A stretch of 45,858 nucleotides of DNA. It comes from Chiloscyllium plagiosum (taxonomy: Eukaryota). The notes beneath the pieces are model-generated. The model made no database searches, was not told the origin of the DNA, and saw only the letters and a program-made list of their open reading frames with translations. The stretch spans positions 4,120,916 through 4,166,773 of the forward strand of contig NC_057754.1 of assembly GCF_004010195.1 (NCBI RefSeq), read 5' to 3'. Below are positions 1 through 45,858 of this stretch, one piece after another. How positions within the stretch are numbered: the first letter of the stretch is position 1; every line of letters begins with the position of its first letter. Made by a program: the position numbers and the translations under genes.

Positions 1-3000
1 AAGGGAGTGCCTCACAGTTGGAAGGTCAGTATGGAGGGAGTGCCACACTGTCAGAAGGTTAGTACGGAGGGAGTGCCTCACTGTCGGAAGGTCAGTACTG
101 AGGGAGTGCCACACCTTTCGAATGTCAGTACGGAGGGAGTGCCTCACTGTTGGAAGGTCAGTATGGAGATTCCCCCACTTTTGGAAGGTCAGTACGGAGG
201 GAGTGCCTCACTGTTGGAAGGTCAGTACTGAGGGAGTGCCTCACTGTTGGACGGCCAGTACGGCGGGAGTGCCTCACTGACAGAAGGTCAGTATGGGGTG
301 CGTGCCTCACTGTCGGAAGGTCAGTACTGAGGGAGTGCCTCACCTTTCGAATGTCAGTACGGAGGGAGTGCCTCACTGTTGGAAGGTCAGTACTGAGGGA
401 GTGCCTCACTGTTGGAAGATCAGTAATAAGGGAGTGCCTCACTGTTGGAAGGTCAGTATGGAGGGAGTGCCTCACTGTCAGAAGGTCAGTACGGAGGGAG
501 TGCCTCACTGTCGGAAGGTCAGTCCTGAGGAAGTGCCTCACCTTTCGAATGTCAGTACGGAGGGAGTGCCTCACTGTTGGAAGGTCACTACAGAGGGAGT
601 GCCTCACTGTCGGAAGGTCAGTACGGAGCGAGTGCCTCACTGTCGGAAGGTCAGTACTGAGGGAGTGCCTCACCTTTTGAATGTCAGTACGGAGGGAGTG
701 CCTCACCTTTGGAAGGTCAGTACGGAGGAAATGCCTCACGGTTGGAAGGTCAGTATGGAGATTCCCCCACTTTTGGAAGGTCAATACGGAGGGAGTGTCT
801 CACTGTTGGAAGGTCAGTACTGAGGGAGTGCCTCACTGTTGGACGGCCAGTACGGCGGGAGTGCCTCACTATAGGAAAGTCACTAAGGAGGGATACCCTC
901 ACTATTGGAAGGTCAGTATGGAGAGTCCCTTACTGTTGGAAGGTCAATACAGAGGGAGTACCTCACTATTGGAAAGTCACTAAGGATGGAGACCCTCACT
1001 ACTGGAAGGTCAGTATGGAGAGTCCCTCACTATTGGAAGGTCAGTACAGAGGATGTGCCTCACTATTCGAAGGTCAGTACGGAGGGAATTCCTCACCATT
1101 GGAAATTCAGTACGGATGGAGAGTCTCACTTTTGGAAGGTCAGTGCGGAAGGAGTGCCTCACTATTGGAAGGTCAGTACAAAGGGAGTGCCTCACTGTTG
1201 GAAGGCCACTACGGAAGATGTGCCTCATTGTTGGAATGTGAGTACGGAGGGTGTGCCTCACTGTTGTCAGGTCAGTACGGAGGGTGTGCCTCAATGTCGG
1301 AAGATCAGTACGGAGGGAGTGCCTCACTGTTGGAAGGTCAGTAATGAGGGAGTGCCTCACTGTTGGAAGGTCAGTACGGAGGGAGTGCCTCACTGTCGGA
1401 TGGTCAGTACTGAGGGAGTGCCTCACTGTTGGAAGATCAGTAATAAGGGAGTGCCTCACTGTTGGAAGGTGGAAGGTCAGACCAGAGGGTGTGCCTCAAT
1501 ATTCAAAGGTCAGTACGGAGGGAGACCCTCACCATTGGAAATTCAGTACGGATGGAGTGTCTCACTTTTGGAAGGTCAGTGCGGATGGAGTGCCTCACTG
1601 TTACAAAGTCAGTATGGAGGGTGTGCCTCACTATTGGAAAGTCAGTAAGGAGGGAGGCCCTCACTGTTGGAAGTACAATACGGAGGGAGTGCCTCACTGT
1701 TGGAAGGTCAGTACGGAGGAAGGACCTCACTGTTACAAAGTCAGTACAGAGGGAGTGCCTCACTATTGGAAAGTCAGTACGGAGGGAGGCCCTCATTGTT
1801 GGAAGTACAATACGGAGCGAGTGCCTCACTGTTGGAAGGTCAGTACTGAGGGAGTGCCTCACTGTTGGAAGGTCAGTACGGAGGAAATGCCTCATTGTTA
1901 CAAAGTCAGTACGGAGGGTGTGCCTCACTATTGGAAAGTCAGTACGGAGGGAGGCCCTCACTGTTGGAAGTACAATACGGAGCGAGTGCCTCACTGTTGG
2001 AAGGTCAGTACAGAGTGAGTGCCTCCCTCTTGGAAGGTCAGTACGGAGGGTGTGCATCACTATTGGAAGGAAAGTACGTAGGGAGTGCCTCACTGTTGGA
2101 AGATCAGTACTGAGGGAGTGCCTCACTGTTGGAAGATCACTACGATGGGAATGCCTCACTGTTGGAAGGCCAGTACGGAGGGAGTGCCTCACTGTCGGAA
2201 GGCCAGTATGGAGCGAGTGCCTCACTGTCGGAAGGTCAGTACTGAGGGAGTGCCTCACCTTTTGAATGTCAGTACGGAGGGAGTACCTCACTGATGGAAG
2301 GTCAGCACGGAGGGAGTGCCTCACTGTTGGAATGTCAGTACGGAGGGAGTGCCTCACCTTTGGAAAGTTAGTACAGAGGGAGTGCCTCACCATTGGAAGG
2401 TCAGTACGGAGGGAGTGCCTCACTGTTGGCAGGTCAGTATGGAGGGAGTGCCTCACTGTTGGAAGATCAGTAATAAGGGAGTGCCTCACTGTTGGAAGGT
2501 CAGTATGGAGGGAGTGCCTCACTGACAGAAGGTCAGTATGGAGTGAGTGCCTCACTGTCGGAAGGTCAGTACTGAGGGAGTGCCTCACCTTTCGAATGTC
2601 AGTACGGAGGGAGTGCCTCACTGTTGGAAGGTCAGTACGGAGGGAGTACCTCACTGTTGGAAGATTAGTAATAAGGGAGTGCCTCACTGTTGGAAGGTCA
2701 GTATGGAGGGAGTGCCTCACTGTCGGAAGGTCAGTACTGAGGGAGTGCCTCACCTTTTGATTGTCAGTACGGAGGGAGTACCTCACTGTTGGAAAGTCAG
2801 TACTGAGGGAGTGCCTCACTGTTGGAAGGTCAGTACGGAGGGAGTGCCTCACTGTTGGATGGTCAGTACGGCGGGAGTGCCTCACTATTGCAAAGTCACG
2901 AAGGAGGGAGACCCTCACTATTGGAAGGTCAGTATGGAGAGTCCCTCACTGTTGGAAGGTCAGTACAGAGGGTGTGCCTCACTATTGGAAATTCGGTAGG

Positions 3001-6000
3001 GATGGAATGTCTCACTTTTGGAAGGTCAGTGCGGAAGGAGTGCCTCACTGTTGGACGGTCAGTACGGCGGGAGTGCCTCACTATTGCAAAGTCACGAAGG
3101 AGGGAGACCCTCACTATTGGAAGGTCAGTATGGAGAGTCCCTCACTGTTGGAAGGTCAGTACAGAGGGTGTGCCTCACTATTCAAAGGTCAGTACGGAGG
3201 GAGTCCCTCACCATTGGAAATTCGGTAGGGATGGAATGTCTCACTTTTGGAAGGTCAGTGCGGAAGGAGTGCCTCACTGTTGGAAGGTCAGTACTGAGGG
3301 AGTGCCTCACTATTGGAAAGTCACTAAGGCGGGAGACCCTCACAATTGGAAGGTCAGTACGGAGAGTCCCTCACTGTTGGAAGGTCAATACAGAGGGAGT
3401 ACCTCACTATTGGAAAGTCACTAAGGATGGAGACCCTCACTACTGGAAGGTCAGTACGGAGAGTCCCTCACTATTGGAAGGTCAGTACAGAGGATGTGCC
3501 TCACTATTCGAACGTCAGAACGGGGGGAGTCCCTCACCATTGGAAATTCAGTACGGATGGAGAGTCTCACTTTTGGAAGGTCAGTGCGGAGGGTGTGCCT
3601 CAATGTCGGAAGGTCAGTACGGAGGGAGTGCCTCACTGTTGGAAGGCCACGACAGAAGATGTGCCTCATTGTTGGAATGTGAGTACAGAGGGAGTGCCTC
3701 ACTGTTGTCAGGTCAGTACGGAGGGTGTGCCTCAATGTCGGAAGGTCAGTACGGAGGGAGTGCCTCACTTTCGGATGGTCAGTACTGAGGGAGTGCCTCA
3801 CCTTTGAATGTCAGTACGGCGGGAGTGCCTCACTGTTGTCAGGTCAGTACGGAGGCTGTGCCTCATTGTCGGAAGGTCGGTACGGAGGGAGTGCCTCACT
3901 GTCGGAAGATCAGTACGGAGGGAGTGCCTCACTATTGGAAGGTCATTACTGAGAGTCCCTCCCTGTTGGAAGGTCAGTACGGAGGGAATGCCTCACTGTT
4001 GGAAGATCAGTACTGAGGGAGTGTCTCACTATTGGAAGATCAGTACGGAGGGAGTGCCTCACTGTTGGAAGATCAGTCTTGAGGGACTGCCTCACTGTTG
4101 GAAGATCAGTCCTGAGGGAGTGCCTAACTGTTGGAAGGTCAGGACAGAGCGCGTGCCTCCCTCTTGGAAGGTCAGTATGGAGGGTGTGCATCACTGTTGG
4201 AAGGTAAGTACGTAGGGAGTGCCTCATTGTTGGAAGATCAGTACTGAGGGAGTGCCCCACTGTTGGAAGATCAGTACGGAGGGAATGCCTCACTGTTGGA
4301 AGATTAGTACGGAGGGAATGCCTCACTGTTGGAAGATCAGTACGGCGGGAATGCCTCACTGTTGGAAGGTCAGTACGGAGCGAGTGCCTCCCTCTTGGAA
4401 GGTCTGTACGGAGGGTATGCATCACTATTGGAAGGTAAGTACGTTAGGGAGTGCCTCACTGTTGGAAGATTAGTACTGAGGGAGTGCCTCACTGTTGGAA
4501 GATCAGTACGGAGGGAGTACCTCACTGTTGGAAGATCACTACGAAGGGAATGCCTCACTGTTGGAAGGCCAGTACGGAGGGAGTGCCTCACTGTCGGAAG
4601 GTCAGTACGGAGCGAGTGCCTCACTGTCGGAAGGTCAGTACGGAGGGAGTGCCTCACCTTTGGAAAGTAAGTACAGAGGGAGTGCCTCACTAGTGGAAGG
4701 TCAGTACGGAGGGAGTGCCTCACTGTTGGCAGGTCAGTACGGAGGGAGTGCCTCACTGTTGGAAGGTCAGTACGGAGAGTCCCTCACTGTTGGAAGGTCA
4801 GTACGGACGGAATGCCTCACGGTTGGAAGGTCAGTACGGAGAGTCCCTCACTTTTGGAAGGTCAGTACGGAGGGAGTGCCTCACAGTTGGAAGGTCAGTA
4901 CTGAGGGAGTGCCTCACCTTTGGAAAGTTAGTACTGAGTGAGTGCCTCACTAGTGGAAGGTCAGTACGGAGGGAGTGCCTCACTGTTAGAATGTCAGTAC
5001 GGAGGGAGTGCCTCACCTTTGGAAAGTTAGTACAGAGGGAGTGCCTCACTCGTGGAAGGTCAGTACGGAGGGAGTGCCTCACTGTTGGCAGGTCAGTCCG
5101 GAGGGAGTGCCTCACTGTTGGAAGGTCAGTACGGAGAGTCGCTCACTGTTGGAAGGTCAGTACGGAGGGAATGCCTCACGGTTGGAAGGTCAGTATGGAG
5201 AGTCTCTCACTTTTGGAAGGTCAGTACGGAGGGAGTGCCTCACATTTGGAAGGTCAGTACTGAGGGAGTGCCTCACAGTTGGAAGGTCAGTACTGAGGGA
5301 GTGCCTCACTGTTGGAAGATCAGTAATAAGGGAGTGCCTCACTGTTGGAAGGTCAATATGGAGGGAGTGCCTCACTGTCAGAAGGTCAGTACGGAGTGAG
5401 TGCCTCACTGTCGGAAGGTCAGTACTGAGGGAGTGCCTCACATTTCGAATGTCAGTACGGAGGGAGTGCCTCACTGTTGGAAGATCAGTACTGAGGTAGT
5501 GCCTCACTGTTGGAAGGTCAGTACGGTGGGAGTGCCTCACTGTCGGAAGGTCAGTACTGAGGGAGTGCCTCACCTTTTGAATGTCAGTACGGAGGGAGTC
5601 CCTCACTGTTGGAAGGTCAGTACTGAGGGAGTGCCTCACTGTTGGAAGGTCAGTAATGAGGGAGTGCCTCACTGTTGGATGGTCAGTACTGAGGGAGTGC
5701 CTCACCTTTGAATGTCAGTACGGTGGGAGTGCCTCACTGTTGTCAGGTCAGTACGGAGGATGAGCCTCATTGTCGGAAGGTCAGTACGGAGGGAGTGCCT
5801 CACTGTCGGAAGGTCAGTACAGAGGGAGTGCCTCACAGTTGGAAGATCAGTACGGAGGAAATGCCTCACTGTTGGAAGATCACTACGAAGGGAATGCCTC
5901 ACTGTTGGAAGATAAGTCCTGAGGGAGTGCCCAACTGTTGGAAGGTCAGTACAGAGTGAGTGCCTCACTGTTGGAAGGTCAGTACTGAGGGAGTGCCTCA

Positions 6001-9000
6001 CTGTCGGAAGGTCAGTACTGAGGGAGTGCCTCATCTTTCGAATGTCAGTACGGAGGGAGTGCCTCACTGTTGGAAGGTCAGTACGGAGGGAGTGCCTCAC
6101 TGTCGGAAGGTCAGTACGGAGCGAGTGCCTCACTGTCGGAAGGTCAGTACTGAGGGAGTGCCTCACCTTTTGAATATCAGTTCGGAGGGAGTACCTCACT
6201 GTTGGAAAGTCAGTACGGAGGGAGTGCCTCACTGTTGGAATGTCAGTATGGAGGGAGTGCCTCACCTTTGGAAAGTTAGTACAGAGGGAGTGCCTCACTA
6301 TTGGTAGGTCAGTACGGAGGGAGTGACTCACTGTTGGAAGGTCAGTACGGAGGGAGTGCCTCACTGTTGGAAGGTCAGTACGGAGGAAATGCCTCACGGT
6401 TGGAAGGTCAGTATGGAGAGTCCCCCACTTTTGGAAGGTCAGTACGGAGGGAGTGCCTCACTGTTGGAAGGTCAGTACTGAGGGAGTGCCTCACTGTTGG
6501 ACGGTCAGTACGGCATGAGTGCCTCACTAGTGGAAAGTCACTAAGGAGGGAGACCCTCACTACTGGAAGGTCAGTACGGAGAGTCCCTCACTATTGGAAG
6601 GTCAATACAGAGGGAGTACCTCACTATTGGAAAGTCACTAAGGATGGAGACCCTCACTACTGGAAGGTCAGTACGGAGAGTCCCTCACTATTGAAGGGCA
6701 GTACAGAGGGAGTGCCTCACTATTCGAAGGTCAGTACGGAGGGAATCCCTCACCATTGGAAATTCAGTACGGATGGAGAGTCTCACTTTTGGAAGGTCAG
6801 TGCGGAGGGAGTGCCTCACTGTTGGAAGGTCAGTACGGAGGGAGTGCCTCACGGTTGGAAGGTCAGTATGGAGAGTCCCACACTTTTCGAAGGTCAGTAC
6901 AGAGGGAGTGCCTCACTGTTGAAAGGTCAGTACTGAGGGAGTGCCTCACTGTTGAAAGGTCAGTACTGAGGGAGTGCCTCACTGTTGGAAGATCAGTAAC
7001 AAGGGAGTGCCTCACTGTTGGACGGTCAGTATGGAGGGAGTGCCTCACTGACAGAAGGTCAGTTCGGAGTGAGTGCCTCACTGTCGGAAGGTCAGTACTG
7101 AGGGAGTGCCTCACTGTTGGAAGATCAGTAATAAGGGAGTGCCTCACTGTTGGAAGGTCAGTACTGAGGGAGTGCCTCACTGTCGGATGGTCAGTACTGA
7201 GGGAGTGCCTCACCTTTGAATGTCAGTACGGCGGGAGTGCCTCACTGTTGTCAGGTCACTACGGAGGGTGAGCCTCATTGTCGGAAGGTCAGTACGGAGG
7301 GAGTGCCTCACTGTTGGAAGGTCAGTACGGAGGGAGTGCCTCACTGTTGGAAGGTCTGTACGGAGGGTGTGCCTCACTATTGGAAAGTCATTACTGACAG
7401 TCCCTCCCTGTTGGAAGGTCAGTACGGAGAGAATGCCTCACTGTTGGAAGATCAGTACTGAGGGAGTGCCTCACTGTTGGAAGATCAGTACTGAGGGAGT
7501 GCCCCACTGTTGGAAGGTCAGTACGGAGGAAGTGCCTCACTGTTACAAAGTCAGTACAGAGGGTGTGCCTCACTATTGGAATGTCAGTACGGAGGGAGGC
7601 CCTCACTGTTGGAAGGTCAGTACGGAGGGAGTGCCTCACTGTCGAATGGTCAGTACTGAGGGAGTGCCTCACCTTTGAATGTCAGTACGGCGGGAGTGCC
7701 TCACCGTTGTCAGGTCAGTACGGAGGGTGAGCCTCATTGTCGGAAGGTCAGTACGGAGGGAGTGCCTCACTGTCGGAAGGTCATTACTGAGAGTCCCGCC
7801 CTGTTGGAAGGTCAGTACGGGAGTGCCTCACTATTGGAAGGACATTACTGAGAGTCCCGCCCTGTTGGAAGGTCAGTACGGAGGGAATGCCTCACTGTTG
7901 GAAGGTCAGTACGGAGGGTGTGCATCACTATTGGAAGGTAAGTACGTAGGGAGTGCCTCACTGTTGGAAGATCAGTACTGAGGGAGTGCCTCACTGTTGG
8001 AAGATCAGTATGGAGGGAATGCCTCACTGTTGGAAGTTCAGAACGGAGGGAATGCCTCACTGTTGGAAGATCAATCCTGAGGGAGTGCCTCACTGTTGGA
8101 AGATCACTACGAAGGGAATGCCTCACTGTTGGAAGGCCAGTATGGAGGGAGTGCCTCACTGTCGGAAGTTCAGTACGGAGCGAGTGCCTCACTGTCGGAA
8201 GTTCAGTACGAAGCGAGTGCCTCACTGTCGGAAGGTCAGTACTGAGGGAGTGCCTCACCTTTTGAATGTCAGTACGGAGGGAGTACCTCACTGATGGAAG
8301 GTCAGTACAGAGGGAGTGCCTCACTGTCGGAAGGTCAGTACAGAGGGAGTGACTCACTATTGGAAGGACATTACTGAGAGTCCCTCACTGTTGGAAGATC
8401 AGTACGGAGGGAATGCCTCACTGTTGGAAGATCAGTCCTGAGGGAGTGCCTCACTATTGGAAGATCACTACGAAGGGAATGCTTCACTGTTGGAAGATCA
8501 GTCCTGAGGGAGTGCCTAACTGTTGGAAGGTCAGTTCAGAGTGAGTGCCTCCCTCTTGGAAGGTCAGTACGGAGGGTGTGCATCACTATTGGAAGGTAAG
8601 TACGTAGGGAGTGCCTCACTGTTGGAAGATCAGTACTGAGGGAGTGCCTCACTGTTGGAAGATCAGTAATAAGGGAGTGCCTAACTGTTGGAAGGTCAGT
8701 ATGGAGGGGGTGCCTCACTGACAGAAGGTCAGTACGGAGTGAGTGCCTCACTGTCGGAAGGTCAGTACTGAGGGAGTGCCTCACCTTTGGAAAGTTAGTA
8801 CAGAGGGAGTGCCTCACTATTGGAAGGTCGGTACGGAGAGTCCCTCACTGTTGGAAGGTCAGTACGGAGGAAATGCCTCACGGTTGGAAGGTCAGTATGG
8901 AGAGTCCCCCACTTTTGGAAGGTCAGTACGGATGGAGTGCCTCACTGTCGGAAGGTCAGTACGGATGGAATGCCTCACTGTTGGACGGTCAGTACGGCGG

Positions 9001-12000
9001 GAGTGCCTCACTGTTGGACGGTCAGTACGGCGGGAGTGCCTCACTATTGGAAAGTCACTAAGGTGGGAGACCCTCACTATTGGAAGGTCAGTATGGAGAG
9101 TCCCTCACTGTTGGAAGGTCAGTACAGAGGGTGTGCCTCACTATTCAAAGGTCAGTACGGAGGGAGTCCCTCACCATTGGAAATTCAGTACGGATGGAGT
9201 GTCTCGCTTTTGGAAGGTCAGTGCGGAAGGAGTGCCTCACTATTGGAAGGTCAGTACGGATGGAGTGCCTCACTGTTGGAAGGTTAATACAGAGGGAGTA
9301 CCTCACTATTGGAAAGTCACTAAGGATGGAGACCCTCACTACTGGAAGGTCAGTACGGAGAGTCCCTCACTATTGGAAGGTCAGTACAGAGGATGAGCCT
9401 CACTATTCGAAGGTCAGTACGGACGGAATCCCTCACCATTGGAAATTCAGTACGGATGGAGAGTCTCACTTTTGGAAGGTCGATGCGGAGGGAGTGCCTC
9501 ACTATTGGAAGGTCAGTACAAGGGGAGTGCCTCACTGTTGGAAGGTCAGTACGGAAGTTGTGCCTCTTTGTTGGAATATGAGTACAGAGGGAGTGCCTCA
9601 CTGTTGTCAGTTCAGTACGGAGGGTGTGCCTCAATGTCGGAAGGTCAGTACGGAGCGAGTGCCTCACTGTTGGAAGGTCAGTAATGAGGGAGTGCCTCAC
9701 TGTTGGAAGGTCAGTACTGAGGGAGTGCCTCACCTTTGAATGTCAGTACGGCGGGAGTGCCTCACTGTTGTCAGGTCAGTACAGAGGGTGAGCCTCATTG
9801 TCGGAAGGTCAGTACGGAGGGAGTGCCTCACTATTGGAAGGTCATTACTGAGAGTCCCTCCCTGTTGGAAGGTCAGTATGGAGGGAATGCCTCACTGTTG
9901 GAAGATCAGTACTGAGGGAGTGCCTCACTGTTGGAAGATCAGTACGGAGGGAATGCCTCACTGTTGGAAGATTAGTACGGAGGGAATGCCTCACTGTTGG
10001 ACGGTCAGTACGGAAGGAGTGCCTCACTATTGGAAAGTCACTAAGGTGGGAGACCCTCACTATTGGAAGGTCAGTATGGAGAGTCCCTCACTGTTGGAAG
10101 GTCAGACCAGAGGGTGTGCCTCAATATTCAAAGGTCAGTACGGAGGGAGACCCTCAACATTGGAAATTCAGTACGGATGGAGTGTCTCACTTTTGGAAGG
10201 TCAGTACGGAGGAAATGCCTCATTGTTACAAAGTCAGTACGGAGGGTGTGCCTCACTATTGGAAAGTCAGTACGGAGGGAGGCCCTCATTGTTGGAAGTA
10301 CAATACGGAGGGATTGCCTCATTGTTGGAAGGTCAGTACGGAGGGAGTCCCTCACTGTTGGAAGTACAATACGGAGGGAGTGCCTCATTGTTGGAAGGTC
10401 AGTACGGATGGAGTGCCTCACTATTGGAAGGTCAGTAAGGAGGGAGGCCCTCACTGTTGGAAGTACAATACGGAGGGAGTGCCTCACTGTTGGAAGGTCA
10501 CTACGGATGGAGTGCCTCACTATTGGAAGGTCAGTAAGGAGTGAGTGCCTCATTGTTGGAAGGTCAGTACAGAGGGAATGCCTCACAATTGGAAAGTCAG
10601 TACAGAGGGAGAGCCTCACTGTCGGATGGTCAGTACTGAGGGATTGCCTGAATGTCGGAAGGTCAGTATGGAGGGAATGCCTCACTATTGGAAAGTCAGT
10701 ACGGAGGGAGTACCTCAATGTCGGAAGGTCAGTACAGAGGGAGAACCTCACTGTTGGAAGGCCAGTACGGAAGGTGTGCCTCATTGTTGGAATATGAGTA
10801 CAGAGGGAGTGCCTCACAGTTGTCACGTCAGTATGGAGGGTGTGCCTCAATGTCGGAATGTCAGTACGGAGGGGGTCCATCACGTTTGGAAGTACAATAC
10901 AGAGGGAGTGCCTCACTGTTGGAAGTAAAACATGGAGGGATTGCCTCACTGTTGGAAGGTCAGTACGGAAGGTGTGCCTCACTATTGGAAGGTCAGTACG
11001 GAGGGAGTGCCTCATTGTTGGAGGGTAAGTACGGAGGGAATGCCTCACTATTGGAAGGTCAGTACGGAGGGAGTGCCTCACTGTCGGATGGTCAGTACGG
11101 AGCGATTGCCTCACTGTTGGAAGGTCAGTATGGAGGAAGTGCCTCATTGTTACAAAGTCAGTACGGAGGGTGTGCCTCACTATTGGAAAGTCAGTACGGA
11201 GGGAGTGCCTCACTGTTAGAAGGTCAGTACGGAGGGAGTGCCTCATTGTTGGAAGGTCAGTACAGAGGGAGTGCCTCACTGTTAGAAGGTCAGTATGGAG
11301 GATGTGCCTCACTATTGGAAGGTTAGTACGGAGGGAGTGCCTCAATGTCAGAAAGTCAGTACGGAAGGAGAGCCTCACTGTCGTAAGGTCAGTACTGAGG
11401 GTGTGCCTCACTATTGGAAGGTCAGTACGGAGGGTGTGCCTCACTATTGGAACTACAATACGGAGGGAGTACCTCACTGTTGGAAGGTCAGTACTGAGGG
11501 AGTGCCTAACTGTTGGAATGTCAGTACGGAGGGAGTGCGTCACCTTTGGAAAGTTAGTACAGAGGGAGTGCCTCACTGTCGGAAGGTCAGCAGGGAGGGA
11601 GTGCCTCATTGTCGGAAGGTCAGTAGGGAGGGTGTGCCTCACAATTGGAAGGTCAGTATGGAGGGAGTGCCACACTGTTGAAAAGTCAGGACAGAGGGAG
11701 TGCCTCACTGTTGGAATGCCAGTACGGAGGGAGTGCCTCACTGTTGGAAGGTCAGTACTGAGGGAGTGCCTCACTGTTGGAAGGTCAGTACGGAGGGAGT
11801 CCATCACGTTTGGAAGTACAATACGGAGGGAGTGCCTCATTGTTCGAAGTAAAATACGGAGGGAATGCCTCACTGTTGGAAGGTCAGTTTGGAGGGTGTG
11901 CTTCACTGTTGGAAGGTCAGTACAGCGGGAGTGCCTCACTGTTGGAAGGTCAGTACGGAGAGTCAGTAGGGAGGGAGTGCCTCACTGTTGGAACTACAAT

Positions 12001-14225
12001 ACGGAGGGAGTGCCTCACTATTGGAAGGTCAGTATAGAGGGAGAGCCTCACTGTCGGAAGGTGAGTAAGGAGGGAGTGCCTCACTGTCAGAAGGTCAGTA
12101 CGGAGGGAGTGCCTCACTGTCGGAATGTCAGTACGGAGGAAGTGCCTCACCTTTGGAATGTCAGTACTGAGGGAGTGCCTCACTATTGGAACTACAATAC
12201 GGAGCGAGTGCCTCACTGTTGGAAGGTCAGTACTGAGGGAGTGCCTCACTGTTGGAAGGTCAGTACTGAGGGTGTGCCTCACTGTTGGAAGGTCAGTACG
12301 GAGGGAGTGCCTCACTGTTGGAAGGTCAGTACGGAGGGAATGCCTCATTGTTAGAAAGTCAATACTGAGGGAATGCCTCATTGTTAGAAAGTCAATACTG
12401 AGGGAATGCCTCACTGTTGGAAGGTCAGTACTGAGGGAGTGACTCACTGTTGGAATGTCATTACGGAGAGTATGCCTCACTTTTGGAAGGTCAGTACGGA
12501 GGGAGTGCCTCACTATTGGAAGGTCAGTACGGAGTGTCCCTCCCTGTTGAAAGGTCAGTACGGAGGGAATGCCTCACTGTTGCCAGGTCATTACGGAGGG
12601 AGTGCCTCACTATTGGAAGGTCAGTACTGAGGGAGTTCCTAACTGTTGGAAGGTCAGTAAGGAGGGAGTGCCTCACTGTTGGAAGGTCAGTACGGAGGGA
12701 GTGCCTCACTGTTGGAAGGTCAGTAGGAAGGAGGGAGTCCATCACGTTTGGCAGTACAAGACGGAGGGAGTCCATCACGTTTGGCAGTACAAGACGGAGG
12801 GAGTGCCTCATTGTTGGAAGGTCAGTTTGGAGGGAGTGCCTCACTATTGGAAGGTCAGTACGGAGAGTCAGTAGTGAGGGAGTGCCTCACTATTGGAAGT
12901 ACAATACGGAGGGAGTGCCTCACTGTCGGAAGGTCAGTACAGAGGGAGTGCCTCACTGTCGGATGGTCAGTATTGAGGGAGTGCCTCACTGTCGGATGGT
13001 CAGTATTGAGGGAGTGCCCCACTGTTGGAATGTCAGTACAGAGGGTGTGCCTCACTGTTGGAAGGTCAGTACGGAGGGTGTGCCTCACTGTTGGAAGGTC
13101 AGTACAAAGGGTGTGCTTCACTGTCGGAAGGTCAGTACAAAGGGTGTGCTTCACTGTCGGAAGGTCAGTACGGAGGGAGTGCCTCACTGTTGGAAGGTCA
13201 GTACGGAGGGAGTTCCTCACTGTTGGAAGGTCAGTACGGAGGGAGTGCCTCACTGTCGGAAGGTGAGTACGGAAGGAGTGCTTCACTGTTGGAAGATCAG
13301 TACGGAAGGAGTGCCTCACTGTTGGAAGGTCAGTACAAAGGGTGTGCTTCACTGTCGGAAGGTCAGTACGGCGGGAGTGCCTCACTATTGGGAGTTCATT
13401 ATGGAGGGAGTGCCTCATTGTTGGAAGGTCAGTACGGAGGGAATGCCTCACTATTGGAAAGTCAGTACGGAGGGAGTGCCTCAATGTCGGAAGGTCAGTA
13501 CAGAGGGAGTGCCTCATTGTCGGATGGTCAGTACGGAGGGAGTGTCTCACTATTGGAAGGTCAGTACTGAGGGAGTGCCTCATTGTTGGAAGGTCAGTAC
13601 GGAGGGTGTGCCTCACTGTCGGAATGTCAGTGAGGAGGGAGTGCCACCCCGTTGGAAGGTCAGTAGGAGGGAGTGCCTCACTATTGGAAGGTCAGTACGG
13701 AGGGAGTTCCTCACCTTTGGAATGTCAGTGAGGAGGGAGTGCCACCCCGTTGGAAGGTCAGTAGGAGGGAGTGCCTCACTATTGGAAGGTCAGTACGGAG
13801 GGAGTTCCTCACTGTTGGAAGGTCAGTACGGAGGGAGTGCCTCACTGTCGGAAGGTGAATACGGAAGGAGTGCTTCACTGTCGGAAGATCTGTACGGAGG
13901 GAGTGCCTCACTGTCTGATGGTCAGTACGGAGGGAGTGCCTCACTGTCGGAATGTCAGTAGGGAGGGAGTGCCTCACTGTCGGAAGGTCAGTACGGGGGG
14001 AGTGCCTCATTGTTAGAAAGTCAGTACTGAGGGAATGCCTCACTGTTGGAAGGTCAGTACGGAGGGAGTGCCTCACTGTTGGAAGGTCAGTACGGAGGGA
14101 GTGCCTCACTGTTGGAAGGTCAGTATGGAGGGAGTGCCTTATTGTTAGAAAGTCAGTACTGAGGGAGTGCCTCACTGTTTGAAGGTCAGTATGGAGGGAG
14201 TGTCTCAGTGTTGGAAGGTCAGTAC
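1..14225. repeat. Giant 33-bp minisatellite, consensus about GAGGGAGTGCCTCACTGTTGGAAGGTCAGTACG, roughly 430 units, open at the left window edge
   Basis: Unit repeats continuously; 11-codon periodicity in all frames (EGVPHCWKVST / RECLTVGRSVR / GSASLLEGQYG); occasional 31-bp variants (ggagagtccctcac) shift the frame. Confidence 0.98.
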
Positions 14226-14795
14226 ATTGGGACAGACAGTGCTAAGATAGTGCTGCACTGTCAGAGAATCAATGCTGAGGGATTGTTGCATTATGGTGCA
14301 GTTAATAGTATTGGGGGAAGGGGGTATTAGTTTGCTCAGTTGACTGGACAGCTAGTTTACAATGATACCAACAGGATGGTTTCAGTTTCCATACTGGCTG
14401 AGGTTACCATGAATGATTCTCCTTCTCAACCTCTCCCTTTGCCTGAGATGAGGTGATCCACAGGATAAAGCAATCACCAATCATCTCTCTCTCTCTAATA
14501 AGAGAGCAGCCCCAGGGTCTGGTAAGATTATGGTGACTTTACCTTTGTTACTGAGGAAGTGCTGCACAGTTGGAGGGGCAGAATTGAAGACACTATATTG
14601 TAAAGGGAAACAGTATTGAGGGAAGGCTGAAAGATTGGAGGGACAGTAAGTAAGCACAGTTTGAGAGCTCTGTACTATGGAACGCTACACTATCAGAGGG
14701 ACAATACTGATGGAGCACTGTACCGGCAGAGGAACAATATTGAGAAACCTTTGCCTTGTCAGAGGGATAGTACTGAAGGAGCACCACACTCTAGG
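14226..14795 (+). repeat. Older, degenerate continuation of the 33-bp array, interrupted by a SINE
   Basis: Recognisable units such as gtgctgcactgtcagag, actgaggaagtgctgcacagttggagg and cagagggatagtactgaaggagc. Confidence 0.75.
14322..14545 (+). mobile_element. tRNA-derived SINE of unassigned family; second copy at 41883-42095
   Basis: A-box-like gctcagttg head; shares the 3' end ggtctggtaagattatgg..actttacctt and a (CT)n tract with the 41.9-42.1 kb copy. Confidence 0.7.
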
Positions 14796-14799
14796 GAGC

Positions 14800-15391
14800 A
14801 GCTATACATAGAACAGTCGATCTTGCGTAATTACACCGGCACCACTGCCCACCTCTTCCTCCGCTACATTGATGACTGCATTGGCGCCACCTCATGCTCC
14901 CGCGAGGAGGTTGAGCAATTCATCAACTTCACCAACACATTCCACCCTGACCTTAAATTTACCTGGACCATCTCTGACACCTCCCTCCCCTTCCTGGACC
15001 TCTCCATCTCCTTTAATGACGACCGACTTGACACTGACATTTTCTACAAACCCACCGACCCACAGCTACCTGGATTACACCTCTTCCCACCATACCTCTT
15101 GCAAAAATGCCATCCCGTACTCCCAATTCCTCCGCCTCCGCCGTATCAACTCCCAGGAGGAGCGGTTCCACCATAGAACACACCAGATGGCCTCCTTCTC
15201 TAGAGACCGCAATTTCCCTTCCCACGTGGTTAAAGATGCCCCCCAACGCATCTCATCCACATCCCGCAATTCCGCCCTCAGACTCAACCCCTCCAACCGC
15301 AACAAGGACAGAACGCCCATGGTGCTCACCTTCCACCCTACCAACCTCCGCATAAACCAAATCATCCGCCGACATTTCAGCCACCTCCAAA
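14800..15391 (+). mobile_element. Penelope-like element (Neptune-type) reverse transcriptase fragment, 5'-truncated and frameshifted
   Basis: FLRYIDD catalytic motif, LPFLDL and FYKPTD; after a frameshift near 15059, HSYLDYTSSH..CKNAIPYSQFLRLRRI, typical of the PLE RT thumb. Confidence 0.9.
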
Positions 15392-16100
15392 NNNNNNNNN
15401 NNNNNNNNNNNNNNNNNNNNNNNNNNNNNNNNNNNNNNNNNNNNNNNNNNNNNNNNNNNNNNNNNNNNNNNNNNNNNNNNNNNNNNNNNNNNNNNNNNNN
15501 NNNNNNNNNNNNNNNNNNNNNNNNNNNNNNNNNNNNNNNNNNNNNNNNNNNNNNNNNNNNNNNNNNNNNNNNNNNNNNNNNNNNNNNNNNNNNNNNNNNN
15601 NNNNNNNNNNNNNNNNNNNNNNNNNNNNNNNNNNNNNNNNNNNNNNNNNNNNNNNNNNNNNNNNNNNNNNNNNNNNNNNNNNNNNNNNNNNNNNNNNNNN
15701 NNNNNNNNNNNNNNNNNNNNNNNNNNNNNNNNNNNNNNNNNNNNNNNNNNNNNNNNNNNNNNNNNNNNNNNNNNNNNNNNNNNNNNNNNNNNNNNNNNNN
15801 NNNNNNNNNNNNNNNNNNNNNNNNNNNNNNNNNNNNNNNNNNNNNNNNNNNNNNNNNNNNNNNNNNNNNNNNNNNNNNNNNNNNNNNNNNNNNNNNNNNN
15901 NNNNNNNNNNNNNNNNNNNNNNNNNNNNNNNNNNNNNNNNNNNNNNNNNNNNNNNNNNNNNNNNNNNNNNNNNNNNNNNNNNNNNNNNNNNNNNNNNNNN
16001 NNNNNNNNNNNNNNNNNNNNNNNNNNNNNNNNNNNNNNNNNNNNNNNNNNNNNNNNNNNNNNNNNNNNNNNNNNNNNNNNNNNNNNNNNNNNNNNNNNNN
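15392..16100. other. Assembly gap (709 N) inside the Penelope-like element
   Basis: Run of N. Confidence 1.
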
Positions 16101-16205
16101 CGAAACGTCAATTTTACTGCTCCTTGGATGCTGGCTGAACTGCTGTGCTCTTCCAGCACCACTAATCCAAAATCTGGTTTCCAGCATCTGCAGTCATTGT
16201 TTTTA
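16101..16205 (+). mobile_element. 3' terminal repeat of the Penelope-like element, starting at CGAAACGTC (3' half of a hammerhead core)
   Basis: Follows the RT and gap on the same strand; closely matches the arms of the inverted element at 40347-40519 (tgctgtgctcttccagcaccac; ggtttccagcatctgcagtcattgttttta). Confidence 0.75.
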
Positions 16206-16206
16206 T

Positions 16207-16600
16207 CTATACTGGAAGTGCTGCATGTCAGAACCCAGTACTGAGGGAGCACTGCACTGTCGGAGGGTCAGTACTAAAGGAACATTGCAATGTAATGAGA
16301 GGTTGTACTAAGGGAGTGTTGCATTATCAAAAAGGGCAGTACTGAAGGAATGCAATACTGTCAGAATTCCATCTTTTAGATGAGATGTTAACTGAACCTC
16401 TGCCCGTCCCCTCAAAGTGTGTATTAAATATGCCATAGTATGATTTGGAAGAAGAGAAAGATAGTTCTCTTTAGTTTCCTGAGTTCATATTTATCCAAAT
16501 ATGAACTCAGGAAGAAACTCCTTATCTTCTTCCTGGAATCTTGCTGTAGACATAGTACCTGACATTTTGATGTGAAGCATGTTGAATGTTGTCTGCAAAA
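16207..16600 (+). mobile_element. Deu-domain SINE (SacSINE1-like) whose 5' part consists of degenerate 33-bp array units
   Basis: cagtactgagggagcactgcactgtcggagggtcagtact units run into ccatcttttagatgagatgttaa...gaagaagag...tatttatcc...tcttgctgt, colinear with the SINE copies at 27-29 kb. Confidence 0.7.
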
Positions 16601-16637
16601 GGTCGATTTTGTTTTAAAAATTGCATATCCTGCTAAG

Positions 16638-16670
16638 TGCAATTCCCTGTTCACCCCAGAAGGTGGCACT
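16638..16670 (+). promoter_or_regulatory. Candidate CTCF site (upstream module plus core)
   Basis: TGCAATTCC-N9-CCAGAAGGTGGCAC resembles the CTCF upstream module and CCASYAGRKGGCRS core at plausible spacing. Confidence 0.55.
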
Positions 16671-17211
16671 TGCAGCCAACCTCAGGAAAATCTAATGACA
16701 GTCCTTTCACCTGTTTTTAAAAAGACAAACTGGATTGTTTTTAAAAATAAAGTGAAACAGATCTTTCTTTTGCAGCCTTCTGAACCCCAGAACAAACTAA
16801 AGCACTTCACAGCCAATGAAGTACACTTAAAGTGTAGTCTCTATTGTAATGTAGGAAGAGAAAAATTATCCTGTTCTTCTTCCTGTGTGAGTCATGAGAT
16901 CCTTTAAATTAGCTGCAATTAAACAGCCTCAATTTAATAGCTCAATCTGAAACAAAGGATCCTCCAACAATGGAGCAGTGCCTCAGCACTGCACTACAGT
17001 TTGGATCATTTGAATCTCAGTCTGCACTTGTAAAACTGACAACACAGGGTTCAACATGAGACATGATTCCTCAATTGGACATGTTTAATGATAACCCTGA
17101 GTGTGTGAAGAATTAAACTGACAAACAGATTAGAATTGTCAGTTGGGCTCACAGTGTGATGCACTTGTGTGGATTGGAAGCTACATAAATGAATATGCAG
17201 GGCACTGTTTT

Positions 17212-17490
17212 ATTAGATTAGATTACTTACAGTGTGGAAAAGGCCCTTCGGCCCAACAAATCCACACTGACCCACCGAAGCGCAACCCACCCAGACCCAT
17301 TCCCCTATATTTACCCCTTCACCTAACACTATGGGCAATTTAGCACGGCCAATTCACCTAACCTGCACATTTTTGGATTGTGGGAGGAAACCCACGCAGA
17401 CACAGGGAGAATGTGCAAACTCCATACAGAGAGTCGCCTGAGGCGGGAATTGAACTCGGGTCTCTGGCGCTGTGAGGCAGCAGTGCTAAC
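17212..17490 (-). mobile_element. HE1-like V-SINE (shark)
   Basis: Reverse strand reads gttagcactgctgcctcacagcgccagagacccgagttcaattcc (tRNA head with B box), a central V-domain and a CR1-like tail ending in (ctaat)n. Confidence 0.88.
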
Positions 17491-17499
17491 TGTTCTTTG

Positions 17500-17845
17500 A
17501 AGACAGAAAGAACATGTCTATTGACTGTACCCACACTGTTTCAACTCAATAAAATCAGTGACAACCATTTGCTGGTTCATTTCTCAGGGCAGTGCCTTGA
17601 GCGATCTGCAGGTTTAAAATTAAATAAAAGCCTGGCAGTCATCTGTCAATCATCACTGATTGTTGCACGCTCCATAATATTTCCACCAACCAGAGTTCAC
17701 ACAGAAACCAATTGGCACTTTCTTCTCATGCAGAATAAATGTTGTTTCCCCTTGAATTGGTATTCTTGCTAATTGCCCTGATGTGTACAAAATGAAGAGC
17801 TTTAACAAAATGTATATTATTTTTCTGCAATACTCAAGTTCTGTG
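17500..17845 (+). repeat. Old interspersed repeat; its 3' part is homologous to both arms of the inverted repeat at 35022-35292
   Basis: ggtattcttgctaattgccctgatg...caatactcaagttctgt matches 35022-35100 (reverse) and 35210-35290 (forward); the 5' boundary is a guess. Confidence 0.6.
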
Positions 17846-18669
17846 CTACCAAATGATTATTTGTATTTGCCATTCTATATATAAATCCCACCCTTGAACC
17901 CCTTGATTAGATGTCAGCCCCATAATTCATATTTGGGTAGCTATTATTCATAAATAAACCACACAAATTGTCTCAATTAGATTCCAGCCTGTAACTCATT
18001 TTCCATTAACTGTTTTCTATGTATAAACTACCCAGAGTGTCTATTTTACTGTCTGTGCTTATTTAACTGAGCACTGCAAAGACAACCATAGTGACAATTT
18101 GCTTAAGGATCCTGTGTTAAGGAAGTTTAGAACTTGGAGATTTCTGTCACTGATAAGTTTCTAGCAAGCTTCCTTACTGGTTATTGGGAGGTATCTGTGT
18201 CTGGCAGTGAGCGCAACGTTCTTGACCTTTGACATATTCTTGAGCTGGTTGCAGCTCACTGTCGTGGGCTTACACAGGTGAGGTGGGGAAAGCATCTATC
18301 AAATCTGTGCCTCACTGAGAGATACCAAACCCCTAGCTTATTGTCTGCAGCAGCAGCCAACAAAGCAGCCTACCAAATCAGTGACAACCTACACAATTGG
18401 ACTTACAGCGCTTGATGTACTGATGCCAGGAAATTGTGGAACCTTTCTGTCACAACTGTGGTTGAGAGAAACCTCTAATGTTGCCCTCTATTGTCCTGAG
18501 TTAGAAAAGCCAGTTCCTGTTGGTCTGTCTACCCATTGGGATTCCTCAGGTAGGAATTGGCAGAGTCTAAATTCTGTTTCTCTCACTAGGACATTGTGGA
18601 AATAGGCTAAGGCCCTAAATCTGAGTTTCTTAAAACACCTTTTCAAATTTTGAACTATTATTTATATCG

Positions 18670-19040
18670 CAAGCTTCAGGTACAAATGTCCCAAGATGCA
18701 TCATAGGAGACATTACCAAAGAAAAGTTGACACTGTGTCACAGAAGGGGTGATTAGGACAGGTGACCAAACACTTAGTCAAAACAATAGGTTTAATGACA
18801 TGTCATCAAGAAAGGAAACAGACAGAGAAGGTTAGGAATGAAATTCCAGAGTTTAGGGCTGAGATAGCTAAAGGTACAGTCACCAAAGAGAAGTGGCAGA
18901 AGTCAGGGACATGCAAGAGGCTGCAATTGGAGGTATGTTGAGATTTCAGAAATCCAGATGACTGGGATAGGGAGGGCAAGACCATGGTGGGATTTGAGGA
19001 TGAGGGTGAGGTATTAAACTTCAGATATTGGCAGAGCAGG
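18670..19040 (-). mobile_element. Degenerate L2-like LINE 3' end
   Basis: Reverse strand resembles the L2 ORF2 end and 3'UTR (ctctggaatttc...aaacctattgttttgactaag); related to 41480-41705. Confidence 0.5.
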
Positions 19041-20409
19041 AACCAAGCAAGATAGGTCAATGGTCAAAAGGATCTGCTTTTATTATAAAACTAACTACAC
19101 ACAATTTAAATAAGCAATGGGCCAACTGAGAAAGAAAAGAATTCTGACTGTTCGTCAACTGAGTGGGGGAAAGAGATGAGACCATTACAAGTTTTTTTCA
19201 GCAGAGGATGAGGCCTAAGGGGCCAGGCATGCTGGTTTTGGTTAAATAATAGTCTTGAGTGATAGAATGTGAGTCTCCTCAGGTTTGCTGTTCAACATGC
19301 CTCCAATAAGGAACACTTCCTCAGTTTTCTGGTGATTCTTGTTAGGATATCATTCCTGACAGTCCTGACCTTTGGAGTATATGTGAACTTTTCAACCAGG
19401 GTAAACATCACAACCGAGCTCCAGCTTCTTGTCAAATAGACTTCCACAATAGGGGCTAGTGATATGGATTGAAATCGGATTGTCATTGATTCCACCACAT
19501 CTTCCCACCTTTGCCTCACCACAACTCATCCAAGGGTACTGAATCTTATTCTAACCTGCCCTTAGCAGCATTGGGATGAGAAGGAGGCCACTCAACACCT
19601 CAAACCTGTTCTACCAATAATTCTGATCACCGCTGAACAGTAACACTCAATTGCATTTTCTTGTCTTTGCACACAATTTCCTTTAAGTTTTTGCCCAACA
19701 AGAGAAATCTATCAAAATTAAACATTTCAACTGACCGCAGGAGATATGGTTCCAAGTTTCCTGCCCCACGTATGTTTAAAAAAACTGAATGACCTGGTTA
19801 TAATTTTAAAATTGCTTCCATTTGGTTCAGATTCCTCTGACCAGAAGAAATTGGTTGTCCGCATCTGCTATCTTGAATACTTGTAATGGTTTAAACACCT
19901 TGAACAGATCCCTCCACCTAGCCCCCCCGCCCCCATCACGCCGCACCCCCACTCCAAAAAAAATCTGCAGGACTCACTGGGAGGGAATAACAGCTTGACT
20001 TAAAATTGGCACTAACATTCAAACAAGTACATTGCCTCAGCGAGATGATGCTATGTGTTTTTATCCATTTGTCTGAAAATAAAACTCTAAATGTTCCTTG
20101 TCGTGAGTCTGTAGCCATTAGTTACTTGGCATGGTTACTGTCTCTGTCACTGAACTTCCTCACAGACAATTAAGCGAAACTGCCATCAGTACAAATTATA
20201 AAGTTTAACTCCATCTCCTGCCACAATTTCCCTCCCAGCCCCCATTTTAATTTTTTGTAGCTTTGCAAGCCAGGGTGAAAAGCATTTTGAATACTGCTCC
20301 CACCCTCCAACTTCCCAGCTGTATCAATGTACAGTCAGGTTCCTGATTAACTGTACTCAGCAGGCCATTCCATGTCTCCAAACTTGCCCTGAGCTATGCA
20401 AAACGCTTG

Positions 20410-20424
20410 CAGCTGTATGTTAAT
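20410..20424 (-). promoter_or_regulatory. Ascl1/Brn-type composite motif (octamer-1 nt-E-box) in a candidate INSM neural enhancer
   Basis: Reverse strand reads ATTAACAT-A-CAGCTG; ATGCAAAA at 20396-20403 and a second CAGCTG at 20316-20321; non-repeat context. Confidence 0.55.
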
Positions 20425-20679
20425 GAGAACAGACAGGACGCTACATGCACTGGGCAACTCGCAGGCAATCTAACATCACACATACCCTCTCTCTTTCACT
20501 ATCTTGTTTTTCACTGTTTCTTCCTTTCTTTATTCTACTCTTTTTCATCCTGCTGTTATTCAATTTCTTATTCATTTTTACAGTTTCTGCATTGCTTCTA
20601 CTTCCACTTTACCTTACTCTCTAACTTTTCTTTCACTCTTTCCATTATTTCAACACCATCTCTCCTTCGCCTGGCTCTC

Positions 20680-20945
20680 TTTTTAAGATGGAGATGAGGA
20701 GACTTTTTTTCTCTGTCTGAGGGTTGTCAGTCTGTGGAACTCTGTTCCCTGGCAAACAGCGGAGGCTGAATCATTGAATTTATTCAAGACAGAGTCAGAC
20801 AGATTTTTTGATGGACAAGAAAGTCAAAGGTTATGGATGACAGACCAAAAAGGAGTTAAGACCATAATCAGATCATGCTGAATGATGCAGCAGGTTCAAA
20901 GGAACAAATGGCCTACTCCTGATTTTAAGTTCTGTATTCATATGT
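20680..20945 (+). mobile_element. CR1 LINE 3' end
   Basis: gagatgaggagacttttttt...gtctgtggaactctg...ttcaagacagag...aaatggcctactcctg tail. Confidence 0.8.
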
Positions 20946-21274
20946 TCACTCACTGTACATCTCTCCCTCAGCTCTCTTCAATCCCTCTCTCCGCAGCCCA
21001 ATATGGATTCACATGATTGCATCAAAAGCAGAGGCTGAAATTAGTACAGATCCACCCTTAGGTTGTAGACTGATCAACATCCTACCACTCCTTATCCTAA
21101 GCAGTGAAACCTTTAATAAATCCCTTTAATAATTGTCACCCAATGTTGGTAATTAATGTCATTAGGTGGAGCGGGGAGGTGGTTAGGGGTCTCAGAAGAT
21201 TGTTTTGTGGGAGAGTCATGTAAAAAGGGGAAGGGGAATTGATTAAAAATCTCCATCAATAAAAGGATTTCAAA

Positions 21275-21740
21275 CTCCTTCTCCTCCCCTCCCTTCCCCC
21301 CTCTCAGCTCCCCACTCCCCTCTCTTCCTCCCATCACGTCTCCTCTTCCCTCTGTTCCCCATTCTCCTATTACCTCTTTTCTCCCCTTCATCTCCTCCCC
21401 TACATTCCATTCTTCTTTCACCTCTATCCTCTCCCCTCCATTTGCCTCCACTCTCCCCTCATGTCACTTTTCACCTCACCTCCTTTCCCCCTCACCACTC
21501 AACCCTCAAATTGTCCCTCCTCTTTACCTCTCCATTCCTTGCCCCACTTTTCCCTTACCTCTCCTCCTTTCCCCTAACCATTCTCCATCTCCTTTTCCCT
21601 CATCTCTCCACTTCCCTCAATTCTCCCATCTTTATCCCACTCTCCCTTTGTCTTGTCTCTTTTTTTCCAACTCTCTCTACATTCCCAGGCCACTCCTACT
21701 GCCCTCTCCCTCTACCAATCTTTCCTTTCTTCATCTACCT
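21275..21740. repeat. Polypyrimidine (C/T-rich) low-complexity tract
   Basis: Almost G-free plus strand. Confidence 0.9.
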
Positions 21741-21744
21741 ATCA

Positions 21745-23245
21745 GACTAAAAGACATAGGCCAAATGGCCTACTTTTGTTCCTATCAAATCAGCTCAGCT
21801 ATTTATTAAGATCATGGTTGGTCTTATCATTTTCAACTTCGTTTTCCTGCCTGTTCCCCATAACCCTTGACTCCCTTACTGATTAACAATTTAGCTCAAC
21901 TATGAACATTTCAAACAAACCACATCCTTCTAGAGTAATTAGTATTGGCCTGACCTACACAACTTCTCATAAGAAAATCCTTCAATACCTGAGATCAACT
22001 ACTGAATCTTCTCTGGACTCCCTCCAATGACCTTTCCTTAGGTAAGGGGACCAAAACTGTTCACAGTATCCCAGGTGTAGTCTAACTCATGCTTTGTCTA
22101 CATTTAGCAAAATTTCCCTTCTTATACAGCAGGTCTAGCAGCATCTGTGGAGACAAAGCTGAATATAAGTTTCAGGTCCAGTGACCCCTCTTTAGTTCTG
22201 AAATATTGATTCTGCTTTCTGTCCATAAATGCTGCCAGACCTGCTGAGTTCTATCCAGCAATTTCTATTTTTGGTTCTGATGTCCAGCATCTGCAGTTCT
22301 TTGTACTTTTCCCCCCTATTTTATACTCCATACCTTTTGAAATAAGGTTCAGCATTACAGTAGCCTTCAATATTACCTGCTCACTTGTACTGCATGCGAG
22401 CTTCTTTGTGATTCCTGAATGATGACCCCCAAATTCCTTTGGTTTGCAACTCTCTGCGGTCTTTCTCCACTTAAATAATATTCAACTCCTCTATTCTTCC
22501 TGCATAACCTCACATTTTTCCACACTATATTCCAGCTGCCAAATATTGCACACTAACTTAATCCATCTATATCCCTCTGTTCACTTTGTGGCATCCTCAC
22601 AAATTGCCCTCTCACCTATTTTGTTCATCCAAAAATGTGGCTACAGTACATTCACTTCTATCATCCAAGTCATTAATATATATTGTAAATGTGGCCCCAA
22701 CCCTGATTCCTATGGCATTCCACTGGATAAAGTTTGCCATCTTTCTTTAAAAGACATTTTCTTCTTTTTACCTGGAGGTGCTATTGCATTCAACTCAGCA
22801 ACTTTCCCACCATAAAATCACTGTGACTTATTTTGTTATTTTAACTACTAACCACCAGCAATAATCACCCATGTAGCCAATTAAATATTTAAAAGCAAAG
22901 CCTATTATGGGCAAAGTGAACCATCAAACGTGAGGGGTGGGTAGGGAGAAAGGGAAAGGAATAAACAAAAATGGGTTTGGAGGGGTAAATAATGTAGTGT
23001 ATCTCCTGCAGTTCCCACACCTTTCTAAAGGCATCGACACCACGTGCTCCCTCTCCAAAGACACCCAAACAGGAACATAACCATGGGAGGTTGCTATCTT
23101 GAAAACTTCCCCTCTCTTTAAACCAATTCTCTTGTTTTCTATTAGTTAGCCAATCCTTGATCCATGCTTTGTCTACCATCTCCCATCTCCAATAACATGG
23201 CTCCTAATTTATTAAATAATCTTATAAACTGTACCATATCAAAGG
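21745..23245 (-). mobile_element. Degenerate, interrupted CR1 LINE fragments (RT and 3' tail)
   Basis: Reverse strand gives CR1-like WIKDWLTNRKQ and GMP*ESGLGP segments and a 3' tail (ccccataacccttgactccc on +). Confidence 0.7.
22127..22305. mobile_element. Short inverted-repeat element related to Penelope termini, inserted in CR1
   Basis: Arms cagcaggtctagcagcatctgtgga / tccataaatgctgccagacctgctg; ends in ccagcatctgcagt; hammerhead-like core on - at 22169-22195. Confidence 0.65.
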
Positions 23246-24422
23246 CATTTATCAAGGATTTTATAGTACAGCATTTTGAAAGCAGTGGCAGAATCAGACA
23301 GAGTCAGCATAGATTCGTGAAAGGGAAATCATGCTTGACAAATCTGCTGGAATTCTATGAAGATGTAACCAATGGAGCTGACAATGGGGAGCCAGTTGAA
23401 GTGGTATGTTTGGACTTTCATAAAGCATTTGACAAAGCCATGCATAAGAGATTATTGTCAAGATTAAAATGCATGGAATTGGGGGATGTGTATTGAGATG
23501 GGTAGAAAACCGGGTGGCAGAGAGGAAACAAAGAGTAGGAATTAATGGGCTCTTTCAGTTTGGTAGGCAGTAATGAGTGGAGTACCACAGGGATCAGCAC
23601 TAGGATCCCAGCTGTTGACAATATATATTAATGATTTGGATGAGGGAACAAAATGTAACATCTCAAAGTTTACAAATGATACCAGGTGGGGTGGGAGGGT
23701 GAACTATGACAAGGATGCAGAGATGCTTCAGCATGATCTGGACAGATTGGGTGAGTGGGCAAATCAATGGCAGATACAGTATAATTTGGATAAATGTGAG
23801 ATTATTCACTTTGGAAGCAAAAACAAGAAGGCAGATTGCTACCTGAAGGGCTATAAATTGAGAGAGCGGACTGTGCAGCAGGACCTGGGTGACCTTGTGG
23901 ACTAGTTGCTGAAGGTAGGGATGCAGGTGCAGCAGGTGGTAAAGGAGGCAATGGTAGGTGAGCCTTCATTGCAAGAGGTTTCGAGTAAAGGAGCAGGGAT
24001 GTTACAGTTATACAGGGCGTTGTGAGGCTGCACCTAGAATATTGTGTGCAGTTTTGGTCTCATTTATAGAGGAAGGATGCTATTGCTCTTGAGGGAGTGC
24101 AGCGAAGGTTTACCAGGCTAATTCCAGGGAGGGCGGGACTGATGTATGAGGAGAGATTAACAAGGTTAGGATTGTTTCCACTAGAGTTCAAATGAGTGAG
24201 GGGGGCTCTCATAGAGACTTATAAAATTCTAACAGGACCAGACAGGATAGATTCAGGGAGGATGTTCCCAATGATGGGTGCATCCAGAACCAGGGGTCCC
24301 AGTCTGAGATTCCATTTAGGACAGAGATGAGGAGATATTTCTTCACTCGAAGAGTGGTGGGCCTGTGGAATTTATTGCCACAGGAAGTAGTTGATACCAA
24401 AACATTGAATGTATTCAAGAAG
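23246..24422 (+). mobile_element. CR1 LINE ORF2 RT domain, decayed
   Basis: SQHRFVKGKSCLTNLLEF, LDFHKAFDK, SGVPQGSALG, IYINDLD, KFTNDT (degenerate FADD); frameshifts and stops. Confidence 0.93.
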
Positions 24423-25037
24423 CAAAGAGGTTCTTCTGCAGCTGTACAGGGCCCTGGTGAGACCACAGATTTACAGCATCTGCACAGCTGGAGTACTGTG
24501 TGCAGTTCTGGTCTCCAAATTTGAGGAAAGATATTCTGGCTATTGAGGGAGTGCAGCGTAGGTTCACGAGGTCAATTCCTGGAATGGCTTACACTGAAAG
24601 ACTGAAGCGACTGGGCTTGTATACCCTTGAGTTTAGAAGACTGAGAGGGGATCTGATTGAGACATATAAGATTATTAAAGGATTGGACACTCTGGAGGCA
24701 GGAAACATGTTTCCGCTGATGGGTGAGTGCTGAACCAGAGGACACAGCTTAAAAATACGGGGTAGACCATTTAGGACAGAGGTGAGGAGAAACTTCTTCA
24801 CCCAGAGAGTGGGACCTGTGTGGAATGCTCTGCCCCAGAGGGCAGTGGAGGCCCAGTCTCTGGATTCATTTAAGAAAGAGTTGGACAGAGCTCTCAAGGA
24901 TTGTGGAATCAAGGGTTATGGAGATAAGGCAGGAACAGGATACTGATTAAGGATGATCAGCCATGATCATATTGAATGGTGGGTACAGGCCCGAAGGGCA
25001 GAATGGCCTACTCCTGCATCTATTGTCTATTGTCTAT
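24423..25037 (+). mobile_element. Second, better preserved CR1 3' end joined to the previous copy
   Basis: [23 protein letters not shown]...[13 protein letters not shown]; 3'UTR gaatggcctactcctg with a (ctattgt)n tail. Confidence 0.92.
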
Positions 25038-25039
25038 TA

Positions 25040-25610
25040 TATTACCAGCCCTGTTCTCTAAGGGGCCTAATTTCAACTGGCCTCTCCTTTCCCTGTTATG
25101 TATTTAACAATGTTCTTATTGTCCATTTTTATATTACTTGCCAGTTTAAAAAAATTATTTTCTCCCTTTTTATTATTAGTAGTCATCTTTTGATTAGATT
25201 AGATTAGATTCCCTACAGTATGGAAACAGGCCCTTCGGCCCAACAAATACACACTGACCCTCCGAAGAGTAACCCACCCAGACCCAATGCACCTAACACT
25301 ATGGGCAACTTAGAATAGCCAATTCACCTGACCTGCACATCTTTGGACTGTGGGAGGAAACCAGAGCAGCCGGAGGAAACCCATGCAAAAGTTTTTTAAA
25401 ACTTGCCCAATCCTTTGGTTTACCACCAATCTTTGCCACATTGTATTTTTTTTAATCTTTCAATTTGTTATTATCCTTAACTTCCTTGGCTAACCATGGT
25501 TGGTTTATTATCTTCCTCAAATCCTTCTTCCTCACTGGAATGTATCTTTGTTATGAGTCATGAGTTATTTCTTAAAAGTCTGCCACTGTTCTTCATCCAT
25601 CTTTTCAGCT
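25040..25610 (-). mobile_element. CR1 ORF2 upstream fragment
   Basis: Reverse strand encodes a QPWLAKEVKD-like segment at ~25475-25505. Confidence 0.6.
25192..25388 (-). mobile_element. 5'-truncated HE1-like SINE
   Basis: (attag)n tail and body highly similar to 17212-17400. Confidence 0.85.
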
Positions 25611-25672
25611 AATAGCATGCTGGCCTTCATAACAAGAGGGATTTTCCAGCAATTTGTGTTTTTGTTTTTGAA

Positions 25673-25790
25673 AGTTGCATGTGGCACAGTAGTGGTATCC
25701 CTACCCTGGGAGCCAAGAAGCGTGGATTCAAGCCCCACCTCCTCCAGGGGTGTATAGTAACATCTTCAAAAACATTGATTAGAAGATGTC
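25673..25790 (+). mobile_element. Short tRNA-derived SINE, copy 1
   Basis: gtggcacagtagtgg A-box-like and ggattcaagccc B-box-like; colinear with copy 2. Confidence 0.6.
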
Positions 25791-25840
25791 ATAGATGAAC
25801 ACTGAGGTATACTATTAAAAGAATGACAAATTGAAAGCTA

Positions 25841-25956
25841 GGGTGCTTGTGACACAGTGGGAGTTTCACTACCTCGGAGCCAAGGAGGGCTGGGTTAAGT
25901 CCCACCTGTTTTAGAGGTTTGTCATAACATCTTTGAACAAGTTGCTTAAAATATCA
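25841..25956 (+). mobile_element. Short (116 bp) tRNA-derived SINE, copy 2, with a 15-bp target-site duplication
   Basis: ACAAATTGAAAGCTA at 25826-25840 and 25957-25971 flanks the element. Confidence 0.75.
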
Positions 25957-26347
25957 ACAAATTGAAAGCTAAATTCTACCATGTTATAGTCGCTGTTTCC
26001 TTGGGAATTTGTTTTACTCTAAGACCATCTATTAATCCTGCCTCATTACACGTTACCAGATCCAAAGTAGCCTGAACTATCTTTTCCATGCACTCCTTTC
26101 TTTTCTCTTCTTCTACATTCCTCTCCTCTGTTCTCCCACCTATTCCCTTCCCCTGTGCTTCTCTAACCCCATTCCCTGCCACCACACTACACTACACTCC
26201 AGAACATGTTCAACATGCCTCCAATAAGGAACATTATTAATAGCAATCCATGGAGCTGAATTCAATCCTCACCAGCCAATCTAATCCCCAGATCAGAAAT
26301 TGAGGCCAATCAGTTTTCTGGAAGCTTTTAGTTCTTTGTTTCACTTA

Positions 26348-26790
26348 TAAGCTACAGGGAGAGACTGAATAGGCTGGGACTATTTTCCCTGGAGCACCAA
26401 AGACTGAAAAGGGTGACCATATAGAAGTTTATAAAGTCAAGAGGGCATGGATAGGGTGAATAACCCAGGTCTCCTCCCTGGGGTGGGCAAGTCCAAAACT
26501 AGAGGGCATAGGTTTAAGGTTAGAGGGAAAAGATTTAAAAGGAACCTAAGGTGCAACTTTTTCACACAGAGGGTGGTTCATGTATGGAATGAGCTGCCAG
26601 AGGAAGTGGTGGAGGCTGGTACAATGACAACATTTGAAAAGGTATCTGGATGGGCACATGAATAGGAAGAGTTTAGAGGGATATGGGCAAAATGCTGGTA
26701 AATGGGAGTAATTAGTTTAGGATATCTGATCGGCATGGACGAGTTGGATGGAAGGGTCTGTTTCCATGCTGTACAGCTCTATGGCTCTAA
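26348..26790 (+). mobile_element. CR1 LINE 3' end
   Basis: KTRGHRFKVRGKRFKRNLRCNFFTQRVVHVWNELPEEVVEAG; tail gaagggtctgtttccatgctgta similar to the HE1 tail. Confidence 0.9.
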
Positions 26791-27169
26791 ATGGCCAATC
26801 AGGTCTGGTTCCTTATTGAGTATACAGAAAAAAGAGCCAAAGCTCACATCCTTGATGCTAAACTGACAATCATACATACTAGTGGAATCAGGCCCTGTTG
26901 TGATACTCACTCTGGTAAAACAACTTGTGCCCACACCATTGTGACTTGACAGTGATCACTGGATAGCATATGTCAATAAAACCCCACACCCCAGCAAGAG
27001 TTGGCAAAATCAAGACAGTGAGGGAGAAAACAGCAAAGTTTATTTTTTTGTTCAGCTAACATGGACTCCATTTCGACACAGACTCTGTATACATACAAGA
27101 ACAGCGTGGTGGCATCCTGCACTTTGCATAATCCAGACTGACCTGTCTCAGGGTATGCTGTCACTCAGG

Positions 27170-27550
27170 GTATGCAGTGTTCTCTCTGCATCAGAAATTC
27201 ATGGGTTCATGTCCTTGAACCCCATAATCTGGGTTGACATTCCCTAGTGCCATTATGAAGAGAGTCCTGAATTCTTGGAGGGGGTCATTTTTGGAAAGGA
27301 TATTAAACCTTTCTCAAGTTCCCACAGCCACTCTTTCAGTATGGAGCCAGGGAGTTTTCAGCTGTGCACTGGTCCAATACTTATCCTTTAACCAACATTA
27401 CTAAAATAGATTGCAGTCTGTAGAATCTTGGTGTACAGAGTTGGCTGCCATATTTCTGAAATTATAACAGTCACAATACCTCAAGTAAAGTACTTCGTTA
27501 GCTGTTAAGTGCATTGAAACAATCTGAGGTTGTGAAAGGCACTAGAACAC
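27170..27550 (+). mobile_element. Deu-domain SINE (SacSINE1-like), degenerate
   Basis: ttatcctttaaccaacattactaaaa, ttggctgcc, aagtacttc, tgaggttgtgaaaggcacta tail. Confidence 0.7.
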
Positions 27551-28344
27551 AATTCCACTCTTTGAAAGACACCACAAAACTTGCTGCATTCAATTTACTA
27601 ATTATATTTTTCCTGCTAAATACAAGAAGGGGGATATAGAAGAGGAATGCAGGAGACAGACAGTTGAGAATAGAGAGAAAAAGACGACAGGAGTAGAGAT
27701 GTTGGGAATGCACATTCATTACTGATTGATCAGGACTGTTCTTTCAATCCTGCAGCAGGGGTTAATAAGATGTGCAGCTTTATGGTAATACAAGAGAGCT
27801 TGGAATGGATGTGTGTCTGTTGGGCCCTTGTCCACATGAGCCAGTCCCTGGGGGTGGGGGACGGAGGAGTTGCAGGGGAGGGTGGTTGAACAGACTGTCG
27901 TACAGCCTCTAGCCAGATGCAAATCAGCCAAAACACACAGGAGGGATGAAAGAGGTCGTGTGCCATGCAGACTTTTTATTGTGTGTGTGTGTATGTGTGC
28001 GCATCAAAGCAGCACTCCATTTAATCGTCTCTCCTTAAGCCATGGCAAAGTGAGGGTCTTGTAAACACTTCTAATCGACCAGACTCTCATGTTTGAGGTT
28101 GTTGAGCTGTTTCATAGGTTATAAGATTCCCTCCACCCCCAACCAACCCCATCCACTGCCTTGTGTCCCACTGTATTTACTGACAAATTAAATCCACATA
28201 AATAAAATTTATTTTACTGCCAGGCTTATTCAAATTCACTATCCATGCCCTGTGTCTAATGGAGTGACAGGATATATTTACACTTCACGGGGTGAGGATG
28301 GGGGTGGAGGGCACTTGTAGAATCTTGATATGCACACAACAAAA

Positions 28345-28695
28345 GAAAGTCTTTTATTTAGATAGTGCATTTCATAACCTCAGGATGTCCCAAAGCGCTT
28401 TACAACCAATGAAGCAGCTTTGTTTCTGGATGCGTGGCTGCTCTTGCAGTGTAGGAACTGTGACAGTCAATCTGCATACCACAAACTCCCACAGTGATGT
28501 GATAATAACCAGATAATCTGTTCTTGGTTGAAGGATAAATATTGGCCCCAGGACACTGGGGAGGACTCCCTGCTTCTCTTCCAGTAGCGGCATGGGATCT
28601 TTTACGTGCATGTGTTGGGGGCAGGCCTTGGTTTAACATCACATCCGAAAGATGGCACCTCCAACAGTGCAGCATTCCCCGAGCACTGTCACTGC
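28345..28695 (-). mobile_element. Deu-domain SINE (SacSINE1-like), best preserved copy
   Basis: Reverse strand: gaatgctgcactgttggaggtgccatctttcggatgtgatgttaaacc...gtaaaagatcccatg...cattggttgtaaagcgctttgggacatcctgagg. Confidence 0.82.
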
Positions 28696-29099
28696 TTGGA
28701 TTGCTTCTGAATTGAGGCTTGAGCCCATGATCTCAGAGTGGAAGACAGAGAAATCAACAAATTCATTCATAGACAATATATTTCGATATTTATCTTATTT
28801 TTCTTTGTGAGTTCAAGTTGACTCTTTTGCAATCTCTAATAAGACTTTTTTTGTCACCTTATGGAATGTCTGGTACTTGTTTCATAACAGAATTGTACAT
28901 GAATGGTGCAAGAATGAATTGAATACAGCATTGGGGAGAGATTTCAGTACAGACTTTATGGGCTGCTGTCAAGCCCATTTGAGACACACAAGTCTTCTCG
29001 AATTCAAAAGTAAATCAGAATGCAGTCTTGGGTTGGGCTAGACTTGTATAGGATCCATCTGCCCTGCTAAAGTATTCTGAGCTTACTCTCTCTTGCTGT

Positions 29100-29560
29100 T
29101 CAGACCCAGGAGGTCATGGGTTTGAGTTCCACTTCAGAGGTCTGAGGATGCAGGGTGTGCTGCATCGTAGGAGATGCAATCTCGTAAATAAGGCATTGAA
29201 CCCAGATCTCCTCTACCTTCTCAGACAGATGTAAAACATATCTATCACACTAAGAAGAGCAGGAATTCTCCCAGGTGTGCTGGGATAAAGCACTTTTCCC
29301 TCAACCAACTTCATGGAAAGAAAAAAAATATAGAAATTGCTGAGTAAGCTCATTAGATCTGGCAGCATCTGTGAAATCACAGTTAACATTTTGGGTCAAG
29401 TGATGCTTCCTCAGAGCAAGCTGGGGGATCTTGCTGTGCACAATATGGTTAACATGTTTCCTGCACTTCTACAGTGAACATGATGCAAAAGGACTTAATT
29501 GGCTATAAAACACTTGCGAGACATCCTGAGGTGGTGAAAGGTGCAGCATAAATGCATTTT
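29100..29560 (+). mobile_element. Deu-domain SINE with a nested Penelope-terminus fragment (~29330-29416, -)
   Basis: Colinear with the 28345-28695 copy; central part interrupted by gaaattgctgagtaagctc..tctggcagcatctgtg..ttcctcagag. Confidence 0.7.
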
Positions 29561-30029
29561 TCCTCCAATCACACGATAAAATGTTTTCTCTTTGTGCCTA
29601 GAATGTTCTGGAAGCCTAACTTTATCATGTCCAGAGTTTTTTTTTTAATCCTTCCACAGGATGTACACCACATTGGCCTAATGCTCGTCCATTCCCCAGC
29701 TGCCCGTAAGTTAATGCTGAGCAACCTTCTTGAACTGTTGCAGTCTATGTGATGTAGGTGCACTCAGTGCTGCTAGGAAAGAAGTCTTACAATTTTTACG
29801 GACTGACTGTGAAGAAAGTGCCAATATGGTTGCAACTCAGGATGGAGTGTTGCCTCTCATTAATCAACTCTCACGTTTTGGATAAAAACAAAAAAACTGC
29901 AGGTGTTGGAAGTCTGACACAGGCTAATCAGGGATGGGTGGATTACAAAATGGTGGTGAACAACCACAGGAAAGGATCTTAAAGGGATCTTGGCTTGAAG
30001 GTTAGGAGGGAGGCAGTGATGTGAAGTGA

Positions 30030-30220
30030 ATTTGATTTAATTTGTTTTCACATGTATTTAAGTACAGTGAAAAGTTTTGTTTTGCCTGTAGTACAGGGAG
30101 ATCATAATATACAAGGTCTTACAGATCATAGGGTGTTTAAACAGAGCGAGGCATACAAGGTTACAGTTGCACAGGAGGTGCACAAAAGCAAGATCAACAT
30201 TAGATTTGAAATTAGAGAGG
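30030..30220 (-). mobile_element. Rex1/Babar-like LINE 3' UTR fragment
   Basis: Reverse-complement homologue of 34010-34203. Confidence 0.65.
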
Positions 30221-30479
30221 TGACAAAAGTTGCTGAAGATTTGAGTGAGGGGTGAGGCAACCAGTTGCCTGAAGTTTGAGCATTCGCTGGAACAGAGTGG
30301 GTCTCTTCCTGATCTTTGCCAGATTCTTAAAAAGGGCCAGCACAGAAAGCAAATTAGGTAACCAACTATTAGTTATTTGACAGTTCAGTGTAAATTATAT
30401 AATTAATGGGATATAAATATAGATTCTTAAAATTTGTCTATCAACCAAAACATTTTCTGAATTTTTTTCTCAAATGTTC

Positions 30480-31255
30480 TCAATATTTATCTCACTCTTT
30501 CTCCAACTATTTCTTCTCTTTCTTTGCATTTGTCAGTCTCTTGCTTGTTTCTTACTGTTCTGTCTTTCTCTTCCTCGCGTGTGATCTCTCCCCTTTCTGT
30601 TGTTCATTTTCTTTCTCCCTTTCTCCATTCCTTAGAAATAAGTCACTCTCTCCTCTCCTTACTCTATCGCATGTCCTTCCTCTCTCTATCTCTTTACTTT
30701 TGTATCTCTCTGTTTCTGGTTGCCTGCCTGCCTTTTCTTGCCCTCTCTGTCAGTCTCTGTGTCAGACTCCATATCTCTGTAAGTCTCTTTTTCTCTTTTC
30801 TCTTTCCTTTCTTTCAGAATGTGCTATCTCAATTTCTCTATTTCCTCTCTCGAACTCAATCAGCCCCCTTCTCTCTCTCTCTCTTTTCTTTCAGACTGTT
30901 TTACCGCCATCTCTGTATTTCACTCTAATTTCGTCAGTCCCTTTCTTTTTCCTTTCTTTCAGCGTGTGTTATCTCTTTCGCTCTATTTCCTCTTTAATTC
31001 TGTCAGTCCCTTTCTTTCGGTGTGTGTAATCTCCATCTTTATTTCCTCTCTAAATCAGTCAGTCCCTTTATCTCTCTCTCCTCTTTCGGTGTGTTATCTC
31101 CATCTTTCTATTTCCTCTCTCTAATTCTCAGTCCCTTTTTTTCTTTTTCTCCTTTCTATCGATGTGTGTTAACTACATCTCTCTATTTCCTCTCTAATTC
31201 TGTCAGTCCCTTTCTCTCTCACTCTCTCTGTCAGTTTCTCTCTCCCGCTCTCGGC
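30480..31255. repeat. CT-rich tract containing a degenerate ~60-75 bp tandem repeat (about 6 units, 30815-31230)
   Basis: Recurrent ctatttcctct..taatt..gtcagtccctttct..gtgtgttatctc. Confidence 0.8.
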
Positions 31256-31439
31256 TTTGTGTGAATCAGACAGCCTGGGGTCTCAAGTCTGATCTGTTGC
31301 AAACAAAAGAGCCACAGAGTTGGCTCGGGCGCATTTGGAGACGCGAAGGGACCTCTTTCCATCTCCCCCCCCCCCCCCCCCAGAAGGAGGCCTCTTCTCT
31401 CTCTCTATCTTTCTTTCCCTGCCTCTATTGAATTAGGAC

Positions 31440-31690
31440 AAAGCCCCGGCACGTGTGCTATGAATAGGAGCAGGACAAAAAGAGCAGGCCGGACGTGTGG
31501 CTCCCTTATAGTCATTTACATAATGGGGAGCAAACACGCGTCAGAACAGGTACATCTGGCGCCTCCTGGGAGACTCGACAGTCCCTCTTGGATCAGATTA
31601 CCCTCTTTGTCTGATTGGTTCTTCATCTCAAGCCATCTGCTTGAGATGGACCAGACAATGGGATCTTGCAGCCTTTAAATAGCCCGAACA
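31440..31690 (+). promoter_or_regulatory. Probable proximal promoter of the INSM gene
   Basis: CACGTG 31450, ATTTACAT 31514, CACGCG 31535, CATCTG 31553 and 31634, inverted CCAAT 31614, TATA-like TTTAAATA 31674-31681; CpGs retained. Confidence 0.65.
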
Positions 31691-31842
31691 GTGCGGCGAT
31701 TGAACAGTTCCAAAGTGGGAAAGATTGCTGCTTTTGCTCACGCTCCTGTTCTCCCTGGCAGCACAGAGTACAGTGCTCACTTGCAGGCTGCTGGGTTTTT
31801 TTTTGTTGTTGGTTTGACAAGACACGAACTTCCTGAGCCAAG

Positions 31843-32982
31843 ATGCCCCGAGGCTTTCTGGTGAAGAGAACCAAGAGAGCTGCCCCTGTCTCATACAGGG
31901 TACGCAGCGTCGAAGAGGAATGGGGCGTTCCAGAGGCAGTGCCGTCCCTATGGGGGCAGGGGAGGGCCTCTCTACATCCCACCTCCTCCACTGACATTAG
32001 GCCGGGATACTGTGGAGTGCCAAGCTCCCCTTGCGCCCCGGACCGCAGCCCTAACCGGCCAGTCAGCAGTTGCCCTGGCTCCCCAGGTCGGCCAGGCAAT
32101 TCCAGCTCGCCTATCCTGGCGGAATCCTTCCCCAGCCCCTTGGCTCTGGCTTCGTCGCTGGGACGAGCGGTCTTCGTGGCCTCGGTGTCAGATGAGGAGG
32201 TGAAGATGGGCTCCAATTGTACCAGCATCCAAGCGGTCAAGAGGCAACTGCCTCCGGCCAAAGCCAAGGTGCAGAGCAAGAAGCCTAGGGCGGACAGGAA
32301 GCCTTACAGGGACGAGGTGACCACTTCACCGGTCTTGGGGCTAAGGATCACCAAAGAGCTGACGGACTATCAGCAGCACAAGAGCTCAGGTCAGCCCCTG
32401 GGTGAGTTCATCTGCCAGCTGTGTAAGGAGGAATACGCCGACGCCCTGTCCCTCGCCCAGCACCGGTGCTCCAGAATCGTCCGGGTGGAGTATCGCTGCT
32501 CCGAATGTGACAAGGTGTTCAGCTGTCCGGCCAACCTGGCATCTCACTGCCGCTGGCACAAGCCCAGGAACCCCAGCGGCCTGCAAGCGCAAGAGGGGGC
32601 CAAGGAGAGCAACAAGAGCAAAGCCAGGAGTGAGGAGCAGCCGGCCAGCCCCTCAGGCCGGCCTTGCGAGTCGCCTAGCCTGGAAGAAGAGCTGTTCGAC
32701 TGCCCGCTCTGCGGTAAGAAGTTCCGTCGCCAAGCCTACCTCAGGAAGCACATGGCCACTCACCGAGGCTCCATGCTGCTGTCAGGCGGCCAAGTGTACC
32801 TCCAGCGGCCCCAGAGGAAGCCTGACGTTAGCTCGCACTCAGGACTCGCCTGCTCAGGTTCTGATGGGCTCCCTGAGGCATCCTTCTCCCCCTGCCAGGT
32901 CCTCAGCAATGGCAAGTGTCAGCCCTTGGAGAACAGGCAAGTGATGCTGCTGCAGCTGTCCACGGCGCCGGCGGTGATGTGA
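31843..32982 (+). CDS. INSM1: Insulinoma-associated (INSM1/INSM2-family) SNAG-domain zinc-finger transcription factor, intronless, 379 aa; exact paralogue uncertain
   Basis: N-terminal SNAG MPRGFLVKR..PVSYRVR; DEVTTSPVLGL; fingers FICQLCKEEY..AQHRC, YRCSECDKVFSCPANLASHCRWH and FDCPLCGKKFRRQAYLRKHMATH; C-terminal ENRQVMLLQ; purine at -3 (AAGATG). Confidence 0.95.
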   Translation: MPRGFLVKRTKRAAPVSYRVRSVEEEWGVPEAVPSLWGQGRASLHPTSSTDIRPGYCGVPSSPCAPDRSPNRPVSSCPGSPGRPGNSSSPILAESFPSPLALASSLGRAVFVASVSDEEVKMGSNCTSIQAVKRQLPPAKAKVQSKKPRADRKPYRDEVTTSPVLGLRITKELTDYQQHKSSGQPLGEFICQLCKEEYADALSLAQHRCSRIVRVEYRCSECDKVFSCPANLASHCRWHKPRNPSGLQAQEGAKESNKSKARSEEQPASPSGRPCESPSLEEELFDCPLCGKKFRRQAYLRKHMATHRGSMLLSGGQVYLQRPQRKPDVSSHSGLACSGSDGLPEASFSPCQVLSNGKCQPLENRQVMLLQLSTAPAVM

Positions 32983-33500
32983 AACGAGGGCGGAATCGAA
33001 ACATAAACTCCGAAACCCCATCACCCGGTCTTGGTCTTATTTATTGTGTGTGTGTGAGAATGAAGAATAAAGGAACTTCCAAAATAACGCGAATAAAACA
33101 GTCTCGAAACGAGGAGAGGGAAGCAAGGGCAAAGTTCACTAGCCTGGTACTTGTAACAGTAAAATGGTTTAAATACAAAGTATAATTTATATAAGTTATT
33201 TATATATTGCTTTTTTTGTTAATCTTATATGTATATAGAATGCTTTTTTTGTACAAGATCTTCCTATAACTGTTTAGAAACTTTTTTTGTCCGGTTGGGG
33301 TGGGTTAACAAAAGAGTAATTTTTTGTACAGCTGAATTTTGTATTTTTCTCAATGATTGAAAGTGACATTTGCGCCTCAACAAAAACGGAAAGTTTATAT
33401 TCTCTTACGGTTTGCGAAGGGACAGCTATCACCTGTCACAGCTTTCAATGTTGTTTATTCCTGAGGTGTTTCAAATAAAATGTCAAGACATCCGTTTGCG
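32983..33500 (+). promoter_or_regulatory. AU-rich 3' UTR with polyadenylation signals
   Basis: AATAAA at 33066, 33092 and 33474; TGTATATA (Pumilio-type) at 33230-33237; two TTTTTGTACA motifs. Confidence 0.6.
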
Positions 33501-33929
33501 TGCCGTCGATGCTTCTTTGGCAGCGGAGGGTATCTGTGTGGGGCGCACTGAACATTATGGACAGGAGGAGGCCATTCGGCCCCTCTCGCGTGGTCTAACT
33601 TTGACCTGCCTTTGCTGCACACCGCTCGTTACGTTTCCCTCACAATGATCGATCCCCTTCAGTTCTGAAATCTCAGACTGCAACCCGACGTCGATCTCCC
33701 CAAGCCAAGAACCACGGGCCTTTTACAAGTGGGAATAGCATGGCTGTAGGTTTAAGATGGTATTACCTCTTTCCTTCCGGTAGAGGAGATAATTACTCCG
33801 TATTCCGTTGGAATCCTTTTTAGCCCTTTAACTATCTCGAACCGATCAGCTGCTGATCTCTTAAACCGAAGGGACTGCGAGGCAAGTTTAAACAGCCCGT
33901 CCTTATAAATTAACTCTTTTGGTTCTGAT

Positions 33930-34203
33930 ATCCTGGCAAAGTTGTATTCAAGATGCTTAAACACACGTCCCAACAGGTTCAAGACAGCTTCTTCCCTACT
34001 GTTATTAACGGACTTCTTTAATTTCAGATCTAATATTGATCCAGCTTTTGTGCGCCTCCTGTGTAGCGGTAACCCTGTATGTCTGGCTCTGTCTAAACAC
34101 TCTATGATCTGCGTGTCCTTGTTTGTTATGATTTACCTGTACTGCTCGCAAAACAAAACTTTTCATTGAAGTTAGGTACGCGTGACAACAATAAATCAAA
34201 ACC
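33930..34203 (+). mobile_element. Rex1/Babar-like LINE 3' end
   Basis: Degenerate RCLNTRPNRFK..SFFPTVI C-terminus followed by a 3'UTR ending aataaatcaaa. Confidence 0.65.
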
Positions 34204-35021
34204 AAGGCCACTATATATTTTCTGAGAGACCTAGGCACTGAGTTCTAGTGTCTTGAACTGATGGCAGCTACTCTAGATGGATTCTGGGAAGACACTATCT
34301 GAAATATAATTTCCTTCCCTTACAGATAATTTCACAATTCCATGAGCCTTTCAGACATTTTTTTAACCTGTTCACCAACTTCAGATGGCACTTGCAATTC
34401 TCTTTCCTAATTGGAGTATTAATACATCTTTTACATTCTAATCGTTCCAGACTTTCTGAGTTTTTTCTTTGTTAGATTGCTGGTAAGTCAACTTAAATCT
34501 CAAGACTCTTCCTTTCCATTGCTAAAAAGAAAGAAATTTCCATGCACCACACTCCATATCTAATACACAGATCCATATCTAATACACAGATACATCATTC
34601 CAATTTGGACAATATATCACCAGGATATATGGTCAGATTCCTGGAGCTTACTCCCTAACACCCCATCTGCATCCTCATCACACAGACTGCAGTTGACCTC
34701 TTAAGAGGAAACTTGGGATGGGTAATACTTATGAGTCTTGTCAGGAAAGGCTTCATCCATGAATGAAAAGACCCTGGGAATGATTTTCTGAAATGGAGTG
34801 GGGAGGAAGCGTGAGGAAGGAGGAATTGGGATGAATGATTGAGTTTGAGGGTGGAGGGGAAGGGGAACAATTGCCAAATTCTGTAATTCCAATAGCAAGT
34901 TCTGGTCAGCCTACAGTTAGGCCACTACTTTATGAAATCAGCTGATAGCTTAAAATATTTTCTTGTCTTTAATGATAATTGTATTAACAGGTGACCCCTT
35001 TAACAGAAAGATGTTTGATCA

Positions 35022-35292
35022 TACAGAACTTGAGTATTACTGAAAAATATTTTATTGAAGTTTTTGTGTGGTGCTGATCAGGACAATTTGCAAGAATACA
35101 AGTTAACAGGGAAAACCAATATTTGAACTCTAACACTGGAGAGTCCTAATGGTTGTCAAGTCAATTCTGGTTGGTAGAGGTGTTCACATGGAGGTTACAT
35201 GTTTTCCCTTAAATTGGTATTCTTACAAATTATCCTGATGCATGAAAGATGAAAAGCTCTGACAAAGGAGTCGTTTATCAGCAGCACTCAGT
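35022..35292. repeat. Old inverted-repeat element with ~90-bp imperfect arms
   Basis: tcaggacaatttgcaagaatacaagttaacagggaaaac pairs with gttttcccttaaattggtattcttacaaattatcctga. Confidence 0.7.
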
Positions 35293-36539
35293 ATCAATGG
35301 GATAATGCTTTAAAAATTAGTGGCAAACACTCCCAGCTCCACTGATCATGTGACCTGCATCAGGCTCAGCTGAAATACTGCCCTTACAGTTGAATAAGTC
35401 TAGCAGTATTCATTAGTTTAGAGGCTCTTGTCTTCTTGTACTGGAGGAGTGAAGGGTAGCTATGGAAACTCAAAGATAAAAAGTGGATGGAAATTTGATG
35501 GTGAGGAGATGTTTAAGGCCCCTCCTACAATCCATCCAATGGGCCACACAGATTATTTAAGTAAATAGTCTGGGTTATTTTCTCTGGAAAAGGGAAGGTT
35601 GAACAACCTAAAAGAGGATTATAAAGTCATGAAAACATTAGTGAAGATGGATGTGGTACAGTTGTTTCTGTTTGTGCAGAAGTCCAAAACTAAGGGTAAT
35701 GAATGTAAAATAGTCACCACTAATCCCAATTTGAATTTAACAGAATTTGATTTTGTGTCCATCGACCTTCCATTGCCTCATATTCCTTAATACCTTCAAT
35801 TAACAAAAACTGGCCACCTTCAGATTTAAACATCGAGCATCAATTACCACTGGCAGTAGCGTGTTCCAAACATTTACCACGCTTTGTGTGAATAAATGTT
35901 TTCTGATTTCACTCCTGAAAGATCAAGCTCTGATTTTTATACCATGCCTCCTAGTCCAAGATTCTCTAACTAATAGAAATAGTCTCTCTCTATTGATCCA
36001 TCTCTTCCCAATATTATGTTGAAACTTTCCATCTTACAATCTGAATTTTCAGGAATAGACTGTAGTTTGTGGATTTTTTCCCTCTTGCCAATGAAGGGTG
36101 AGTGGAATCTCATATGGAGCATAATCACCAGCATTCATCAGTCAGGCTGAATGGCCTGTTTCTTTGCTGTAGATTATATCCATCCAAAAATGAGTTAACA
36201 CAATTCTTGCTCCAAGCCTTCTCATTAAAGTCCAGGATTTCCAGCAGGTGAACTGATTTTCCAACAAGTGTGACAGGCTGTGAGGCTCCCCCTGTAATGA
36301 GCAACTAGCAGTTTCATACTTAGGCTTCAAAATTGGCAGGAGGGACATATGAAGCCTGTACCACAGGGTGGCAGTGCCAATGAGGCAGCTTCTAGTCACT
36401 CTGTTGGCATCACCATTATTGTGAAACATTCAGAGACATTAAAGATGTCACCTGCTAACTGCCGGTGCCAAGTCTGTGTAAATCCCCCAGGCAAAGAACA
36501 CAGTGGGCAAAAGTTACTGCTGACTGGTATAGCATAGCC

Positions 36540-37112
36540 TGTGTGCATCCCAGTGTTAGCTCCTGTACATGTAAAGTACATATAACAGATAAACATAACA
36601 AATAAAAGTGAACAATTCACTCCTGCCCTGTATTGTATGGCTTATCTCTATGTCAGGTCCTGTGCATGTACAGTACAGGTCCTGTGCAGGTAAAAGGAAA
36701 TGATTCACTCCCATCTGGCACAAAATGGTCCTTGAGCATCTCAGTATCAGCTCCAATATATGTACAGTACACTCTAGAAAAAGCGAACAATGCACTCAGC
36801 CTTGTACGGTGTGTGTCTCAGTGTCAGCTCCTGTACATGTATAATATACACAGCAGGTAAATGGGAATGATTCACTCTGTCTAGTACTGCACAACACCTG
36901 TGTGTGCCACATACGTTAGAACAGGTGTCATGCACACAGCAGGTAAACGGGAATGATTCACTCCATTTATTACTGTACAGCATCTGAGTGTGCGAGATAT
37001 ATTAGATCAGGGTTAACACACATAGAAGATAAATGGATTGATTCACTCCAGCTAGTACTGTACAACACCTGAGTGTGCCAGCTACGTTATTACAGGCGTA
37101 GTAAACACAGCG
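36540..37112. repeat. Degenerate ~86-bp tandem repeat, about 6 units
   Basis: cagcaggtaaa.gggaatgattcactc at 36851 and 36937, with variants at 37023 and ~36685. Confidence 0.8.
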
Positions 37113-37574
37113 AACGAAAAGAAAAAAAATCGCTCCTAATTGATACTATATGGTCCATCTTTCATTACTCTATCCATTAATGATAAGGACTGAAATGTTT
37201 AACGCGATGAGGTGGGGTAGTGTTGGGAGAGATTAGTAGTACCTTGAAACATGAACTCTGATTGTTAGTTTCACTGGTTCATCGTTAACAGGGCGCGCAG
37301 AACATTTCACCGCAGCACTGCTGAGATCTGCTTCAGGAGATTTGCTAGTGGGACTGAAACAGAGAGATCAGAAAGCCCCGGGGCTCAAACTTCCCACTTC
37401 CTTTGCTCACATCACCGACTCCTGGAGCAACCTCAAACGTGATGCCTTACTTAGTTGAATTTCCACGTGTCACTGATTTCCAATCAGAGGCAAACAAACA
37501 ATCTGGTTACTTGGACTAGGAGAAAAGGGACAGTGGTAAAAGAACTGGGAACAAAAACATGTATTGAATGAAAA

Positions 37575-37860
37575 GAAGGAACTTGCGTTTATGTAATGCC
37601 TCTCACAATTTCAGGCTGCTCCGAAGCGCCTTACAGTCAATGAAGCATTTTTTTTTGGAAAATAACTCATTGTCATAATTTAAGAATTGAAGTAGGCAGA
37701 TTTTGCACACACAGATGGAAAAAACAGACAAATCACCTGGTTTGAAAATTTGAGGGATAAAAATTGGCCAGGATATTAGAGAGAACTCCACTATTCCATC
37801 TTCAAAATTATTGCCATAGCATATTTTATACACCATGGTGTGACTTGGCGGATGGTGCTT
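37575..37860 (-). mobile_element. Deu-domain SINE fragment
   Basis: cgaagcgccttacagtcaatgaagca, tgagggataaaaattggccagga; colinear with 28345-28600. Confidence 0.7.
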
Positions 37861-38879
37861 AATTCGCCTTTCACTTCACCTGTGAGCACATCTCTGACTT
37901 CCCTTCCGCCTTCTCAGTGTGAAAGCTATCACAGGAATCTATCGCAACGTGAATTAAATTAACAACATTGTAAAATCACAACATTAATTCGTTACTTTTG
38001 CTCATCTCTACCCTCCTTCCCTTCCCATTCCTCCTGCTCATTGCACTCGCCACTACCTCCACCCTCAGCTTCCCCTTCCTCTTCCGTCCAGTCCATTGCC
38101 CCCTGCGAGTTGTCACTCCAGAAACTCGGCCCATAATTAATTCGTAATTCTCGGAGCGAGAGAGAAAGCAGCCGAACAATGTGAGATGTCTAGGCACTTT
38201 TAATTTCTCGGCATTATCGAGGAGCTACTGAGCAACTGGTTGCTGTGTAACGGACACACATTCTCGGATCGTCAGTCTTTGTTGTTGGTTGTACAGGGCC
38301 ATCTGTCAGCTCGTCCTTACACCAGCCCCTCTCCCGCCTCCCATCCCAAACCCCAAGCTTCTCCCTGTTCCTGGCTGCATGGGGCTTCTTGCATCTTGCA
38401 GCTCCGCAGACACAAAAGCCACATGTTCCGAATTTTTGACATCAGCATAGATTAATTCTGAATTTTAAAAGCATAAATCCCCAGACGACGGCCTTTCTAA
38501 TCCTGCCGCCGGTTGGAGTGTTTCGCTTCTGCTGCTGAACCTCAGCGTTTGCATTCTGTTCCAAGCACTCCACACACACTCACACGCTTAAACATTTTCA
38601 CATATGCACCTCTAACACCCCGAAATGCAGACACACTTTCATCTCACACACATAGACACAAAATCACACACATTCACTGCCACACACCCTCCCACTTAAT
38701 CTTACGCAATCTTGCTCATCCCGAAACACTCCCACACGCGCACTCTCACATTTTATCAGCATACTCTGCTTCACACTTGCACATACATTGTCCCGTGCAC
38801 TCTCATTCACTTTATTTCACATTATCCCACACAGTATTTTCACACAAATACACGCTCCCAATCTCTCACTCAACATTAA

Positions 38880-40200
38880 TAAAGAAATGGTGAATGAAAT
38901 ATATTGCTTCGGTCTTCACTATAGACAATAAAAGTCATGGGTGTAAACCAGGAGACAGAGGGGAGACAACAACTTAACAAAATTACAATAATGAGGGAAG
39001 CGGTACTAAGCAAACTGATGGAACTGCAAGCTGACCAGCCCCTGGATCCAAGATCTTAAAAGAGGTTGCCAACAATATAGAAAATGTACTGTTGTTAATT
39101 TTGCATAATTCTCTTAGATTCAGTAAAGGTTTCATTGGATTGGAAAGTAGCAAATATGATCCCTCTATTCAAGAAGGGATGGAAACAAAAAGCAGGAAAC
39201 TACAAATTGGTTAGCTTGATGTCTGCCTGGGGAAAGGTATTAGAATCAGTCATTAAAAAGATTATAGTTGCACACTTAGAAAACTCAAGGCCATCAGGAA
39301 GAGTCAACACAGTTTGTCAATGAGAAATCATGTTTAACCAATTTGTTGGAATTCTTTGAAGGAGTAATATGTGCTGTGGATAAGGGAGGGGGAGGGTGTA
39401 GATGTATGTCATTTGATTTCCAGAAGACATTTGATTAGATGCCACATCAAAGGTAATTGTAGAAAATACAGGCTCACTTTGTAAGGGATATTATATTGAC
39501 CTGATTAGGTCAGTGGCAGAAAACAGAGTGCGTCCATAATTGAGTCCTAGCCTGATTGGAAGGATTCTGGGATTTGCATGATTCAGGGTGGCACAGTAGC
39601 TCAGTGGTTAGCACTGCTGCCTCACAGCACCAGTGACCTGCGTACATTTCCACCCTTGGGTGACTGGCTGTGTAGTTTGCCTCCCTGTGTCCATGGGGGT
39701 TTCCTCTAGGTGCTCCAGTTTCATCCTACAGGCAAGGTGGATTGTGTAAATTAGGTAGATTGGCTGGGGGTGGGGGGTTGTAGGAATGGGGTGGGGGGTT
39801 GTAGGAATAGGGTGGGGGGGTGGGTCTGGGGGGACACTCTTCAGAGAATTGGTGTGGACTTGTTGGCTGAACGTCCTATCCCCACACTGTAGGGATTCTA
39901 TGATGAATGGAGTCCCAATTGTGCTGGGCCTCAGCATTTCACAATTTACATCAATAACTTTGACAAGGGAGTGGAGGCATGGTAGTTCAATTCACAGCCA
40001 ACACCAGGAAGGGTAGGAAAGTGTTTTGTCAAGATATAAGGAAGTTTCAGAAGACATAGATAGTCTGAGTCTGTCAGATGGAGTATAATGTGAAAAAATG
40101 GAAGTTGTTCATTTTTGCAGGAAGAATAAAAATGCATGACTTGAATGTATTATTTACATGGAGAATGACTACAGAATTCCAATGTGCATAGGGATTTTGG
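38880..40200 (+). mobile_element. Decayed CR1 ORF2 RT fragment interrupted by an HE1 SINE
   Basis: DWKVANMIPLFKKGWKQKAGNYKLVSLMS..GKVLES; KSCLTNLLEFFE; DFQKTFD. Confidence 0.85.
39587..39903 (+). mobile_element. HE1-like V-SINE, near full length, with an expanded G-rich segment
   Basis: ggtggcacagtagctcagtggttagcactgctgcctcacagc head; tail ccacactgtagggattctatga. Confidence 0.85.
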
Positions 40201-40346
40201 CAGCTTGGCAGCTTTGAAAAGTGCTTGACTCTCAAACTTTATTATTCGTGGGTCACCACAAAACTTAAAGTACTCAAAGTCCTCAGTTTACCAGCCTGAT
40301 GGAATCAGGTCAGCAGGAAACACTGACTAGGTTCCTGTACTCAATA

Positions 40347-40519
40347 AGGTAAAAACAATGACTGCAGATGCTGGAAACCAGATTCTGGATCAGTGGTGCT
40401 GGAAGAGCACAGCAATTCAGGCAGCATCCGACGAGCAGCAAAATTGACGTTTTGGGCAAAAGCTCGCTGTCGGATGCTGCCTGGATTGCTGTGCTCTTCC
40501 AGCACCACAGATCCAGAAT
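40347..40519. mobile_element. Inverted-repeat Penelope-terminus element with a 12-14 bp flanking direct repeat
   Basis: Arms ~40381-40439 and ~40462-40520; (TC)CTGTACTCAATA at 40333-40346 and 40519-40532. Confidence 0.8.
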
Positions 40520-41100
40520 CCTGTACTCAATACTCTGACCAATAAAGTAAAACACACTGAATGCTTTCTTCACTATCCTATCTACCTGTGACTCCACTTT
40601 CAAGGAGCTATGAACCTGCACTCCAAGGTCTCTTTATTCAGCATCACTTTGTTCAACAAGAAGTCCTGCTAAGATTTGTTTTCCCAAAATGCAGCACCTC
40701 GCATCAAATGCTTTGTACAATTTTGGTCTCCTTATTTAGAGAAGGATGTAAATGAATGGAGGTTGTTCAGAGGAGGTTTCCCAGATTTATCCCCAGAATG
40801 AGTGGGTTGTCTTATGATGAAAGGTTGAACAGACTGGGCTTGATTTCTTTGGAGATGAGAAGAGTTTGGAGTATCTTGACTGAAGTTTTTATGCTCCTGA
40901 ATGGTCTCAACAAGGTTGACATGGAAAGGTTATTTAACTTTGGAATTCTCTGTCTTAGAAGTGTGTGTGGGTAGATCACTGAATGTTTTTAAAATATAGG
41001 TAGATAGATTTCTATTAGGCAAGGGAATCTGAGTTATTGGGGAGATGGGAACCTAAGATTTGAAACACAAGCATTTCACCATGATCTTATTGAATGGCCG
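40520..41100. mobile_element. CR1 fragments: minus strand 40520-40700, plus-strand 3' end 40705-41100
   Basis: QVHSSLKVESQVDRIVKKAF..IEYR (-); EVVQRRFPRFIPRMSGLSYDERLNRLGL (+). Confidence 0.8.
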
Positions 41101-41479
41101 AGTGATTTACACTTACACACACACACACAAATATACATTCATACCCAAACACACTTTTATTCATATCCAAACACACTCTCATTCATGCTTTCATTCACAC
41201 TTAAATCCATAATCTTGCAGACTCATACAAATTCACCCTACAAATACTTTCTCACACATACTTATTCCCACACACATACACACACTTGTACTTGCATCCA
41301 GACTCATGCACATGCACACTCACTGTCACATGCATCCACTCATTTTCTTGAGGGCTATTTGTACTCTGTTCGCAATCTGGCGCTCTGCTGTGTTGTGATT
41401 AAGATATTGTGATGGATTGGTTTTCTCATCTCCTCATCCCTGTCCGGTGAAAACAGCATGAAGTTAACAGTATTTTATA

Positions 41480-41705
41480 CTCCCATATCTCTCTGTCTCA
41501 CCATTATTGCTTAGCTGTGCCTACAGCTGCCTGAATCCCAAGCTTTGCAGTTCCCCCTTTCAACCTCTCCTGTCTCTCACACCTTTTAAGGCTTTGCTTG
41601 AAACTGACTTCATTTATCTGCCTTTATATTTTATGTAGTGGTTGTTTTTGGCTCTGTGAAGCAGCTTTGAGATGGTTTACTCAGCTAAAGGCATATTATA
41701 AGTTG
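41480..41705 (+). mobile_element. Degenerate L2-like 3' end
   Basis: gcctacagctgcctg..ccttttaaggctttgcttgaaac..ctgtgaagcagctttgaga..aaaggc tail. Confidence 0.45.
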
Positions 41706-41711
41706 ATACTT

Positions 41712-42270
41712 TTTAAATTTGTTCACAGGATGTAGGCACCACTGCCAAGGCTGTATTTATTAGCCATTCTAAATGTTGATAGGGCAATTAAGAGTCAATC
41801 ATATTGTTGTGGGTCAGGAGTTACATATAGCCCTACTATGTAAAAATGTGGACTTCTTTCTCTGGAAGGTCATTAGTGAACCAGATAAGGTGGTCAGATA
41901 GGTCAGTTAGTTGGATTTGCGATACAGATGCCAAAAGCATAGATCCCACTGAGGTTGCCATGAAAGATTTTCCTTCTCACCAATTCCCTTAACAGAGGCA
42001 TGGTGACCCTCAGGTTAAACCACCACCAATCCTCTCTCTCTCTCCGGATTGAGAGTGCAGCCCTATGGTCTGGTAAGATTATGGCAACTTTACCTTTAGT
42101 GAACCTGTTGGATTTTTATGACAATCAGCAGTGTTATATGGTTGCTATTAGCCCAGACCTTTTCAATTCCAGATTTTTATTAAAGTCAAATTCCCTCAAC
42201 TGCCACAAGGGATTCGAACCCAGAACACATCTCCATAACATTAGGCCGAGGGTTACTGGTCCTGTTGTAC
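41712..42270 (-). mobile_element. tRNA-headed SINE with a CR1-like tail, hosting a nested SINE
   Basis: B-box gggttcgaatcc on - at ~42210-42221; tail similar to 29650-29700. Confidence 0.6.
41883..42095 (+). mobile_element. Nested SINE (same family as 14322-14545) with a 10-bp target-site duplication
   Basis: TTAGTGAACC at 41873-41882 and 42096-42105. Confidence 0.72.
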
Positions 42271-43139
42271 AGCAGGCATCTGGATAGATTGCTGTTGGGG
42301 TGAAGCAGAATGCAACTGGAGGACAGATCTCCATTCGAATGGACTGATGGTGACCGAGGGGTTGATTCTGAAGCCTGGAGCAACATTTGCCATCCTGGGA
42401 CGACAGAATCCAGGTTGGGAGGGGGAGAAGTTTCAACCTGGAAAAGGGGGTCACGCAGTCGGCACATCAAACCCATAATGAAATATGGTTAATAATGGAC
42501 ACATGCTCCTGACTGGCTGGTGAAAAGTCGAGAACGATGCTGACAAGAGCGAGTGTCGAACAGTTTCACTAAACTTCTAAACAGCAGTGACAGTGGGAAC
42601 TGCAAATGCTCACCTGAAAGACAGGCCTGGATTTAACATTTCATCTAGTGTGGCAGTGATAACCTCAGATTGGTCTCCGGACTCCGGTTCTCTCACAGTG
42701 GAGCTCAAACTATCAAGCTCCTGACCGAGAGGTGGATCGGAGCTCCGGCTGCCAGAGGTGATGGAAATAGGTAAAGGATTCTTGGTATAACAGAGACCAT
42801 ACACGGGAAGTCGACAGAAGCTGGGGGAGTTTGGGACCAATTGAGTTATAAATGCCTCTGGTTTTAACGGTCGCCTTTGACATGTGGAGAGCTGCTTCGG
42901 CGACATTCAACGGTTTCATCACTCCTGGGACCAGGTTTCAGAACCAGCCCAGCAGATGGCTAGTTACGTTATCACACAGACGGGAAGGGTCACATCCCAG
43001 TGGACAAAAGCTCACTGCTCTCACCCGAGCTTCAAATCATCCACTCTGCATTCGCATTCACTGAAGGCCCTTATTACTGAAGGCAGAGAATGATCACAAT
43101 GTTCATTGTAACACTAAGGTCTGCACTCCCCCTCACTGT

Positions 43140-45668
43140 AGAGCGTACAAATATAAAAATCCCAACCCTAAAATACTGATGTATTTCCTCACTGTAACAT
43201 TGATATACATACGTCACACCCTCACACTGATATACACATTCTCATTGTAATACTGACATACACACCCTGCACCCTCACTGCAACACTGATATACACACCC
43301 CGCATCCTCATTCTAATACTGACATACACACCCTTCAACCTCACTGTAACACTGAAATATATACCCCACACCCTCACACTAATATACACAACCCACACAT
43401 GCACTTGTAGCACTGACGTACACACCCCACACCTTCACAGTAACACTGACATACACACCCTGCATCCTCACTGCAACAATGACATACATATAGCACATCC
43501 TTACACTGATATACACAGCCCATACCCTTATTGTAACACTGATATACACACCCTGCACCATCATACTAACATTCACACCCTGCACAGTAACACTGACATA
43601 CACACCACGTATCCTCACATTGACATACACACCCCGCATCCTCACACTGACATACACACCCCACATCCTCACAGTAACACTGACATACACATCCTGCACC
43701 CTCACATTGACATACACATCGCGCATCCTTACACTGACATATAGACTCAGCATCCTCACACTGACAGACACATAGTGCATCCTCACAGTAACAATGACAT
43801 ACACATCCTGCACCCTCACGGTAACACTGATATACCCACCCCGCACTCTCACACTGATCTCCAAACCCCACACCCTCACACTGATAAACACACTCCACAC
43901 CCTCACTGTAACACTGATATACACACCACAAACCCTCACTGTAACCGTGATATACACGTCCCATATCCTGACATGGATATATACACCCCACACCCTCATT
44001 GTAACACCGACATACACCTACTGCACCATTACGCTAATATACACACCCCTCACCCTCACTGTAACATTGATATACATATCCTGTACCGTCACACTGACAT
44101 ACACACCTCACACTCTTGCTGTAACTCTGATGTACACACTCCACACCCTCACACTAATATACACAGCCCACATCCTCACTGTAACACTGACATAAACACC
44201 CCACATGTTCACTGTAATGCTGATATACACAACCCACACACCGACTCTAGCACTGATATACACACCCCACACCCTCACTGTAACACCAATATACACACCC
44301 TCACTGTAACACCAATATACACAACCCCTCATTGTAACACTGATTCACACACCCCACATCCCTCACTGCAATATTGATATACACACCTCACATCCTCACA
44401 GTAACACTGATATACATACCCATACCCTTACTGGAACACTGATATACACAGCCCACACACTCACTGTACACACCCCACTTCCCTCATTGGAACACTGATA
44501 TGCAAAACCCACACCCTCACTGTAACACTGATTTACACACGCTCACTGTAACACTGATATATACAACCTCACAGTAACACTAATGTGCACACCCCACACC
44601 CTTACTGCAACACTGATATACACAGCCCACAAACTCACAGTAACACTGATATACACACAACACACCCTAACTGCAATACTGATATACACAACCCACATCC
44701 TCACTGTAACCGCTGATATACACACCCCACACCCTCACACTTGACATACACACCCTGCACTCTCTCATCGTAATACTGATATACACACTCCATACCCTCA
44801 CTGTAATACTGGTATCCACACCACAGACCCTCGCACTGATATAGATACCCCACACCCTCACTGTAACATTGATGTAAACACCTCACACCCTTACTGTAAT
44901 ACTAATATCCATACCCCATTCCCTCACAGTAACACATAACATACTCCACACCCTCACACTGACATACACCACCATGCACCCAAACACTGACATACACATT
45001 TGGTTATCTCACTGTAACACTGATATTCAGACTGTACACCCTCATACCAACATGCACAGCCTACACCCTCACACTGAAATACACACCCCACACCCTTACA
45101 CTGACATACACACCCCACATTCTCACTGTAACAATGATGTACACACCCCATACCCTCACTGTACCACTGATATACACACCTCACTCCCTCACTGTAACAA
45201 TAATATACACATCCTCACTGTAACACTGATATACACACCTCAAACCCTTCATCCTCATGGTAACACTGATATACCCACCCTGCACCCTCACACTGATATA
45301 CACACCCCACAGCCTCACTATAACACTGATATACACATCTCAGAGCCCACACCATCACAGTAATGCTGATATACACACCTCGCACTCTCACACTGATATA
45401 TACACCCCACACCCTCACACTGACATACACATCCCACACTCTCACACTAACGCTGATACACACACCCCACACCCTTACACTGACATACACACCACACACT
45501 CTCACACTGACATACACATCCCACACCCTCACACTGACATACACACCCCACACCCTTAAGGTGACATAAACACCCAACACCCTCACACTGATTACACACC
45601 ACGCACTCTCACTGTAACACTGATAAGCACACTCCACTTCCTCACTGTAACACTGATATGCACATCAC
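43140..45668. repeat. CA-rich minisatellite with mixed 33-bp (cctcactgtaacactgatatacacaccccacac) and 27-bp (cctcacactgacatacacaccccacac) units
   Basis: Continuous degenerate tandem units. Confidence 0.93.
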
Positions 45669-45670
45669 AC

Positions 45671-45858
45671 AGCTGAAAATGTGTTGCTGGAAAAGCGCAG
45701 CAGGTCAGGCAGCATCCAAGTGCAGGAGAATCGACGCTTCGGGCATGAGCCCTTCTTCAGGAAGGGCTCATGCCCGGAACGTCGATTCTCCTACTCCTTG
45801 GATGCTGCCTGACCTGCTGCGCTTTTCCAGCAACACATTTTCAGCTCTGTTCTCCAGC
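45671..45858. mobile_element. Near-perfect 176-bp palindrome (45671-45846) formed from Penelope-type termini; element runs off the window
   Basis: 85/86-bp arms around a TTCAG spacer; outer 50 bp perfect; minus strand reads CTGAAGA-A-GGGC-TCAT-GCCC-GAAGCGTC. Confidence 0.85.

Follow-up and report, generated by a model that had tools for sequence, protein, structure and literature searches.

The long array that opens the 45,858-nt stretch of Chiloscyllium plagiosum DNA analysed here (hereafter the window) is built from a 33-bp unit whose derivation from the middle of an old SINE is confirmed by sequence comparison. We consider it likely that the whole forms a non-coding SINE-derived minisatellite locus, which arose through the steps proposed below and is one member of an abundant shark family. 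Indeed, tandems of the ancestral-type unit constitute a large family that is abundant across the genome of the window's own species (species A) and occurs in related species as well, at least three in total when A is counted with its relatives B and C (all three possess the flank of the locus), so that the array locus represents one family member. The parts of the locus and the dispersed SINE copies of the window are as follows.

1..14219, + strand: young array of the derived variant, 431 units of 33 bp, with CTC at unit positions 18-20 and A at position 30.
14220..14236, + strand: out-of-register stub of 17 nt between the young array and the worn units; the junction is also present in species B.
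14237..14317, + strand: two worn ancestral-type units and a partial one (7.8 bits, above 60 of 60 shuffles).
14318..14546, + strand: second SINE-like element inside a unit; left boundary approximate, multi-copy depth.
14546..14801, + strand: about eight worn ancestral-type units at 33-bp spacing (10.4 bits).
14802..14807, + strand: left copy of a 6-bp target-site duplication, CTATAC.
14808..16206, + strand: Penelope-like element, 5'-truncated, with broken RT-like frames, an N gap and a hammerhead-like motif.
16207..16212, + strand: right copy of the target-site duplication, CTATAC.
16213..16369, + strand: remainder of the interrupted unit, then four further units of the ancestral type (11.1 bits).
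16370..16559, + strand: 3' portion of the host SINE, continuing the last unit in register; extreme 3' tail unrecognisable.
16776..17058, - strand: dispersed SINE copy with a single unit at 16959-16991; in the profile.
27173..27559, + strand: dispersed SINE copy with a single unit at 27251-27283; in the profile.
28352..28761, - strand: dispersed SINE copy with one unit at 28656-28688; reference copy, in the profile.
29092..29556, + strand: dispersed SINE copy, interrupted, with a single unit at 29144-29176; 5' part in the profile.

The initial annotation had likened the array unit to a single-copy segment of the SINE at 28656-28688 (- strand). This pair agrees at 23 of 33 ungapped positions, a value reached by 1 of 50 shuffles of non-array sequence, and it is thus borderline by itself, so that a stronger test was needed. 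A profile HMM (401 positions) was therefore built from the four dispersed SINE copies of the window and from no part of the array or its edge. The 33-bp unit occupies positions 75-107 of this profile, which matched the sequence inside 1-14230 157 times (best E 4e-4). Scores reached 6.3 bits for two array units, 7.8-11.1 bits for the three worn blocks and 17.0 bits for 16370-16600, each exceeding all 60 shuffles; the resemblance therefore holds beyond the pair first named, and 16370-16600 is SINE body, as had been read. In addition, 16335-16559 aligned in one piece and in register to model positions 74-289 (E 3.3e-8), the last unit being followed directly by the SINE body, which bears out the earlier statement that the worn edge runs into a SINE. 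The profile also recovered an independent fifth SINE copy at 37584-37789 (- strand, E 5e-16), which was omitted from the junction count given its poor alignment across the unit region. Viewed as an sSat-type repeat, the locus has a unit that corresponds by homology to a SINE segment and is shorter than the full element (33 bp against 401), 432 tandem units plus about 15 worn ones where at least four are expected, and a terminal unit that continues into the rest of the SINE at the 3' side (16335-16559), the 5' side lying beyond the window. A SINE that captured the unit of an older satellite, or a coincidental likeness with the tail merely adjacent, would sit well with the borderline score of 28656-28688 taken alone (23/33, 1/50 shuffles), but we regard this as very improbable, since unit and tail align in register as one piece; moreover, the homology across positions 7-255 that Table 1 of PMC5499810 gives for SacSINE1 and coelacanth LmeSINE1 would cover the unit if the SINE is SacSINE1-like, and the segment would then predate sharks.

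The host SINE may be SacSINE1-like, a candidate name that fits the description of SacSINE1 in PMC5499810. The dispersed copies have a common 3' end, and in three of them visual inspection showed a B-box-like motif upstream of the unit. Neither ARAGORN nor Rfam matched a tRNA-derived head in the window, the head of the array-bearing copy falling outside it, and Rfam returned 0 matches at gathering and five weak, chance-level ones at the array edge. The earlier designation as a Deu-domain SINE stands on a likeness to BivaMD-SINE1 recognised by eye: just after the unit, the copy at 28352-28761 (- strand) agrees with BivaMD-SINE1 at 23 of 27 aligned bases with a 2-base gap, and a second likeness was seen at the GCACG...AAAGA block. 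According to the sections of PMC4824008 concerned, the matched stretch is the Deu part of the bivalve BivaMD-SINE1, which is missing from BivaMeta-SINE1. With the SacSINE1/DeuSINE superfamily, as presented in parts of PMC5499810 and PMC4824008, the copies appear to share a tRNA-like head remnant and a Deu-like core, along with a length of ~400 bp and the character of old high-copy dispersed elements in a shark-type genome. The literature text searched describes no internal tandem in SacSINE1, whereas the SINE of the array locus carries one.

At its right side, the homogeneous array passes into degenerate units as initially described, with worn units at 14237-14800 and ~16207-16369 (~15 in all). 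Eight positions in these regions agree with the unit at 19 or more of 33 bases, while shuffles give 2.9 per ~62,000 positions. The best-kept edge unit (16236-16268) lies 3 differences from the rebuilt ancestral unit, its neighbours showing 6-15, and was possibly refreshed through gene conversion from the genome-wide family. The proposal that this edge took SINE and Penelope insertions is also upheld. Indeed, the element at 14318-14546 has an A/B-box-like head (by eye), and its part 14398-14546 matches 41949-42097 at 79% (E 4e-27), while the insert at 14808-16206 is bounded by the 6-bp CTATAC duplication. This insert is probably a Penelope-like element and its CTGATGA...CGAAAC motif a hammerhead-like one; the motif, at the 3' end of the insert, was read from loose ends of reads together with the window and is cut by the gap. 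Atlas features (0.92-0.96) and HTH_animal/RVT_1 clusters mark an RT-like fragment in the insert; a second RT-like fragment had no Atlas match, Pfam and PDB gave nothing for the insert, and its endonuclease region would fall within the gap. The read depth over the insert is thousands-fold and ends near 14805 and 16205. The assembly gap itself (709 N, 15392-16100) stands between array and SINE tail, which are presumably contiguous across it; the gap does not break the argument, since it lies inside the Penelope-like insert, and this insert is very high-copy at either end. Similar Penelope-like 3' ends (compare 16101-16208) occur in inverted pairs at 40347-40520 and 45675-45858. About 15 kb to the right of the array's SINE tail, the window also holds an INSM1-like zinc-finger frame of 379 aa (31843-32982, + strand; PDB INSM1 E 1.7e-57, C2H2 fingers).

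Concerning the young array, TRF run on the window reported a 33-bp period with 431.9 copies at 2-14225, and wrap-around parsing gave 432 units, 313 of them distinct, each ~3-4 differences (~10%) away from the consensus. The size of 14 kb is a minimum, as the left end falls outside the window. The array had been called homogeneous, which is true in a relative sense: units differ from each other by 6.0 of 33 positions on average. Twelve blocks of 7-15 units reappear at distant places of the array, a pattern that unequal exchange would produce. A fixed higher-order period is absent from the array (lag means of 5.5-6.1 against 6.0 overall), and the plot of unit divergence against position proposed in the initial annotation displayed no gradient (rho -0.05, p 0.32). 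The long open frames of the array were rejected as coding, since indels switch the frames and no true relatives were found. The window is rich in other minisatellites: a second tandem family at 43241-45671 has a 33-bp unit plus 26/27/60/87-bp variants, did not match the SINE profile at E 10 and shares a single 9-base stretch with the first array, and more worn tandem repeats are present at 36540-37111 (86-bp units) and 30797-31252 (56-77-bp units).

The derived variant differs from the CCGCAC form of the family at four places, two of which are fixed (T19 in 415 and A30 in 409 of the 431 units), while the old base is kept in 84 and 73 units at the other two. It had been suggested that a variant changed from CTGCAC to CCTCAC then expanded massively; the later expansion of a derived variant stands, but the edge is abrupt, and the variant probably arose through the CCGCAC subtype of the family, which is one change away from CCTCAC rather than two. 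A CGC core occurs in 2 of 431 array units. The passage to the derived variant consists of the 17-nt stub, with no gradient and no intermediates. This abrupt out-of-register junction, together with the lack of the TGC core in the array (0/431) and of T19 or G7 in the worn units (0/13), would agree with a young CCTCAC array imported from another locus onto old units by ectopic recombination or break-induced replication. We nevertheless hold such an import to be quite improbable, as the distance of the array units from the ancestral unit is not smaller than under a local clock, and no strong step-back joint at 14150-14225 appeared among the 15 joints listed (1,039 others; a weak point). Mean distances to the rebuilt ancestral unit (of 33) are 8.4 for the array, 8.8 for the four SINE copies and 10.8 for the 13 worn units, the latter mean being ungapped and including a misaligned unit at 14579 (21 differences) without which it is 10.0. 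These similar distances fit local descent, with one old locus and one clock.

The order of events can be read from the related species, for which 4 of the 23 listed read/contig runs were compared with 14150-17300. Both relatives have orthologues of the SINE tail and of the units next to it, with 30 differences over 984 positions in B and 38 over 992 in C. One contig of species C spans 14253-14806 and then leaves the window with 45 unaligned letters; as it contains the second SINE-like element, that insertion is older than the split from C. The left Penelope junction is crossed by A and B contigs and the right one by a B contig. The Penelope-like element was probably inserted only after C had split off, and the contig stop in C would reflect an empty site. 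In addition, a B contig covers 14156-14280 with 6 differences and thus crosses the edge of the young array, which therefore predates the A-B split.

The initial annotation had viewed the locus as a record of satellite birth at one SINE copy, a view that is not supported in that form, since the ancestral-type tandem is abundant genome-wide and in two relatives, and the array locus may have received a ready-made tandem. The raw reads examined for species A number 12,895,792. In 3,883 of them (0.030%) position 16268 is joined to 16236, which corresponds to a step back by 33 bases, and in 8,353 (0.065%) loose letters stand ahead of 16236 and yield, as their consensus, another unit of the ancestral type (agreement 0.79). 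By comparison, one locus of 14.2 kb would account for ~76 reads. With a read depth of 0.01-1.4 over the unique flank (16376-16799), the ancestral-type tandem amounts to ~1-2 Mb (0.4-2.5 Mb over plausible depths; ~1.2-2.5 Mb at 0.5-fold). Note that these reads cannot separate many small loci from few giant arrays, so the number of loci is not set by the counts, and that the young consensus, alike to the ancestral-type unit at 26 of 33 positions, is below the 88% threshold of read matching. The loose-end consensus was identical from 259 (A), 150 (B) and 243 (C) contigs, with both CTGCAC and CCGCAC forms present, and the majority of the 13 worn units rebuilds this same unit. Another very high-copy SINE, which we take to be the shark V-SINE HE1, was observed at 17212-17490, 25198-25390 and 39590-39900 (depth > 30,000 at 17224-17300).

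The family also surfaces in predicted proteins. Indeed, P0001 and P0002, two proteins unrelated to each other and from other contigs, end in the unit translation beside different non-repeat sequence; the front of P0001, perhaps a ZFYVE1 exon, had no match in Pfam or PDB. The search with the array frame gave 1 match among 8,000 scored candidates, and that with the P0001 repeat part 2 among 1,360. HMMER returned 973 matches; among the 151 examined, 7 had a 7/11 match and runs of the unit were confined to P0001 and P0002, the derived WKV-type unit being absent from those protein matches. The tandem-junction pattern had 0 matches in metagenome and viral contigs, and the single-unit pattern had 1 in metagenome contigs and 0 in viral and genome contigs. 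A 28-base match to a CCGCAC-type unit and junction in a bacterial-looking metagenome contig (L001, 472-499, - strand), with no SINE or array around it, was left aside as chance, chimera or contamination.

Concerning the origin of the tandem, the unit in the SINE copies is preceded by AGTG-like bases and followed by GTG-CC, a 4-bp direct repeat 33 bp apart that is decayed in the copies, and a stem-loop over the unit folds in 3 of 4 copies with modest scores (z -2.9, -1.7 and -1.3; the fourth +0.95). The first duplication may have occurred by slippage or unequal exchange at this GTGC-type direct repeat, aided by the stem-loop; slippage at short flanking repeats is the model of Haber and Louis, as summarised in passages of PMC6947457 and PMC3389668. 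Ancestral-type tandems then became abundant genome-wide (~1-2 Mb, at least three related species). At unit positions 32-33, the four SINE copies read TG, TG, GG and AT, whereas G at position 32 is found in 7 of 13 worn units, in 355 of 432 array units and in the family, position 33 varying among the worn units. A plain duplication would leave T32, the base of 2 of 4 SINE copies, while the family has G. This difference favours a single founder, transmitted with the SINE or through gene conversion, although the comparison draws thinly on four old SINE copies. Alternatively, in a multiplied form of the local birth first proposed, many SINE copies, including that of the array locus, could each have duplicated the same 33-bp segment in place with no spread of a founder. 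The short direct repeat and stem-loop bracketing the unit suit such a hotspot, as do the worn units, which are as far from the ancestral unit as the dispersed copies (10.8, ungapped, against 8.8 of 33), and tandem-duplication hotspots exist in AluS according to section 3.3 of PMC3389668. We judge this unlikely, because plain duplication predicts GGAGGTG joined to CAGTAC while the three species and P0001/P0002 present GGAGGG(T/A) joined to CAGTAC, and because the genome-wide units are at least 88% alike whereas the SINE copies of the window are far more diverged.

Under the founder reading, most arrays would share the founder junction, having spread through tandem-bearing SINE copies or through gene conversion between SINEs, and the array locus would be one of these tandems with the SINE 3' half retained. 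The units beside the SINE tail evidently left turnover and decayed; they took the second SINE and later the Penelope-like element. Further left, a two-change variant would have taken over by repeated unequal exchange and block duplication up to an abrupt junction, a takeover apparently in place before the A-B split. We propose no function for the array, which behaves as selfish or neutral repeat DNA.

More tentatively, and on balance doubtfully, a SacSINE1-like subfamily with an internal 33-bp tandem might seed minisatellites as it moves, behaving like an SVA-type VNTR-SINE mobilised by its LINE partner. Thousands of arrays in shark genomes would then have been founded in this way, with each one developing a variant of its own and some growing past 14 kb, and a measurable part of the tandem DNA reported to be enriched on small shark chromosomes would stem from this subfamily. 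SVA-type composite retroposons carry an internal VNTR and would be an analogue if the tandem-bearing shark SINE moves as a unit, its mobility here being hypothetical; in contrast to SVA, no target duplication is visible around the whole shark locus, whose left end is outside the window. If this seeder reading were true, its many arrays would serve as natural replicates in which the birth, polarity and death of minisatellites could be studied. For shark genomes, small chromosomes are reported to be richer in simple tandem repeats, with no families named in the relevant part of 10.1101/2022.10.17.512540.

For sharks, the locus is a clear instance of the conversion of a SINE into a satellite: its unit is short, the abundance reaches the megabase scale, and its layers can be ordered through related species. 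Independent hotspot arrays versus spread with the element, as well as the rate at which edges drop out of homogenisation, are now testable. Note that long open frames in such arrays leak into gene models (as in P0001 and P0002), with no new function indicated. We found no earlier description of this shark family in the literature searched, although Repbase, Dfam, subscription journals or supplements may contain one.

Satellites that derive from SINEs have known precedents in reptiles and mammals. Short internal SINE segments arranged head to tail are found in Alu-derived human minisatellites, mostly of two units (Ahmed and Liang 2012, in parts of PMC3389668), and in the mouse B1-derived VNTR family of Bois et al. 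1998 (as cited in PMC6947457); these resemble the shark locus also in their hotspots and in the flanking direct repeats proposed as seed, and a joint spread of tandem and element has been proposed for LTR12 (PMC3389668). The shark unit differs from the Alu and B1 cases by its share of the reads (0.03-0.065%) and by a single array of more than 14 kb. The closest parallel in the texts consulted is offered by the squamate SINE-derived satellites sSat1-3 (Vassetzky et al. 2023, PMC10702118), in which an internal SINE segment is in tandem, with up to ~950-1,200 units, snake loci of 320 and ~950, and one unit common to snakes. Systematic records of SINE-to-satellite conversion are known from squamates only, and the Discussion of that paper leaves its occurrence elsewhere open; sharks, hairpins and microhomology have 0 occurrences in the portion of its text searched. 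The shark array and the squamate sSats, especially snake sSat3, are alike in having an internal-segment tandem whose terminal unit runs into the SINE, hundreds of units per long locus, a unit common across species and locus-specific subvariants. They differ in unit length (~70-290 bp in squamates against 33 bp in the shark array), in the shark unit being without the tRNA B box, in the Deu-like nature of the shark SINE and in the datable insertions within the worn edge.

What the first reader, a model, noticed from the sequence alone, without database searches (positions are those of the whole stretch)
31843..32982. Three-finger INSM protein: fingers 4-5 lost in frame, terminal ENRQV motif kept; possibly a distinct cartilaginous-fish paralogue
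Seen: an intact ORF with SNAG, DEVTTSPVLGL and three fingers. After finger 3 there are only ~50 residues, with no C2H2 pattern, before KCQPLENRQVMLLQ. Known: vertebrate INSM1/INSM2 have five fingers and INSM1 ends its fifth with KCHPSENRQVILLQ, whereas Drosophila Nerfin-1 and C. elegans EGL-46 have three. Inference: fingers 4-5 were deleted or decayed while frame and tail stayed under selection. The N-terminus mixes INSM2-like (KRTKR) and INSM1-like (PVSYRVR) residues, so this may be a third ohnologue rather than a true INSM1 or INSM2.
Basis: partly seen in the sequence, partly recalled or inferred. Interest (0 to 1): 0.75.

Follow-up and report, generated by a model that had tools for sequence, protein, structure and literature searches.

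The report
Hidden third INSM gene, three fingers
This is an intact third copy of the INSM nerve and endocrine repressor gene, shared by sharks, coelacanth, salamanders and early-branching ray-finned fishes, which likely arose in the early vertebrate genome doublings and has since lost two of its five zinc fingers in sharks.

Summary
The 379-aa ORF has a SNAG start, three fingers and an ENRQV tail; contigs of 5 of 8 sequencing runs cross the finger-less stretch without an indel. The genome holds four INSM loci: five-finger INSM1 (C9) and INSM2 (C10), each near RalGAP-type and FOXA genes, this gene (C45), and a two-finger copy (C41). In trees this gene forms a third clade (100/99) with coelacanth, salamander, caecilian, bichir, paddlefish, gar and tarpon proteins; a shark-only duplicate of INSM1 or INSM2 is rejected (AU p<1e-13). 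So it is not cartilaginous-fish-specific. Neighbouring gene families on C9, C10, C45 and C41 fit genome-doubling paralogy. Finger 4 is missing across the clade; finger 5 decayed in place in cartilaginous fishes. The tail is only partly constrained: it is frameshifted away in lamniform sharks and a catshark. Likely a SNAG/LSD1 co-repressor; two TEAD-contact residues of finger 1 are changed. Databases call orthologues 'INSM1a-like' or 'INSM2-like'; I found no paper naming the clade. Expression is not shown.

The parts
31843..32982 (+). Single-exon ORF, 379 aa, third INSM paralogue ('INSM3', my label)
   Evidence: tree
31843..31869 (+). SNAG motif MPRGFLVKR
   Evidence: aligns to the N-terminus of the human INSM1 chain in PDB 3ZMS
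32311..32343 (+). Conserved INSM block DEVTTSPVLGL (aa157-167)
   Evidence: 99% identity in 9 elasmobranch orthologues
32413..32469 (+). Finger 1, CCHC type; human TEAD-contact residues P279/F280 are A201/L202 here
32497..32559 (+). Finger 2, C2H2; DNA-contact positions C228 and N231 kept
32701..32763 (+). Finger 3, C2H2; DNA-contact positions R296 and Y299 kept
32764..32871 (+). Low-conservation spacer where finger 4 is absent; low model confidence
32872..32913 (+). Eroded remnant of finger 5 (PEASFSPCQVLSNG), lacking the zinc-ligand pattern
   Evidence: alignment; profile test (not above shuffles in this protein; above all 100 shuffles in 3 of 11 cartilaginous-fish proteins)
32914..32955 (+). 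Retained C-terminal INSM tail KCQPLENRQVMLLQ
   Evidence: (16.7 bits, 0 of 100 shuffles as high)
31674..31681 (+). TATA-like box upstream of the ORF (candidate promoter; untested)
   Evidence: contig starts at 31651-31715 in runs X9, X10, X15
33474..33479 (+). AATAAA, candidate distal polyadenylation signal
   Evidence: contigs of X9, X10, X15 and X5 end at 33461-33492, X1 runs on to 33613; weak hint only

Best explanation
This is an intact, conserved third INSM gene of jawed vertebrates that likely arose in the early vertebrate genome doublings, has lost fingers 4 and 5, and is predicted to act as a transcriptional co-repressor through its SNAG motif and fingers 1-3. Shown: the clade, the four loci in this genome, the finger counts and the conservation of the core. 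Inferred by parsimony: finger 4 was lost before cartilaginous and bony fishes split, and finger 5 then decayed by point changes in cartilaginous fishes (and separately in caecilians), leaving the ENRQV tail as a partly constrained remnant. Inferred from human INSM1: SNAG recruits the LSD1/CoREST repressor complex, fingers 2-3 bind DNA weakly, and finger 1 docks on partner factors such as TEAD. Losing fingers 4-5 would cost little because they barely bind DNA and have no known function. TEAD binding may be weakened, because two of five crucial finger-1 residues are changed. A role in neural, sensory or endocrine precursors is assumed from the family and was not tested.
For: Four INSM loci in the genome with E<=2e-20; the next hit is 1e-5. 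C9 and C10 carry five-finger genes that group with INSM1 and INSM2. Third clade: 100/99 under LG+G4 on 40 rows, and 100/99 under LG+C20 with everything after finger 3 removed, where its inner order follows the species tree. AU tests reject shark clade + shark INSM1 (p=7e-47) and + shark INSM2 (p=5e-14). Six species have all three types side by side in the tree: this shark, Heterodontus, Latimeria, Lepisosteus, Polyodon and Megalops. Paralogon markers: Rap_GAP hits at C9 91.7 Mb, C10 56.8 and 77.9 Mb, C45 4.08 Mb (70 kb from this gene) and C41 4.21 Mb; FOXA on C9 and C10; Pecanex at C45 3.99 Mb beside the SIPA-type gene, as on C10 and C3; phosphorylase on C9, C10 and C45; VPS9 hits 350 kb from INSM1 and 64 kb from the C41 copy. 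Purifying selection: fingers 1-3 are 94-96% identical across 9 elasmobranch orthologues, against 41-65% elsewhere. All 8 listed coding differences in a related species' contigs are synonymous; with the 2 amino-acid differences to C. punctatum this gives a rough omega of 0.08 (assumes both are the same species). Finger roles are from PMC11880201 (abstract, passages, sections 9 and 13). Only fingers 1-3 are confidently folded in the AlphaFold2 model.
Against: In the 59-row quick tree with the long-branch fourth copies and a lizard protein, the clade's support fell to 22. Its sister group is unresolved: joins it to a hagfish protein and INSM2 (95/93, 98/89), a sister link to INSM1 is not rejected (p=0.116), and one search is unresolved at that level. 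So the expected 2R pairing is not shown by the tree. Synteny could be tested in this genome only, by Pfam family. The gene names (PCNX3, SIPA1, PYGM, RIN2, RINL) and the match to human 11q13 and 19q13 are recalled. No Rel-homology hit was placed on C45, and the third FOXA and one actinin-type hit are on unplaced contigs. Transcription and all molecular functions are untested for this protein.
Confidence: 0.85

Rival explanations
1. The clade is real and pan-jawed-vertebrate, but it arose by a small segmental duplication or transposition of INSM1 or INSM2 in the gnathostome stem rather than by whole-genome doubling; it would work the same way.
For: The tree does not resolve which paralogue is its sister. 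No RalGAP-type or FOXA neighbour was placed on C45.
Against: C45 carries its own copies of Pecanex, SIPA-type and phosphorylase genes that are paralogous to those on C10, C9 and C3. A fourth INSM copy lies on C41 beside VPS9, SIPA-type, actinin-type and Rel-type genes. Four copies on four paralogous chromosomes is the 2R pattern.
Confidence: 0.07
2. The gene is a decaying ohnologue on its way to loss, with little or no current function; finger loss reflects relaxed selection.
For: Repeated finger loss; tail frameshifted in 3 of 15 cartilaginous-fish proteins and altered in 2 more; long Callorhinchus branch; no frog, lungfish, bird or mammal member among the 67 hits.
Against: The frame is open in all orthologues seen, fingers 1-3 are 94-96% identical across sharks and rays, and substitutions are mostly synonymous.
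Confidence: 0.05
3. It is a cartilaginous-fish-specific duplicate or retrocopy of INSM1 or INSM2.
For: The gene is intronless, and its best ten hits are all cartilaginous-fish proteins or an unnamed member of a skate cluster.
Against: The other three INSM loci are single open frames too. AU tests reject both groupings. Bony-vertebrate orthologues share clade-specific N-terminal blocks.
Confidence: 0.02
4. The missing fingers are an assembly error, or lie in a downstream exon that is spliced in.
For: The window has an assembly gap (N run at 15392-16100) and is repeat-rich.
Against: Independent contigs cross the junction with no gap or joint, 15 of 15 cartilaginous-fish orthologues agree, and no finger 4-5 sequence lies nearby.
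Confidence: 0.01

Closest known systems
INSM1 (human IA-1; zebrafish insm1a/b; C9 locus here)
   Same: SNAG start, DEVTTSPVLGL block, CCHC finger 1, fingers 2-3 with the same DNA-contact residues, ENRQV tail.
   Different: Five fingers against three here; separate clade; other chromosome and neighbours; finger-1 P279/F280 are A/L here.
INSM2 (C10 locus here)
   Same: Same family layout; SNAG and fingers 1-3.
   Different: Five fingers in 116 of the 123 proteins counted in that range; separate clade at 100/100; lies 0.1 Mb from a RalGAP-type gene.
RefSeq/UniRef 'insulinoma-associated protein 1a-like / 1-like / 1b-like / 2-like' models in sharks, rays, coelacanth, bichir, sturgeon, gar, eels, salmonids, newts and caecilians
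   Same: These are the orthologues. The window's own protein is already a public gene model (name withheld).
   Different: The automatic names are inconsistent and do not mark them as one separate paralogue.
Drosophila Nerfin-1 and other invertebrate INSM proteins with fewer fingers
   Same: Reduced finger number; Nerfin-1 finger 1 binds Scalloped/TEAD (PMC11880201 passages). Three fingers in Nerfin-1 is recalled.
   Different: Convergent: amphioxus and echinoderm INSM have six fingers and lamprey five, so the shark state is a derived loss.
Hidden ohnologues and loss-prone ('elusive') genes on gnathostome microchromosomes
   Same: Fast-evolving, patchily retained, on a small chromosome (C45 is 13.7 Mb). 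The general trend is in PMC10208646 (passages).
   Different: That paper and its four supplementary text files do not mention INSM.

Membership tests
INSM/Nerfin/EGL-46 family | N-terminal SNAG motif | tested here: met
   MPRGFLVKR, aligned to the human INSM1 N-terminus
INSM/Nerfin/EGL-46 family | CCHC finger 1 followed by finger 2 with CPANLASH | tested here: met
   (8JPY, E 2e-31)
INSM/Nerfin/EGL-46 family | Represses transcription via LSD1/CoREST and partner factors | not testable with these tools
   inferred from motifs only
INSM1 orthologue | Five zinc fingers | tested here: not met
   three fingers
INSM1 orthologue | Groups inside the INSM1 clade | tested here: not met
   AU p=7e-47 for grouping with shark INSM1
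INSM1 orthologue | Lies near RIN2, RALGAPA2 and FOXA2 (gene order recalled) | tested here: not met
   that arrangement belongs to the C9 copy
INSM2 orthologue | Groups inside the INSM2 clade | tested here: not met
   AU p=5e-14 for grouping with shark INSM2
INSM2 orthologue | Lies near RALGAPA1 and FOXA1 (gene order recalled) | tested here: not met
   that arrangement belongs to the C10 copy
2R ohnologue | Duplication predates the cartilaginous/bony fish split | tested here: met
   clade holds both groups in species-tree order
2R ohnologue | Lies in a block paralogous to those of its sister genes | tested here: met
   Pecanex, Rap_GAP and phosphorylase families shared by C45, C10, C9/C3 and C41; this genome only, family level
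2R ohnologue | Tree of the four copies shows two pairs | tested here: inconclusive
   sister links unresolved
2R ohnologue | Same neighbourhood in bony-vertebrate orthologues | not testable with these tools
   no other vertebrate genome is held
TEAD-binding INSM finger 1 | Crucial residues I268, L271, P279, F280, A283 (PMC11880201 section 9) | tested here: inconclusive
   3 of 5 kept; P>A and F>L in 14 of 14 elasmobranch proteins. Each change alone occurs in other natural INSM proteins. Binding not measured.

The most novel reading that the evidence does not exclude
Sharks keep all four genome-doubling copies of INSM as a natural deletion series with 5, 5, 3 and 2 fingers. The three-finger copy has specialised: its finger 1 (PF to AL) has lost or retuned TEAD binding, and the ancient ENRQV tail works as a cofactor motif independent of finger 5, giving a distinct repressor for a neural or sensory cell type of fishes and amphibians that most amniotes lost.
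Probability: 0.25. Interest if true: 0.65.

Novelty: new member of a known kind. Interest (0 to 1): 0.45.

Why it matters
INSM1 controls neuroendocrine, hair-cell and neuron differentiation, and the vertebrate family is treated as two genes. An unnamed third gene in sharks, sturgeon, gar, eels, salmon, coelacanth and salamanders means that 'insm1a-like' labels in expression and single-cell data of these animals may point to the wrong paralogue. The one Insm tree I found listed no shark and left out the sterlet and paddlefish copies of this gene. A 2025 structure paper says the functions of fingers 4 and 5 are not known. This lineage lost them stepwise while keeping fingers 1-3 nearly unchanged, which gives natural deletion variants to test, and a natural variant of the TEAD interface. 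Hidden ohnologues of this kind are a familiar class, so the surprise is moderate.

Tried and rejected
Expression: no RNA holder listed. The two raw single-cell RNA runs gave 0 reads from about 2% and 6% of their letters, which is no test. Contig ends near AATAAA 33474 are a weak hint only, since those runs are not on record as RNA. Uncovered flanks at 36.4-39.1 kb in X1, X10 and X16 prove nothing. The Sds3/BRMS1 family search rang nowhere, controls included. The Rel-homology search placed nothing on C45. The profile search with the clade alignment timed out, so the range of the clade rests on top-120 lists, one N-terminal search (67 hits of 652 candidates) and cluster look-ups; absence from frogs, lungfish, birds, mammals, zebrafish-type and spiny-rayed fishes is not shown. 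The idea that the electroreceptor-enriched sturgeon 'Insm2' of PMC10982350 is really this gene was rejected as unlikely: none of its listed accessions is a four-finger protein seen here, and the primer frame gave no exact match but resembles a five-finger Acipenser INSM2. Retention does not track electroreception, since eels, tarpon, smelt and salmonids have it. My prediction that the gene is sister to INSM1 was neither recovered nor rejected. A finger-4 profile gave weak scores on bony-fish members, probably from finger 5; I did not check where the hits lay. Literature searches: 'insm3' gave 0 papers; insm1+insm2+coelacanth gave 0; searches listed no title or abstract on a third INSM paralogue (listings only). 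Subscription journals and gene-tree databases were not searchable.

Full report
Observation. The ORF at 31843-32982 (+) encodes 379 aa with a SNAG start, DEVTTSPVLGL, a CCHC finger (aa191-209) and two C2H2 fingers (aa219-239, aa287-307). Fifty residues separate finger 3 from KCQPLENRQVMLLQ, and no other finger pattern occurs in six frames at 28-40 kb. Pfam finds only C2H2 families above cut-off. Fingers 4-5 of this genome's INSM1 and INSM2 find no detached match in the window, and in the genome they match strongly only at their own loci (150 of 3403 candidates scored). Of 8 public runs laid on the region, contigs of 5 cross the finger-less stretch without an indel, one covers it with short flanks, and two raw RNA runs gave no reads. 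An AlphaFold2 model is confident only at fingers 1-3; residues 314-379 are below pLDDT 50.

Copies in this genome. The protein is 99% identical to a Chiloscyllium punctatum model, so the genome is a bamboo shark by inference. A search with fingers 1-3 gave four loci with E<=2e-20 and then nothing better than 1e-5 (150 of 3288 candidates scored): the window (C45, 4.15 Mb), C9 (five fingers), C10 (five fingers) and C41 (SNAG plus two fingers). C9 groups with INSM1 and C10 with INSM2.

Relatives. The first homologue search (best 120 of 1471) ranks ten cartilaginous-fish proteins first, then newts, coelacanth, sturgeon, bichir and tarpon, ahead of ordinary Insm1. These share N-terminal blocks such as CAPSxSPNRPV and NSSSPxxAESFP. 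A profile of that region scores 26 clade proteins at 61-119 bits, 22 of which built it, and the next protein at 47. A search with the coelacanth N-terminus added three caecilians and gar (67 hits of 652 candidates), and cluster look-ups added sterlet, beluga, mormyrids, smelt, salmonids, eels, Arapaima and Scleropages. In a chosen set of 36 named members, 15 of 15 cartilaginous-fish proteins have three fingers; 18 of 21 bony-vertebrate proteins have four (1, 2, 3 and 5) and the three caecilians have three; none has five. No frog, lungfish, bird, mammal, zebrafish-type or spiny-rayed fish member appeared in the 32-protein clade of a 388-protein FastTree, but the searches are capped, so absence is not shown.

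Phylogeny. On 40 rows (19 of 59 curated rows dropped: the long-branch fourth copies, a lizard protein, an oyster and near-redundant rows), IQ-TREE LG+G4 gives three clades: this one 100/99, INSM1 100/99 and INSM2 100/100. With every protein cut after finger 3 and the LG+C20 mixture, the clade is again 100/99 and splits into cartilaginous fishes versus lobe-finned plus ray-finned fishes. AU tests reject a shark-only duplicate of INSM1 (p=7e-47) or INSM2 (p=5e-14). A sister link of the whole clade to INSM1 is not rejected (p=0.116), and one to INSM2 with the hagfish protein excluded is borderline (p=0.048). Against: with all 59 rows in the quick tree, long-branch rows fell beside the clade and its support was 22. 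The order among paralogues is unresolved.

Synteny, in this genome only and by Pfam family. INSM1 on C9 (91.44 Mb) has VPS9 at 91.09, Rap_GAP at 91.7 and FOXA at 94.2 Mb. INSM2 on C10 (56.70 Mb) has Rap_GAP at 56.8 and FOXA at 58.8 Mb. The window gene has a SIPA-type Rap_GAP gene 70 kb upstream and Pecanex at 3.99 Mb, a pair repeated on C10 and C3. Phosphorylase genes lie on C9, C10 and C45. The C41 copy has VPS9 64 kb away and SIPA-type, actinin-type and Rel-type genes within 2 Mb. From recalled human gene order these are the 20p11, 14q13, 11q13 (PCNX3-SIPA1-PYGM) and 19q13 (ACTN4-SIPA1L3-RINL-RELB) paralogons. No Rel-type gene was placed on C45, and some markers sit on unplaced contigs. Four copies on four paralogous chromosomes are best read as a full set from two genome doublings.

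How the fingers went. Amphioxus and echinoderm INSM have six fingers and lamprey five; the two hagfish proteins have four. Finger 4 is missing throughout the clade, so it was likely lost before cartilaginous and bony fishes split. Finger 5 decayed in place: Heterodontus PVKPCPETSFSSCPVLSRDVNGKCHP aligns with sturgeon YPCRFCSEKFFSSPGLTRHINKCHP, having lost the first Cys and first His, and bamboo and whale sharks carry further short deletions there. A finger-5 profile scores above all 100 shuffles in 3 of 11 cartilaginous-fish proteins but not in the window's. The tail profile does so in 8 of 11, and a finger-4 profile in none. The tail core is 81% identical in six tail-keeping orthologues against 34% for the spacer, so it is under some constraint. 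It is dispensable, though: the ends of the Cetorhinus, Carcharodon and Scyliorhinus proteins match the +1 frame of the window's DNA, which points to a shared frameshift, and Rhincodon and Stegostoma have altered it.

Selection and expression. Fingers 1-3 are 94-96% identical across nine elasmobranch orthologues. All 8 coding differences listed for a related species' contigs are synonymous. Adding the 2 amino-acid differences to C. punctatum gives a rough omega of 0.08 (p=3e-4), if these are one species. Contigs of four runs end at 33461-33492, around AATAAA 33474, while one runs on to 33613. This is a weak hint of a transcript of about 1.8 kb; transcription is not shown.

Mechanism (inferred). 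PMC11880201 (abstract, passages, sections 9 and the first part of 13) reports that human INSM1 finger 1 binds TEAD1, fingers 2-3 bind DNA weakly, fingers 4-5 barely bind DNA and have no known function, and SNAG mediates repression. LSD1/CoREST as the SNAG partner is partly recalled. This protein keeps SNAG and the DNA-contact positions of fingers 2-3, so it likely still acts as a co-repressor, and the loss of fingers 4-5 would be tolerated. Of five finger-1 residues crucial for TEAD binding, three are kept; P279/F280 are A/L in 14 of 14 elasmobranch proteins and P/L in 17 of 17 bony members, while 178 of 208 five-finger proteins have P/F. A/F and A/L also occur among invertebrate proteins. TEAD binding may therefore be weakened or merely tolerant of change.

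Novelty. The gene models exist under inconsistent automatic names. 'insm3' is in 0 papers, and searches listed nothing on a third paralogue. The one Insm phylogeny found (PMC10982350; passages of the preprint and supplement table rows; tree figure not seen) lists 26 proteins, no cartilaginous fish, and not the four-finger sterlet or paddlefish accessions. PMC10208646 (passages and supplement search) does not mention INSM. An earlier AI note of this scan (e1-7814241) described a two-finger fourth copy in another genome, which agrees with C41 here; I had found C41 before reading it. Verdict: a real, apparently unnamed third INSM ohnologue of jawed vertebrates with stepwise finger loss. It is a new member of a known family, in the familiar class of hidden ohnologues. 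Interest 0.45.

Noticed in passing
L004:1051-2121 (-); G000:C41:5.02 Mb: Fourth INSM copy, 356 aa, SNAG plus fingers 1-2 only. Relatives in Rhincodon, Heterodontus and Pristis. Neighbours fit a fourth paralogon. Tree position unresolved; weakly sister to INSM2 at 59/44.
   Followed up: partly
protein P0328 (Phrynocephalus forsythii): A two-finger lizard protein falls inside the third clade (100/99; grouping with INSM1 or INSM2 rejected, p=0.004 and 0.007) on a very long branch. Its sequence after finger 2 looks like a shifted frame of finger 3. It may be a relic of this gene in an amniote, or a model error.
   Followed up: partly
proteins P0385, P0347, P0388 (caecilians): Caecilian orthologues independently lost finger 5 and the tail, giving a second three-finger form.
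   Followed up: partly
proteins P0421, P0362 (hagfish): Both hagfish INSM proteins seen have four fingers, so finger loss recurs in this region of the family; the Eptatretus protein's tree position is unstable.
   Followed up: no
L003:838-2250 (+); G000:C10:56.70 Mb: The shark INSM2 is on a long branch and is named 'INSM1a' in several shark databases.
   Followed up: no
   Followed up: no
window 27000-31740: Contigs of runs X1, X10 and X5 cover stretches upstream of the gene; this could be DNA, repeats or an upstream transcript.
   Followed up: no
window 14872-15390 and 23164-23905: ORF fragments that look like pieces of retroelement reverse transcriptase or endonuclease genes (recognised from memory, not searched).
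   Followed up: no
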